DNA of 60,502 bases from an uncultured Microscilla sp. (GTDB lineage Bacteria > Bacteroidota > Bacteroidia > Cytophagales > Microscillaceae), in the NCBI RefSeq assembly GCF_947493425.1, contig NZ_CANLRP010000034.1, forward strand, positions 1-60,502, written 5' to 3'. Position numbers and translations under genes: made by a program. Of the stretch, positions 1-60,502 are shown piece by piece. Position 1 is the stretch's first letter. Each line of letters opens with the position of its first letter. The notes under the pieces were generated by a model that was not told the DNA's origin, searched no databases, and was given only the letters and a program-made list of their open reading frames with translations.

Positions 1-73
1 GCAAAAAATAGCCTCGTCTCAAAACAAAACCTCTACCTCAAGAATGGTAATTTAATTTCTCACCATTCCTAAG
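1..73. repeat. 73-nt repeat element, copy 1. It is truncated by the window edge, so its left boundary is unknown.
   Basis: It is near-identical to 43507-43579. Confidence 0.8.
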
Positions 74-100
74 TGAGGAGGAATGGTGAAAAACAAAAAA

Positions 101-132
101 ATCAATGACTTTGGAAACCATTGATTTTTTTG
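101..132. terminator. Bidirectional rho-independent terminator hairpin just 3' of the MVP gene. The stem is atcaatg/cattgat and it has T-runs on both strands.
   Basis: Inverted repeat at 101-107 and 119-125, followed by ttttttt on the + strand and ttttttgttttt on the - strand. It lies 17 nt past the stop of the 149..2686 (-) CDS. Confidence 0.55.
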
Positions 133-148
133 CTGGGTAGTAGTTGGT

Positions 149-2686
149 CTAGTCTTCGTTTTCTTCTATTTCATCGCTTTCAGCCTCGTTTTCGAGCACG
201 TGGGCAAGCTTAGTACCCTTAAGCATATTGCTAAATACATGGGCTACGCTTTTACCTCCCAATATGGCAAGTGGAGACATAGATTGGGCTACTTTTTCGG
301 CCAGGGCTTTGTCAGCAAAAGATTGTAACGCTGCAATGAGTTTAGGCGATACGGCTTCAGCCTTTTGTACTACAGCTTCTACATCAGCACGCAAAAGCTC
401 CAACTCTTGTTGTAATTCTTTCTGGGCAATGTCCAGTAGTAAATCTTCTTCTTTTTGCTTTCGTTCCAGTTCTGCATCATTTATTTGAGTGAGCAGGCTT
501 TGCTCTTCCAGGTTGGCTTCCAGGTTACGTCTTTTCGACTGAATTTCAGTATTGATGCGACTTAGTATCAGTTCCAGTTCTTTTTCGGCTTCTTTTTTCT
601 CTAGTTCAAATTGTTTCTGCACAGTGACAGATTTAGTAGCTGAAATTTTTTGATTAATGTCTTCACTCTTTTGGGTGAATTCTAGTTTTCGCTTTTCAGC
701 GTCTATGCGCAAAGTTTGTTTGACTACTTCTTGTTGGGCAGAAATGAGCAAATTTTCAATGCTAATATCGCTTAGGCGAATGTCAAGTACTTCGAGGTCA
801 TAGATGTGTACATTGTTTTCTTCAAACAACCTCCCTGGACGTTTATTGCTCTTACTTGAGGCGCCCAATACTCCATTTCGTAAGATATCAATGCCATTGC
901 CGTAAAAATCCATAATTGTATGTTTTTTCACCAAATTGCGAATGAACGAACGCATATGGTCAGTTAAGAACTTGACGTAGTTTTGCACATTAAACCATTT
1001 CTCAGGATCGCCGGTAAAGTTTACTCTATAAGATAAAGTAATGCTTACCTGAGTAAAATCAGAAGATTCGGCTTTTACTATATCAGAGATTTTATTGTGC
1101 AAAGCGCGTAAATATACAGTGTCTATGGTGTTTTCGGTAGTTTTGGGAGTACCTGTAGAAAGTGTGATGGCTTCCAGACTTTCGTCATACTCCAATAAGT
1201 AAGTTTGAGGTCCTACAATAACCTTTCGTTGCCCAGTTTTACTCACCACCAAAATAGCGTAGCCTGTCCATAGATTAATGGTTACTGCGCCATCATACTT
1301 TGTGTCTAAGGTAATGGTACGAGGTGGGGTAAAAGTTTGGTCACGGGTAAACTCATCCCCGGCCATTTCTTTAGATACTTTTTCTTTCTTTTTTCGGCGA
1401 GGCTTTTCAGCAATTTCTTCATCAAGTGCTTCTGCTTCTACTGCTGCTGATGGCTCAGCCGATACCTCAAGATAACCCTCGGTAGATTTTCGTCTTTCAA
1501 GCTCACCTTTGAGGTGTTTGTTATACTCCAGTGCTTCGCTGTTGCCCGGAAACCACAATTTTACTTTTTTAGGATCAAGCACCCGTTTCACAAAAACGGC
1601 TTCGCGAGGATCGGGCAAAAACATAGCAGGTCCTTTTTTAAGCGATACTTTACCCGTTTTACGGTTGAGGTAATAACGTCCTTCACCCGCTGGGATAGCT
1701 ATGGCATAATGCCTTTCTTTATTCCCATATTTTATAATGGCATGTTCAGGGCGAGGGTAATAAATCATTTGTTCTTTACCTGTAATAAATAATTCTTCTC
1801 CTTCTTTGTAGGCCTGCCCGTTTTCTTCATAAGGTGCAATCACTTTGATATACAAGCCGCTCATTTCGTTGAGCTCTATTGCCTTAAATTTACGTGAGCC
1901 ATTTCGGTAGACAAACTCCTCGGTGGGTTGAGGAAAAACCACGGCAGGTCCTTGTATATAACGTTTATTGCCATCCTCATCCAGCAAAATACAATATTCT
2001 AATCGTTCTAATGTAACAGCTTCTCTCACATAGTTGCCATTGACATCACGCACTACTTCTATGCCAGTAGGAGGAATATAAAAAGAAACAGAGTCCCCTT
2101 TGATAATAAGCATTTTGCCCATAGTCAAGTCGGGCATATCTTCAATGTTGGTTACCTCAGCAGTTTCGCTTCCATCACTGTTTTCTTCTTCATCTTTGGG
2201 GTGTTCTGCTGAACTTTTGGTTTTTATCACTGCTTTTGCCCAGTTTTTATGGGCTTCGTCTTCGTCGTATACCCTTACAGCCAGGTATTGATTAGACCTG
2301 AGGTTGTGCCCCCTCAGTACTTTTACCATTTGCCCTGGCCAAAGCGCAAAATTGATAGGACCAGGAATGTTTACTTTACGTCCTACATTTAATGCAACCA
2401 AATTACTTACTGTACCATTTTTGGGTTGGGTGCCATCTTGAGGTGGGTTTTTCATGACCACATACCAGCCTTCAGGTGCAGTTGTAAAAGTCTGCAGAGA
2501 TTTATCCAGGGTACAACGGTCAAATTTCTTGCTTTGAGCGTCAAATATCACAGGTTTATCAGTATTCGCCAAACTGGTTTTGTAGGGACCAACATATACG
2601 TTGATATTCCCTTTGGTTTGGTCAGAAATAAAAGCAAATTCATTGGGGGTGAGCACCAAGTCGCGCTCGCGGTTTGAGTCTGACAT
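149..2686 (-). CDS. Major vault protein (MVP) homolog. It has N-terminal MVP repeat domains and a long C-terminal coiled coil (cap-helix-like).
   Basis: 845 aa, close to eukaryotic MVP size. Recalled similarity to human MVP includes VYVGPYKT vs VEVGPKTY, LFITGKEQMIYYPRPEHAII vs WLIRGPLEYVPSAKVEVV, RYYLNRKTGKVSLKKGPAMFLPDPREAVF vs [28 protein letters not shown], and EAITLSTGTPK vs FTVLSLSAGRPK. The C-terminal ~150 aa is a Glu/Leu/Lys-rich coiled coil like the vault cap-helix. Confidence 0.8.
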   Translation of the reverse strand: MSDSNRERDLVLTPNEFAFISDQTKGNINVYVGPYKTSLANTDKPVIFDAQSKKFDRCTLDKSLQTFTTAPEGWYVVMKNPPQDGTQPKNGTVSNLVALNVGRKVNIPGPINFALWPGQMVKVLRGHNLRSNQYLAVRVYDEDEAHKNWAKAVIKTKSSAEHPKDEEENSDGSETAEVTNIEDMPDLTMGKMLIIKGDSVSFYIPPTGIEVVRDVNGNYVREAVTLERLEYCILLDEDGNKRYIQGPAVVFPQPTEEFVYRNGSRKFKAIELNEMSGLYIKVIAPYEENGQAYKEGEELFITGKEQMIYYPRPEHAIIKYGNKERHYAIAIPAGEGRYYLNRKTGKVSLKKGPAMFLPDPREAVFVKRVLDPKKVKLWFPGNSEALEYNKHLKGELERRKSTEGYLEVSAEPSAAVEAEALDEEIAEKPRRKKKEKVSKEMAGDEFTRDQTFTPPRTITLDTKYDGAVTINLWTGYAILVVSKTGQRKVIVGPQTYLLEYDESLEAITLSTGTPKTTENTIDTVYLRALHNKISDIVKAESSDFTQVSITLSYRVNFTGDPEKWFNVQNYVKFLTDHMRSFIRNLVKKHTIMDFYGNGIDILRNGVLGASSKSNKRPGRLFEENNVHIYDLEVLDIRLSDISIENLLISAQQEVVKQTLRIDAEKRKLEFTQKSEDINQKISATKSVTVQKQFELEKKEAEKELELILSRINTEIQSKRRNLEANLEEQSLLTQINDAELERKQKEEDLLLDIAQKELQQELELLRADVEAVVQKAEAVSPKLIAALQSFADKALAEKVAQSMSPLAILGGKSVAHVFSNMLKGTKLAHVLENEAESDEIEENED

Positions 2687-3085
2687 ATTGTTTCGTCTTT
2701 TGATTGTTCGGTATCTGGTTTTTGAGCAGTTATATTTAGTATAATCAACACTGCTTTATAGTTGAATGAATTTACACAAAAATTTCACCTTTTTGAATAA
2801 TGACCACACTATTTGTTATTTATTCACCAAAAAGCATAAGGCAGCAACTAACCCAAAGTAGTGGTAAAACAGGAAATTTTATATTGTAAATATTTGATAG
2901 AAAAATTACCCAAGTTTACCCACTTTGCAGGTGCTTAGGGGGGAGTTTTGAGACCTAAATCAAAACAACTAGAGTGAGTTTTGAACTTATCGCCTAAAAT
3001 TTTCTATTTTCGCAGCATATTCTATCCTACATGTTGGAGAATGCATGTAGAGTAATTTATCATTGATAGTAGAAACCAAAGACTT

Positions 3086-6000
3086 ATGTTTGAGTTTAAG
3101 AAAATTAACAATATGGTAGGTTGGGCTATTTTTGCCATTGCTACCATAGTTTATATGCTGACTGTTCAGCGAACAGCCAGTTATTGGGATTGCGGCGAAT
3201 TTATTGCCTGTTCATATAAATTACAGGTTCCTCACCCGGCAGGAGCTCCTTTCTTTTTGTTGCTTGGGCGCATGTTTTCTTTCTTGGCTCTGGGCGATGT
3301 AACACAGGTAGCCTTTTGGATCAATACCATCTCAGCTTTAGCAAGTAGCTTTTCTATCCTGTTTTTGTTCTGGTCTATTACTATGCTAGGGCTTAAGCTT
3401 TTACCAGTTAAAAACGAGCAAGATTTATCTCCCAGCCAAATTATTATGTTAATGGGAGGAGGCGCTATAGGAGCATTGGTATATACTTTTTCCGATTCGT
3501 TTTGGTTTTCGGCAGTAGAAGCCGAAGTATATGCGATGTCCTCGTTTTTTACTGCCTTTGTTTTTTGGGCCATGCTTCGCTGGGAGCGTATAGACGACCC
3601 TCGTAGTTCTAACCGTTGGTTGATTTTAATTGCCTATATGATGGGCTTGTCTATTGGGGTACACTTGTTGAACCTGGTGGCAATTCCAGCCTTGGGTTTG
3701 GTATATTATTATAAACGTTACAATACCTACAACCTGCTAGGTATTGTGGCTGCATTGGCTGTAGGCGGTGGTTTGATTATATTGATTATGTACGGCATTA
3801 TCCCTGGTTTACCTACCTTGGCGGGTAACCTTGAAATCACCTTTGTCAATAGTTTTGGTTTGCCTTTTGGATCAGGTATTTTGTTTTTTATGGTAGTACT
3901 ATTGGGAGGCGTTACCTTTGGTGTGTACTACACGCAGAAAAAAGAAAAAGTATTGGCAAACACTGCCATGTTGTGCCTTACATTTGTTTTGTTTGGGTAT
4001 GCGTCTTACGGCATTGTATTGATTAGAGCCAACTATAACCCTCCTATCAATGAAAACGACCCCAGCGATATTGTACGTTATGTATCTTATTTGAAACGTG
4101 AACAATACGGTGATCGGCCTTTGGTACATGGGCGCACTTTTATGTCTCAAATTACTAAGCAAGACAGAGGAGAGGCAAAATACCGCAAGGATGACAAAAG
4201 TAAGCGTTATGAGATTTATGATTATAAGATTAAAAATACTTATGACAATACGATGTGGTTTCCTCGCATGTACAGTAAACAGTCCAATCACCCCGACTTG
4301 TACCGTGAACGTACTGGTTTAGCTAAAGGACAAAAACCCAGAACTATACATAACCTGAAGTTTATGTTTTCTTATCAGTTGGGGCATATGTATTGGCGGT
4401 ACTTTGGCTGGAACTTTATCGGACGAGAAAGCGACATTCAAGATGCTGGTGTAGCTACCTTTACCAGCCGTAGCGATTTGCCCGAAGGGATTGCTAAAAA
4501 CAAAGCACATAACAAGTTTTATGGCATACCACTTATATTAGGATTATTGGGGGTATTATTTATGCTCATGCGTAACCAAAGGGTAGGGTTAGTTACTGGA
4601 ATGTTATTTTTCCTTACTGGAATAGGCTTAGTACTTTACCTCAATTCGCCCCCGGTAGAGCCTCGCGAGCGCGATTATATATATGTAGGTTCCTTTTATG
4701 TGTTCGCCATTTGGGTAGGTTTTGGGGTCATGTTCATGGCAGAAGTCTTGCAAGGGGTGCTCAAAAAAGGATTGGCTGCACCAGTATTGGCAACTGCTAT
4801 CTCGTTAGTTGCCCCTGTGATCATGGCTCAGCAAGGTTGGGATGACCACGATAGATCGCGCCAATATCAATCTATTGAGTCTGCCAAAAACCTTTTGAAT
4901 TCGTGTGCCCCCAATGCTATTTTATTTACCGAAGGCGACAATGATACATTTCCGTTGTGGTATATACAAGAAGTAGAAGGCTTCCGTACCGATGTAAGGG
5001 TGTGTAACCTGAGTTTATTGGGTACTGCCTGGTATGCCCGCCAAATGACTCGTAAAACTTACGAATCGGAGGCTTTACCTATCACGTTGAAGCCTGAAAA
5101 TTACCAGACTGGTACTAACGACTACCTTACTTATTGGGCGGCAAATCAGGGAAGTCGATTCAACGAGCGAGTAGCAAATGGCATGCTAAAACAAGGCTTA
5201 AACCTAAATAGCTACATTGGTTTGTTGAATAAACAAGATAAACGATTGTATCAATCAAGGGGGAATGATGGTATTTATACATACCCTTCTAAACTATTGG
5301 CTATTAATCAAAACAAGGCAGCTATTATCAAGCAAAAAGATTTTGTTCCTAAAGATTTACACGATAAGATTCCATCTGTAATGATTTGGAATATGGGTAA
5401 ACAATACATTTATAAGCACCATTTGTTGATGTTGGATATTATTGCTACCAACGCCAAAAACGGCTGGAAGCGACCCATATATTTTACCAGTAATATTAGT
5501 GGTAATAATTCATTGAATCTTAAAGAGTTTATGCAGCTCGAAGGGTTGGCTTATCGCTTGTTGCCTGTACGTGTACCGGGAGCAAAAGATGGTTTTGTAA
5601 ATGCTGAACTGATGTATAAAAACATGATGCCTGTAAAGCTGGGTGGCATAAGCGATGGTAAAAACAAGGGATTTTTCTATCGTGGACTAGATGACCCCAA
5701 GGCATACCATGATGAAAACGCAAGGCGCTTTCCTACTACTACCCGTTCTTCTTTCCGACGTCTGGTGCAGCAGTTGATCAAAGAGGGTAAAATGGATAAA
5801 GCTAAAAAAGCAGCTAAATTCTGTTTAGAGGCAATTACTGATGAAGCAATTCCTTACAGTATGTTCTTTACACCTTTTATCGATGAGTTGTTTAAGGTAG
5901 GTTTGGAAAAAGAAGCACTTGAAATGGCACGAACAATAGGGCAAAGGGTAGAGCAAAAACTCAACTATATTTATGATAATAATTTGAGAAAAAGGAACCC

Positions 6001-6148
6001 TAACTCGTTGCGTTATGCCATGTACAATCTTTACTCTTTAGTAAATGCTTTGCAAGGTCAAAAAGGGAAAGAAGCTCAAGCATTGCATAAAAAATATGAC
6101 CAAGTTCAGAAGAACAATATGGGGCGATTTAGCAATGCCTTTGAATAA
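3086..6148 (+). CDS. DUF2723-family large polytopic membrane protein. It is a putative GT-C-fold (PMT/ArnT-like) glycosyltransferase.
   Basis: 1020 aa. The N-terminal ~560 aa contains at least 10 hydrophobic helices and a YWDCGEF acidic loop motif near the first helix, as in PMT/ArnT-type transferases. A large soluble C-terminal region follows. Size and architecture are typical of Bacteroidetes DUF2723 proteins. Confidence 0.65.
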   Translation: MFEFKKINNMVGWAIFAIATIVYMLTVQRTASYWDCGEFIACSYKLQVPHPAGAPFFLLLGRMFSFLALGDVTQVAFWINTISALASSFSILFLFWSITMLGLKLLPVKNEQDLSPSQIIMLMGGGAIGALVYTFSDSFWFSAVEAEVYAMSSFFTAFVFWAMLRWERIDDPRSSNRWLILIAYMMGLSIGVHLLNLVAIPALGLVYYYKRYNTYNLLGIVAALAVGGGLIILIMYGIIPGLPTLAGNLEITFVNSFGLPFGSGILFFMVVLLGGVTFGVYYTQKKEKVLANTAMLCLTFVLFGYASYGIVLIRANYNPPINENDPSDIVRYVSYLKREQYGDRPLVHGRTFMSQITKQDRGEAKYRKDDKSKRYEIYDYKIKNTYDNTMWFPRMYSKQSNHPDLYRERTGLAKGQKPRTIHNLKFMFSYQLGHMYWRYFGWNFIGRESDIQDAGVATFTSRSDLPEGIAKNKAHNKFYGIPLILGLLGVLFMLMRNQRVGLVTGMLFFLTGIGLVLYLNSPPVEPRERDYIYVGSFYVFAIWVGFGVMFMAEVLQGVLKKGLAAPVLATAISLVAPVIMAQQGWDDHDRSRQYQSIESAKNLLNSCAPNAILFTEGDNDTFPLWYIQEVEGFRTDVRVCNLSLLGTAWYARQMTRKTYESEALPITLKPENYQTGTNDYLTYWAANQGSRFNERVANGMLKQGLNLNSYIGLLNKQDKRLYQSRGNDGIYTYPSKLLAINQNKAAIIKQKDFVPKDLHDKIPSVMIWNMGKQYIYKHHLLMLDIIATNAKNGWKRPIYFTSNISGNNSLNLKEFMQLEGLAYRLLPVRVPGAKDGFVNAELMYKNMMPVKLGGISDGKNKGFFYRGLDDPKAYHDENARRFPTTTRSSFRRLVQQLIKEGKMDKAKKAAKFCLEAITDEAIPYSMFFTPFIDELFKVGLEKEALEMARTIGQRVEQKLNYIYDNNLRKRNPNSLRYAMYNLYSLVNALQGQKGKEAQALHKKYDQVQKNNMGRFSNAFE

Positions 6149-6172
6149 AAAATAATTACTATCAATGTATAT

Positions 6173-6206
6173 AAAAAGCACCCTCATTTGAGGGTGCTTT
6201 TTTTGT
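6173..6206 (+). terminator. Rho-independent terminator after the DUF2723 gene.
   Basis: agcaccctca-tt-tgagggtgct is a perfect 10-bp stem, followed by ttttttt. It starts 25 nt after the stop at 6148. Confidence 0.8.
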
Positions 6207-6279
6207 AAAGGTCAAATTTATTTGACTACCTGTTTTTTATGACTCAAATACTGTAATTAAACATAAATATGCTGTAGTT

Positions 6280-8013
6280 TTGTTTAGTAAAACTAAAACC
6301 CTTAAAGTCTTGACCAATCAACAAATCTTTAATTTACTTAAGTTACACGCATCTTTGCTAGAGCTACATGGCGAAAATAACTTTAAAGTACGTTCGTATC
6401 ACACCGCAGTTTTTAATATGGAGGCTTTGACTGAGCCTTTGTCTGACATGTCGCTCAAAGAGCTACAGGAGTTAGATGGAGTGGGCAAGGCTATAGCCAC
6501 CAAAATAGACGACATCAATCAAACCAGCACCTTTAAGCAGTTGGAGGAATATCGAGCAAAAACCCCTGAAGGGTTGATAGATATGATGGGGATCGACGGA
6601 TTGGGAATCAAGAAAATAAAGGTAATTTGGGAAGAGTTAGGCATTGAAGATATAGAGGCTTTGTTGCTGGCTTGCGAAACTGATCAACTTGCTCAGGTCA
6701 AAGGCTTTGGACAAAAAACCCAGGAAAACATTAAAAACTCGCTTTTGTTTCGCAAGGCTAATGCACAACGCTTGCATTATGCCCAAGCCGAGACATTGGC
6801 ACAACAACTCAAGGATTATTTACAGGAAAAATCTCTTTCAGGTAAGTTTGAAGTAGTAGGGCAAATCAGACGTAAGCTCAATCTGGTAGACCAGGTACAG
6901 GTAATTGCTACTACCCCACAAGAAGAGTTATTTACAGCCTTGACAAACTGTGAGTTTTTGGAGCAAAATCTCAAAAATACAGGTTTGTATGCTTGGCGAG
7001 GTAAATTTGCCAATAGCCCACTTAGGGTAGAAGCTCGTTGGTGTACTGCCAATGAGTTTGCTGGAGAAGTATTTATTCATTCGGCTAGTCCTACACATCT
7101 GGAGTATGCCGAAGCTGGAATGCCCACATTATACCAAATAGCTCGCGAGCATAAACTCCCTACCGAAGAAGCTATTTATCAAAAAGCCAACCTTGCTTAT
7201 GTGGTACCCGAAATGCGTGAAGGTGATTTTGAGCTGGCGCTTGCCAAAACAGGTAAGCTTCCTAAATTACTGGAAGTGAGCGATTTGAAAGGTATTCTAC
7301 ACGCCCACTCTACCTATAGTGATGGCAAAAATACTTTAGAAGAAATGGCGCTTGCAGTAAAAAATGCCGGGTATGAGTACTTAGGCATTACTGATCATTC
7401 TCAGTCGGCTTTTTATGCCAATGGTTTACCAGTGGGCAGAGTACTTGACCAGATCAAAGAAATAGATGCGCTGAACGAAAAACTGGCTCCTTTCAAAATA
7501 TTTAAAGGAATGGAGTCGGACATTATAGCCGATGGTGGGCTTGATTATGACAATGATATTTTGGCCAAATTTGATTTTATCATTGCTTCTGTTCATTCAG
7601 GATTGAAAATGGCAGAAGAAAAAGCTACATCGAGATTAATCAAAGCTATAGAAAACCCTTATACTACGATGTTGGGGCACCCTACCGGGCGTTTATTATT
7701 AAGGCGTGAGGGCTACCCTGTAAATCACAAAAAAATAATAGATGCTTGTGCTGCAAACAATGTGAGCATTGAAATAAATGCCAGTCCTTGGCGATTAGAT
7801 ATAGACTGGCAATGGGTACACTATGCTATAGAGAAAGGTGTAAAATTAAGTATCAACCCTGATTCGCACGAGGTTGGCACCATTGATCATGTATATTATG
7901 GTGTGTGTGTAGGGCGAAAAGGTGGGTTAACAAAAGAAATGACGTTAAATACACTCGGAGTTGACACTTTAGGTAAATATTTTGCGGATCGAAAAAAACA
8001 AAAAGGGATTTAA
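6280..8013 (+). CDS. polX: Family X DNA polymerase (PolX) with a C-terminal PHP phosphoesterase domain.
   Basis: The N-terminus (LELHGENNFKVRSYHTAV) matches the PolX HhH/8-kDa region. The C-terminus carries the PHP motifs HAHSTYSDG...GITDHSQSA...ASVHSG...GHPTGR. The listed start is TTG, so the true start is uncertain. Confidence 0.85.
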   Translation: MFSKTKTLKVLTNQQIFNLLKLHASLLELHGENNFKVRSYHTAVFNMEALTEPLSDMSLKELQELDGVGKAIATKIDDINQTSTFKQLEEYRAKTPEGLIDMMGIDGLGIKKIKVIWEELGIEDIEALLLACETDQLAQVKGFGQKTQENIKNSLLFRKANAQRLHYAQAETLAQQLKDYLQEKSLSGKFEVVGQIRRKLNLVDQVQVIATTPQEELFTALTNCEFLEQNLKNTGLYAWRGKFANSPLRVEARWCTANEFAGEVFIHSASPTHLEYAEAGMPTLYQIAREHKLPTEEAIYQKANLAYVVPEMREGDFELALAKTGKLPKLLEVSDLKGILHAHSTYSDGKNTLEEMALAVKNAGYEYLGITDHSQSAFYANGLPVGRVLDQIKEIDALNEKLAPFKIFKGMESDIIADGGLDYDNDILAKFDFIIASVHSGLKMAEEKATSRLIKAIENPYTTMLGHPTGRLLLRREGYPVNHKKIIDACAANNVSIEINASPWRLDIDWQWVHYAIEKGVKLSINPDSHEVGTIDHVYYGVCVGRKGGLTKEMTLNTLGVDTLGKYFADRKKQKGI

Positions 8014-8124
8014 TGTTTTGTGTTGTACCAGGGCTATAGATTAGTGGCTGGTATAGGACAAAATTTAAGGCTGTGAGGTGGTGTTTTGAGGTGAAAGGCA
8101 TAGTCGTTCCCTATTGTACAATAT

Positions 8125-9216
8125 TTGCACACACACCATCTAAACAGAACTATGAAAAATATTATTTTAGACGAAGTAAAGGGGTTGATTCAAGACGAAA
8201 ATATTGGTGATGCTCTTCAAAAACTCAGTGGGTTTGTCGAAGAGCAACGTCAGGAAATGCACAATGTTTTGAGTATCCAACAGAGGTATTACAATGACTA
8301 CCTTAACCGTATTGACGACCTGTCAATGAGCGAAGAAATCCACTCGCAAATAAAAACTAATTTGTGCCATAGTTTGCTCAAAATAGTAAACAATATAGAA
8401 GAGACGACCGAAAAAGTAGCTGAGCCAAGCATAGCTCCCATGCCTAATAAGTTTGACATAGACTATGTACTACCTGAGCACAGTACTGTATTTATTATAA
8501 TCGATGCTGATACCCCTACCACAGCCGAAGACCTGATCAGTACAGTATACCACGATGAATCTTTTCAAGAGGCACAAGTGTTGATTGTAAATGTAGAGCA
8601 ATATGCGTATTTTGATGAGTTTTTGACCGATTTGCAAGCCAATCACCTAGAAGGCTATCCAATGAATGCTTATGGCAAAGATTGGGTGGTAGGCAATCAT
8701 ACCCGTTTTTTTAAGTCTTTTGTATTGCCACATCAATGGTTGGCTTCTCAAGGTGAAGAGAAAGTTAGTGACGAGAACGAAAAACCTGAGGAAGAAGGGC
8801 AGGTAAAAGCGACGACTACTGAGGAGGAAACAGGTGAATTGTTAGAAGCTAATACAGAGGATAAATCATTGGTCGATGCACGTTTACATATTCCCTTTAA
8901 GGACACAGGTATACACATCAAGTTTAAGTCATATTACGATTGGTGCGAGTGTAATTTTTGGGGAGTTGTTAATAGTGGTTTTGAGACTGCCTATGGTTTG
9001 TTTACCTCTGATGAGGCGGTTTTTCAAGATATTTTTTCGGGTGAATTTTCGTCAAAACTTACGGGTGAATTTTTTAGCTTGATTCAAAAAAATGCCCCTG
9101 ATTTGCCTTACAAAAAATACAGTGAAGTAAACCCTGATGACTATAAATATAAGCTTATCATTCAGCCTTATCAGCCTTTAGATAATGTACCCAACAAATC
9201 GGTTTTTATACTTTAG
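8125..9216 (+). CDS. Hypothetical protein. Its N-terminal helical domain resembles the effector-associated domains (EADs) of conflict-system proteins. The C-terminal ~250 aa is uncharacterized and has an acidic linker.
   Basis: The likely true start is the MKNIIL Met at 8152. The N-terminal pattern (IILDEVKGLIQDENIGDALQKL...LSIQQRYYNDYLNRIDDLSMSEEIHSQIKTNLCHSLLKIV) matches the leader...LSSRYNRLE...G.IS.EE...RN.I..ALL.LI style I recall for Bacteroidetes EADs. I recognise no catalytic motif. Confidence 0.5.
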   Translation: MHTHHLNRTMKNIILDEVKGLIQDENIGDALQKLSGFVEEQRQEMHNVLSIQQRYYNDYLNRIDDLSMSEEIHSQIKTNLCHSLLKIVNNIEETTEKVAEPSIAPMPNKFDIDYVLPEHSTVFIIIDADTPTTAEDLISTVYHDESFQEAQVLIVNVEQYAYFDEFLTDLQANHLEGYPMNAYGKDWVVGNHTRFFKSFVLPHQWLASQGEEKVSDENEKPEEEGQVKATTTEEETGELLEANTEDKSLVDARLHIPFKDTGIHIKFKSYYDWCECNFWGVVNSGFETAYGLFTSDEAVFQDIFSGEFSSKLTGEFFSLIQKNAPDLPYKKYSEVNPDDYKYKLIIQPYQPLDNVPNKSVFIL

Positions 9217-9325
9217 TGATTTGACTTAATTTTGGTGGGTTGTGTTCTCTGGCGAGCCTTAAAAGTAGCTGTGGGTGAACTTGAGTAGCCTATGACTCGG
9301 TCACCTAATCTTTGAAACGGCCTAA

Positions 9326-9380
9326 AAAAGTTATCCACCAGTTATCCACAAAAAAACAAAGTGAAATGTGGATAACTTTT
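9326..9380. promoter_or_regulatory. Cluster of DnaA-box-like 9-mers (TTATCCACA) forming a perfect 10-bp inverted repeat, gttatccaca N16 tgtggataac.
   Basis: ttatccacc at 9331-9339, ttatccaca at 9342-9350 and tgtggataa at 9367-9375. The cluster lies in the convergent intergenic region between the 8125..9216 (+) and 9452..10018 (-) genes. Confidence 0.5.
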
Positions 9381-9451
9381 GGCTTTAAAATTTACTGAGG
9401 ACTTGTTGAACGCTTTGCCTAAAGGTAGAGGTAAAACTTTTTTGTAGTAAA

Positions 9452-10018
9452 TTAAAAAGGAGGAGCTATATAAGTAAAGCCGTCTTCTCCTAAGTTATTA
9501 GTCAAAATCCTAAGATTTTTCTTTACATCATCATAAGGCCCTGCCAAATAGATAGGCTTACCATCTTTGCCAAACTCTATTTCGTCTATTCCATCCGTAA
9601 TCAAGTCTTCGTCCAAAAACCTTTGAGTAATTGCCCAGTCCTTATCCATAGGGTCAAAACCACAACTCGCTGCGTGGTCAATGCCCCCAAAAATAATGTT
9701 ATGAGCTGTTTGCTCATTAATTTGTTCATATTCACGTCCTTCTCTCACAAAATTTTCATCGACAAAATCTTCGTATTCGTCAGCATCCATATTGATAAAG
9801 TATAAGGTGCTTTTTAGCCCCAAACATCCCTTATCTATCAGGTAAACACAACAGCAAATTTTGCCGCTGGGCATTTTCTTACTTACATATACTGATACCA
9901 GCTCATGTCCCGAAAACCAGTCAGCACTGGCATAGCATTTATAAAAAGGTAAATTACTACTTTTGTTTGCAATATACTTTCTGGTCAGTTGGCGTTCTTT
10001 TTTGGTTAGTTGTTGCAT
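9452..10018 (-). CDS. Hypothetical protein with a Cys-rich segment. No recognisable family.
   Basis: A 188-aa ORF of non-low-complexity composition, containing CCCVYLIDKGCLG and HAASCGF motifs. It is convergent with the 8125..9216 gene. Confidence 0.45.
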   Translation of the reverse strand: MQQLTKKERQLTRKYIANKSSNLPFYKCYASADWFSGHELVSVYVSKKMPSGKICCCVYLIDKGCLGLKSTLYFINMDADEYEDFVDENFVREGREYEQINEQTAHNIIFGGIDHAASCGFDPMDKDWAITQRFLDEDLITDGIDEIEFGKDGKPIYLAGPYDDVKKNLRILTNNLGEDGFTYIAPPF

Positions 10019-10094
10019 TTCTTTATAATTAAAATTAACACATTTTGCTTAAATTTAGATTCCATTATATAATACTGTCTTAAAAATAACAAAT

Positions 10095-10313
10095 ATGCCT
10101 GAATTTAAAACCCTCCACGACGCCTTTGAATGGTTTCTTGAAAACGTGTATCCTCAACTTTCTTCTGAACAAAAAAGGCGATTAAAAGACGTAAGGTACG
10201 ATTTCTATGCAGAAGGTAGGAAAGTATCGGTTAACCGTATGAATAGGTTTTTGAATGAATTTAGTGATTTTGAAAATATTTTCCGTGTAAATAATAAAAA
10301 ACAAAAGTCGTAG
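10095..10313 (+). CDS. Small hypothetical protein of 72 aa.
   Basis: Clean ORF with balanced composition. A hairpin (atctttgtt...aacaaagat, 10339-10367) follows it, but it is not T-rich. Confidence 0.35.
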   Translation: MPEFKTLHDAFEWFLENVYPQLSSEQKRRLKDVRYDFYAEGRKVSVNRMNRFLNEFSDFENIFRVNNKKQKS

Positions 10314-10433
10314 ATTTTTAAAATAAACGATTTTTACTATCTTTGTTTATCTTTGAAAAACAAAGATGCCCCTGAGGTACCAGATTTGACCGTCTTACCC
10401 CAGAGGCTTTGCTAAATATAAAAACTTAACAAT

Positions 10434-10694
10434 ATGCAAGGTACTAATTTCTTTGACGTTGCCCAAAGCCCTTATTCGCTTGATTGGTTTGAGCAAGGCA
10501 TTCGTGCTCGTTTAGAGCATCTTTCATTATTGGCAGATACACCATTAGAAAATTATAGCCAAACTGGACAAAGTTTAAACCCCAACAGCATCGAAAGAAT
10601 GACGAGCCATTTGGAGTTGTGCATGTTAGAAATGAGCTATTTGATAAACGAATTAAAGTTGTTGCAAAAACTTAAAATTGATGTGTTGCCTTAG
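10434..10694 (+). CDS. Small hypothetical protein of 86 aa.
   Basis: Clean ORF, immediately followed by a strong terminator hairpin at 10716-10765. This supports it being a transcribed unit. Confidence 0.45.
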   Translation: MQGTNFFDVAQSPYSLDWFEQGIRARLEHLSLLADTPLENYSQTGQSLNPNSIERMTSHLELCMLEMSYLINELKLLQKLKIDVLP

Positions 10695-10715
10695 TTTTAT
10701 AAAAATAATTATTTC

Positions 10716-10765
10716 ATTGCCTTACCCCAACGTTTTGGGTAAGGCAATTTACCCTACTTTTTTGC
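10716..10765 (+). terminator. Rho-independent terminator with a 12-bp perfect stem.
   Basis: attgccttaccc (10716-10727), loop caacgtttt, then gggtaaggcaat (10737-10748), followed by a downstream T-run (ttaccctactttttt). Confidence 0.65.
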
Positions 10766-10931
10766 CCCAATATTGCCTCTGAAGTCGACACTTTTAAAAA
10801 AAATAAACCCTCTCCTGCTTTTTAATTTAAAAAGTGTAAATTAGTATTGAATTTTAATTTAGGTAAGGTATAGTTGTACAGTTATCTATACTTAGTCAGA
10901 TTGATTATTAATATTGAATTGAACACACAAA

Positions 10932-13688
10932 ATGGATAAATTTTCTTATATCGGAAACGCTGATGTGGCTTATGTAGAAGAGCTGTATCAGCAATATAAA
11001 AACGACCCCGAATCGGTCGACAGTACTTGGCAATATTTCTTTAAAGGATTTGATTTTTCGGTAGAGCAGTATGGTGAACCAGGTGAAAGTACCAATGGAC
11101 AAAACGGAGCTGCTGCTACAACCAAAGGTAAAGCCTCTAAAGCCGATATAGAGAAAGAAATAAGTGTTCGTGAGTTGATCTCGGCTTACCGTTCACGTGC
11201 CCACCTTTTGTCTAAAACCAACCCAGTAAGACCTCGCCGTGACCGTAGGGCTCGGCTTGAACTCAAAGATTTTGGTTTGACTGATGCCGACCTCAATACT
11301 ACCTTTGAGGCAGGACGTACTATTTTTGACCGTCCGGCTACTTTGAAAGAAATCATTGACGCCCTTAAGCACATTTATGAGCGCACTATTGGTTTTGAGT
11401 ATGCCTATATTCGTGAGCCAGAAGTATTGGAGTGGTTCAAACAAAAAATTGAGAGCGAGTCGCTCAACTTCAACCCATCGTCTGACTACAAAAAAAGAAT
11501 TTTATCTAAACTCAATGAGGCAGTAGCCTTTGAGAATTTTTTACATACCAAATACATTGGACAAAAACGCTTCTCGATAGAAGGGGGTGAAAGTACTATT
11601 CCAGCCTTAGACGCAGTGATCAACCGTAGCGCAGAGCTAGGAGTAAAAGAAGTAGTGATAGGCATGGCACATCGGGGACGTCTCAACGTGTTGGTAAACA
11701 TTATGGGTAAAACCTACGAAGATGTTTTCAACGAATTTGAAGGCGAAATGCCCGAAGAAGCAATGGGAGATGGTGACGTAAAATATCACTTGGGTTTTGC
11801 CACCGAAATAGACACTCCTGAAGGGCATAAAGTAAATTTACAATTAGCCCCTAATCCATCGCACCTTGAGGCAGTAGACCCCTTGGTAGAAGGATATGTA
11901 CGTGCGAAGTGTGACCGTATGTATGATGGTAATGTAGACCGAATATTGCCCATTCTGATTCACGGAGATGCAGCAATTGCCGGGCAGGGCTTGGTATATG
12001 AAATCACCCAAATGTCGAAACTGGAAGGCTACCATACTGGAGGAACTATTCATTTTGTGATTAATAATCAGGTAGGCTTTACCACCAATTTTGAAGACGC
12101 CCGTTCTAGTATTTATTGTACCGATGTGGCAAAAATGACTGACTCCCCTGTGTTACACGTAAACGGTGATGACCCTGAGGCAGTAGTATTTTGTTGTAGG
12201 TTGGCAGCTGAGTTTCGTGAGAAATTTAACCGCGACATTTTCATCGACTTAGTGTGTTACCGTAAGCACGGACACAACGAAAGCGACGAGCCTAAGTTTA
12301 CCCAGCCTGCGTTGTACAAGTTGATCTCTAAGCACCCCAACCCACGTGAACTATACTTGAGTCGTCTCAAAGAAAGTGGTGACTTGAACGCAAGTATTGC
12401 CAAAGAAATGGAGCAGGAGTTTAAGCAAATGTTACAGGATAGGCTCAATATGGTCAAGCAAAAAGCCGTCGCATATAAATTACAACCTGTAGAGAAAGAA
12501 TGGGAAGAGTTGCGTTGGTCTACTCCTACCGACTTTGACAGGGTATATGATACCAAAATCACGGCTGATATGGTGGATAAAATAGGGAAAGCATTGACCT
12601 TTTTGCCAAAAGGCTTCAAACCTATTCGTCAGATAGAAAAATTGCTCGAAAAACGCAAAGACATGTTCTTTGACAGCAAAATACTTGATTGGGCTTCTGC
12701 CGAATTGCTGGCGTATGGGTCTATACTTGCTGAAGGTAAGATTGTACGTTTTAGCGGACAAGATGTAAAACGTGGTACTTTCTCACATCGTCATGCTGTA
12801 TTACACGATGCTAACACAAGCGAGCCATTTTATAGCCTTGATTATATTCAGGAAGGGCAAGAGAAAATGCGTATTTATAACTCTCTCTTGTCTGAGTATG
12901 GTGTATTAGGTTTTGAGTTTGGGTATGCAATGGCAAACCCTCATGCGCTTACTATCTGGGAAGCTCAATTTGGCGATTTTGCCAATGGTGCACAAATTAT
13001 CATAGATCAGTTCATTACAGCTGTTGAGTCTAAATGGCAAAAAATGAATGGTTTGGTTATGTTGTTGCCCCACGGTTATGAAGGTCAAGGACCTGAGCAT
13101 TCAAGCGCCCGTTTAGAGCGTTTCTTGCAAATGTCGGCAGAATACAACATCATTGTAGCTAACCTGACTACCCCCGCCAATCTTTTCCACATTTTGCGTC
13201 GCCAGTTAGCCTGGGAGTTCCGCAAGCCATTGGTGATTATGTCGCCTAAGTCGTTATTGCGTGACAAGAAAGTAGTATCCTCTGTATCTGAGTTTACCGA
13301 TGGGCAGTTCCACGAGGTAATCGGGGACGATTATGTAGAGGCCAAGAAAGTGAAAAAAGTATTGTTGTGTACTGGTAAAATCTATTACGATTTGCTTAAA
13401 AAACAACAAGACGATAAACGCAAAGATGTAGCAATTATTCGTGTAGAGCAATTGCACCCATTCCCTACCAAGTCTATCCATTTGAAATTGGGTAAATATG
13501 TCAATGCCAAAACTTATTGGGTACAGGAAGAGCCAGTAAATATGGGAGCCTGGAGCTACATTCAGCGAGTATACCGTTACGACCAAATAGAGGTAATTGC
13601 CCGTAAGTCAAGTGCTTCACCTGCTACAGGTTATCATACGGTGCATAGTCAAGAGCAAGCAACCATCATAGAGGCGGCTTTTAAATAA
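10932..13688 (+). CDS. sucA: 2-oxoglutarate dehydrogenase E1 component.
   Basis: 918 aa. It has the conserved N-terminal MDKFSY...YVEELY region and the TPP-dependent E1 motifs GMAHRGRLNVL, HGDAAIAGQG, GFTT and EGQGPEHSSAR, and it has the expected length. Confidence 0.95.
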   Translation: MDKFSYIGNADVAYVEELYQQYKNDPESVDSTWQYFFKGFDFSVEQYGEPGESTNGQNGAAATTKGKASKADIEKEISVRELISAYRSRAHLLSKTNPVRPRRDRRARLELKDFGLTDADLNTTFEAGRTIFDRPATLKEIIDALKHIYERTIGFEYAYIREPEVLEWFKQKIESESLNFNPSSDYKKRILSKLNEAVAFENFLHTKYIGQKRFSIEGGESTIPALDAVINRSAELGVKEVVIGMAHRGRLNVLVNIMGKTYEDVFNEFEGEMPEEAMGDGDVKYHLGFATEIDTPEGHKVNLQLAPNPSHLEAVDPLVEGYVRAKCDRMYDGNVDRILPILIHGDAAIAGQGLVYEITQMSKLEGYHTGGTIHFVINNQVGFTTNFEDARSSIYCTDVAKMTDSPVLHVNGDDPEAVVFCCRLAAEFREKFNRDIFIDLVCYRKHGHNESDEPKFTQPALYKLISKHPNPRELYLSRLKESGDLNASIAKEMEQEFKQMLQDRLNMVKQKAVAYKLQPVEKEWEELRWSTPTDFDRVYDTKITADMVDKIGKALTFLPKGFKPIRQIEKLLEKRKDMFFDSKILDWASAELLAYGSILAEGKIVRFSGQDVKRGTFSHRHAVLHDANTSEPFYSLDYIQEGQEKMRIYNSLLSEYGVLGFEFGYAMANPHALTIWEAQFGDFANGAQIIIDQFITAVESKWQKMNGLVMLLPHGYEGQGPEHSSARLERFLQMSAEYNIIVANLTTPANLFHILRRQLAWEFRKPLVIMSPKSLLRDKKVVSSVSEFTDGQFHEVIGDDYVEAKKVKKVLLCTGKIYYDLLKKQQDDKRKDVAIIRVEQLHPFPTKSIHLKLGKYVNAKTYWVQEEPVNMGAWSYIQRVYRYDQIEVIARKSSASPATGYHTVHSQEQATIIEAAFK

Positions 13689-13710
13689 GCAAAGAGAGCA
13701 TTTATAAAAT

Positions 13711-13750
13711 AAACCCCATTTAACATTAAGTTGAGTGGGGTTTTATAGTT
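13711..13750. terminator. Bidirectional terminator hairpin between the convergent sucA and sensor-phosphatase genes.
   Basis: aaacccca (13711-13718) pairs with tggggttt (13736-13743), followed by ttttatagtttta on the + strand and a T-rich run on the - strand. Confidence 0.5.
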
Positions 13751-16700
13751 TTATCCCCATCACCAAAATATCATCCCTTTGAGTGGTATTGTTCATATGC
13801 TCATCCAAATTTTTCTCTAGTATTTGTTGTTGTTCCGCCATTGGCTTCAATGCATGTTCTGCCAAGAGCTTTTTGAGTTTTTGTGAACCAAAGCTTTTTC
13901 TTGCTGCATTATTCTGATCGCCATATCCATCGGTGGTCAAAAATATTAAATCATCTCTGTGTAAAGTAAGTGTGTGTTCTTCAAAAACCTGGTGATTTCT
14001 GGGCACTATTCCAATAGAAATTCTACTACCTTTGACTTCACCAAATTCCTGGGTGCTGCTTTTGATATAATACATAGGGCGTTTGGCTCCCCCAAAAATA
14101 ACCTTTACAGCGCCATCAGGCAAATACTGTATATTGCACAGCGCCATATCCATGCCTGATTGATTCCCTGTTTTTTCTCGCTGTAAAGCGTGCTTTAACT
14201 CAAACTTTAGTGTTTCTAGTATTTGGGCAGGTTGAATGATATTTTTTTGGTGTACAATCTCATTCATCAAAGTATAACTCATCATACTCATAAAAGCCCC
14301 TGGCACTCCATGTCCGGTACAATCTATAGCAGCTACTAGCCTTACATCCTTGCCATCTTTAGTTTTATCTGCCCAGTAAAAATCTCCCGATACAATGTCA
14401 CGGGGACGAAAAAGCACAAAATAGTTCTTAAATATTCCCTGCATTCTGTCATTAAAAGGCAATATAGCATCTTGAATAAGCTTGGCCGCCTCTATGCTCT
14501 TTTTTACCTGAAGGTTTTTCTGATAAAGTTGTTGGTTTTTTTGTTCGATAAAGTCGCGTTGAGCAGTAATTTCTTCGTGTTGTTGTTGAAGCTCTTCGTG
14601 TTGTACCATAATCTCTTCTTGCTTGTGCTGAAGCTCAACAGTACGTTGTTGCACCTTTTTTTCAAGACTGGCTTTTTGTTTAAGCAACCGACTGGCATTG
14701 ATGCGTAAAACTATTAATACAAACAATATGGCACATACCACATACAAGGTATAAGCCCACCAGGTGCGGTGCCAGGGAGGGTAAATCTTGAACTTGAAAC
14801 GTGCAACTTGGCTTAGATCACCATGCGCATTTTTGGCCTTTACTTCAAAAACGTAATTGCCTTCAGGCAAATTGGTATAATTAGTATTGCGTTCTGTGCT
14901 CCATTTAGACCATTTTTCTTGAAAACCTTTTAGCCTAAACTGGTACTGGTTTTTGTTACTATGTTCATAAAACAAAGAAGCATAATCAAACCTGAGTGTG
15001 TTGAATCGATAATCAAGGGAGACAGGACGTAGGTTGTTTTCGGTAAAAAGAAGAGAATCATTATTAATGAATACTTTCCTAATAATGGTTTGATAAGTGC
15101 TGGGAGAACTCTTTTTCCATTGACCATCATATACTATCATAGTTTGATCTTTGGCTATTGCCACCCGCCCATCTTCTAACTCTATGATGGATTCACTATC
15201 GAGTGAATGTTGTATAGCTCTGAATGGTTTTTCTACGAGTGTATACCCTTTGTCAGGGGTTGCTTTTAACATGATCAACTTGACTTCATCAGGTTTTTTT
15301 ATCTGGATAAAGAGGTCTCCTTTTTTTGTTTCATATATGTAATATGTTTGCTTGCCTTTTGTGAGTGGGTGTAAAACAGGATGAGGGTGAAAACGTTTTT
15401 TTGCCCTATCAAGTGCATATATACCATCTGTTGTACCAAAAATTAGCTGGTCATTTTGTAAGCGAAATACTATATTACCTGTAGTAGAAGGTAAGCCATT
15501 CTTGGCTGTATATACTACTTGTTTTACCACACTATCTTTTGCGGCATTGAGCCACACCCTAAAAATACCCAACTGAAAGTCATGAATCCATAAACTTTCA
15601 TCTTTATCTTCTATAATAGAGTATATTTTTGCGGTTATTTTTTCGCCTTTTACCTTTTTCTTTATCCATTTCCCTTTTTCCTGAGTCATCAAAAACAGCC
15701 CTTGGTTATAGGTACCTATCAGTAGTTTAGAAGGATCGTTTTTTAGTGCGATAAGGCATTGTACGTAGTTTTGATCTATGAGTTTTTTAGGCTTCCCATT
15801 TTTCATTTCATAAATGGCAGCAGTATGTGCCAGGTAGAATTTACCTTGGTGTTCCAAAAAGTCCCATACTCCATCCTTGATTCCTTTTACTTCTTCAAAA
15901 CGACCTTTTTTGTTTAAGAATGAAAGCCCATTCATAGTACCTACATAGAGCGTTTGGTTATGATATGTCATCCTTAGAATTTGCCCAGAAAAGCCATGCC
16001 TTTTGTCCCAATAGGTAAAAGAGCTATTATTATGGATCTGCCCAATGCCTTTTTCACCCAAGGTCCAGATGTTACCTTCTTTATCAAAATCAAAATTGTA
16101 GATCCAGAGGGTGGGAGTGTCTCGATTAGAAGCAACAAAGCGTTGAATTTTACCATCTTTGCCCAATATATATAATCCTTTGTTTTTGATAGTAAGCGCA
16201 ATAGAGCCATTGTTGAGTACCTTGACATAATATACTGTAGCAATTATGTCTAATTTGGCAAAAGTGCTGTCGAGTTCAGTCTCGAAGGCTTCTTCTCTCT
16301 GAAATTTACCGTTTTTTAAGTACAACCAACGCATTTGATGGGCTTTGGCATCAAATGCAACCAAAGTATCTTGGCTATAATTGGTTATATGCCATATATT
16401 AGATAGGTTCTTTACTCCTTGAAGTTGATTAGTTTTTGTTAGTTTTTTTCCATTCCAAACAAATAAACTATTGCCTGCTTGTACATATACTTGATTATTA
16501 AAATGAAAGACTTGTTTTCTTATTTTTGCAATAGGGGCAAATTGCTCTTTATTATAAATTGTTGAGTCATTAGGACTTACATAAGTAAACTTACCGTTTT
16601 GATAAATCAATGTGTTTTTAAACCAATCTATAAAGGCAACACCTTTATCTAAGGGGGTTATATTACGAATTGTTTTAAATTTTTTCTGTTCTTTAGGGAT

Positions 16701-17048
16701 TGATGGCATCAAGGATACATACTTACGGTTTTGTCCAGTAGAGTCATACCCCAAATAACCCAATTCATTGTCGGAACCCACAAATAGGGTGTCGTTATAA
16801 TAACCAATAGCAAACACAAAACCTTTATTTTTTATTGGAAATTTACTCCATTTTTTGCCGTCATATTGTAGAATTCCAAAGTTATCGCCCACATATATCA
16901 TCCCTGTTTTATCTTGCGCCACCCCCCAGCTTTGATACCCTCCTTTATAGTCTTTGGGTAGGTGTTTGGTTACGTAGGGAGTTTGTGCCTGAGAGACAGT
17001 AGCGGCATAAACAAGTAAAACATTGATAATTAAGAACAACTTCATCAT
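13743..17048 (-). CDS. Sensor Ser/Thr phosphatase. It has a signal peptide, periplasmic two-component-regulator beta-propeller repeats (Reg_prop) plus a Y_Y_Y domain, one TM helix, a coiled coil, and a PP2C/SpoIIE-type phosphatase domain.
   Basis: 1101 aa. The N-terminal signal is MMKLFLIINVLLVYAATVSQA. Propeller-like repeats are repeated GxxxGLxxYDG/IW motifs. The TM helix is WWAYTLYVVCAILFVLIVL, followed by a QQ/EE heptad coiled coil. The C-terminus carries PPM motifs (GDFYW, DCTGHGVPGAFMSM, TDGYGDQ). Confidence 0.85.
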   Translation of the reverse strand: MMKLFLIINVLLVYAATVSQAQTPYVTKHLPKDYKGGYQSWGVAQDKTGMIYVGDNFGILQYDGKKWSKFPIKNKGFVFAIGYYNDTLFVGSDNELGYLGYDSTGQNRKYVSLMPSIPKEQKKFKTIRNITPLDKGVAFIDWFKNTLIYQNGKFTYVSPNDSTIYNKEQFAPIAKIRKQVFHFNNQVYVQAGNSLFVWNGKKLTKTNQLQGVKNLSNIWHITNYSQDTLVAFDAKAHQMRWLYLKNGKFQREEAFETELDSTFAKLDIIATVYYVKVLNNGSIALTIKNKGLYILGKDGKIQRFVASNRDTPTLWIYNFDFDKEGNIWTLGEKGIGQIHNNSSFTYWDKRHGFSGQILRMTYHNQTLYVGTMNGLSFLNKKGRFEEVKGIKDGVWDFLEHQGKFYLAHTAAIYEMKNGKPKKLIDQNYVQCLIALKNDPSKLLIGTYNQGLFLMTQEKGKWIKKKVKGEKITAKIYSIIEDKDESLWIHDFQLGIFRVWLNAAKDSVVKQVVYTAKNGLPSTTGNIVFRLQNDQLIFGTTDGIYALDRAKKRFHPHPVLHPLTKGKQTYYIYETKKGDLFIQIKKPDEVKLIMLKATPDKGYTLVEKPFRAIQHSLDSESIIELEDGRVAIAKDQTMIVYDGQWKKSSPSTYQTIIRKVFINNDSLLFTENNLRPVSLDYRFNTLRFDYASLFYEHSNKNQYQFRLKGFQEKWSKWSTERNTNYTNLPEGNYVFEVKAKNAHGDLSQVARFKFKIYPPWHRTWWAYTLYVVCAILFVLIVLRINASRLLKQKASLEKKVQQRTVELQHKQEEIMVQHEELQQQHEEITAQRDFIEQKNQQLYQKNLQVKKSIEAAKLIQDAILPFNDRMQGIFKNYFVLFRPRDIVSGDFYWADKTKDGKDVRLVAAIDCTGHGVPGAFMSMMSYTLMNEIVHQKNIIQPAQILETLKFELKHALQREKTGNQSGMDMALCNIQYLPDGAVKVIFGGAKRPMYYIKSSTQEFGEVKGSRISIGIVPRNHQVFEEHTLTLHRDDLIFLTTDGYGDQNNAARKSFGSQKLKKLLAEHALKPMAEQQQILEKNLDEHMNNTTQRDDILVMGIKL

Positions 17049-17164
17049 AGTTCATATAGTATAGTCGTGTAAACCAAGGATTGCCCTTGGCGTGAGTTAT
17101 AGTTAATGTTATAACAAAGCAACATGCAGTGTTGCTTTACAAAGTACACAACGGGTAAGGAGCG

Positions 17165-20100
17165 CTATAGCTGAATGCCCAATATTACAATATCATCACG
17201 TTGGTCTGCCTCTTCTTGGTGTTCAGTTTTAGCTTTCAACAACCGTGCACGTTGTACGTTTAGTGGTTCATGCATGATTTCTTTTAATAATGTAATGAAT
17301 TGCTTGGTTCCAAAAGATTTACGTTTGTTATTAGGGATATCTACAAATCCATCACTACTTAAATAAAGTATGTCATTGCGTTTGAGTTGAACCACATGGT
17401 TCTCTAACTCTTGTGTTACTTGCTTAGGCATCCAACCACCAATAAAAAACCTATTTCTTTGGATTTGATGCAACTTTTTTTGATGTGTATAATACAATGG
17501 ACGTTTGGCATTGCTGTATGTCAGCTCTACCTTGTCCGAGTCATCTATATATTGCACCCTACACAAGCATATATCCATACCATCATTATTATCTGATTCC
17601 TTCTGATGCAAGCCTTTACGAATGCCCTCTTGTATTTTAGATATGATCTTTTTGGGATCAAAAATTTTCTTTTCATTGACTATTTCGCTCAAAAGCCTGC
17701 TGCCAATCATGCTCATAAAAGCTCCTGGTACCCCGTGTCCGGTGCAGTCTACAGCTGCCACAAAACTATATACTTCAAAAGAAGGGACACTATCAATTAT
17801 GACGCGCTTCTTTACATGGCTCATCCAATAAAAGTCGCCAGAAACAATATCTTTGGGTTCGTAGATAATAAAATGATCATTAAAAATTTTCTCAAAGCTT
17901 TTGCTGCTGGGCAAAATGGCTGCTTGAATTTTTTGGGCATAACGAATACTGGCTGTAATTTCCTGGTTTTGGGTTTCTATTTTAAACTTTTGTAACTCTA
18001 TTTTAGTATAACTATCCGTATTTTGTAATGCTATGGTAATATATACTGCAAGGTTACGCAACAAGTTGAGGTGATAATTTGTATATACGTTGGTTTGTAA
18101 ACTTTGTACACTTACCAAGCCAATTACTTCTTGTTCGACAATAAGTGGTATACAAATGAAAGCATTTAACAATTCATCTTCTTGGTAACTATCCAGTGAC
18201 TCCACAAAATTGTGATACTCTTTATACACATCATTCACTATGATTTCTTTTTGGCGAAGTACACACAGCACCCCAAACCTGTTTTCATCGGTAGCAGGTA
18301 CTGTTAGTTGGGGCATTTTCTCGCCTAGATGTATGTAGTCGTTAAAAGTAATCGTGTGTGCTTTTGGATCATATAAGCCTATTCCAAACTCTGCAACGTC
18401 CATCAAGTTATTTACATTATTATACACAGTCTCTACTATCTGGCTTAACGATAGCTTTGAAGTGATTTCTTGCCCTATTTCACTCAATAGTTTTACATTC
18501 TGATAAGCTTGCTCTATTTCATCACTTTTATTTACTAGTTCATTGTTGACTGTTTTCAGGTTTTCAGCTTGTATCTGTATTTCTTCTTTTTGTTGTTCCA
18601 GTGCCGAATTTTTATGCTCAATAGCAGTATTAGCTTCTTTGAGGTTTTCAGCTTGTATCTGTATTTCTTCTTTTTGTTGCTCAAGTTCTGAGTTTTTTAG
18701 CAAGATTTCGTCGTTCTTATGGCGAATCTCTGTAGTACGGGCTTCCACTGTTTTCTCCAGTTTATCTTTTTGTTGCTCCAACCTTCGAGTATATAGTTTG
18801 ATGGTAACACCTATCAATATGATGCTCATGAATGTATATCCTGTATAAGCCCATATTGTACGGTGCCAGGGAGGGTGTATTTGGAACATGTAGGTTAACG
18901 CTGGACTTTTTTCTTGGTATAGGTTACGGGTTTGAATATGCAATGTATAATTACCTTCTCTTAGGTTGGTGTATTCCTTATAACTTTCCTTAGTCCAAGG
19001 CGACCATTCTTTGTCTAGTCCTGCCAGGCGGTAACGAAACTCGTTTTTGTGGTTATCAGCATAAAAGGTACTGCTTACATTAAACCTAAAACTATTATAA
19101 GTGTATTCAAATACGGGGTACTGATACCCTTGTTTGGGCAGACTTATCATTTGCCCTTGCGCATTGGCAAAAGTGCCTCCAAATATTATAGAGTCTTTTG
19201 CACCAGTAAGCGCTATTTCGCGTAATAATACTTTGAAAGGTTGTTTTATACGAGGTTGTTGGGGCGCATAATGAATTACCCCTTCCTTGGTGGCAAACAA
19301 TATATTTTTGTCATCTAATGGGTTTAAATGGGGGGCAAGTTTTTCTATAAACGAACCTCGTAACTTTCTAAAAGGAGCATTTATCTTTTTGTAGTTGCCA
19401 TTTACTTGTTTTTGTAACAAACCCACTTCCAGGTATTTATCTTTTACCTCGTTATGCACCTTCTGTGCCACATACCAAATTCCTTGTTGGGCATCACTGC
19501 GTAGATAAATCAACATTTTATGATCACCAATTAATTTGTTTAGCCTGGTTTCTCTCACCATTTTGTCTTGGGTTTCATCATGTAAGTATACCCCGTTTTC
19601 AGTGGCAAACATATTCTGACCGTTGACTTTAAACAAACGGTTGAATGTATTGGAAGGAAACCCCTTGGTTTTGTCATAAAACTTAATATTTACTACGCTG
19701 TCAAGCTGTGTATTAAGGGTGAGTTTATAGGCTCCATGTTGGTCGCTGCTCATCCAAATAATGCCTTTTTTACTTTCCTGTATATAACGCGAGTTTTTTG
19801 AAAATCCTTTGACCACATTTTTTACCCGCCACTGTTTGTTCTTCCATTCTAGTAAAAGTAAGCCTCTTTTACCTCCAGCCATCAACAAATTTGGGTGGTT
19901 TTTTAGAGAAATAATTGTCCATATATTGCCATTCGTCTTTTGTAATGACTGAGCTTTGAAAGACTTACGAGAAGTAGCAAATTTTAAAATGCCTGGATTG
20001 AATGCTGCTAAGAGTTGGTTTTTGAAGGTTTTAAATTGCCAGGTTTGATTCACTAAATTTGGAATGGTTTTAAACCAAATAGAGTCCTGTAGAGGGTTTT

Positions 20101-21184
20101 CATAATTACGCCAGGTTTTAAAAAAAACTCCTTGTGAAGTGCCTGTCAATAGCTTATTTTGATGTACATGGGTGTAATAAGTAGAGCCTTCCAATCCTGA
20201 TGATGCATTTAATACACTAAATGGTGAGTTGAGCTCGATAAAAGCAATTCCTTTAGCAAGCCCCGCCCACAAATTACGGTGATGATCTATATATAAATTA
20301 TACACTGAGTTGCTTTGTAAACCATTGCCTTTGTGTAGGTGTTGTATTACTTGCCCAGCCTTGTTTACAATCACAATGCCTGCACTTGAAGTGCCAAAGG
20401 CATAATGGTTACTATCTATTTGAGTAGAGCAGTACAGTTCTTTGTCCAATAAAAACTGTTTGATATGAGGAGCAAAAGGTTTAAGCGTGTCTTCGTTGTA
20501 AATATATAAGCGGCTAAATATATTGAGCAAGTTTTTGCCTTTACCAAACGGAAATCCGTCCCTTGGTATTTTTTTGTTAAACTGAGGTACCTTCACTAGC
20601 TTACCTTGTACTAGTTTGAATGTACCCACTTTAAAATCTCTAAAATGTGCTTGGTTATTAATTAGGCAAAGTGTGGAGAACCTATTTTTAGGGCGAATCG
20701 TGGTTAATTTTTTATTATTTAAAACAAACATTGCTGCGTGACTACGGCATATCACCCCTTCGTTAGTTACTACCATATCCCAAATGTCTTTAAATCCGGC
20801 AACGTCTTTGGGGACTTGGTTCATGAGTGAAGCTACATAGGTTTTACCAGTAGAGTCAGTGCCTACATAACCAATAAAATTTTGTGCGCCCACATACATG
20901 ATTCCATCATTGCCCATTCTAACATTTCTTGCTGTAGATTTATTAGGTATCTCCATCAAGCGCCACTTTACTCCATCAAACTCTAGCAAACCCGAAGAGT
21001 TTCCTACATAAATAACCCCTCGTTTATCTTGGCTGATACACCAATTTTGGTCGTGAGCGTGGTAATCATCTGTGGTATAATTTTTAATAAAAGGTATTCC
21101 TTTGTTTTTGATCTGTGCCCAACAATAAGAAGGTTGGATGGTTGATAGTAAACAAGTAAATAAAAAAAGGTAGCGTGTAATCAT
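17165..21184 (-). CDS. Paralogous sensor Ser/Thr phosphatase. It has periplasmic Reg_prop/Y_Y_Y propellers, a TM helix, a coiled coil with an internal tandem repeat, a GAF domain, and a PP2C/SpoIIE phosphatase domain.
   Basis: 1339 aa. Its N-terminal region is paralogous to the 13743..17048 product. The TM helix is IWAYTGYTFMSIILIGVTI. A GAF-like block lies around LSLSQIVETV...VIGLVSVQS. The C-terminal PPM motifs are GDFYW, DCTGHGVPGAFMSM and SSDGFVD. Confidence 0.85.
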   Translation of the reverse strand: MITRYLFLFTCLLSTIQPSYCWAQIKNKGIPFIKNYTTDDYHAHDQNWCISQDKRGVIYVGNSSGLLEFDGVKWRLMEIPNKSTARNVRMGNDGIMYVGAQNFIGYVGTDSTGKTYVASLMNQVPKDVAGFKDIWDMVVTNEGVICRSHAAMFVLNNKKLTTIRPKNRFSTLCLINNQAHFRDFKVGTFKLVQGKLVKVPQFNKKIPRDGFPFGKGKNLLNIFSRLYIYNEDTLKPFAPHIKQFLLDKELYCSTQIDSNHYAFGTSSAGIVIVNKAGQVIQHLHKGNGLQSNSVYNLYIDHHRNLWAGLAKGIAFIELNSPFSVLNASSGLEGSTYYTHVHQNKLLTGTSQGVFFKTWRNYENPLQDSIWFKTIPNLVNQTWQFKTFKNQLLAAFNPGILKFATSRKSFKAQSLQKTNGNIWTIISLKNHPNLLMAGGKRGLLLLEWKNKQWRVKNVVKGFSKNSRYIQESKKGIIWMSSDQHGAYKLTLNTQLDSVVNIKFYDKTKGFPSNTFNRLFKVNGQNMFATENGVYLHDETQDKMVRETRLNKLIGDHKMLIYLRSDAQQGIWYVAQKVHNEVKDKYLEVGLLQKQVNGNYKKINAPFRKLRGSFIEKLAPHLNPLDDKNILFATKEGVIHYAPQQPRIKQPFKVLLREIALTGAKDSIIFGGTFANAQGQMISLPKQGYQYPVFEYTYNSFRFNVSSTFYADNHKNEFRYRLAGLDKEWSPWTKESYKEYTNLREGNYTLHIQTRNLYQEKSPALTYMFQIHPPWHRTIWAYTGYTFMSIILIGVTIKLYTRRLEQQKDKLEKTVEARTTEIRHKNDEILLKNSELEQQKEEIQIQAENLKEANTAIEHKNSALEQQKEEIQIQAENLKTVNNELVNKSDEIEQAYQNVKLLSEIGQEITSKLSLSQIVETVYNNVNNLMDVAEFGIGLYDPKAHTITFNDYIHLGEKMPQLTVPATDENRFGVLCVLRQKEIIVNDVYKEYHNFVESLDSYQEDELLNAFICIPLIVEQEVIGLVSVQSLQTNVYTNYHLNLLRNLAVYITIALQNTDSYTKIELQKFKIETQNQEITASIRYAQKIQAAILPSSKSFEKIFNDHFIIYEPKDIVSGDFYWMSHVKKRVIIDSVPSFEVYSFVAAVDCTGHGVPGAFMSMIGSRLLSEIVNEKKIFDPKKIISKIQEGIRKGLHQKESDNNDGMDICLCRVQYIDDSDKVELTYSNAKRPLYYTHQKKLHQIQRNRFFIGGWMPKQVTQELENHVVQLKRNDILYLSSDGFVDIPNNKRKSFGTKQFITLLKEIMHEPLNVQRARLLKAKTEHQEEADQRDDIVILGIQL
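18559..18726. repeat. Intragenic 84-nt tandem duplication of two copies with a 37-nt perfectly identical core. It encodes a duplicated 28-aa coiled-coil segment (N S x LEQQKEEIQIQAENLK).
   Basis: ggttttcagcttgtatctgtatttcttctttttgttg occurs at 18559-18595 and again at 18643-18679. It is in frame within the 17165..21184 CDS. Confidence 0.8.
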
Positions 21185-21807
21185 AATCGAGTAAATGTAC
21201 TTGTTGTTTTTGGGCTATAATTTATCAATTGACTGGATGAGCAGATGCTTTGTATAATAAATGGCTTATGTGTCTGGCGAATAGAATATGCCCAAATAAT
21301 TCCCTGAATGCTGGCAGTTTTAAAGTAACATACAACTTGGATTAGCAAACTTTTTTACACAAAAAACAAGCTAAAAAAAGTCATACTTTGATAAAAAATG
21401 TAAAGTACTTGTTAGTTCTACATTGAAAAATACAAGATATAATACAGGTACCCAAAAAAACATAAATAAGTTGTGTCAAATGTTATAGCAAATAACTAAG
21501 GTAAAGTTCCAAAAAGAAATAAGATATACTACTTTTGTGGGCAAACCAGCCACTCAAAAACACAGATATTTGGTAGTTGTGGAATAACCAAAAAAAATGT
21601 TTAAATTAGCCAACATAATATAGATATTTGGAACATTGACAACACCAAATCTTTATTCTTTTACTACTTATGAAATGTGCTAAAATAAAGTCATCAGGTT
21701 TAGTTATATCATTATAATTAAAATGTAGAAATTATGATGGCAACATTATTTACTCAAAATACAGAATCGATCCTATAATTTAAAAATAAATTGAAAGGAA
21801 AAATATT

Positions 21808-23364
21808 ATGGCCGTAGAAATGAAAATTCCTGATTTGGCGGAATCTATCACAGAAGTTGTTATTTCGCAATGGTTGAAACAGGATGGAGACTACGTAGAA
21901 CTTGATGAAATGATTTGTGAGGTAGAGACTGACAAAGCTGCTCAGGAACTTGCCGCCGAATCAGCAGGAATTCTTCGTATTGTGGTTCCTGAAGGCGAAA
22001 CAGTGAATGTGGGTGATGTTATATGTCGTATCGAAGCAAGCGAAAATGGTTCTTCGGCTGGTTCTTCAAAAACTGCGGCTAATGCGTCTGACAATACTGC
22101 TACTAAAATTGCTACTACTACTGATGCACCCACTACCACTGGCAAAGAGGTAGAAATGCGTGTACCTGAACTTGCAGAGTCTATTACTGAGGTAATGATT
22201 GGGGCTTGGTTGAAAGAAGATGGTGATTTTGTTACCTTGGATGAGCCTATATGTGAGGTAGAAACCGACAAAGCTGCTCAGGAGTTGCCTGCCGAAGCTA
22301 CTGGTATTTTGCAGATGGTGGCAAAAGAAGGCGAAACCTTGAATGTAGGAGATTTGATTTGTACTATCAAGGAAACTGATGCTTCTGCCGAAAACGGAGT
22401 GGCTACTCAACCTTCTAATGGTGCAGCATCAAACAACAGCGAAACTTCGTCAGCGGCAGGACATCCATCACCTGCAGCAAGCAAAATACTGGCTGAAAAA
22501 GGCATTGATCCTGCAGATGTAAAAGGTACTGGCGTAGGAGGACGCATCACGAAAGAAGATGCCATGAACGCTCAAAAGAAGGTGCCTAAAGCTGAGGCTC
22601 CTGCCCAAAACAAAAAAGAAACGCCTGCACCCAAAGCTACCGCGCCTACACCTGTACCAGGTAGCCGCAACCAAAACCGTAAGCGTATGTCTCCGCTTCG
22701 TAAAACAGTTGCTCGCCGTTTGGTGTCTGTAAAAAACGAAACAGCCATGCTTACTACCTTCAATGAGGTAAATATGCAGCCTATCAAAGACTTACGAGCC
22801 AAATACAAAGAGCAGTTCAAAGAAAAGTACGGGGTAGGTTTAGGGTTTATGGGCTTCTTTGTAAAGGCTTGTTGTACTGCATTGACAGAGATTCCAGGAG
22901 TAAACGCTATGATAGATGGCAACGAAATCGTTTATAACGAGTTTTGTGATATTTCGGTGGCTGTATCAGCACCCAAAGGACTGGTAGTACCTGTGTTACG
23001 CAACGCTGAGAGCTTGAGTTTTCAGGGTATAGAGCAAGGCATTAAAGACTTGGCGCTTAAGGCACGCGACAATAAGCTGTCTATCGAAGAGATGCAAGGT
23101 GGTACATTTACTATTACCAATGGAGGAGTATTTGGTTCTATGTTGTCTACACCTATTATCAACGCACCTCAATCGGCAATCTTAGGAATGCACAATATTG
23201 TAGACCGACCAATGGCTGTAAATGGTGAAGTGAAAATATTACCAATTATGTACCTTGCCTTGTCTTATGACCACCGAATTATAGACGGACGTGAGGCAGT
23301 CACCTTTTTGGTAAGATTAAAGCAATTGCTTGAAGAGCCCGAAAGATTAATGTTTGGCGTGTAA
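21808..23364 (+). CDS. sucB: Dihydrolipoyllysine-residue succinyltransferase (E2 of 2-oxoglutarate dehydrogenase) with two N-terminal lipoyl domains.
   Basis: It has two lipoyl-lysine motifs ([15 protein letters not shown] and [15 protein letters not shown]), Ala/Pro/Thr-rich linkers, and the catalytic C-terminal motif DHRIIDG. Confidence 0.95.
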
Positions 23365-23386
23365 AGCACGTTTTTTTAAGATATAC

Positions 23387-23428
23387 AAAAGCCTGTTCAA
23401 CATTTGCTGAGCAGGCTTTTGTTTTTTC
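23387..23428 (+). terminator. Rho-independent terminator after sucB.
   Basis: aaaagcctg...caggctttt forms a hairpin, followed by gtttttt. It lies ~25 nt after the sucB stop. Confidence 0.7.
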
Positions 23429-23531
23429 ACAACAAGAAGCTGTTTATGAACGATTTTTTTGCAAAATGTAACCTTTTTGACTCTAAAAATCGTTATATTT
23501 ATCAAACATTATAAACTAAAAACCTAATATT

Positions 23532-23846
23532 ATGAGTAGCGAATCGCATAAGAATGCCCGCAAAATGATGAGTTTCAACACATTGGCATTCATTGTTTCA
23601 TCTGTTTTCTTTGTGTACTTTGTAGGTATGTTATTTTATAGCTTACTTACTGCAGGTACCATTCTAACAGGTCCAGGTATTTTTAGTAGTGTGGCTCTTG
23701 TTGGATATGTACTTATTAGCTTGCGTCATGTACGACGTTCGTGGAAAGCTTTCAGTGATCTAAACTACAAAACATCGGTAACCAGTGGTGTTATTGCCTG
23801 GATTTACCCGTTAGGAATGATTTTGTTAGCCTGGTTGCTTAGATAA
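23532..23846 (+). CDS. Small hypothetical membrane protein with 3 predicted TM helices.
   Basis: 104 aa with three hydrophobic stretches. No known motif. Confidence 0.4.
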   Translation: MSSESHKNARKMMSFNTLAFIVSSVFFVYFVGMLFYSLLTAGTILTGPGIFSSVALVGYVLISLRHVRRSWKAFSDLNYKTSVTSGVIAWIYPLGMILLAWLLR

Positions 23847-23924
23847 GCCTCCGGTACTCCAAATATAAATAAAGAGTTTAATGAGCCTGTAAGAACCTTT
23901 CTTACAGGCTTTTTTATGTCAAGG

Positions 23925-24473
23925 CTAAGACCGGGTGAATTGAGTAATTACTTGTGTGTGTTGTGGGTATAGTTTGATGAGTTCCTCCCTTTTGGCAAGT
24001 TCAAAGTCTTCGAATTCAAATCCTGGGGCTACTGTACAGCCTATCAAGGCAAAGCTATCAGGCGCAATCACTCTAATGGCAAACCACGATCCAGCAGGAA
24101 TTACTGTTTGTAGCAACTCGCCATTGGCTATATCACTACCAATGTGTTGGGTAGTCAAGTTGCCCTCAGTATCTATCATGTGTAGCTCTAAGGTGGTGCC
24201 CGTATGAAAATGCCATAGCTCGGTGGTGCGTAAACGGTGAAATGTTGAAAACTCTTTAGTTTCTAACAAAAAATAAATGCTGGTAACATGACAGCGTTTG
24301 CTTGGGTACCTTTCAGGAAGCTCTTCTTGTGAAAAAAACTCTTCAGAACGATAAGTTTCTTTGTAATAACCTCCTTCTGGGTGAGGAGTCATACCTAGTT
24401 GGTCGATAAAGTATTGTGCGTTATGAGGCATTGCTAATAGGTTTAAGTCTATAAATACCCCAAAGTTGCTCAT
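23925..24473 (-). CDS. Cupin-fold protein of the DUF985 family.
   Basis: It has the HPEGGYYKETYRS motif typical of DUF985 cupins and is 182 aa. Confidence 0.7.
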   Translation of the reverse strand: MSNFGVFIDLNLLAMPHNAQYFIDQLGMTPHPEGGYYKETYRSEEFFSQEELPERYPSKRCHVTSIYFLLETKEFSTFHRLRTTELWHFHTGTTLELHMIDTEGNLTTQHIGSDIANGELLQTVIPAGSWFAIRVIAPDSFALIGCTVAPGFEFEDFELAKREELIKLYPQHTQVITQFTRS

Positions 24474-24698
24474 CTTATGTTTGCTTTCCCAAATTTTCTG
24501 TTATAAAATTAAGCATTGCTTCAAGGGATTGTCTTTAGAATTAAAAATGATCATTGTTTTGCTTGACGAAGTCAACCAGGCACTGCTTTATCCTTAAAAA
24601 TATAAGTATTAAGCCCTCCACCTTTTCAGTATACAAGCGTCAAAACCGTTTGCAACTCCTTCAATAAAAAGTGGTCTTTTTCTAAAAAAACACATGCT

Positions 24699-25412
24699 AT
24701 GAAAAGGATCATTCTTTACTTGACTGTTTTATCATTGTTGGTCGTTGGAAGTTGGTTAACATATAAAAGTTATATTTTAACTACCTCACTTGTCATCCCT
24801 AAGGTAGCTATTCAACCGTTTTTAGGCATGGATGATGCTTCAGTTAAAGAAGCAAAAAAAGGCATAGAACGTTACTATGGTATTCAAGTAACTGTATTGC
24901 CTTTGATAATATTACCACCACAGGCCAAAAACACCCATATTCTGAAAAAACACCACTTAAGGCTTCCTGTTCGCTATCGAGCCGATAGCCTGATTGCCTA
25001 CTTGAGGCGCACCAAATCCAATGATTTTGATTATATCATAGGGCTTACCAATCAAGATATTTCAGTTACTAAAGACAAAAAGCCTAAGTGGTTGTATACC
25101 GATTGGGGGATTTTTGGATTGGGCTATCGCCCTGGACCTAGCTGTATTGTATCCACTTTTCGTTTATATCGTTATGCTACCCTTGAGCTTATGCATACAC
25201 GTTTGCGAAAAATTGCCATTCACGAGTTAGGGCATAACTTTGGTCTTGCTCATTGCCCCAGCCGTCAGTGTGTCATGCAAAGTGCTCGTGAAACAATGGT
25301 GACTATAGATACCGAACCCGAAAACCTTTGCCATAATTGTGAAAATGCAATAAAAGCTAAGTTTAGAGTGTGTTTTCCAGAGGAACAATTGGCAGGTAAA
25401 ATAAAGAAGTAG
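24699..25412 (+). CDS. amzA: Archaemetzincin-family zinc metallopeptidase.
   Basis: It carries the exact archaemetzincin signature HEXXHXXGX3CX4CXM-X17-CXXC, as HELGHNFGLAHCPSRQCVMQ...(17 aa)...CHNC. Confidence 0.85.
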   Translation: MKRIILYLTVLSLLVVGSWLTYKSYILTTSLVIPKVAIQPFLGMDDASVKEAKKGIERYYGIQVTVLPLIILPPQAKNTHILKKHHLRLPVRYRADSLIAYLRRTKSNDFDYIIGLTNQDISVTKDKKPKWLYTDWGIFGLGYRPGPSCIVSTFRLYRYATLELMHTRLRKIAIHELGHNFGLAHCPSRQCVMQSARETMVTIDTEPENLCHNCENAIKAKFRVCFPEEQLAGKIKK

Positions 25413-25492
25413 CAGATTTATAGGCTCATATTTTTGAAAGCATCCAACGAAAAGGTATTTTTAGTAACTGTTTTTCATCCAACCTTTTTTTT

Positions 25493-26473
25493 ATGATAGT
25501 AAAACGTGTAGCATTACTCACTTTGGTATATCTATGTACCACATTGGTTTATGCGTATGCCCAACTTGTTCGGGAAGATATCTTGTATATCAAACCCAAT
25601 GCGCAAGATTATCTGTTGTATACTACTACCCGCTCTAATTTTGGTACATTTTCTAAAATATTACCTAAGTCTACCAACATTACAAAAAAATACCTTTACA
25701 TCAACCCTGAAAAATATACTGTAGGCGAAAACTCTCGTTACAAGAGAATTGTGTTTCCTACCGGAAATTTTGCCTTAATAAGCGAAGAACGTTTTACTGA
25801 TAAAGAGTTGAAGGTAAACAAAGAAGGTATTTTTACCTTTAGGTTTGATTCCATACCAAGGTTAGGAGGGAGACACTATGGTCTATCTACTACTGTTAGA
25901 TATTACAAACAGCTTACTTATGTGTGGGTGCTACCCGAAGATTATGAGTTTGTCGATTATAGCTGCAACAAACCAGGGCAATGGGTAAAAAAGGGAAATA
26001 CATTGGCTTATTTTGGTTATAAAGTAAATGATGTATTGCCCAAAATCAGGTTTCGCCCTGTGTTACAAGTTACCCTCGGAAACGTGAAATCACTCCTTTA
26101 TGAAGTCAACTCTAAAGGAATGGCAGTAACCAGCAACAGCAAGGGTGTACAAATTAATTTTCGTAGGGGGGTATTATTTACCAAGGGTACAACTGCGATT
26201 TCATCGCTAGGGCAAAATATTTTGGTAAGGTTAGCAAAAACCCTCAAAAGCTCTGTCAAAGTTCGCCTGGCAATTGCTGTTCCTGTTAGAAACGGAATAG
26301 ATGCAGGTCGTTGGATGTTGGCAGCGGCAAGGGGGCGCACTATGGTAGAACAACTCATCAATCGAGGCATTGATCCGGCACGCATTGAGGTAAATACATT
26401 TGGTGTAAAAACTAGTCAGTCAAAAAAAGGCATTGAGATTCAACTAATTAATGCCCCCAAACGCAAGCAGTAA
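25493..26473 (+). CDS. Hypothetical secreted protein whose C-terminal region is weakly OmpA/MotB-like.
   Basis: It has an N-terminal signal-like hydrophobic segment. The C-terminus (LAIAVPVRNGIDAGRWMLAAARGRTMVEQLINRGIDPARIEV) resembles the OmpA C-terminal N..LS..RA..V...L...GI...RI pattern but lacks the canonical residues. Confidence 0.45.
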   Translation: MIVKRVALLTLVYLCTTLVYAYAQLVREDILYIKPNAQDYLLYTTTRSNFGTFSKILPKSTNITKKYLYINPEKYTVGENSRYKRIVFPTGNFALISEERFTDKELKVNKEGIFTFRFDSIPRLGGRHYGLSTTVRYYKQLTYVWVLPEDYEFVDYSCNKPGQWVKKGNTLAYFGYKVNDVLPKIRFRPVLQVTLGNVKSLLYEVNSKGMAVTSNSKGVQINFRRGVLFTKGTTAISSLGQNILVRLAKTLKSSVKVRLAIAVPVRNGIDAGRWMLAAARGRTMVEQLINRGIDPARIEVNTFGVKTSQSKKGIEIQLINAPKRKQ

Positions 26474-26500
26474 TACAGTTTGACTGTCTAAAGCAGCTGT

Positions 26501-26986
26501 TTAGTGTTTTACTTTTTTTACCTCGAGTTTATCAGGGCATTGTGCCAACAGTTGGGTTTGGGTAAGCCGCAGTGCTGGATGCACCAGCAAAGGAGCTATT
26601 TCTACCAAAGGTGTTAAAGTAAACCTGCGTAGGGCAATTTGGCTATGTGGTACATTCAAATCCTCGCTCTCTAGCATCATTTGACCATAGTATAAAATAT
26701 CAATATCAATTAGTCGTTCACCCCATTTCCTGTATTTTTGCCGCCCCATGGCTACTTCTATGCTTTGGGTTACCCTCAGCAACTCCCTTACTTCTAGAGA
26801 AGTATCGATTACTAATACTTGATTATAAAACACGGGTTGATCTGGTATGCCCCAAGGCATTGTTTCATAAATAGCAGAGTGCTTTTGTACCACGCCTGCT
26901 TGACTTGCCAGCATTTGTGTGGCTGTGTACAGGTTTTGGGTTTTGTCTCCCAGATTGGTCCCCAGCAATAAATAAGTAATAGACAT
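26501..26986 (-). CDS. folK: 2-amino-4-hydroxy-6-hydroxymethyldihydropteridine pyrophosphokinase (HPPK).
   Basis: 161 aa with LGTNLGD...YETMPWG...LIDIDILYY motifs. Confidence 0.9.
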   Translation of the reverse strand: MSITYLLLGTNLGDKTQNLYTATQMLASQAGVVQKHSAIYETMPWGIPDQPVFYNQVLVIDTSLEVRELLRVTQSIEVAMGRQKYRKWGERLIDIDILYYGQMMLESEDLNVPHSQIALRRFTLTPLVEIAPLLVHPALRLTQTQLLAQCPDKLEVKKVKH

Positions 26987-27068
26987 AAAATAATTAATTG
27001 TAATTTATTGGGCAAAGTTAACATTGCTGTTGCTATCTTAAATTAACTCTGTTTGTTTTTTTCTATTT

Positions 27069-28880
27069 TTGTTTGCAATCATTGATAGTCATCCAAATTT
27101 AAATATTATGATTCGTAGATTTTTAGGTAATGTCTTAGCTACATTCATTGGCATTAGTTTGTTTACCGGGCTGGTCATTTTTTTCATATTTACCCTTGTA
27201 AGTAGTAGCAGTACTGTCACCGTTGACCAAAAGAGTGTATTGTTGCTTAAGTTAAATAGTAATATTACCGAACTAGACATAAATAACCCTGTACCTAACC
27301 TTAACAATCCTTTGAATCCGGTGGTTGATGGCACAGGTTTGATGGGAATTTTGCACAACATAGAAAAAGCTAAAAATGACCCTAACATTGCTGGCATAGT
27401 GTTGCACTTGCAAAGCATAGGGGCTGGTTTTGCCTCATTGAAAGAGTTAAGAGAGGCTTTGAATGACTTTAGGCAGAGTAAAAAATTTGTTTGGGCTTAT
27501 GGCGAATACCTCAGTGAAGGGGCTTACTACCTGGCTTCTGTTGCCAGTAAAATTTACCTGAATCCCACAGGATCGCTTGAGTTCAATGGATTGAGCGCGC
27601 AACGTACATTTTACAAAGGAGCTTTTGATAAATTAGACATAAAACCAGAGATTTTCAGGGTAGGTACTTATAAAAGTGCTGTAGAGCCCTATATGACTGA
27701 CAAAATGAGTGAGGCAAGCCGAAGACAAACTCAGTCTTACCTCAATAGTATCTATGATTTATACCTAAAGGATATCGCGGCTTCCCGTAAAGTCTCTCTT
27801 GCTCAGCTTACTCAAGCATCAGACAGTGGCTTGGTACAAAGTCCAGCAGATGCACTTAAGTATCAATTGATTACAAAAATAGGTTACTACGACGAATTAG
27901 AGGCAGAAATAAAAAAACGACTTGATTTGAAAGAAAATCAAAAAATAAAATGGGTAAGATTGGGCAAATACCGTGAAGTAGAAACCGAATGGGAAAAACA
28001 ACAAAAAAAGTCTAACCACCGAATTGCAGTCATTGTTGCCGATGGAGAGATTCGTTCAGGAAATGGAGGCGATGGTGTGGTAGGAGCTACCAAAATAGTA
28101 AAAGCTTTGCGTAGGGCACGAAAAAGCAAAAGTGTAAAAGCCATTGTTTTGAGAGTAAACTCACCTGGTGGTAGTGCCTTGGCTTCTGATATAATGTGGC
28201 GTGAAATTCATCTTACCCGAAAGGTAAAGCCTGTAATTGCTTCTATGTCTGATGTAGCAGCTTCGGGAGGGTATTATATAGCCATGGCGTGCGATACTAT
28301 AGTGGCTCAGCCTAATACAATTACGGGGTCTATTGGCATTTTTAGTATTTATTTTAATCTTGCAGCGTTTCAGAAAAATAAGTTAGGCATTACCAATGAT
28401 TATGTAAATACTGGCAAGTTTTCGGCTTTGGGCGACCCTTCTTACCCATTTACTGAAGCAGACCGCCAGATTTTGCAGCGTAGCGTAGAAAGAGGTTATG
28501 AATCTTTTACTTCTAAGGCTGCCAAAGACCGTGGTATGTCATTAGCCGAGCTCAAAAGTGTTGCTTCAGGCAGGGTATGGGCAGGCAACGAAGCCAAACA
28601 AAATGGTTTAGTAGATGTTTTGGGTAGTTTTAACGATGCGTTGGCAATTGCAGCAAAAAAAGCAAAACTCAACAGAAAAGACTATAGGTTATGGTTTTTG
28701 CCTGTAGAAAAGCCTCTTATAGATAAAATTAAGGATAATTTGGGAGTGTCTGTAAAAGCCCGGCAACGAATGTTAAAACAAGAGTTGGGAGAATTATACC
28801 CTTACCTTGAAATACTCAAAAAAATTAAAGAAACTCCACAAGTTCAGGCACGTTTGCCTTATGATATTGTGATAAAATAA
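27069..28880 (+). CDS. sppA: Signal peptide peptidase SppA, 67K type, with two ClpP/crotonase-fold halves.
   Basis: 603 aa. It has an N-terminal TM helix, then duplicated S49 peptidase domains with GEYLSEGAYYLAS and ASMSDVAASGGYYIAMACD. An alternative start at Met 27108 is possible. Confidence 0.9.
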   Translation: MFAIIDSHPNLNIMIRRFLGNVLATFIGISLFTGLVIFFIFTLVSSSSTVTVDQKSVLLLKLNSNITELDINNPVPNLNNPLNPVVDGTGLMGILHNIEKAKNDPNIAGIVLHLQSIGAGFASLKELREALNDFRQSKKFVWAYGEYLSEGAYYLASVASKIYLNPTGSLEFNGLSAQRTFYKGAFDKLDIKPEIFRVGTYKSAVEPYMTDKMSEASRRQTQSYLNSIYDLYLKDIAASRKVSLAQLTQASDSGLVQSPADALKYQLITKIGYYDELEAEIKKRLDLKENQKIKWVRLGKYREVETEWEKQQKKSNHRIAVIVADGEIRSGNGGDGVVGATKIVKALRRARKSKSVKAIVLRVNSPGGSALASDIMWREIHLTRKVKPVIASMSDVAASGGYYIAMACDTIVAQPNTITGSIGIFSIYFNLAAFQKNKLGITNDYVNTGKFSALGDPSYPFTEADRQILQRSVERGYESFTSKAAKDRGMSLAELKSVASGRVWAGNEAKQNGLVDVLGSFNDALAIAAKKAKLNRKDYRLWFLPVEKPLIDKIKDNLGVSVKARQRMLKQELGELYPYLEILKKIKETPQVQARLPYDIVIK

Positions 28881-28944
28881 ATGAGGTGGAGCAACAAGTT
28901 ATCATTATTTTTACTTTTAGCTTGTTGCTCACTACTTATTACCT

Positions 28945-30246
28945 TTATGACCCTATTTTGCCTTCCCGCCATTGTTCTATTTTGGGGTACCACACCTGCT
29001 CATATTCGGGGTAACGCACCAAAGTGTAATGGTTGTCTACAAATTGATTAGGATTGCGTAAAAATGTAAAATGAATGTCTGAGAAACTGGCGCTTTGGGC
29101 ATAAGTCCACATTTCTTTGTTACGAGTGCGTACTACTCTGGTAGGGTTGCCAAATACAATAAAAACCATTCCTTTGTCAGTTTTCCAGCCTGGTTTATAA
29201 GTAGTAAAAAACTTGTTGGCAAGCTTTACCCGGCGGTAATATTCACGAATACTTCGTTTGGCTACCTTTATATTGCCTGACATTAGTTCAAGCCAAAGTC
29301 TGTCTAAATCTTTTTTCTTTTCCGACGATTGCTTGAGCTTGTTCAACTCACCTTTGGTAGTAATGTATGTCAATGGATCTATCAAGTCTACTATTTTGCT
29401 AAATTTAGGGTAACGGTGTTCAGTGACAATAAAGCTAATGCCATAGTATTGGTTAGTGTCTGCTTGTACTATGTACAAGCCTGGTTTTTTAAGGTTCAAC
29501 TGAGTATTGGTTTGTACTTTAAATGTGCTATCCACTTCCATTTTTTTCTTAATGTTACGACGCGACAATGACATAGGTGGGCGAGCCGCTTTAAAATTAT
29601 GCTGGTAGTGTTTCACAAGGAGGGTTTTGTTGGTACCAGCCAAGTCCTTGATTTGAATGCTGGCTTTATTTAAAAAGTAATTGCGAAAAAGAGGTTGCTT
29701 GCCTTGAGCGTCGAAAATACTAAAGCTTTGACGTATTTTATTTATAACAAACTCTAGTGGTACATCCAAAGTGATTCTTTGCCCGGTTTTGCTGTCATTG
29801 GCTTCTATCAACATTACAGCACTGGGCATTGTTTTTTTAGGTATGCTAAAGTTGTAATAAAAATCGGCTCCTTGTTTGGTTACTGTTTCTGGAGTAAGCT
29901 TAAGAGTTTGGGTTTCTATGAATTCTTTACTACGGTAATTAGGTAAAATCCCGTACTTCAACGAGATATCCTGTAGCATTTCTATCAGGTTTGAAGCATT
30001 TCTTAAGCGTGGAATGTTAAGCTGTAAAAAAATATGTAAACGTTCATCTTTTGCCATTACCCGGTGTAGCATAGTCATAGGCTTGGCAATAGAGGGTCTT
30101 TTTCGGGTAGTAGCAATCGCTTTGGGTTTCGAGGTAGAGTTTGTCTTTTTATTAGACGCTTTCTGCCCAGTGCTAAGCAAACACCCTTGCAAAGGCAAGA
30201 AAAGGGGCACAATGGCAAAAAACATGAACAGCAATCTTTTTTTCAT
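28945..30246 (-). CDS. GWxTD domain-containing protein.
   Basis: It has a lipoprotein-like signal (LPLQGC) and a C-terminal GWKTDKGMVFIVFGNP motif, which is the GWxTD signature. Confidence 0.85.
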   Translation of the reverse strand: MKKRLLFMFFAIVPLFLPLQGCLLSTGQKASNKKTNSTSKPKAIATTRKRPSIAKPMTMLHRVMAKDERLHIFLQLNIPRLRNASNLIEMLQDISLKYGILPNYRSKEFIETQTLKLTPETVTKQGADFYYNFSIPKKTMPSAVMLIEANDSKTGQRITLDVPLEFVINKIRQSFSIFDAQGKQPLFRNYFLNKASIQIKDLAGTNKTLLVKHYQHNFKAARPPMSLSRRNIKKKMEVDSTFKVQTNTQLNLKKPGLYIVQADTNQYYGISFIVTEHRYPKFSKIVDLIDPLTYITTKGELNKLKQSSEKKKDLDRLWLELMSGNIKVAKRSIREYYRRVKLANKFFTTYKPGWKTDKGMVFIVFGNPTRVVRTRNKEMWTYAQSASFSDIHFTFLRNPNQFVDNHYTLVRYPEYEQVWYPKIEQWREGKIGS

Positions 30247-30454
30247 TGTATTTATTGGTTTGTTGTATTATCCTTAAATCTAACAAGCAAGTAGGATGAA
30301 TGGTTAGGGTACACTCTATTTTAATGATCATACAAAAAGGTAAATCCCCTATGTTGTCAAAACTTAAATTCAAGTTACAAAATTTTGTAACCTGCTTGTA
30401 TATTCTTGACAAAGATATACTAAAAAGCACAGCAGGCTACCAAAAATGATGTAC

Positions 30455-30700
30455 AATCATCCACAGGGATTGTGGATAACTTTTGTTAACATTTGATGCT
30501 AAAATTGTCGATATATCAAGCTGTTATTTTCAACTTGCTGATAATAAGGAGTATATCTTGATATATAACAATGCTGATTGACTCAAAATTGATTGAACCA
30601 GTGGGTAACAAGTAAAGTTATGCACAATAGTCAATGCAGAGTGTGGATAACTTTTGTTAACACTCGACACTAAAATTGTCGATATGCCGCAACTTACTCA
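30455..30700. repeat. Two copies of a ~65-nt intergenic repeat with conserved blocks tgtggataacttttgttaaca and ctaaaattgtcgatat. It contains a DnaA-box-like 9-mer and the palindrome tgttaaca.
   Basis: Copy 1 is at ~30455-30525 and copy 2 at ~30630-30700. It sits in the divergent region between the GWxTD gene (-) and coaX (+). Confidence 0.7.
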
Positions 30701-30777
30701 GGATAACAATTATGTAGTGAAAAAATGAAATTTAAATATACTCTTGTTACCTTTACCAAAAACACCCCTAAAAAGTT

Positions 30778-31551
30778 ATGTTGTTAGCTGTAGACATTGG
30801 TAACTCTAATATTGTATTAGGGCTTTATGATCAGAACGAATGGATGTACCACTGGCGTTTACAAACCATTACCGAAAAAAGTGCCTCTGAGTACGAAATG
30901 AACCTTCGTACCTATTTTCTTGAACAAAATCTGGCAATCAGCGATGTAAATCATATTGCTCTGAGCAGTGTAGTACCAGAGCTTATTCCCATAGTGCGTA
31001 ATATGTTGTGGCATTTGTTTGGTAAAGAACCATTAGTGGTTACCCCTGAGGTAATTAAGCAACTACCAGTAGGCGTACAAAAGCCCCACGAAATAGGCTC
31101 CGACTTGGTAGCAAACGCAGTAGCAGGCTATGATATGTTTAAAGATAATTGTATTGTAGTCGATTTTGGTACTGCCCTTACTTTTACTACAGTATCAACA
31201 AAAGGCAATATTTTAGGCGTAGCCATTGCTCCAGGACTTAAAACTTCGATTTATGCATTGTATAGAAACACAGCCAAATTGCCTGATATAGAAATTCCAC
31301 TTGAGTTGCCTGACTCTGCCATTGGCAAAAACACTGAACACGCTTTACAAGCAGGGGTTTTGCTAGGGTATGTGGGGTTGGTAGAGCACTTGATTGCTCA
31401 TATTCGCCAAGAGTTAGGAGGAAACTGTAAGGTAGTAGCTACTGGAGGACTATCATCGGTCATTATTCCTCTCAAACAGCAGTTTGATGCTATAGAGCCA
31501 ATGCTTACAATGGACGGTTTACGTTTGATTAATGAGTATATATTGGGTTGA
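30778..31551 (+). CDS. coaX: Type III pantothenate kinase.
   Basis: It has the N-terminal LLAVDIGNSNIVLGLY motif and the ASKHA-fold motifs GSDLVANAVAG and VVATGG. Confidence 0.9.
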   Translation: MLLAVDIGNSNIVLGLYDQNEWMYHWRLQTITEKSASEYEMNLRTYFLEQNLAISDVNHIALSSVVPELIPIVRNMLWHLFGKEPLVVTPEVIKQLPVGVQKPHEIGSDLVANAVAGYDMFKDNCIVVDFGTALTFTTVSTKGNILGVAIAPGLKTSIYALYRNTAKLPDIEIPLELPDSAIGKNTEHALQAGVLLGYVGLVEHLIAHIRQELGGNCKVVATGGLSSVIIPLKQQFDAIEPMLTMDGLRLINEYILG

Positions 31552-31582
31552 GTTTACTGAGAAAGGGAGCAGGTTTAGTCAA

Positions 31583-33463
31583 TTACACTTCAGGTTGGTC
31601 AATGGCATGGAGTTGAAACATTACCTGGGTACCTACTCCTTCTTCGCTTTCAATTTTAAGTTGTCCACCGTTTTTTTCTACAAACTCTTTACATAACAGT
31701 AGCCCAAATCCAGTGCCTTTTTCATTGGCAGTACCATGAGTAGATAAGTGAATTTCAGGTGAAAATATTTTTGCTAACGCTTCTGCTTTGATGCCTACAC
31801 CTTTATCAACAATGCTTACTTTAACGAAGCCCCCTTCTTTTTTTGTATAAATGTTTATTTGGGTTTCAGGGTAGGTAAACTTGATGGCGTTAGATAATAA
31901 GTTGCGTAAAACAAAATCAAGCATATTTTTGTCTGCTTTTACATAAGTTTGAGGTTCAGTATGAATCATTAGGCTTATTTGTTTCTCAAGGGCTGCTTTT
32001 TCATACAGTACTACATTGTCTTGAATAACAGGAGCAAGGTTAAACTCTTCTGGCACATATTCAAAGTCGTCGGTTTGAACAAGTGACCACTGCAAGAGAT
32101 TTTCCAATAAATCTATTACGCGTTGTACAGCTTTGTCCATATCTTCGGCAAAGTACCGAATCTCATCTTTTGAAAAACCATCTATATGATGTAGCAATAC
32201 CTGTAAGAAGCCTTTGATTGTATTGAAAGGGCTACGCAGGTCGTGCGATAGTATTGCAAGCAACTTGTCTTTTACTACATTAAGCTTCATAAGGTGCTCT
32301 TCTGATGCTTGCGACAGCTCGTTTACATTGTTAAGTTCTTCGTTTTGATGTTCTAATATGAGCGACTGCTCCCTTATTTCAGTAAGTTGGCGCTGCATTT
32401 CTTGCAACATGCGGTTAAAGTTACGGGTAAGCTGTCCTACCTCATCCTGTGAATTGCTTTCTTTGATAGAGAGGTTTTCTGAAAAATTACTGTTGACAGT
32501 TTTGTTAATGTACCGAGACAAACCCACAATAGGGCGAGTGATCACAGTTGAAAAGTAAATGCTCATGACAATACTCAATACTACTGTTGCAATAACCATT
32601 GCAATAAATATATTCTCGAAATCGGCGCTTATATTGGCTGCTCGTTGGTTAATTTTACTTACAAAGTTTTGGGTAAACCTTGAAAGGTTGTCAGCGTAAG
32701 CTCGTAACTCGTGCATGAGCCCTTTGCCAGCTCCTACTCCTATGCGTTGTTTAAGCGCTACCATTTCTTTGAATGTTTTTAGGTAGTCGCTTAGTAGTTG
32801 TTGTGCCCTAATTTTGTCATTGTGGCGCACTTGTGGGTTAAGTACTACATCTGTTTGCCACTGCAGGCAAAGCTTTTCTAACTGTTGGGCATATTTTATA
32901 TCTTTTAATATGAGATAATCACGCTCATACTGTTTAAGGGTTAACAGTTTGATTTGGTTGAGAGAAGTGAGTTTTTCTAATGCCTCAGTGTATCGCTGCA
33001 TTTCACCTTTGATGCCGTAATTTTTGAAACCCAAACGGCGGGTAAGCTGTACTATTTGATCAAAAGATGTTTCATAATTTTGTAACTCGTGTAGAATTTT
33101 CTTGGCTTCAGTTTCTACTACTGCCTGATCTATGTCAAGCGCTTGTACTTCTTCAAAGCTTACCAGTGTATATAAATGTTTGTTGACATCTGCTACCAGG
33201 TTTTTGTGCCTTGTAATGTACTTGCTGCTGCCCTGTGCATAAAAATTGGGATTATTGGTTTCATAGTCAAAAAAATCTTGTTCCAACTTAATCACCTTAA
33301 AAGTATTTACTAACACATTTTCAAGGTTTACAGCAATGGTAGATATTTTACTGCTTTTGTTATGAAACCAAAAGCCTATACTAGCAACTACTATGATGAT
33401 AATGCCAAAAAATAAAAACGTAGTCAAAAGCTTGAATCTCAAAGAAATAAACTTGGGCAACAT
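31583..33463 (-). CDS. Sensor histidine kinase with a TM segment, a periplasmic region, a second TM segment, and HAMP, HisKA and HATPase_c domains.
   Basis: It has the H-box LSHDLRSPFNTIKGF, the N-box LRNLLSNAIKFT, the G1 motif DKGVGI and the G2 motif GTGFGL. No response regulator is adjacent. Confidence 0.85.
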   Translation of the reverse strand: MLPKFISLRFKLLTTFLFFGIIIIVVASIGFWFHNKSSKISTIAVNLENVLVNTFKVIKLEQDFFDYETNNPNFYAQGSSKYITRHKNLVADVNKHLYTLVSFEEVQALDIDQAVVETEAKKILHELQNYETSFDQIVQLTRRLGFKNYGIKGEMQRYTEALEKLTSLNQIKLLTLKQYERDYLILKDIKYAQQLEKLCLQWQTDVVLNPQVRHNDKIRAQQLLSDYLKTFKEMVALKQRIGVGAGKGLMHELRAYADNLSRFTQNFVSKINQRAANISADFENIFIAMVIATVVLSIVMSIYFSTVITRPIVGLSRYINKTVNSNFSENLSIKESNSQDEVGQLTRNFNRMLQEMQRQLTEIREQSLILEHQNEELNNVNELSQASEEHLMKLNVVKDKLLAILSHDLRSPFNTIKGFLQVLLHHIDGFSKDEIRYFAEDMDKAVQRVIDLLENLLQWSLVQTDDFEYVPEEFNLAPVIQDNVVLYEKAALEKQISLMIHTEPQTYVKADKNMLDFVLRNLLSNAIKFTYPETQINIYTKKEGGFVKVSIVDKGVGIKAEALAKIFSPEIHLSTHGTANEKGTGFGLLLCKEFVEKNGGQLKIESEEGVGTQVMFQLHAIDQPEV

Positions 33464-33532
33464 AAAGGGTAAGAAGTAAAACTAGTGTTGATAAGCAATA
33501 AGTTAGCCTGAAGAATCAGGGGAAGAAAGGCA

Positions 33533-34087
33533 TTAAAATAACCTTTGCTGAGCATTGCTACTTGCCTTAAAAGCATCCTTATAGATTTGCAGGTTTTCTT
33601 CGTCAAAACAAACAAAAATAACCGATTCAAGACTTGCCCCCTCGTCACTTTCTACAAAATCGCAGACTGTTTGAATAGCTATATTTGCAGCTTTATGTTT
33701 AGGAAATTTATAAATACCTGTGCTTATATTAGGAAAAGCCACCGTTTTAAGGTCCTGAGCAACCGCAAGCTTAAGGCTGTTTAAATAGGCACTCTTTAGT
33801 AATTCTTTTTCGTTATTATGGCCTCCCGACCAAGTAGGTCCTACTGTATGAATGACATGTTTAGCAGGGAGTCTTCCAGCAGTTGTAATTACTGCCTCTC
33901 CTACTTTGCAGCCTCCTTGTCGGGCAATTATTTTATAACAATCTCTTAGTATATCTTCGCCACCCTTACGGTGAATGGCTCCATCTACGCCACCACCACC
34001 TAGCAATGAAGTATTGGCTGCATTTACAATAGCATCTACTACTTCAATGGTTAGGTCCCCTTGTTTATAGCTAATTTTTGAGTTCAT
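33533..34087 (-). CDS. Macro domain protein (O-acetyl-ADP-ribose deacetylase, YmdB/MacroD-like).
   Basis: It has [24 protein letters not shown] and the GxxxxTxAG(rL)PAKxVIHTVGP motif typical of macro domains. Confidence 0.85.
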
Positions 34088-34240
34088 ATATTTTCAGTAT
34101 TAAATAATTGACAAGAGTGAATAGTTGATAAGATACAAATTTATTTGTACCTGCCCAAAAATGTTTTTTGAAGCTGTGAATTTACTTAAAATAGTTAATT
34201 TTGCCCTGAAAGGTCTCATGCAGCATTTAAAAAAAGTAAA

Positions 34241-37006
34241 ATGGAATTATTTGACAAGCTCAAACAGCAACGCACTTTTAGTGTAGTAGACAAAAAAATG
34301 CCAGAAGTGTTTTTTTTGATTGACTTTGATGAGTATGGCGCTTATTTGGCGGTAGTAGGCAAAGACTTGCTATCGGTAGATTATGACTATACGCATTATA
34401 CTGGTTATACCCGCGATATATTACGTAGTTTACAACAAATAGAAGAGCGTCAAGCTTTTAATATTGACTGGGAAAAAAACGGAGAATTTATTTACTTGTT
34501 CGAGCACGACTATCTGTTTTGGCAGTTGAAGTACTGCGACAATGTGATAGATATTGATAGGAACAAACTGAGCTTTTATCCAAATAACACGAAGCTAATA
34601 CTGGAGATAACTACTGTGGATGAACAGAAACTTCGAGGGGAGTGTGTAATTAAAGCTGATGAGCAAATATTAAAAAACGGCAAAACATTGAGTGAAAACT
34701 ATTTGCTGGCAAATAACACCATTTATTCAGTAGAGCCTATTGGCAATCACTTCAATAATTTGAGCCTTTTTGACACTACTTTCAATGTTGCCGACTTGGA
34801 GAAATACCTGTCATTATTCTTTTCTTATTTTCAAAATATAGACCTAGAGTATGAGGACTACAAGTTAAAAACCAGCAAAGAGCTTGTAAAACCTCAACCT
34901 TCGTTATTTTTTGAAAAAATAGACGAAGAACATGCACTTTACTTAAGGGTGTCACAAGTGTTGCCCAACCTTGAAACAGATTTCCTTGAAAATTATGATG
35001 TGAATAAACTAGCTCAGGTTAACGAGGTAGAGGAGACTATTGTCTTGCGAACCATTGAGTATAGTAGTTATGTAGTTTTGTTACAAGATATTACCAAGCA
35101 AATATCTGGTAGGAGCAAAAAGAAAAACCTCTTTTATCAAGACAATAACTTGTTTGTCATTCCACAAGAAACAGCCGAAAAGTTTATACGTAGTTCTTTA
35201 CCTGCTTTGCTCAACACTTATCAGGTTTTTGGTGCCGAAAAACTGAAAGCCTACAAAATAAAGGCGGTTCAACCCAAATTAAATATACACCTTTCTTCAG
35301 GCATTGATTTTCTTGAAGGAGACATTTCTGTGGAGGTAGACAATGAACAGTTTTCGTTGTTTGATGTGATTAAACAATACAACAAACAGCGTTATCTTAA
35401 GCTCAATGATGGTACACAAGCTGTTTTGAACGAGAAATATATTCAGCGTTTAGAACGTCTGTTTAAAAAGCAAAAAGATGGTAAAGTCAAAGTGTCGTTT
35501 TTTGACTTGCCTATGATAGACGAACTTATTGAAGAAAAGATAGTAGATGGAGTGATGCAAAAATCGAGAGAGGTGTTTGCAGGCTTCAATAAGTTGAGCC
35601 AACAGAAGTATAAGAAACCTACCAAAGTAAAGGCAACCTTGCGTAGTTATCAACAACAGGGAGTGAAGTGGTTGAGTTATCTACACAAACACCAATTGGG
35701 CGGATGTTTGGCAGATGATATGGGCTTGGGTAAAACCCTCCAAACTATTACTTTGCTCTCTCAGGTGTACCCTAAACAAAAAAGGCCCACATTGATTGTA
35801 ATGCCACGTACCTTGTTATTCAACTGGGCAAACGAGATAGACAAGTTTAATGCTTCATTGTCGTATTATACTTATTATGCCAATAATCGTGACTTGAAAG
35901 AAGCTGTAAAACATCACTTGATTTTTACTACTTATGCCACGCTCAGAAATGACATTGAAACTTTTAAAGAGCAAGAGTTTTATTATGTGGTGCTCGATGA
36001 GTCTCAAAACATTAAAAACCTTCAGTCTCAAACCTCCAAAGCGGTAATGTTGCTCAACGCCGAACATCGTTTGGCTTTGAGTGGCACACCTGTAGAAAAC
36101 AACTTGACTGAATTGTATGCTTTATTTCGTTTCTTAAACCCCTCTATGTTTGGCTCTGTTGATGATTTCAATAAACACTATACTGCCCCCATTCAGCAAA
36201 ATAGCGACAAAGAGGTATCAAAGGAGCTGCGCCAAAAGATTTATCCTTTTATTTTGCGACGTTTGAAAAAGAATGTGTTAACCGAGTTGCCCCCAAAAGT
36301 AGAACAAGTGCTATATGTAGATATGGGCGATGATCAGAAAACGCTTTATCATCAACGCCGTCAACATTATTATGAATATGTAAAACAACAAATAGGAAAA
36401 GAAGGGATTGCCAACACTCAATTCTATATTTTACAAGCGTTAACCGAGCTGCGGCAGTTGGCTTCTGTACCTGAAGCTAAAACCGACCAAATGGTGGTAT
36501 CGGCAAAACGAGAAATGTTGATAGAACAAGTGCTAGACGCTGCTGCCAATGGGCACAAGATTCTTATTTTTGTGAATTTTTTACAGGCAATAGAAAGCAT
36601 CAGCGAAGATTTACAAAGTGCAGGAATCGAGTTTGTAAGTATGACAGGAGCTACCCAAAATCGTCAGGGGTTGGTAGATCGTTTTCAGAATGATAAAAAA
36701 TGCAGGGTATTTCTTATGACCCTTAAAACGGGTGGGGTGGGGCTTAATTTGACTGCGGCCGACATGGTCTATATTTATGATCCTTGGTGGAACACCTCTG
36801 CCGAAAACCAAGCCATTGACCGAACCTATAGAATGGGACAAGACAAAACTGTGTTCAGTTATAAGCTAATTACTAAAGGTACCATCGAAGAGAAGATTTT
36901 GCAGTTGCAAAACAAGAAAAAAGAGCTATTTGATAGCATTATCACCAGCGATAGTGCCTCTATCAAATCATTGAATGAAGATGATATTGAATTTATTTTA
37001 GCCTAA
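34241..37006 (+). CDS. SNF2-family ATP-dependent helicase/translocase with a bacterial SNF2-associated N-terminal domain.
   Basis: It has LRSYQQQGVKWL, motif I (LADDMGLGKTLQ), the DEAH-like motif II (LDESQNIKN), motif III (LSGTPVEN), and the helicase-C motifs QDRTYRMGQ and TKGTIEE. The N-terminal ~450 aa match the pattern of the bacterial SNF2-associated domain. Confidence 0.9.
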   Translation: MELFDKLKQQRTFSVVDKKMPEVFFLIDFDEYGAYLAVVGKDLLSVDYDYTHYTGYTRDILRSLQQIEERQAFNIDWEKNGEFIYLFEHDYLFWQLKYCDNVIDIDRNKLSFYPNNTKLILEITTVDEQKLRGECVIKADEQILKNGKTLSENYLLANNTIYSVEPIGNHFNNLSLFDTTFNVADLEKYLSLFFSYFQNIDLEYEDYKLKTSKELVKPQPSLFFEKIDEEHALYLRVSQVLPNLETDFLENYDVNKLAQVNEVEETIVLRTIEYSSYVVLLQDITKQISGRSKKKNLFYQDNNLFVIPQETAEKFIRSSLPALLNTYQVFGAEKLKAYKIKAVQPKLNIHLSSGIDFLEGDISVEVDNEQFSLFDVIKQYNKQRYLKLNDGTQAVLNEKYIQRLERLFKKQKDGKVKVSFFDLPMIDELIEEKIVDGVMQKSREVFAGFNKLSQQKYKKPTKVKATLRSYQQQGVKWLSYLHKHQLGGCLADDMGLGKTLQTITLLSQVYPKQKRPTLIVMPRTLLFNWANEIDKFNASLSYYTYYANNRDLKEAVKHHLIFTTYATLRNDIETFKEQEFYYVVLDESQNIKNLQSQTSKAVMLLNAEHRLALSGTPVENNLTELYALFRFLNPSMFGSVDDFNKHYTAPIQQNSDKEVSKELRQKIYPFILRRLKKNVLTELPPKVEQVLYVDMGDDQKTLYHQRRQHYYEYVKQQIGKEGIANTQFYILQALTELRQLASVPEAKTDQMVVSAKREMLIEQVLDAAANGHKILIFVNFLQAIESISEDLQSAGIEFVSMTGATQNRQGLVDRFQNDKKCRVFLMTLKTGGVGLNLTAADMVYIYDPWWNTSAENQAIDRTYRMGQDKTVFSYKLITKGTIEEKILQLQNKKKELFDSIITSDSASIKSLNEDDIEFILA

Positions 37007-37020
37007 CCCTGATTGTTGTT

Positions 37021-38859
37021 ATGAGTAATATAAGAAATATGTCAATAGATCAGCTCAGAAGTATCATAGATAGTCATTATGTACTTTACAAATTGAATGA
37101 GTTTTGGAAAGCTTATCTCAAAAGTTTTGTTGATGATAATCCTGAGTTAGTCGAAAAATATAAAATACCAGGTTTTGCCACCAAAGTACCTAAGAAAAGG
37201 GAACTTGTAGCCATATATGCTACTTTTTTTTACAATGAAGAATTGTTTCATGCAATGCTGAGGCTTTTGTCAAACTCTGCACAATCTATATTCAAACAAG
37301 CTGTTTGGGGGCTGTCGTTTTCTCAGGAAACGCTTAAAGAAGATTATAAAATTGATATTATTGTCGATCAAAGATATGGTGGCTATGACAGACAGTATTA
37401 TCATGAAATAAAAGCAGAATATCAGTTATTTAGCACGCATAGTGAGTATAAGCGCTACTATTGGGATGATGGCAGACATAAAAGTTCTTATGACCATACC
37501 TTGTATATTCACCCAAATTTGGCTATTTATCTTAAACAATTTTTAGATAAGCCAGCCGAGTATTATTTAGAGCCTGTTGCAAAACTCAGAGAGGTAGCTT
37601 ATAAGTTTAGTGCTGAGCAAGCCATTTTTCAGGAGCTGCCCATTGTAAATGCTTATATCAAACAAGACCGTTTAGCCAAAACCAAAACTGGTAAAGTTAC
37701 TGACGCGGCACTTAACAAAATGCGTAAGTTTTGTAATATCAAAGAGTTTTTTCCTGAGAGCAAAGACAAAACTATTACTACTTATCGTACTCGAATGCTG
37801 TCTTTACTGACTTTATGTTGGAAGAAGCATTCATCATCTAAGGAAGTGTCCTTGTTAGAAATGATAGAAGTATTATTTCAATACCTGCAAAGAGGAAGTA
37901 TTAAAGTTCCAGATCTGCTTAACCATACTAAAAGCTGGCATAATGTGACAAATATAAATCATCAAGTAAGTGCACATATTTTTGCTGCCTTAGAAGAGCT
38001 TCCAACGGATGGTTGGGTAACCTATAAGAACTTGAACCGATACTTTATTTACCGTCAAATATATTTTGAGTTTTTACCATCTAGTTATTATTATAACTTT
38101 ATACATTATGGCATCAAACAAGATGGTTATACTGAAAATGTAAGGATAAGCGAGAGTACTTATAACCCATTATTGCGAGAACCTTATATCAAAAACTGCT
38201 TATTTTTGTTGGCAGCACTGGGCATACTCGAGGTGGCTTACGAATATCCTTTTTCTACCAATCAAGCCTTGGATGATGAAGATGATGTGTATGATATAAA
38301 GTATGTGGTACCTGGTGATAATATTCAGTACATACGTTTGACAGCCTTGGGAGCCTCTTTATTAGGCAAAACAGATAGTTATACTCCCCCTGAGGTAAAA
38401 GAAGAACAAGTGATATTAGACCAAGAGAATTTGTTTTTGCTGTATCAAGGCGACAACAAACCATTGATGTCTATGATAGACAGTGTTGCCATAAAAGTAT
38501 CTGATAAGTTATATAAGGTCTCTTTTGAGTCGGTATTGGGGAGCTGTAGTAACACCAAAGAAGTAACAAGTCAAATTAGTGTGTTTAAACAATTGTTATC
38601 TAAAAATCCCCCTAAAATCTGGCAAGAATTCTTTGATGCCTTGACTAAAAAGTCATATCGCTTGGGTAATCAAAACAATGAATATTTGATCTATAAACTC
38701 CCCGAAAATCCTGAGTTGATACGCTTGATTGCTAAAGATGAGTTTTTGCGCAAACATATCATTAAAGCTGAATTTCATAATGTATTAATTCCCCATAGGC
38801 ACAGGGCAAAAGTGAAAAAGTACTTGAAAAAGTCAGGCTTTTTAATAGAGTTTGATTAG
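37021..38859 (+). CDS. Hypothetical 612-aa protein, apparently co-transcribed with the SNF2 helicase across a 14-nt gap. No recognisable domain.
   Basis: A long ORF with non-repetitive, Tyr/Lys-rich composition. It starts 14 nt after the SNF2 stop on the same strand. Confidence 0.6.
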   Translation: MSNIRNMSIDQLRSIIDSHYVLYKLNEFWKAYLKSFVDDNPELVEKYKIPGFATKVPKKRELVAIYATFFYNEELFHAMLRLLSNSAQSIFKQAVWGLSFSQETLKEDYKIDIIVDQRYGGYDRQYYHEIKAEYQLFSTHSEYKRYYWDDGRHKSSYDHTLYIHPNLAIYLKQFLDKPAEYYLEPVAKLREVAYKFSAEQAIFQELPIVNAYIKQDRLAKTKTGKVTDAALNKMRKFCNIKEFFPESKDKTITTYRTRMLSLLTLCWKKHSSSKEVSLLEMIEVLFQYLQRGSIKVPDLLNHTKSWHNVTNINHQVSAHIFAALEELPTDGWVTYKNLNRYFIYRQIYFEFLPSSYYYNFIHYGIKQDGYTENVRISESTYNPLLREPYIKNCLFLLAALGILEVAYEYPFSTNQALDDEDDVYDIKYVVPGDNIQYIRLTALGASLLGKTDSYTPPEVKEEQVILDQENLFLLYQGDNKPLMSMIDSVAIKVSDKLYKVSFESVLGSCSNTKEVTSQISVFKQLLSKNPPKIWQEFFDALTKKSYRLGNQNNEYLIYKLPENPELIRLIAKDEFLRKHIIKAEFHNVLIPHRHRAKVKKYLKKSGFLIEFD

Positions 38860-38935
38860 CAAATAAAAAGCGGTTAGTTAGAATGAGACGAGGAAAATCA
38901 ATTAACCGCTTTTATTCATTATCGCATGGGGCTTT

Positions 38936-39886
38936 TTAACTTGCTTGCATAAGAATTTGTCTTGCTACAGGCAATAGCTCTTGCTGTAGGTTTAAATCAA
39001 ACTTGCTAAGGCTAATTTGATCGCCTCCCTCAAACGAAATGTCAATTTTGTATACATTATCCATTGATGCTTTTATTTCTATAAGAGAAGCTGCTGCTTT
39101 GGGTTTGTAGGCTTCATAAGCTATCAATGATTCTTCGTTTTGTTGGTAAGCCTTGGTTGTTTTGATCTTTTCGCCTGTAATACTCCTTTTATCATGCTTA
39201 AAAGGCTGATCAATTATTTGAGTATTTTTTAGAATATCAGAAAGACTTGTTATTGATTGAGGTAGTTCCCAAGTAAAGTCGTAACCTACATTTTTGGATT
39301 GAATGATATACCCCTCAGTGGTTTGTTGATTGGGAAGTGTAAACTCTGCGGCTTGTTTTTCTAAGGCTGATACATCAAAGAAGCCAATGGTATAGCCCGT
39401 TGGTTTTTTGCTTAAGTAGTGAGCATACTTTTTTCTAAGTACAAAAGGCAAGCGTTGATCAGTTGCTTCAGCATATCCGGCTTGCTTTTGTTCTTGGTAT
39501 AGCTTCTTGCTTTGTGCAATCGTTTTACGATTGGTAGGAAAGGCTTGTTTTTGCATTTGTCCGTTGGTGCCTACCACTCCTTCATTTACAACCAACTCTT
39601 TGTCAGAAGCAAGTACCTCCCAAAATTGTTGCCCATTTTCCAGGTATTTATGAAAGGTATCGTTGCTATCAGGCCCAAACCTATACACACGGTAACGTCC
39701 GTTATGGTTAAACTGCCAGCTTTCTTCAGCAGTTACGGCATCCATCAAAGTGGAAACTTCTGCCTGAAGCGCCTGAAACCCCTGTTGACGTAGTTTATTT
39801 TTTACATCTAAAGTGGTAGTGGTACCAAATGCTTCTATCAGGTCTTCGGCTGCTTCTTTTACAGCATCTTTGGTAAGGGTTTTCAT
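38936..39886 (-). CDS. WGR-domain-containing protein. The N-terminal half has a WGR fold signature and the C-terminal ~170 aa is unknown.
   Basis: QQFWEVLASDKELVVNEGVVGTNGQMQKQAFPTNRKTIAQSKKLYQEQKQAGY matches the WGR pattern (W-E.....v..WGRiGt.Gq...k.f.....A...f.k....K...GY). Confidence 0.5.
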   Translation of the reverse strand: MKTLTKDAVKEAAEDLIEAFGTTTTLDVKNKLRQQGFQALQAEVSTLMDAVTAEESWQFNHNGRYRVYRFGPDSNDTFHKYLENGQQFWEVLASDKELVVNEGVVGTNGQMQKQAFPTNRKTIAQSKKLYQEQKQAGYAEATDQRLPFVLRKKYAHYLSKKPTGYTIGFFDVSALEKQAAEFTLPNQQTTEGYIIQSKNVGYDFTWELPQSITSLSDILKNTQIIDQPFKHDKRSITGEKIKTTKAYQQNEESLIAYEAYKPKAAASLIEIKASMDNVYKIDISFEGGDQISLSKFDLNLQQELLPVARQILMQAS

Positions 39887-40041
39887 AAGGTTGATAAATG
39901 TAGGTGATTTTGATTAAAACCTTCGTTTTGACATTTGAAGATACTAATTAAACTGAAAAAACAGCAGGGAAAGTCTTCGTTTTAGGCTATGGAATTAAGA
40001 TTTATTTTTTGCTTAAAATTGATAGCGCAAAACAGTAAATG

Positions 40042-40797
40042 TTACTTACCGGCATTTCCACTTCTTGAACGAATATTTTGACCATTACGTCCAGTACGAC
40101 TTTGGTATCGATAAAAAGCCCTTACCTTATTTTCTCGCTCATCGTCATAAAACAGTGAAGTACGTCTGCTATTTCTCGAAAATGTGCTGCCTGTTCCATA
40201 CAGGTTCTTTTCGTTACTTTTGCCGTAATAAGACTGACGTTCCCGGTAATTATGAAAGTAATTCATGAAACGGGCTTTAGATACAGGATAAGCCTGGATA
40301 TTACATATCCTTGCCATATTGCGGTACCTTCTTCTAAACCTCCAGGTAATTTGATCTTGTTTGGTTACCCATCTACCCATTCTTTTGTTTCCTATGTAAT
40401 AAGCATAACCTGGTGGTGAAACAATCAATGAAACCTGATCACCTTGTGGAGAAACCCTTTTAGAAGCTATTTGCATATCCAGGTTATGATAATGCTCAAA
40501 GAACATGTCTTTACCAACTGGTAAAAAATCAGTAACGCTTACTTTCATCCGGCGAGGATTATCAGCATTGGTTACTACCTTATACTTGTGTTTAAAGCGG
40601 GCATTGTTTGGGGCTGATTCTGACCATCCTTCTACATCCATATTATAGAGTATTACAAACATTGGAAGTTTGCTTTCAGGTGTTTTGTCTAAAATATCTT
40701 TCAGTGGATTGGCATGTTCATTTTTGTGAATGACCACATAAGACATTAAACCTATAAGCATAATCGCAGCAACAAAGTATATGGTAGATTTTTTCAT
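40042..40797 (-). CDS. Hypothetical membrane-anchored or secreted protein. It is a paralog of the 40951..41742 product and has an Arg/Ser/Tyr-rich C-terminal tail.
   Basis: The likely start is the Met of MKKSTIYFVAAIMLIGL, as the listed ORF extends upstream. It shares KLP.FVILY.MDV.G, YKV.TN.D.P and GY..Y.GNK blocks with its neighbour. The tail is RNSRRTS...SRTGRNGQNIRSRSGNAGK. Confidence 0.55.
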   Translation of the reverse strand: MKKSTIYFVAAIMLIGLMSYVVIHKNEHANPLKDILDKTPESKLPMFVILYNMDVEGWSESAPNNARFKHKYKVVTNADNPRRMKVSVTDFLPVGKDMFFEHYHNLDMQIASKRVSPQGDQVSLIVSPPGYAYYIGNKRMGRWVTKQDQITWRFRRRYRNMARICNIQAYPVSKARFMNYFHNYRERQSYYGKSNEKNLYGTGSTFSRNSRRTSLFYDDERENKVRAFYRYQSRTGRNGQNIRSRSGNAGK

Positions 40798-40950
40798 AGT
40801 TGATAAAATATTGTGATGCTTAAAGTTAATGATTTTTGGGGCAACTATTGGAGTGTAGGCAACAAAAAAACAGTTTGAATATTGCATCCAAACTGTTTTG
40901 ATTTTGATATATTTGAGAAATTAAATGCTATTATATTAAAAGCAAGGAAA

Positions 40951-41742
40951 TTACTTTCCAGAGCTTCCACTTCTTGACCTTGAGCTGTAACCGCTACGAC
41001 CGCTTGAACGAGAAGAACGACTGCTAGAACGGTACTTGCTATAAGATGAGCGAGTACGACTAGAGCGGCCACTGCTGTAGTAAGAACGAGAAGAAACACC
41101 ACGAGAGTAGCTGCTACCAGTACCATATCTACGGCGAGAGCCAGTTCCTCCATAATAAGGACGTCTGCCGGCGTAGCTGCGCTGGTACCTGTTGTAAGAG
41201 TTTCTGCGCACAGGGTAGGTAGCCATGTTAAACATAGTAGACAAAAACATGTACTTTCCGTAGAAAGACCAGAAAGACTCGCCACTACTGTTGGTCTTCC
41301 ATTGTCCGTATTGCTTGTTACCTACATAGTTAGAATAACCAGGAGGTGCTGGAATCTTGCTTACTATTTCTTTACCAGTAGTAGAATCTATACGCTTAGA
41401 AGCAAGCTCCATTCCCATGTTATTGTAGTTTTTGGCAAAATCTTGCTTACTAACTTGTGTCCAGGGAGTAATGGTTTCCTTCTTTTTAGCTGGATCATCT
41501 ACGTTAGTAATCACCTTGTACTTGTTCAAACGACGTGAACCTTTTACATCCATGTCATACAATATTACCGATAAAGGCAATTTGTCCTTAGGTGTTTGTC
41601 TAACAATGTCGTCTACTGGATACTTAATGTACTTTTCACTGCCACCACCACAGGAGGTTAACATGAAAGTCATCATTAAGGCAAATAGATAAATAGAGTA
41701 GTTTTTCATAATTTTAAGGTAAAATAATGTTACTAAATTCAC
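40951..41742 (-). CDS. Hypothetical lipoprotein with an RS/SR/Y-rich low-complexity C-terminal tail of ~60 aa. It is a paralog of the 40042..40797 product.
   Basis: It has a lipobox-like LTSCGG signal. The real start is probably the Met at ~41709. The tail is GTGSRRRYGTGSSYSRGVSSRSYYSSGRSSRTRSSYSKYRSSSRSSRSSGRSGYSSRSRSGSSGK. Confidence 0.6.
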   Translation of the reverse strand: MNLVTLFYLKIMKNYSIYLFALMMTFMLTSCGGGSEKYIKYPVDDIVRQTPKDKLPLSVILYDMDVKGSRRLNKYKVITNVDDPAKKKETITPWTQVSKQDFAKNYNNMGMELASKRIDSTTGKEIVSKIPAPPGYSNYVGNKQYGQWKTNSSGESFWSFYGKYMFLSTMFNMATYPVRRNSYNRYQRSYAGRRPYYGGTGSRRRYGTGSSYSRGVSSRSYYSSGRSSRTRSSYSKYRSSSRSSRSSGRSGYSSRSRSGSSGK

Positions 41743-42274
41743 TTTCGTCTACCACCAAACCAACTGCCGCTTCAAACTCTGTTTCTCCCCATTGTTCAAT
41801 AGAAAGTACATGTTTTTCTGCTTCGTCGTAATAACTCCAAGAAACCACTTTTTCCCAATTACGTGTATCCACATCTCTAAAACGTGCGGTACCTTCTTCT
41901 TCTTTATAATATGTAATTCCTTTGTGAGTGATTTCTTTGGGAGGAGTACCATTTCGGTGAATCTCTTCAGGAATATCAGCATCAATTGAACTTACTCTGA
42001 TTTTTTCAGTGAGGGTACATTCCAGTTCTCCATCATCTTCTTCATAATGTAAGAATCTTTTTTCTTCTACTGTTGCCAGCAAAAATTCAAAAGTAAAGTA
42101 CCTATCACCCCAATCGTATTCATATTGAGCCTTGACTTCCCAGGTTTGGAGATCATAATCCAAAAAAGCACCCTTCCTTAAGTCTTTGACTTGGACATTG
42201 GTTGGATCATAAGTTAATCTTTCGTCAGGTTTCTCTTTTTTACTACCAAACAAGTTGCGTAACCATTTAAGCAT
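41714..42274 (-). CDS. Hypothetical protein, possibly DUF4178-like.
   Basis: 186 aa. The W/Y/E-rich pattern (DYDLQTWEVKAQYEYDWGDRYFTFEFLL...FLHYEEDDGELECTL) resembles DUF4178 family members. I recognise no catalytic motif. Confidence 0.45.
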   Translation of the reverse strand: MLKWLRNLFGSKKEKPDERLTYDPTNVQVKDLRKGAFLDYDLQTWEVKAQYEYDWGDRYFTFEFLLATVEEKRFLHYEEDDGELECTLTEKIRVSSIDADIPEEIHRNGTPPKEITHKGITYYKEEEGTARFRDVDTRNWEKVVSWSYYDEAEKHVLSIEQWGETEFEAAVGLVVDESEFSNIILP

Positions 42275-42498
42275 TATAAGATGGTTTAAATTAGATTTTC
42301 TATACTAATATACAGCAAATAAAAAATTTTAGAGAAAATTTCAAAACTTAATCTTTATTTTATTTTTTTTCATAAAAATGCTTTCAGGTGTAGTATTGCC
42401 AAAATAAATAGCAAAACTTTACATAAAGTTTGGTGCCTTGTCAACGATAAAAGCCAACCCATTTGTTGTCTAATAAACAGTAAAAATGAAAGAAATTT

Positions 42499-43191
42499 TC
42501 AAGGAAAAACTTTTAAGTCTTCTATCACCCCATTGGCGCACTTTAATACCCTGGCAGGAAATTTTTCTAGTACCTCATAGTCGTGTGTTGCCATGAGTAT
42601 AGCAGTGCCACTGTTATTAATTCTTTGAAATAGTTTCAGAATCTCTTCCGACATATCAGGATCAAGGTTTCCGGTGGGTTCGTCAGCTAAGAGTACCATA
42701 GGTTCATTGATCAAAGCACGGGCAATCACCACCCGTTGTTGTTCACCTCCTGAGAGTTGATGGGGAAATTTTTTGTTGATTCCAGGCAAGTCTACTTGTT
42801 GTAAGAGTTCAGTAGTGCGTTGTTGTATTTTCTGGGTGTTTTTCCAGCCAGTAGCTCTCATTACAAAAGCCAGGTTATCAGCAATGTTGCGGTCGGGGAG
42901 TAGTTGAAAATCCTGAAAAACAATGCCTAGCTTACGCCTGAGAAAGGGTATCTCTCTGTGAAGCAACTGGTTTACCTCAAAACCCGCCACATGTACTTGT
43001 CCTTTGCGTAGTGGCAAGTCGGCATACAACGTTTTCAATAAAGAGCTCTTTCCGGTGCCTGTTCTCCCTATAATGTATACAAACTCCCCTTTCTGTATGG
43101 TAAAGTTTAAACCTGAAAGTACAAGGGATGCCTGTTGGTAAATGTTGGCATTGTTTACTTCAATGATGTTGTCAGGAGCTAAGAATGACAT
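42499..43191 (-). CDS. ftsE: Cell-division ABC transporter ATP-binding protein FtsE.
   Basis: It has Walker A (GRTGTGKSS), the ABC signature (LSGGEQQRV), Walker B ([11 protein letters not shown]) and the H-loop. It is 230 aa, the typical FtsE size. No ftsX is adjacent. Confidence 0.85.
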
Positions 43192-43506
43192 AAGTTGTTT
43201 AGGTTTGTTGTATCAAAAATAAAGCATTTTTGGGACAGGAGTAAATTATATGGTCTCGTTTTGCCTTTTGGTCTATAGGCAAATGCAGCTATTTTGCCCC
43301 TTGTTGGTCATCTAGATATTAAAAGTCAAGTTGAGTGCTATTTCTAAAAAACAAAAGCAACCTATAGAAAATCTACAGGCTGCTTTTATTATTTAGGATA
43401 TTTTATGCAAAACTAAGGAATTGTTCAAAAATAAATTTACACTCTGAGAGGTGATCTTTCGCCTTGATACTTCGTTATTTTTATTGCCCGTAGCGCTGCT
43501 ATGGGC

Positions 43507-43579
43507 GCAAAAAATAGCCTCGTCTCAAAACAAAACTTCTACCTCAAGAATGGTAATTTAATTTCTCACCATTCCTAAG
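43507..43579. repeat. 73-nt repeat element, copy 2. Copy 1 is at 1-73 (72/73 nt identical). It contains a 7-bp stem hairpin, gaatggt-N13-accattc.
   Basis: The sequence is gcaaaaaatagcctcgtctcaaaacaaaac[c/t]tctacctcaagaatggtaatttaatttctcaccattcctaag. Both copies lie immediately 3' of minus-strand genes, the MVP gene and the transaldolase gene. Confidence 0.8.
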
Positions 43580-44246
43580 CGTTTTGGGCAGTAGACTCTG
43601 CTTTTTTATGGTCTGCCAAAAACTTGCTCAAGCCTATATCAGTCAATGGATGTTTTAATAGGCCCAAAATTACATTTAAAGGGCAAGTTGCTACATCAGC
43701 GCCTAACTCAGCGCACTTGATAAGGTGCATTGTATGGCGAACTGAAGCAGCCAATACTTGAGTGTTAAATTCATAAGTATTATAAATGTGTACAATTTGG
43801 TCTATCAATTGTAAACCATCAGTACTTACATCGTCTAAACGGCCAATAAAAGGAGATACATAAGTAGCACCAGCTTTGGCAGCAAGCAATGCTTGTCCTG
43901 ATGAAAATACCAAAGTACAATTGGTTTTGATGCCTTGCTTAGAAAAATATTTCAGTGCACGCACCCCATCTTTAATCATAGGTATTTTTACCACAATACG
44001 GGGATGAATAGCGGCCAGTTCTTCGCCTTCTGCTACCATTCCTTCATAGTCAGTGGCTATTACTTCTGCGCTTACATCTCCATCTACAATGTCGCAAATT
44101 CTGGCGTAATGTGCCATTACATTATGCTTCCCACTGATCCCCTCTTTTGCCATAAGCGAAGGGTTAGTAGTTACACCATCTAAAACACCTAAATCCTGTG
44201 CCTCCTGAATCTCTTTCAGGTTGGCAGTATCTATAAAAAACTTCAT
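43575..44246 (-). CDS. Transaldolase-family protein (fructose-6-phosphate aldolase / TalC-type short transaldolase).
   Basis: 223 aa. It has [10 protein letters not shown]...GVTTNPSL and the Schiff-base lysine context IVVKIP, which is typical of the short Tal/FSA subfamily. Confidence 0.9.
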
Positions 44247-44445
44247 ACAACGAAAACGGTCTTAATTTGGAAACCTTAAGTAGTTAATGGAAGCAAAATT
44301 AAGCAAAAGCCTGAATTAAGGAATGATTTATCCTGAAAGCTTTAAGTTTTTAATTAAAAAGAAGTAATGAATTGAAAATTTAAATAGGGATTATAGAAAA
44401 GGGGAAGGGAGATAAAAAGCAAGTGAGTCACGAGGCTACGACTTG

Positions 44446-44490
44446 ATGCCCTTGCTGCTTTCCAACCCTGGGGGGTTACAAGGAGCCGTC
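44446..44490. repeat. GC-rich conserved ~45-nt element, copy A. It is gatgcccttgctgctttccaaccctggggggttacaaggagc, with a ccttg/caagg internal stem.
   Basis: It is 40/45 nt identical to copy B at 45276-45320. It lies in the minus-strand leader ~200 nt upstream of the transaldolase start. Confidence 0.7.
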
Positions 44491-44568
44491 GTACCCACAT
44501 TGCACTGCAAAGGTAAAGCAAAATTTGAAATTTCAAAAATTTAAAATAAATATTTGATTATTAGTGAC

Positions 44569-45168
44569 TTATTTGGTCAATATGCCATATTGTTGAATTT
44601 CGGCGTCTGTCATCCAGTGTATAGAAGACGCTGGTGCAGCCTTAATTGTAAAGTAATAAAAGCTTTTAGCTTGTGTTTGACTAAAGCCTACAGATACATA
44701 GTATTTAATGTATTTTTGATGTTCAATATGCCCTTCAGGAAAGTCAGTGGCTTCTTGATCATTGCCTGCCCATGAATGTACGCCTATTTTGGTATTACTT
44801 CCTTTACTTCTTTCTACTCCTGCCAGAAAAAAATCAGTACCTCCAGAGGCTACCAAACCTCCATCCTCTATGTGAGTGTTGATCTTTTTTTGGTGAACCA
44901 ATGCAGACAATTGCAAATTTATATCATCATCTGATGAACCATCACAAGTTTTAATATGAATGATTGTAATATTGGGGTAAGCAGTAATCAATGAAGTAAA
45001 GTTGGTAAGCGATTGACTGTTAACTTCTCCGTTCATTTCTACGCTTGTGTTGTTGTCTAATACTTTGAAAATACCAAACTGTTTTTGTGAAGAGGGTGTT
45101 TGTATTGACTTGCAGCCTGAAAGTATCAATACAATCAATAGTAATATAGAGGTATAATGCTTTATCAT
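44569..45168 (-). CDS. Hypothetical lipoprotein.
   Basis: The likely start is the Met of MIKHYTSILLLIVLILSGC (lipobox). The protein is ~200 aa with no recognised domain. Confidence 0.5.
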   Translation of the reverse strand: MIKHYTSILLLIVLILSGCKSIQTPSSQKQFGIFKVLDNNTSVEMNGEVNSQSLTNFTSLITAYPNITIIHIKTCDGSSDDDINLQLSALVHQKKINTHIEDGGLVASGGTDFFLAGVERSKGSNTKIGVHSWAGNDQEATDFPEGHIEHQKYIKYYVSVGFSQTQAKSFYYFTIKAAPASSIHWMTDAEIQQYGILTK

Positions 45169-45275
45169 AGATAGTTGGCAATTATATACAAAAATATGTG
45201 ATGATGGGTGGTTGTTTAGAGGAGAAAAGAAGGGAGAAGAAAAAAGCATGACAGTATCGCACTGCTACAACCGGA

Positions 45276-45320
45276 TGCCCTTGCTGTCTTCCGACCCTGG
45301 GGGAGTTACAAGGAGCTAGT
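45276..45320. repeat. GC-rich conserved ~45-nt element, copy B.
   Basis: The sequence is gatgcccttgctgtcttccgaccctgggggagttacaaggagc. It lies ~110 nt upstream of the lipoprotein gene (-) and ~160 nt upstream of the DUF1573 gene (+). Confidence 0.7.
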
Positions 45321-45478
45321 CGCACTGCCACGCGCCACAAAAGTAGTAGTTATTATTTAATTGTCAAAATTTCGAATAAAAAAGCTATATTTTGTAACTT
45401 TACAGTATCAAAACTACAACTCAAACAGAGTTTATGCGTTTTGATTTTAGATTTTAAAAAAGAATTTCAAACACTATA

Positions 45479-45880
45479 ATGAAAAAACAACTATTTATTC
45501 TTTTAGCACTTGCAGTAGTAGTAAGCGGAGTTTTTGCTTTCACTACTGTAAATAAAGTTGATGGTCCTAAGTTTAAATGGAGCAAAACTATACATGATTT
45601 TGGTAAAATAGAGCAAGGTAAGCCTGTAAAAACAGCGTTTGAATTTACAAATAGTGGCAATGCTCCTATTATTATTACTAAAGTGCAAACATCTTGTGGA
45701 TGTACTGCCTCTGAATACCCTAAAACTCCTATTATGCCAGGGCAAACCAAAAAAATAAAAGTAGGTTATAATGCAGCAGCAATGGGAACTTTTAGTAAAA
45801 CGATTACAGTAATGTCTAACTCAGAAAAACCCACTACTGTATTATTTATTAAGGGAGAAGTGATTGCTAAGAAAAAATAA
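45479..45880 (+). CDS. DUF1573 domain-containing secreted protein.
   Basis: It has a signal peptide, then FDFGKIEQGKPV...FEFTNSGNAPIIITKVQTSCGCT, which is the hallmark DUF1573 motif. Confidence 0.7.
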   Translation: MKKQLFILLALAVVVSGVFAFTTVNKVDGPKFKWSKTIHDFGKIEQGKPVKTAFEFTNSGNAPIIITKVQTSCGCTASEYPKTPIMPGQTKKIKVGYNAAAMGTFSKTITVMSNSEKPTTVLFIKGEVIAKKK

Positions 45881-45952
45881 AGTGCTGACTATCAGCATTG
45901 AATAAATATTGAAGCCTGTTTCTGACAAGAAACAGGCTTTTTTTAGCTCTTA

Positions 45953-47215
45953 CTATGATATTATTGCTTGGTTGGCGCGTGTAATTGGTTGTTGATGTAT
46001 ACTTTTAAACCAATGTGCTATTTTTATAAGCCATATAGCCGATACAATGCAAATAGTGGCACAACCTATTAAAAATGGAACAAACAGTGGAGTTTGATAT
46101 AATAAAAACAGTAAAATTAATGAAGTGATTAATAAGCGAGAAAACTCTATAGGTATTACCCAGTTTTTGCGTTCAAACAACCCCCCCGGAGTTAGTATGG
46201 CAAAAAGTGTTAGACCAACTCCGATGCCTTTGAGTATCCAATCCATCTTATCTATTTGAGACATAAAATAAGCCGAACCTGCCAGGGTAAGGACATAATG
46301 AAATAGCACATACCAATTGACAATAGCAGGGGTTTGGGTGTTAAACTTTTGGTATTGATTGCGGTCTACTTCTGGGGCGTGCTGCATGCCTCCCATACTT
46401 TCAGGGCGCCAGCCAGGTTTGTAAAACAACACCTTAAGTTTGTTTATAAAACCTGGAGTTTCTTTGAGTTGTTTGCCAATGACTTGAAAATGGGTAAAGT
46501 TTACTAAAATAGGGTTCCAAGTGTTTACTGGTGTAGTGATACCATAAATAGGCTGTTCTTCTTCTTCCTGAAAAGTGCCAAACATTCTATCCCAGATAAT
46601 AAATGTGCCTGCATGATTTTTATCTATGTATTTGGGGTTGCGTCCGTGGTGTACCCTGTGGTGGGAGGGAGTATTCATAAACCATTCTAAAAAGCCCATT
46701 TTTCCAATGGCCTCAGTATGAATCCAAAACTGGTACAATAGGTTAAAACCTGATATAATCACCACTGCGCTAGGATCAAAGCCTAACAATGCCAATGGCC
46801 AAAAGAAGAAAGAGGTAAAAAAGATTTGGAACCAACTCTGGCGTAAAGCTACTGATAAGTTGTAATCTTCGCTTTGATGATGTACTTGGTGCCCACTCCA
46901 GAATAAGTTGATTTCGTGGTTCATTCGGTGTGCCCAATAATAGCAAAAATCCCAGGCAAAAAAGAGGATTATATAATTTAATACGGTGTTTTCAACTTTA
47001 AAGAAAGCCAGGTTTTCGTAGATAAGGGTGTAAATGGCTACAGTAATGAGTTGGAAAAATATTTTGACTGCTTGCTGTCCTATACCACAGCTGATGTTAG
47101 TAATGGCATCGTTTAAACGATATCTTTTAGTTTTTTGGAATTGTTCTACAAGTAGCTCTAAGCCCATTAACCCAAAATACATGGGTATGGCAATTACAAC
47201 AGGGTCAAAATTCAT
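45953..47215 (-). CDS. Fatty acid hydroxylase / sterol desaturase superfamily membrane protein.
   Basis: It has the histidine boxes HRMNHE...H, HQVHHQ and HHRVHHGRN, and an extra C-terminal hydrophobic domain. Confidence 0.75.
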   Translation of the reverse strand: MNFDPVVIAIPMYFGLMGLELLVEQFQKTKRYRLNDAITNISCGIGQQAVKIFFQLITVAIYTLIYENLAFFKVENTVLNYIILFFAWDFCYYWAHRMNHEINLFWSGHQVHHQSEDYNLSVALRQSWFQIFFTSFFFWPLALLGFDPSAVVIISGFNLLYQFWIHTEAIGKMGFLEWFMNTPSHHRVHHGRNPKYIDKNHAGTFIIWDRMFGTFQEEEEQPIYGITTPVNTWNPILVNFTHFQVIGKQLKETPGFINKLKVLFYKPGWRPESMGGMQHAPEVDRNQYQKFNTQTPAIVNWYVLFHYVLTLAGSAYFMSQIDKMDWILKGIGVGLTLFAILTPGGLFERKNWVIPIEFSRLLITSLILLFLLYQTPLFVPFLIGCATICIVSAIWLIKIAHWFKSIHQQPITRANQAIIS

Positions 47216-47340
47216 AAGTTAGTATAATTGGATTCGTGTATAGTACAAATTTACAGAAAATAGAAAGTGTATCAAATTTTCTGAGGACAATAACTTCCCT
47301 TGGTAAATTCTTTAAATTGTATAATTGAATGTTATTTGTC

Positions 47341-47420
47341 ATGTTTGTTAAGTACAAATGTGGATAAGTCAAAGTTATCCACATATCCACATGCTGGTGT
47401 GTGGATAACTTGTGAATAAC
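47341..47420. promoter_or_regulatory. Dense cluster of DnaA-box consensus 9-mers. It includes the palindromic pair tgtggataa-N7-ttatccaca.
   Basis: tgtggataa at 47359-47367, ttatccaca at 47375-47383, tatccacat at 47384-47392 and tgtggataa at 47400-47408. The cluster sits at the edge of a ~430-bp, roughly 80% AT intergenic stretch (47420-47830). Confidence 0.5.
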
Positions 47421-47831
47421 TTATAGTCATTCTTTTTACCCCTTCGTTTATAGTAATTTTTACTATAATTATAACTTTGATACATTATTTTGTTTTGATT
47501 TTGTGTGTTTTTGTTTACTACTATTTTTTGTTATACTGCATACCTCTTTTCTTAGTTAGTTTTTGCTTTTAAAAATATTATTTAACATAATTTATTTATA
47601 TTTAATTAATACAAAATAAGAGCTGTATGTTAGTCAATATATGTATAGGAAAAATACAATATTCTTTGTGGTTTTAAATAAAAACTTCTATTGATTTTAT
47701 TGAAAGCCTGTTGTGTAAATCAAACATTCTCTCCTTTCTTTGAGTTTATCACCCAATAATTCTTGTGAAAATTATTAACTGAAAAGCGTAGCTTTTATAT
47801 TTACTGCATAAAAAAAGACTCTAAATCTATT

Positions 47832-48287
47832 ATGTACAATACTGTTCTAATTATACACTCCTGGCTTCGTGTCATTATTTTAGTGCTTGCTGTGGTAGTA
47901 CTTTTCAAATCTTTGATGGGTTGGCTCAACAAAGGTAGTTATACCAAAGGCGATAACGCTTTATCAGCTTCTTTTGTGGGTTTTATCCACTTACAGGCTT
48001 TATTGGGATTCACTTTATACTTTTTTCTAAGCCCTATTACAACAAGTGCAATGAAAAACTTTGGGGCAGCAATGAAAAACTCAGCCGTTCGTTATTGGGC
48101 AGTTGAGCATATTTTGATTATGCTTATTGGCTTGGTAGTAGCTCAAATAGGTCGTTCGAAGGCTAAGAAATTGACTGACTCTACCGCAAAACATAAAACA
48201 AGCTTTATCTTTTTTACTATTGCTATAGTATTAATAGTGGGCGGTATTTTTGCTGGAGCAGCTTCAAGACCTTGGTTTCGGATGTAA
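47832..48287 (+). CDS. Hypothetical integral membrane protein with 4 predicted TM helices.
   Basis: 151 aa with four hydrophobic segments. Confidence 0.45.
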   Translation: MYNTVLIIHSWLRVIILVLAVVVLFKSLMGWLNKGSYTKGDNALSASFVGFIHLQALLGFTLYFFLSPITTSAMKNFGAAMKNSAVRYWAVEHILIMLIGLVVAQIGRSKAKKLTDSTAKHKTSFIFFTIAIVLIVGGIFAGAASRPWFRM

Positions 48288-48353
48288 TAATAGCTCACCT
48301 GTCTTAAAAGTAAAATCCCTTATTTTCGGCAAAGAGAATAAGGGATTTTTGCT

Positions 48354-49538
48354 TTAAGCTTCTTCTATAGCTTGCAACAATAGTTTGCAGGCGTCTCTTA
48401 TCTGCTCTTCGGTAATAATCAAAGGTGGAGCTATGCGCAAAGAGTTATCACAGTTGAGAAACCAGTCTGTAAGCACTCCTAGCTCCATGGCTTTATCTAT
48501 AATTGGTTTAAGTACCTCAAACGACTCAAACTCTACAGCCATTAGTAGGCCTTTGTTTCTTATCTGTTTTATTTTGGGATGAACCAGCAATGTTTTAAAC
48601 AAGTGAGCTTTTTGTGCTACTTCGTCTAATAAGCCTTCTTCTTGGATGGTTTGAATGGTAGCAAGCGAGGCCGCACAACTTACCGGATGACCACCAAAAG
48701 TACTGATATGCCCCAAAATAGGGTTGTTTTTGAATACTGCCATCTTATCCTTTGAGCTTATAAAAGCACTAATAGGCATTCCTCCTCCCATTCCTTTGGC
48801 GCAGGTAATAATATCAGGTACGATGTCGTAATGTTCAAACCCCCAAAATTTTCCAGTGCGTCCAAACCCTGTTTGAATCTCATCAAGAATAAGCAATGTT
48901 CCGGTTTCGTTACAACGCTGACGCAATGCCTGAAAATATTCTTTTGTGCCTACCCTTATACCTGCTTCTCCTTGCACTGTTTCTACTACAAAAGCAGCAG
49001 TGTTTGGAGTGATATAACGAAGGTCATCAATATTGCCAAATTGTACATGACGAATCCCTGGCAACAAGGGACGATATTTTGTTTTGAACTCTTCGCTGCC
49101 CCCTACCGACATTGCTCCGTGTGATGAACCGTGGTAAGCATTATGACAAGCTACAAACTCTGCCCTGCCTGTATAACGTTTGGCAAGTTTCATGGCTCCT
49201 TCTATGGCTTCACTCCCCGAATTCATAAAAAAAATATTATCGAGAGAAGAGGGGAGGGTATTTATAATGGCTTGTGCCAATTGGTTTTGTGGTGTTTGTA
49301 CTACTTCTCCGTACACCATCAAATGCATATAGGTTTCTGCTTGTTTTTTTACGGCATTCACTACGTTAGGGTGGCAATGTCCCACATTGCTTACTCCTAT
49401 ACCCGATATTAAATCTATAATGGCTTGACCATCAGTAGTATACATATATATGCCTGATGCGCTGGCTATTTCCAGCATTAAAGGGAAATCGGTGGTTTGT
49501 GCTAAGTGGTTTAAAAAAAGTTGTCTTTGAGAAATCAT
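48354..49538 (-). CDS. Class-III pyridoxal-phosphate aminotransferase (acetylornithine/ornithine aminotransferase-like).
   Basis: 394 aa. It has GIGVSNVGHCHP, the DEIQTGFGRTGK PLP-binding motif, and TCAKGMGGG with the Schiff-base lysine. Confidence 0.85.
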   Translation of the reverse strand: MISQRQLFLNHLAQTTDFPLMLEIASASGIYMYTTDGQAIIDLISGIGVSNVGHCHPNVVNAVKKQAETYMHLMVYGEVVQTPQNQLAQAIINTLPSSLDNIFFMNSGSEAIEGAMKLAKRYTGRAEFVACHNAYHGSSHGAMSVGGSEEFKTKYRPLLPGIRHVQFGNIDDLRYITPNTAAFVVETVQGEAGIRVGTKEYFQALRQRCNETGTLLILDEIQTGFGRTGKFWGFEHYDIVPDIITCAKGMGGGMPISAFISSKDKMAVFKNNPILGHISTFGGHPVSCAASLATIQTIQEEGLLDEVAQKAHLFKTLLVHPKIKQIRNKGLLMAVEFESFEVLKPIIDKAMELGVLTDWFLNCDNSLRIAPPLIITEEQIRDACKLLLQAIEEA

Positions 49539-49619
49539 ATACTCTCGGTTGATGTTTATGAGTCTTTACGCATTATAATAATGCATATTTAAAATTACTG
49601 TGTGCCAATCGGCAAAGCG

Positions 49620-50177
49620 TTATGAGCTTTTATATGCAAATTCATTTACACTGATATTTACAAAAGCCTCTAGTTCCTTTTTTTGATGTAAATGATGGCG
49701 TGTATGCATTTCTATTTGTTGGTACCATTCTAGTGAATTGAGCATACCAAAAATAACATGCTTGACTTTGTAGTGGTCACTATCATCAGCAATAGCTGCT
49801 GCCAAGCCTTGGAGTTGTTTTAGCAAGGTTGTCCATTGTTGCTTACATTCGTTACGAGATTTAGCTTCTGGTGCACCACTTGTCCATTCTTTGGGTTGCT
49901 TTATTTTTTGCTTAGGAAACCCCCCATGTTTATAAAGCATTTCTCCCATCTGAGTTTTTTTTCCTTCAAGGCTTCCTTTTTTGTGTTTTAAACAATTGTT
50001 TATGTTATATACAAAAAAAGTAGAGGCGGTATAAATATGTTGATACATTTGTGCCAACGACCAAGTACTTTCTGTTTCCTTATATACGAATTGTTCGTCT
50101 GTATAACGGTCTAACTCTTGGATATAGTAAGAGAAGAGCTCATTGAGTTTTTTTTGAGTTTGTTGAGTAGTGTTCAT
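49620..50177 (-). CDS. DinB/YfiT-like putative metal-dependent hydrolase.
   Basis: It has the conserved His pattern (W...AQMYQHI...; IEMHTRHHLHQ) of the DinB_2 four-helix-bundle family. Confidence 0.5.
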   Translation of the reverse strand: MNTTQQTQKKLNELFSYYIQELDRYTDEQFVYKETESTWSLAQMYQHIYTASTFFVYNINNCLKHKKGSLEGKKTQMGEMLYKHGGFPKQKIKQPKEWTSGAPEAKSRNECKQQWTTLLKQLQGLAAAIADDSDHYKVKHVIFGMLNSLEWYQQIEMHTRHHLHQKKELEAFVNISVNEFAYKSS

Positions 50178-50468
50178 AATCGTTAAAAAATAGGTGTTGA
50201 AATGATACTTTTGAAAATATGGCTGAAAAGCTTGTTTAAAGCTTATAGAGGTAGTTTTTGCGTGTTTTTTTCGTTTATTTTCTTTTTTTCTTTCTTCTAA
50301 AACCTGCTTTTTTTGTGCTGTAGTAAAATCAGCTAAAAAATGTATTTAGAGAGTGTAGGGCTATATTTTAAGGGTGAAAAAGTGCATTTTTAACCCAAAT
50401 AAAGGCGATAATTTCGCAATAATTTTTTATGAACTGATCTATCCCCTTGATAAAGCCTTTAATTTAGG

Positions 50469-51272
50469 CTACTTTTTGTGATATTCTTCAATGTATTGTT
50501 GCATTTCTTGCTGAAGTTTACGAGCTACCTCTTTTGGATTTTCCGAAAAAATAATTCCACGGGAGGAGTTTACCAATAATCCTATTTGAGAATTCATTCC
50601 ATATTTTGAAACTTCTTGTAAACTTCCTCCTTGTGCTCCTACTCCTGGTACTAACAAAAAATGTTTGGGAACCAAGCTTCGTATTTTTTGCAGCATACTC
50701 GCTTGGGTTGCTCCTACTACATACATCATTGCCTCATCATTGGTCCACTCTTGCGACTTGGTGAGAACTTCCTCGAAAAGTGCTTTTTTATCTTGGTTGA
50801 TAGGTAAAAACTGAAAATCTTGACTACTAGGATTAGAGGTTAACGCCAGTAAAATCACCCACTTTTGTGCATATTCCAGAAATGGACTTATAGAGTCTTT
50901 TCCCATGTATGGTGCTACTGTAATGGAGTTAAAATCAAGCGTTTTGAAGAATGCCTTGGCATATTGGTCTACTGTATTACCAATATCGCCTCGCTTGGCG
51001 TCAGCAATTGTGAATATATTTTGAGGAATATGTTCCAGTGTTTTTTGCATAGTTTCCCAACCTGCGGCTCCATTGCTTTCATAAAAAGCAGTGTTAATTT
51101 TGTATCCTACACAAAAGTCAGCCGTTTGGTCAATAATGTATTTATTGAAAGCAAGTACAGGGTCTGTTTCAGATTTGAACCGAGCAGGGATTTTTTCAAT
51201 GTCAGAGTCGAGCCCTACACATAGGTAAGATTGTTTTTGGAGAATTTGTTGGTAAAGTTCTTCTTTGGTCAT
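50469..51272 (-). CDS. pyrF: Orotidine 5'-phosphate decarboxylase (long/type 2 form).
   Basis: 267 aa with [16 protein letters not shown] and VGATQ motifs. Confidence 0.85.
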
Positions 51273-51394
51273 GGTAAAAACGCGTTAGTTTACAAGCTCA
51301 AAGTTACAGCTTGTAACACAGAAACAAAAAACGACAAAGAAAAAGGGTAAGAAGATTACCTCCTTACCCTTACAACACCAAGTAGTATTGTTGT

Positions 51395-52039
51395 TTATCT
51401 CAAATCGTTTAGCTCTACCCCAGGGTATTGCTTAGGGTTAAACTGAAAATAACTTTTTGATATCCCATTTTTATGCTCTATAAACTTCAATATCGTATAT
51501 ACATATCTGTTACCATTATTTTCATAAGTTTCCCAACCCATAATAGTATTATCAGCTTTTTTTACTCTTAGTTTAAGCTTTACCAATTGGTACTTTTTAC
51601 GATCTTGTGGTACCATTTCTATGCTATGATAAGACCCTTTGCTTTCGGCAGGCAACAGTCTGTATTTGAAACCTTGCTTATAAATAGTGTAAATTTTATC
51701 AGGGGTAATTCCTTCGTCTGGCTCGTATTCGGTTACATTGGCCTCATTGGTTTCTTTTAAGTAAGTCCATTGAGTTTTACCATCAGTCATTATTTCTTGC
51801 CCACTGGCTTTCAGGCGAAACATTTTTTTGGCTATAGTTATGCTTCCATTAAAGTTATCGGTTACACCAGCGGAACTTTTAAGCGAATATTTAAATGAAG
51901 CACCAAATGCTTTCATGTTTTCATACCTGTTTTTCACTGCATCCAAAATACTTTTTGCTTTGGCGTCTTGTTGTGCGGATAAATTAGTAAATGTGAATAA
52001 CCCGATGGTCAATAAAAATATCGTAGCTTTCAATTTCAT
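51395..52039 (-). CDS. LolA-like outer-membrane lipoprotein carrier family protein.
   Basis: It has a signal peptide followed by the AQQDAKAKSILD...FKY pattern typical of Bacteroidetes LolA-like proteins, and is ~210 aa. Confidence 0.5.
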   Translation of the reverse strand: MKLKATIFLLTIGLFTFTNLSAQQDAKAKSILDAVKNRYENMKAFGASFKYSLKSSAGVTDNFNGSITIAKKMFRLKASGQEIMTDGKTQWTYLKETNEANVTEYEPDEGITPDKIYTIYKQGFKYRLLPAESKGSYHSIEMVPQDRKKYQLVKLKLRVKKADNTIMGWETYENNGNRYVYTILKFIEHKNGISKSYFQFNPKQYPGVELNDLR

Positions 52040-52173
52040 GATCTTTGTTATTATGTTGTTGTCTGGTCTAATTGTTTAACTAGTCATTAGACACTTATTT
52101 TTTTATTTAGTTTAATTTCATGCTAATAATAAAACCCACTCTAGTAAATTATATTATACTTCGTGTTTTTTTA

Positions 52174-54939
52174 TTAACTGTTATTGCTGATTTCATTAAG
52201 CAAACGCTCGAGACTGTATTCGTCAGGAATAAGTACTTCACGCGCTTTACTTCCTTCAAATGGACCTACAATTCCGGCTTGTTCTAGTTGATCAATCAAA
52301 CGGCCTGCACGGTTATAGCCAAGTTTCAAACGGCGTTGCAGGAGCGAAGTACTCCCTTGTTGATGCATTACAATAATACGGGCTGCTTCGTCAAACAATT
52401 CATCACGATCGCCTACTGAACCGCCAGTACTACCACCCCCTTTATTGTCTTCTCCATGAAACTCAGGCAATTGATAAGCTTCAGGGTAGCCCTGTTGATC
52501 ACCAATAAAGTTACAAACACGTTCTACCTCTGGAGTATCTAAAAACGCCCCTTGCAGACGAATCATTTCTGCTCCCATAGAAAACAGCATATCACCCATA
52601 CCTACTAGTTGCTCAGCTCCTCCAGCGTCTAATATGGTTCTGGAGTCAATTTTAGAGGTAACTTTAAACGACAAACGAGCAGGAAAGTTAGCCTTGATCA
52701 CCCCTGTAATAACGTTTACAGAAGGACGTTGGGTGGCTACCACCAAGTGTATGCCAATAGCACGCGCCAACTGAGCCAAACGAGCAATGGGTTGTTCTAC
52801 TTCTTTTCCTGCGGTCATCATCAAATCAGCCAACTCATCTATTACCAACACAATGTAAGGCATAAACTTGTGCCCTTTTTTGGGGTTGAGTTTGCGTTGG
52901 GTAAACTTTTGGTTATACTCTTTAATATTTCGACAAAGTGCATCTTTCAACAGGTTATAACGATTGTCCATTTCCAGACACAGCGAATTGAGGGTATGAA
53001 TCACCTTTTGATTATCAGTAATAATGGCCTCCTCTGAGTCTGGAAGTGTTGCCAAAAAGTGTTTTTCGATGGCAGTGAAAAGAGCCAATTCTACCTTCTT
53101 AGGGTCAATCAGTACAAACTTGAGTTCGGCGGGGTGTTTTTTGTAGATCAATGTAGCAAGAAAAACATTCAACCCTACTGACTTACCTTGACCAGTAGCA
53201 CCAGCCATCAATACATGGGGCATCTTGGCAAGGTCAGCCAAGAACACCTTATTTTCAATGGTTTTACCCAATACAATTGGTAAACTTGCTTTGGTGTTTT
53301 TGAAGGCATCGTCTTCCATAATAGAGCGCATAGTTACCACTTCACGCCTTTTGTTGGGTACTTCAATACCAATCGTTCCTTTGCCAGGAATAGGGGCAAT
53401 AATACGTATGCCCAATGCAGCAAGACTTAGTGCAATGTCATCTTCAAGGTTTTTAATTTTAGAAATACGAACACCCGCTTCTGGTATAATTTCATACAGA
53501 GTTACTGTAGGACCAATGGTGGCCTTAATCTGAGAAATGCCAATGCCATAGTTGCTTAAGGTTTCTACAATACGATCTTTATTGGCTTCCAGTTCTTCAT
53601 TTGACACCTGTCTCTTCATTTCAGGGAGCTCATTGAGCAAGTCAGCCGTAGGAAACTTATAAGTACTAAGGTCTAGAGTAGGGTCATAAGCTTCCAGCTT
53701 TTTTTCTTCTTTTGTTTCCCGGTTATGCTCTGCTTCCTCTTTAAAGTTAATGTCTTTTTGGATTGCCTTTTCAAAGAATGGGTTTACTTTTTCAGTCACC
53801 TTATCTATAGAAGGAGGGGGTGTTTGAGGAGTTACTGGTGCCGATTCATCAGTAAGCTCAAGGTCAAGTTTGCCCGTTTTTCTTTTAGATAATTTCTCTG
53901 TGCTTCGGCGAGTACGCTTCGGTGATACCTCTTTAGGCATTTCCAGAGGTGTTTCACTTGTAGGGTTTTTGAACGGAGGCATATCAGGAACTACCTCATC
54001 ATTATCTTCTGATAAATCTTCAGTGTCTACCTTAGGCATGCGGGTGGTTCTTAGTTTGCTTGCCCGCTCTTTTTTGATAGCTTCTGTTGGATCTTCAGTG
54101 ATTTTGGTAACCCTTTCTATAGGTTTAGTTTTATCCAGCGTGGGGTCATCATCGGTTACTTCCAGAATAATACCCTCGTCTGAAAATAAATCTTTGTGGT
54201 CTTCATTGTTGCCTGCTTCTGTGGTTTCAACTGTTTTTTTATTCTTTTCTACCCGTTCATATCGCACACTTTTGGCTGCATCAGAAATTGTTTTTACAAT
54301 GCCATTATTGGTTGACACATACTTTTTGTAATCATCATAAGCGAAGGTTTTTACTACAAACCAGGCTAATACAGCAAAAGTAATGACTACAGAAAAGAAT
54401 GATTTAAACAGTGGAATTAAAAAAGTATGGGCAATTTCGAAGCCCCAGGCACCACTTACAAAAGCGCTTCGGTCGGCAAGCGCCACCAAAGTACTAATCC
54501 AAATAAGAAAAAATATAGATACACGCATTAAGCGGGGAAGCCTAATAAGCGTGACATTGTTAAGAAAGCGCCAGCCTAATACAAAAGAGATCACAACTAA
54601 TATATAGGCAGCAATGCCAAACCCCTTGAATACAAAAGTGTGGGCAAGAATTGCCCCGGTAAGCCCTAGCCAGTTTTGTACTTCAGCGCCACTTTGGGCA
54701 AGTTTATTATTCCAAAATGCTTCTACCAAGCTTTGGTCAGCTTTGCCCGTTCCTCCTAAAAAATAAGAGGTAAACGCGCCAAACATTGCCATAGCAAGCA
54801 ATAGAAAAAACAGACCTAGGGTAAATCTTACATTTTTGTTTTTGAGTAGTAAGCTTATGATCTGCATAAACTCATTTTGACTCAATCGCCCCGAATCGTT
54901 TTTTCTTTTGTATGTATTTTCTCGGACAGTCTTTGCCAT
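52174..54939 (-). CDS. ftsK: DNA translocase FtsK.
   Basis: It has N-terminal TM helices, a long Pro/Glu/Lys-rich linker, a C-terminal motor with Walker A (GATGQGKS) and Walker B (VLVIDELADL), and a gamma domain (LLQRRLKLGYNRAGRLIDQLE). Confidence 0.9.
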   Translation of the reverse strand: MAKTVRENTYKRKNDSGRLSQNEFMQIISLLLKNKNVRFTLGLFFLLLAMAMFGAFTSYFLGGTGKADQSLVEAFWNNKLAQSGAEVQNWLGLTGAILAHTFVFKGFGIAAYILVVISFVLGWRFLNNVTLIRLPRLMRVSIFFLIWISTLVALADRSAFVSGAWGFEIAHTFLIPLFKSFFSVVITFAVLAWFVVKTFAYDDYKKYVSTNNGIVKTISDAAKSVRYERVEKNKKTVETTEAGNNEDHKDLFSDEGIILEVTDDDPTLDKTKPIERVTKITEDPTEAIKKERASKLRTTRMPKVDTEDLSEDNDEVVPDMPPFKNPTSETPLEMPKEVSPKRTRRSTEKLSKRKTGKLDLELTDESAPVTPQTPPPSIDKVTEKVNPFFEKAIQKDINFKEEAEHNRETKEEKKLEAYDPTLDLSTYKFPTADLLNELPEMKRQVSNEELEANKDRIVETLSNYGIGISQIKATIGPTVTLYEIIPEAGVRISKIKNLEDDIALSLAALGIRIIAPIPGKGTIGIEVPNKRREVVTMRSIMEDDAFKNTKASLPIVLGKTIENKVFLADLAKMPHVLMAGATGQGKSVGLNVFLATLIYKKHPAELKFVLIDPKKVELALFTAIEKHFLATLPDSEEAIITDNQKVIHTLNSLCLEMDNRYNLLKDALCRNIKEYNQKFTQRKLNPKKGHKFMPYIVLVIDELADLMMTAGKEVEQPIARLAQLARAIGIHLVVATQRPSVNVITGVIKANFPARLSFKVTSKIDSRTILDAGGAEQLVGMGDMLFSMGAEMIRLQGAFLDTPEVERVCNFIGDQQGYPEAYQLPEFHGEDNKGGGSTGGSVGDRDELFDEAARIIVMHQQGSTSLLQRRLKLGYNRAGRLIDQLEQAGIVGPFEGSKAREVLIPDEYSLERLLNEISNNS

Positions 54940-54986
54940 ATTATATGCAAATTTAATTGGTAAAAAGGCATTGATTCAAGCGGGTA

Positions 54987-56057
54987 TTATTTGCTCGCCA
55001 CCAATTTTTGAGTGCCTTTGTTAGATTGCATTTTGATCAATGCTTTTTTTATGTTTTTGATTAATGCAGGTCCTTCATAGATAAATCCAGAGTAGACTTG
55101 CACCAGCGATGCGCCAGCTTCCAGTTTTTCTATAGCATCGGCAGCAGATGCTATGCCTCCTACACCAATGATTGGGAAAGCCCCCTTTGATTTTTGATGG
55201 ATATACCTAATTACTTCAGTAGACCGGTCTTTTAGTGGTTTACCACTTAAGCCACCTGCACCAATAGTTTCTATTTCTGTTTTGTCAGCTTGAAGCCCCC
55301 CACGGTCAATGGTAGTATTGGTAGCAATGAGTCCATCTATTTTAGTATCCAATAAAACGTCTACTACTTCGTCAAGTTGTTCATTGCTCAAGTCAGGAGC
55401 AATTTTAAGTAAAATAGGTTTGGTTTGAGGTTTTTGTTTGTTCTTATTTTGTAATGTTACCAAAAGCTTGGTCAGTGGTTCTTTATCCTGTAATGCTCTT
55501 AAGTTAGGCGTATTGGGAGAGCTTACATTTACCACAAAATAATCAACATAATCGAATAAAGCATCAAAGCATTTTTCATAATCACTGATTGCTTCTTCGT
55601 TGGGAGTTACTTTATTTTTGCCAATATTACCCCCCACTAAAATATTTGCCGGACGTTTTTTCAAATGACCAATGGCAGTACTTACTCCATCATTGTTAAA
55701 GCCCATCCGGTTGATAATCGCCTGGTCTTTTTTTAGTCTAAATAATCGGGGTTTGGGATTGCCCTCCTGAGCTTTAGGAGTAAGCGTGCCTATCTCAATA
55801 AACCCAAAACCAAAGTTGGCCATTTCCTGAATCAAAACGGCATTTTTGTCGAAACCTGCTGCCAACCCTATCGGGTTTTTAAAAGTGAGCCCAAACAGTT
55901 CTTTCTCCAAAGCAGGGCTTTCATACGTATACCGTTTCCGTATTAAGTGAGAAAGTCCAGGGATTTTAAATGCCCACTTAATCATTTTAAAAGTAGTATG
56001 ATGCACTTTTTCGGCATCAAAACGGAATAAAACAGGTCTGACAAATTGTTTATACAA
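54987..56057 (-). CDS. pyrD: Dihydroorotate dehydrogenase (quinone), class 2.
   Basis: It has [20 protein letters not shown] and GVGGI motifs and an N-terminal membrane-association helix. Confidence 0.9.
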
Positions 56058-56124
56058 ATCTTCTAAAAGTTAATGATGATGTTGCAAAAGTAACGGTTTT
56101 TTACCAAAGAGATAATGAACCTCT

Positions 56125-57051
56125 TTAATTATTGAGCAAAAGCTTTTCTAGTTGATTAAGGTCGGCTTTGATTTTTGATAAAGCGAGCCGATCACGATTT
56201 TTGATGGCTACTTCCAATGCTTTTTTTATACTGGCATGGTAGTGTTCTATTTGAGCATTTATTTGTTCGTTAGTATACTGAGGCGTAGGTACATCTTTGG
56301 TTTGATAAGCTTGCTCTTCTTTGCCTTCTTCTATTTCGGTAGCTCTTTTATAGATATCTTCTACACTAAGTATGGGTACCTCATCAGAGTCTTTGGCTAC
56401 TTCGCCCAGCTTTTGTACATGGCTCTTATTTACTTTTACTTTGCCCTTCAGTATTTCTTGCTTCAGTTCAGGGTTTGATTTGCCAATAATGTCCATCCCC
56501 TCGGCAAACTTAGCGTCACGACGAATCGTTTTTTCATCTACATTGTATTCTTTAGCAATACGCTTTGCGGTAGACTCTTTGGGTTGTTCACTGTTACTTA
56601 GGTCAGTGCGTTGCCCTTGCGATTTCTCAGAGTTATAACGCGACCCACGTAAAAAGGCTTGTTGTTCTTTACTAAGGTTTCGTCGTCCTAGTTGATTATT
56701 GATCATCCAGTTTCGCGCTTCAAACCTGGTTTTGAATTGTACCAGATGAATCTTAAAGTCTACATTATAAGTAGTACATATTTTATGGCGATTATGCCCG
56801 TCAATAAGTACATACTTTCCAGCAAGTTCGTCATCAGCGTCATGGGGTACTTTCCATACCACCAAAGGTTCACGACACCCTTCCTCTGCGATGTTTTGGG
56901 CAAGTTGGGCAAATTCATCTTCCTTGAGTGGAGGAATCAAATCCCTGAATTCATCCTCAATGTGAATCTTTGCTTTTATCTGCGACTCACTTTCGCTTTT
57001 TTGTTTTACGGCTCCACTTAATAGGTTTGCCAGTTTATCTCTTTTAGCCAT
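56125..57051 (-). CDS. parB: ParB-like partition protein. It is noncanonical, with a ParB/Srx N-terminal domain and an HTH, and lacks the chromosomal GERRxRA motif.
   Basis: It has LVVWKV...YVLIDGHNRHKI (ParB N-domain) and an HTH around TAKRIAKEYNVDEKTIRR. It overlaps the upstream parA by 8 nt. Confidence 0.65.
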   Translation of the reverse strand: MAKRDKLANLLSGAVKQKSESESQIKAKIHIEDEFRDLIPPLKEDEFAQLAQNIAEEGCREPLVVWKVPHDADDELAGKYVLIDGHNRHKICTTYNVDFKIHLVQFKTRFEARNWMINNQLGRRNLSKEQQAFLRGSRYNSEKSQGQRTDLSNSEQPKESTAKRIAKEYNVDEKTIRRDAKFAEGMDIIGKSNPELKQEILKGKVKVNKSHVQKLGEVAKDSDEVPILSVEDIYKRATEIEEGKEEQAYQTKDVPTPQYTNEQINAQIEHYHASIKKALEVAIKNRDRLALSKIKADLNQLEKLLLNN

Positions 57052-57787
57052 TAATGACCTCCTTTGAAAGGTTTAAATAATCTTCGGCAGCAGCACAGGT
57101 TTTATCGTAAGAAAAAATATCTTGTCGATGAGTAGACGACTCTACCACTGCCACGTTTTGCCTGATAACGGTTTGAAAAGCTGCATCGGGATATTCGGTT
57201 TGAACTTTCTCTACAATGGTTCTACTTACCACTGTACGATTTACTTGAGTAAGCAGTAGCCCCATAAGTCCCAGTGCTGGATTTAGGTTTTGACGTAGCT
57301 CCTCTATCAATTCTATAATAGTGTCAAGGCCTTTGATGGCAAGGTATTGCGATTGAACCACGATAAGTACTTCGTTGGCAGCTATCATTGCGTTGGCAGT
57401 GAGAATACCCAAAGAAGGGGGGCAGTCGATTAGAATAAAATCATAATCTTTTGCTATAGTTGCCAGTGCGTTTCTTAGTTTAAAATACCCATTTACTTCT
57501 GTAATGAGTTTTACTTCTGCCCCTGACAAATCAAGGTCTGCCGGAATGATGTTGAGTCCTGTAGCTATTTTGTGCACAGGTAACACTTCACCTTCACACA
57601 ATGCGTGGTAAATATTTTTGGGAGGCTCTTCTATACCTACCGACTGCGACAGGTTTGCCTGAGGGTCAATGTCTACTATAAGCACTTTCTTTTTATTCAT
57701 CGAAAGTGCCTTACCCAAGTTAAGGGTAGTAGTAGTTTTGCCTACGCCTCCTTTATGATTTACTACGGCAATTATTCGTGGTTTCAT
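57044..57787 (-). CDS. parA: ParA/Soj-family partition ATPase.
   Basis: It has the deviant Walker A (KGGVGKTTT) with IVDIDPQANLS, and is 247 aa. Confidence 0.9.
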   Translation of the reverse strand: MKPRIIAVVNHKGGVGKTTTTLNLGKALSMNKKKVLIVDIDPQANLSQSVGIEEPPKNIYHALCEGEVLPVHKIATGLNIIPADLDLSGAEVKLITEVNGYFKLRNALATIAKDYDFILIDCPPSLGILTANAMIAANEVLIVVQSQYLAIKGLDTIIELIEELRQNLNPALGLMGLLLTQVNRTVVSRTIVEKVQTEYPDAAFQTVIRQNVAVVESSTHRQDIFSYDKTCAAAEDYLNLSKEVING

Positions 57788-57947
57788 TGAGTCTTTGTCT
57801 AAGTTGTTGTCCAGATGACAAATAATAATTTAGCCATAAATTTACTACTTATAAAATATTTGCTCAAATAAATAGCAGGTTTTTGCCCATTGAGCAAGCG
57901 CTTAATCTATGCAGTAGGCAGTGTTGAGTGATGCGGTTTTGTGGGTA

Positions 57948-57975
57948 TACACTTCTGGACTTTTTGTCCAGAAGT
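57948..57975. other. Perfect 11-bp stem hairpin (cacttctggac-ttttt-gtccagaagtg) between the SDR gene and parA.
   Basis: The inverted repeat is read directly. It lies 3 nt downstream of the SDR stop on the minus strand. It has no adjacent U-run. Confidence 0.5.
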
Positions 57976-57977
57976 GG

Positions 57978-58835
57978 TTAAAATGTTTGACCTTCGAGCT
58001 GGGTTAGTTGAATGCTTATGTCCCAGACTTTTTCAGCGTAAGTCTCATTAAGTGCATCTTTGTTAGGTGTTTTTTGCTTTTTATTGGCAAAGTACTTACC
58101 CGATATGTTGGCTACCTTAGGCGAACTAGCCAAGTATATGGAGGTAGCAGCGCCTTTGGCTGAGTTAATCATAAAAGGCTTGGCCAAAGCAAATATCACT
58201 TTAGTAAAGCCTGATAAGTTTTTCGAAAAGTTAGTGCGTACTACTCCAGGGTGTAAAGCATTTACTGTAATGGAGGTATTAGCCAAACGTTTGGCTAAGG
58301 CAATAGTAAAATGAATGTTGAGTAATTTTGAAATTGAGTAAGCTTTCATAGGAGTATAACCTTGTTCTAGTTGCAGGTCATTGATGTTAAAGTCTATAAA
58401 CTTGTGGGCGTCTGATGACACATTGATAATGCGTGCCATGGGGCTTGCCAATAACGATGGTTTTAATAAATTGGTAAGCATAAAGTAACCTAAATGGTTA
58501 ACTGCTACTGTTTGTTCTATACCATCTGGAGTTGTTTGACGTGTGGTACCAGCTGCAATGAAACCAGCATTGTTTATCAGTACATCTATAGCTGGATAAC
58601 GTTGGGTAAGTTCAACTGCCACTTTTTTTATTTGGGCTTGTATACTAAAGTCGCATATAAAAATCTCTATATTTTGATTACCACTTTCGTTGATAATTTC
58701 TTTTTTAGCTTCTTCAGCTTTGTGAGGGTTGCGACAAACCATGGCTATAGTTGCGCCCATTTTGGCAAGAGCCAGTGTGGTTTCTTTTCCAATACCAGCA
58801 TTAGCACCAGTTATAATACATACTTTATCTTTCAT
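57978..58835 (-). CDS. Short-chain dehydrogenase/reductase (SDR) family oxidoreductase.
   Basis: It has TGANAGIGKET (Rossmann TGxxxGxG), NNAG, and the catalytic YSISK (YxxxK). Confidence 0.85.
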   Translation of the reverse strand: MKDKVCIITGANAGIGKETTLALAKMGATIAMVCRNPHKAEEAKKEIINESGNQNIEIFICDFSIQAQIKKVAVELTQRYPAIDVLINNAGFIAAGTTRQTTPDGIEQTVAVNHLGYFMLTNLLKPSLLASPMARIINVSSDAHKFIDFNINDLQLEQGYTPMKAYSISKLLNIHFTIALAKRLANTSITVNALHPGVVRTNFSKNLSGFTKVIFALAKPFMINSAKGAATSIYLASSPKVANISGKYFANKKQKTPNKDALNETYAEKVWDISIQLTQLEGQTF

Positions 58836-59171
58836 AATGACAAGGGTTATTTAGATGGTAATATACATATATAATATGAAGTGGTAATTTACTTTTGGGC
58901 AAAATGTCCATAGGTAAATAGAAAGTAAATAATAGAAGATATATGAAATAATAAAACCCAGCAAAAATGAATAAGTTCGAAAAACAAGCCACTAAGTTCT
59001 GGCAAACTTATGATGGCTTTGAGCCTTTCTGGAGTAAATATGAGCAACTATGTGCAGAGGGAGTAGGTTCAAATACTACTTCTAAACCTCGGGAATAATC
59101 AATTTTTTGTTTTACCTGAGGACGTTCAAACCTGGAGAAGCTTTGTTGTACTAAATTTAGAAAATAATAGA

Positions 59172-59549
59172 TTGCGCTCTATGACTCCTTCCTTGACTAA
59201 ATGCGTAAACCTCGAAGAGTTAAATTTGAAAGGAAATAGACTGACATTTGTACCACAAGATGTAGAAGAGCTTGCTAAACTTAGAAAACTAGATTTGAGG
59301 TTTAATAAAATTAAATCATTGCCACGACAACTCAAAAATTGTAAAAGCTTAGCAGAGCTTCGCTTGCGTGGCTATCTGCTCACTTATCAGGCCATTGCTC
59401 AAGTGAAGGACCTGTTTCTTCAGGTAAAATTAGAGTTTCAAGCAATGCTTCTGGACAAAATGCCTAAAAGATATTTTTCATCAAAAAATATTAAGTTGGT
59501 GATTTTGATAATGTTTGCACGTCTTATGTGTGTAAAACAATTAATATAA
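59172..59549 (+). CDS. Leucine-rich repeat protein fragment. It has no in-frame ATG/GTG start, and the open frame extends upstream to 59067, overlapping a 43-aa ORF (58967..59098) in another frame.
   Basis: It has LRR units (LxxLxLxxNxLxxLP) such as VNLEELNLKGNRLTFVPQDV and LRKLDLRFNKIKSLPRQL. The listed start is TTG. Confidence 0.5.
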   Translation: MRSMTPSLTKCVNLEELNLKGNRLTFVPQDVEELAKLRKLDLRFNKIKSLPRQLKNCKSLAELRLRGYLLTYQAIAQVKDLFLQVKLEFQAMLLDKMPKRYFSSKNIKLVILIMFARLMCVKQLI

Positions 59550-59555
59550 AACCTT

Positions 59556-59987
59556 ATGAATATAGCCAAAGCTCTTAAAATGAAGAATCAGTTGATCAAT
59601 GAAATCAATAAGCTGAAGGCAAAAGTGAAAAATCATAATTCGGTTGTTAAAGGAAACGAACATACCTATGACATACCCAAGCTATTGCTACAGCTAGAAG
59701 CAAAGAGTCAAGAGCTTGTAAAACTTAAAGTAAAATTGACTCAAGCCAATGCAATGGTACAAGACAAAATATATGAAGTAGGCGAACTCAAATCAATGAT
59801 TACTTTTTACCGTGAAATATCGGTAAAGCAAGGAAAAGTAAACATAGGTTATAACAATGAGTTGGTAGCGTATGAAGCTCAGTTTAAACAAAGAGACAAA
59901 GATGAAGCTATAGAAAAACTAGAGCAACGTATTATGAAACTACAAGATGAGCTAGATGCATTTAACTACACCACATCAATTAGCTAA
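59556..59987 (+). CDS. Septicolysin/DIP1984-family protein.
   Basis: 143 aa. Its start (MNIAKALKMKNQLINEINKLKAKV) and end (LDAFNYTTSI) mirror the DIP1984-family pattern MKLAEAL..RADLQKR...LD.RIQE.NW... Confidence 0.55.
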   Translation: MNIAKALKMKNQLINEINKLKAKVKNHNSVVKGNEHTYDIPKLLLQLEAKSQELVKLKVKLTQANAMVQDKIYEVGELKSMITFYREISVKQGKVNIGYNNELVAYEAQFKQRDKDEAIEKLEQRIMKLQDELDAFNYTTSIS

Positions 59988-60502
59988 AAATACAAACACT
60001 GAAAGCCATTATTTTCTTAGAATCAATAGAACAAGATACAACCTAAAGCTTCAGAGAAGCAGCTGTTGTAAGAGAAAATACATTGGGCAAACATTGAGAT
60101 ATATCAAGTCAATTATGTCAAAGTTCAATGCTTGGTGGTAAAAATCAATTTTCATATTTCACAACATAAGATTCAGTCTATTTGATTGTATAAGTGGAGC
60201 ATTGGTAAGTAGGTGTTTTTGTTTCACAACATCTAAACACTTTTGGGCAAAATGTCCGAAAGTGTTTTTTGCTTCAGGATGTCTTTAAAATACTTGTTTG
60301 GTTACTCTGTACAATTTATGAGAAATGGCTAACTTCCCTTTTTACGATAAATATTATTTGAAAGTCCACTGTCTTTAGTAGTGGGATGAAAAATAGTTGC
60401 CGAATGGCAAATGATGTTCAAACCTTTTTTTTGGTTTTCAATATATTTTTTGATGGTTTTTTCTGAAATATGCCCTACTGATTCAATATAGTATGACCTT
60501 GT

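Follow-up and report, generated by a model that had tools for sequence, protein, structure and literature searches.

The window analysed here, a contig of 60,502 nt from an uncultured Microscilla sp., carries near its left end a gene whose 845-aa product had been read, from the sequence alone, as a bacterial homolog of the eukaryotic major vault protein (MVP). The function of the vault has been an open problem for decades. The locus raises two questions: does the product belong to the MVP family, and would it, like eukaryotic MVP, build a shell?

The product is a bacterial member of the MVP family

The Pfam model MVP_shoulder (PF11978) matches residues 530-640 of the product with E=6.2e-29 and 100.9 bits, against a cut-off of 25. 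The match spans positions 2-118 of the 118 in the model, which is also matched by 37 of the 37 relatives scanned. Vault_3 likewise scores above its cut-off (residues 483-526, E=1.1e-8), while Vault, Vault_2 and Vault_4 were not detected in the Pfam scan. The HMM search that the sequence-only reading had proposed as a check thus finds both the shoulder and an MVP repeat. The NCBIfam scan of the product gave no meaningful matches. A homology to TolA has been proposed concerning the low-complexity coiled coil (Sokolskyi 2019, 10.1101/872010); no TolA family was significant in either the Pfam or the NCBIfam scan.

Comparison with solved structures gives the same answer. A phmmer search of the PDB returned MVP chains as its sole matches (E~1e-12), and a 131-sequence family profile aligned colinearly with MVP at E=1.6e-41, the profile-to-rat blocks being 468-789 to 458-812, 239-361 to 294-409 and 13-50 to 10-46. 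When the same 131-sequence alignment, which includes distant representatives, was used as input for AF2, the model reached a pLDDT of 82.9, compared with 52 from 37 close homologs. This single-chain model matches human, rat and rabbit MVP over its whole length (Foldseek E~1e-32), and its R1-R7 part matches MVP with E~1e-14. MVP ranks above every SPFH protein in the structure comparison, and no other family matches the first 530 residues. Aligned by structure, the product and mammalian MVP are ~17-20% identical; in the N-terminal half, the sequence resembles that of eukaryotic MVP only weakly. Taken together, an MVP shoulder, an N-terminal repeat stack, a long cap helix and full-length colinearity to solved MVP chains are all found in the product; sequence, profile and predicted fold support its being a bacterial MVP homolog, aligned with MVP along its length as first claimed and with no sign of an unrelated fold.

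This identity is correct, yet it is already known, as a near-identical ortholog was named earlier in the literature. The product is present in NCBI, letter for letter, under accession WP_299456907.1 ('SPFH domain-containing protein [uncultured Microscilla sp.]'). Its homologs number more than 6700, and conservation of the N-terminus sets in at about residue 6. Its ortholog in Microscilla marina ATCC 23134, A1ZGE7 (EAY30564.1 / WP_002694825.1), is 97% identical in amino acids over the full length, has 847 aa rather than 845, and is titled 'Major vault protein shoulder domain-containing protein'; it was named a putative bacterial MVP homolog by Daly et al. 2013 (PMC3762200) and by Sokolskyi 2019 (10.1101/872010). 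A codon-aware comparison of the two genes gives nucleotide identities of 96.8, 99.1 and 76.0% at codon positions 1, 2 and 3, so that about 24% of third positions differ, which indicates strong purifying selection on the gene. An identity of 84% for the CDS, obtained from a MAFFT global nucleotide alignment, was discarded as spurious because of a downstream indel.

The largest Kyte-Doolittle value in any 19-residue window of the product is 1.03, so there is no transmembrane segment or hydrophobic anchor, and no signal peptide is evident in the 845 residues. As judged from these features, the protein is soluble and cytoplasmic.

Table 1. Features of the MVP gene, its product and its flanks. Coordinates are positions in the window.
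Feature	Residues	Position	Strand	Basis or remark
CDS of MVP-family protein, 845 aa, ATG start		149..2686	-	ORF listing; stop codon 149-151
Six beta-sandwich vault-type repeats	8-370	1577..2665	-	Approximate limits: R1 8-58, R2 62-128, R3 129-215, R4 222-266, R5 267-322, R6 326-370
Acidic disordered insert within R3	158-188	2123..2215	-	Net charge -10
Two helices (372-399), then charged linker	372-458	1313..1573	-	AF2 secondary structure
Last repeat R7 (= rat R9)	459-528	1103..1312	-	Vault_3 483-526; aligns with human 477-520
MVP shoulder, SPFH/Band-7-like domain	530-640	767..1099	-	
Single 136-aa helix, cap-helix equivalent	641-776	359..766	-	AF2
C-terminal region: short helices, conserved motif, acidic tail	777-845	152..358	-	
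Intrinsic-terminator-like hairpin with A7 and T7 flanks		92..134	-	14 nt past stop codon; dG, shuffles
Conserved upstream block of 21 nt, AAATTTTT[G/A]TGTAAATTCATT		2765..2785	-	79-99 nt before ATG
Divergent neighbour, PF11028 TMEM260-like (formerly DUF2723)		3086-6148	+	E=1.8e-74

Domain architecture

The order of domains (Table 1) is that of rat and human MVP (PDB 4V60, 6BP7 and 9BW5, among others): beta-repeats, an SPFH-like shoulder, a long cap helix and a C-terminal segment. Eukaryotic MVP measures 861-893 aa, a length similar to the 845 aa of the protein studied here. In the model there appear to be seven beta-repeats, as against nine in rat MVP, and profile offsets together with repeat parsing indicate that it lacks two of the repeats among rat R2-R5. 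Conservation is 0.6-0.8 across the repeats and the shoulder, and is low only in two disordered inserts (residues 158-188 and 401-458), by which the Microscilla protein differs from eukaryotic MVP. The former has a pLDDT of ~50 and a block conservation of 0.10, and varies across the family. The latter lies in the linker of ~55 aa that follows the two helices; this linker contains KPRRKKKEK and is disordered, with a pLDDT below 50 at about 408-455 and a conservation of 0.15-0.19 over residues 372-458. We take its position to parallel the disordered loop of R8 in the rat crystal structure.

By structure comparison, the shoulder falls within the SPFH fold superfamily. The helix that follows is equated with the cap helix of MVP by a profile alignment that is continuous through rat residue 812. 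Hence, the C-terminal cap-helix-like segment of the sequence-only reading holds as a single helix, at 136 aa slightly below the ~150 given there and below the ~155 aa of eukaryotic MVP. Its heptad/FFT periodicity is not interpretable, the strongest peak lying at ~2.25 residues. Beyond it, the bacterial family has a motif of invariant columns, P781...Q788-x-F790-x-D792...P805-L-x-I-L-G-G-x-S813. The C-terminal 70 residues have low pLDDT and no significant profile alignment to the eukaryotic cap-ring, and region 777-845 may correspond to that ring.

Keyhole loop and nucleotide pocket

Repeat R7 contains an invariant 'keyhole' loop, S510-x-G512-x-P514-K515, which is common to eukaryotic MVP and the Microscilla protein. 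S510 and K515 are invariant in the 131 sequences, and K515 corresponds to human K506. Human MVP has an NAD+/ADP-ribose pocket at the shoulder (PMC12280208). In the 131-sequence alignment, the positions aligned to human R507, P508, H509, R511, W545, P565 and K573 are not conserved; that aligned to human R504 is basic (K or R) in 67 of the 131 sequences and T in the Microscilla protein. R527 and K532 are further basic residues close to the loop. The alignment thus suggests that the S-x-G-x-P-K loop is kept but that most residues of the human NAD+ pocket are replaced.

A gene that stands alone

The 11.8 kb shared in synteny with M. marina ATCC 23134 are 93% identical, and there too a TMEM260-like GT-C enzyme and a PolX/PHP gene lie upstream of the MVP gene. 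The divergent DUF2723 neighbour reported from the sequence is confirmed by its match to PF11028 (Table 1). When ORFs around the gene in 82 loci were clustered by BLASTP, no neighbour family showed conserved linkage to it. In 80 loci, the families that recur are generic (histidine kinase/response regulator, subtilisin-like protease, ABC ATPase, NHL-repeat protein, CorA); none is present in more than 13 loci, and their positions vary. Same-strand neighbours within 60 bp are found upstream in 4 of 68 cases and downstream in 3 of 64. With this rarity, the lack of a recurring partner and a conserved terminator hairpin, the claim that the gene is monocistronic is supported.

The eukaryotic particle consists of MVP, TEP1, PARP4 and vault RNA; at the Microscilla locus, no such partner is evident nearby. 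No TROVE-, NACHT/WD40- or PARP/vWA-type neighbour recurs in the 80 loci. Rfam at the gathering threshold found only SRP RNA in the 60.5-kb contig and nothing close to the MVP gene, and in E-value mode near the MVP gene it gave chance-level matches on hairpins only. PADLOC defence models yielded 0 families at E<=0.1, and the product has no significant match in PHROGs.

The terminator hairpin has its core at 101-132 and extends to 92-134 when the A and U tracts are counted in. With a dG of -16.2 kcal/mol (z -4.2), it is more stable than all of 200 shuffles; a simple, GC-demanding terminator scan missed it because the stem is AT-rich. M. marina retains the arms of the stem and the runs beside them despite an adjacent 186-bp insertion, directly past the MVP stop codon, that is absent here. 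The terminator hairpin read from the sequence is therefore real, whereas 'bidirectional' describes only its structure: the next gene downstream in M. marina, a TetR gene, is oriented like the MVP gene. In the present assembly, the contig ends 148 bp past the stop codon.

Upstream, the 21-nt block is the sole extended block that also occurs at two loci from more distant Microscillaceae, and we propose it as a possible promoter or operator element. The Bacteroidetes -33/-7 promoter (TTTG...TAnnTTTG) had no clean match upstream when searched by eye, and a sigma-70 scan returned 10 sites, against 7.5 expected from shuffles.

Family distribution

The sequence-only reading had called bacterial MVP homologs sporadic, which is too narrow. 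A pattern-limited scan of 185,579 species genomes found relatives in at least 357, from about 10 phyla that include Bacteroidota, Riflebacteria, Sericytochromatia, Chloroflexota, Desulfobacterota, Myxococcota, Gemmatimonadota and Vulcanimicrobiota, and an exhaustive search gave 640 clusters (50% identity) at E<=1e-30. Identity across phyla is 57-62%. The Microscilla protein belongs to the 'chemotrophic-bacteria' clade of the family.

The carriers are heavily gliding or filamentous organisms: Microscilla, Bernardetia, Thermoflexibacter, Saprospira, Desulfonema, Anaerolineae/Caldilinea, myxobacteria and Moduliflexus. This lifestyle was also pointed out by Sokolskyi 2019 (10.1101/872010).

Would the protein build a shell?

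We consider it somewhat probable (about 0.6) that this soluble MVP-family protein, encoded by a stand-alone gene, assembles into a vault-like shell. A large number of copies would line up laterally, joined by their repeats and shoulders, with their cap helices bundled together. The thin-walled, closed cup or shell that this would form would resemble a vault but be shorter than that of eukaryotes. The gene would be transcribed alone, from its own promoter to its own hairpin terminator. Since no cargo or partner is encoded alongside, any content would be non-specific or encoded at other places in the genome, and a sequestration function, like the oligomeric cage itself, is put forward here as a proposal.

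Shell assembly is plausible on several grounds. The cross-phylum identity, the 97% amino acid identity to M. marina set against 76% at third positions, and the conserved repeats and shoulder amount to a constraint typical of a shell protein that is all interface. For the M. marina ortholog, Daly et al. 2013 (PMC3762200) used I-TASSER and RosettaDock and predicted an MVP-like fold and MVP-like docking. MVP homologs of Asgard archaea have a prokaryotic MVP fold with cap helix and shoulder, and were modelled as closed cups with five repeats, the cages being proposed from modelling alone (Nat Microbiol 2026, PMC12962969); the Microscilla protein shows seven apparent repeats and comes from a different domain of life. 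A literature search returned no experimental report on the assembly of any bacterial MVP. With two fewer repeats and the two disordered inserts, packing of the D39 type could be altered or prevented. The weak N-terminal similarity to eukaryotic MVP, the replaced residues of the NAD+ pocket, the lack of vault RNA or TEP1- and PARP-like partners close to the gene and the low pLDDT at the C-terminus also weigh against a vault-like shell.

The NCBI name of the product points to another possibility, namely a scaffold of the SPFH/Band-7 type sitting on the cytoplasmic membrane as a ring or dome, with the repeats as an accessory stalk and no free vault. Proteins such as HflK/C, QmcA, flotillin, prohibitin, erlin and stomatin use the same shoulder fold and a long helix for closed domes, and the cages of HflK/C and flotillin likewise close through a C-terminal helical bundle. 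Moreover, Band_7 scores 22.4 bits, just under its cut-off of 23.6, and 17 of 37 relatives match it. These cage proteins, however, are membrane-anchored and lack an N-terminal repeat stack, whereas the Microscilla protein has ~530 residues of MVP-type repeats and no anchor anywhere; no NfeD or FtsH partner gene lies near the MVP gene, the shoulder model outscores Band_7 by 100.9 to 22.4 bits, and MVP outranks all SPFH proteins in structure. We regard a membrane scaffold as unlikely. A little less unlikely is that the MVP fold serves bacteria without closed cages, for example in a cytoskeletal or gliding- or filament-associated scaffold or adaptor. The lifestyle of most carriers would suit this, although that correlation is anecdotal, and the differing repeat number and large inserts could favour other assemblies. 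Against it, there is no conserved linkage to motility or other genes, and the cap helix and conserved C-terminal motif, the elements that close the eukaryotic cage, are kept.

Recent acquisition from a eukaryote, or contamination, is very improbable. MVP is best known from eukaryotes, and Daly et al. 2013 (PMC3762200) raised eukaryote-to-bacterium transfer for cyanobacterial homologs. In the present case, however, the tree, in which clades largely correspond to phyla, places the protein inside Microscillaceae and Cytophagales, and the gene has a GC of 0.413 (neighbours 0.40) and a GC3 of 0.365, like its neighbours, so that recent horizontal transfer is unlikely and a recent eukaryotic source is effectively refuted. 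The low identity to mammalian MVP, the synteny with M. marina and the thousands of prokaryotic-type homologs argue the same way. The window is a whole contig, so there is no DNA beyond its left edge, where the sequence-only reading had proposed to look for a horizontal-transfer signature.

To return to the shell, the wider proposal that the seven-repeat clade builds true, free vault-like nanocompartments in gliding and filamentous bacteria, the family being an old, mostly vertical bacterial invention of about 10 phyla, is tentative, and we hold it to be somewhat less than an even bet. If it is true, bacteria would be a source of the eukaryotic vault, and a genetically tractable species such as M. 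marina ATCC 23134 would offer a model for vault function, permitting clean genetics and simple reconstitution. This opportunity has been recognised since 2013 for the same ortholog, of which the present gene is one further copy. What our analysis adds is that the breadth and conservation of the family go well beyond the 'a few bacteria' of the literature ('few Bacteria', 2026), that the bacterial gene travels without operon partners, and that the protein seems to combine seven repeats with a conserved keyhole loop, most residues of the human nucleotide pocket apparently not being kept. Finally, MVP homologs from human-gut phages have been reported to cluster with bacterial MVPs and to share their fold (bioRxiv 10.1101/2023.11.10.566534); the Microscilla gene, in contrast, lies in a chromosomal, syntenic, non-phage context.

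Membership of the MVP family

By three independent lines, which include curated HMMs and the sequences of solved structures, the window protein is a homolog of major vault protein (MVP). Pfam MVP_shoulder matches residues 530-640 nearly end to end (E=6.2e-29) and Vault_3 matches residues 483-526 above its gathering score; Band_7 scores slightly under the Pfam cut-off, and the same Pfam pattern is found in 37/37 close relatives. Searched against PDB sequences, the single window sequence retrieves MVP chains only (E~1e-12), and a 131-sequence family profile searched against PDB chains reaches MVP with E=1.6e-41. Furthermore, this profile aligns colinearly with rat MVP (13-50 with rat 10-46, 239-361 with rat 294-409, and 468-789 with rat 458-812). 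The protein is almost certainly a true family member with the MVP fold. The sequence-only reading, which had named it a bacterial MVP homolog and proposed an HMM search, was correct in observation and interpretation, by homology, fold and domain order, with both MVP models above the Pfam threshold.

The window is a complete contig of 60,502 bp, so there is no flank past its left edge. The exact public match is WP_299456907.1, "SPFH domain-containing protein [uncultured Microscilla sp.]", and the nearest relative is EAY30564.1 / UniRef100_A1ZGE7 of Microscilla marina ATCC 23134 (97% identity, full coverage). The 11.8 kb around the gene is syntenic between the two genomes at 93% nucleotide identity. 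For the MVP gene itself, protein identity is 97% but identity at third codon positions no more than 76%, which indicates strong purifying selection. The family is already described, and the window protein is essentially one already named; the finding is of value for the question of whether bacteria have vaults, rather than for any feature peculiar to the window. No experimental study of a bacterial MVP came up in a literature search.

Domain architecture

Repeat limits were parsed from the secondary structure of an AF2 single-chain prediction (the model) plus a recurring sequence motif, and suggest seven beta-repeats (R1-R7) as against nine in rat MVP. Profile-profile comparison separates two classes, {R1, R4, R6, R7} and {R2, R3, R5}, the strongest links being R1-R6 (93% probability) and R3-R5 (81%). 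The offsets of the profile-to-rat alignment suggest that R1 corresponds to rat R1 and R4-R7 to rat R6-R9, so that two of rat R2-R5 would be without a bacterial counterpart. The C-terminal ~70 residues are modelled with low confidence, yet they hold positions invariant among close relatives and end in an acidic tail. No hydrophobic segment is present in the window protein (highest 19-residue Kyte-Doolittle mean, 1.03), and it is therefore predicted to be soluble and cytoplasmic.

Features of the window protein (residues; repeat limits approximate and predicted) and of the two Microscilla loci (nucleotides; L001, M. marina)
Feature	Position	Remarks
R1	8-58	beta-repeat
R2	62-128	beta-repeat
R3	129-215	beta-repeat
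R4	222-266	beta-repeat
R5	267-322	beta-repeat
R6	326-370	beta-repeat
R7	459-528	beta-repeat
Acidic insert	158-188	disordered, poorly conserved
Two helices	372-399	before charged linker
Charged linker	~401-458	KPRRKKKEK; disordered, poorly conserved
Single helix	641-776	136 aa, after shoulder, AF2 model
MVP-family ORF	149-2686 (-)	ATG start, 845 codons
Terminator-like hairpin	92-134	A7 and U7 flanks; dG -16.2 kcal/mol, z=-4.2
Second hairpin	58-84	dG -21.7 kcal/mol, z -6.5
M. marina insertion	L001 12545-12730	~186 bp directly after MVP stop; missing at window ~140-148
Upstream block	2785-2765	21 nt
MVP/TMEM260-like spacer	2687-3085	399 bp
EAD11 protein	8125-9216 (+)	363 aa; N-terminal EAD11, E=1.7e-6
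2-oxoglutarate dehydrogenase E1	10932-13688	
Giant sensor	13743-17048 (-)	1101 aa
Giant sensor	17165-21184 (-)	1339 aa; includes GAF
2-oxoglutarate dehydrogenase E2	21808-23364	
Small SRP RNA	45242-45340 (-)	Bacteroidales-type, RF04183, 64 bits
Seven tandem ORFs	L001 18348-22504	same strand, 132-135 aa, ~640-bp spacing

Human MVP has a binding site for NAD+, ADP and ADP-ribose where neighbouring shoulders meet (PMC12280208; also 10.64898/2026.05.01.722283). We carried the human pocket residues onto the 131-sequence family alignment via HMMER. The S-x-G-x-P-K loop is kept, with S510 and K515 fixed in every sequence and G512 and P514 in nearly all; these four correspond to human S501, K506, G503 and P505. 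The family positions aligned to human R507, P508, H509, R511, W545, P565 and K573 hold other residues, and that of R504 is K or R in 67/131 sequences and T in the window protein. Other basic residues, R527 and K532, are common near the loop.

Assembly and alternative readings

On the reading with the best support, the MVP-family product would be a soluble shell subunit that assembles laterally through its repeats and shoulder, with the cap helices bundling to close the assembly; a shorter vault-like cup or shell would result, from a gene expressed alone, with no cargo gene dedicated to it. In this inferred scheme the protein would oligomerise, close into a cage and perhaps sequester material, and we give a closed vault-like assembly of the window protein a probability of roughly 0.55.

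A membrane-associated dome of the SPFH type, the domain named in the public annotation, is improbable, as the protein has no membrane anchor. A structural role other than in a cage, connected with a gliding or filamentous lifestyle (the gliding link is pointed out in 10.1101/872010), is unlikely. A recent transfer from a eukaryote is extremely improbable: the protein groups with M. marina inside Microscillaceae, and the GC (0.413) and GC3 (0.365) of its gene match those of neighbouring genes. On the same two observations, neither recent horizontal transfer into this genome, a signature of which the sequence-only reading had proposed to look for, nor a eukaryotic origin of this copy is supported.

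Distribution

A pattern-limited scan with one genome per species found MVP relatives in at least 357 genomes. On the Bacteroidota side, the best 80 of these include Cytophagales, Saprospiraceae and Bacteroidales; the others are Riflebacteria, Ozemobacteraceae, Sericytochromatia, Anaerolineae, Caldilineae, Thermoflexales, Desulfonema, Desulfococcaceae, Myxococcota, Gemmatimonadota, Vulcanimicrobiota, Moduliflexus and one Bacillota MAG. Outside Cytophagales, these 80 are 56-62% identical to the query; for a protein of 830 aa, such identity between Bacteroidota and Chloroflexota, Myxococcota or Riflebacteria is unusually high. In an exhaustive HMMER search, 1325 clusters at 50% identity pass E<=1e-3, and 640 remain at E<=1e-30. 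The neighbour-joining tree groups mostly by phylum, except for a Gemmatimonad within Myxococcota and Desulfobacterota amid Chloroflexota.

The M. marina protein is listed among bacterial MVP homologs by Daly et al. (2013; PMC3762200) and was also examined by Sokolskyi (2019; 10.1101/872010), who set a chemotroph clade (Cytophagales, Myxococcales) apart from a cyanobacteria-plus-eukaryote clade. According to a 2026 paper, Asgard homologs have five repeats, and prokaryotic homologues are still said to be known "in only a few Bacteria" (PMC12962969). Carriers among the 80 loci are mostly filamentous or gliding lineages, an anecdotal correlation that widens Sokolskyi's to Riflebacteria, Sericytochromatia, Vulcanimicrobiota and Moduliflexus. 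Phage MVPs are reported to nest among bacterial ones (2023 preprint, 10.1101/2023.11.10.566534). Harvfovirus sp. A0A3G5A4K1 (BFVD, 802 aa, "prohibitin domain-containing protein") gives a Foldseek alignment of 901 columns with the model (E=1.7e-10) and may be an MVP-like protein of a giant virus; the remaining viral matches cover the SPFH part only.

Gene neighbourhood and transcription

The divergent neighbour, previously read as a putative DUF2723 GT-C enzyme, is indeed a 1020-aa TMEM260-like (formerly DUF2723) GT-C protein (E=1.8e-74), and this gene pair is confined to Microscilla among the loci compared. Across 80 loci of other genomes, the only recurrent neighbours are generic ones (signalling, protease and transporter genes), and their positions vary. 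Adjacent genes lie on both strands about equally often, with median gaps of 106-282 bp, and same-strand neighbours within 60 bp number only 4/68 upstream and 3/64 downstream. Hence, genes of the family usually form a transcription unit of their own, in keeping with the earlier view of the gene as monocistronic.

The bidirectional terminator earlier placed at 101-132 stands as a hairpin, with arms kept in M. marina despite the indel just upstream of it, while "bidirectional" reflects symmetric A/T flanks only; in M. marina the next gene past it, a TetR, shares the orientation of the MVP gene. A simple terminator scan missed the hairpin because its stem is AT-rich. Just past it lies a second, stronger hairpin with a perfect 11-bp stem (TCACCATTCCT...AGGAATGGTGA), the distal arm of which is not kept in M. 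marina.

The upstream block is the only extended element that is shared with more distant Microscillaceae and is a candidate promoter or operator. The spacer is 96-98% identical to M. marina (100% over the 137 nt closest to the glycosyltransferase start), whereas identity at synonymous (third-codon) sites in the genes on either side is just 76-89%; it is therefore constrained or recently exchanged, possible causes being divergent promoters, a long 5' UTR or an ncRNA.

The EAD11 (effector-associated domain 11) gene lies two genes away from the MVP gene, identically in M. marina, and no such neighbour was seen at other MVP loci. Descriptions of EAD domains come from conflict systems centred on NTPases. 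The adjacent giant sensors, both with Y_Y_Y/Reg_prop and a C-terminal SpoIIE (PP2C phosphatase), are flanked by 2-oxoglutarate dehydrogenase E1 and E2. Past the point matching the window's left end, seven tandem M. marina ORFs, with no Pfam match, look like a paralogous gene array. Apart from the small SRP RNA, no Rfam family passes the threshold anywhere in the contig.
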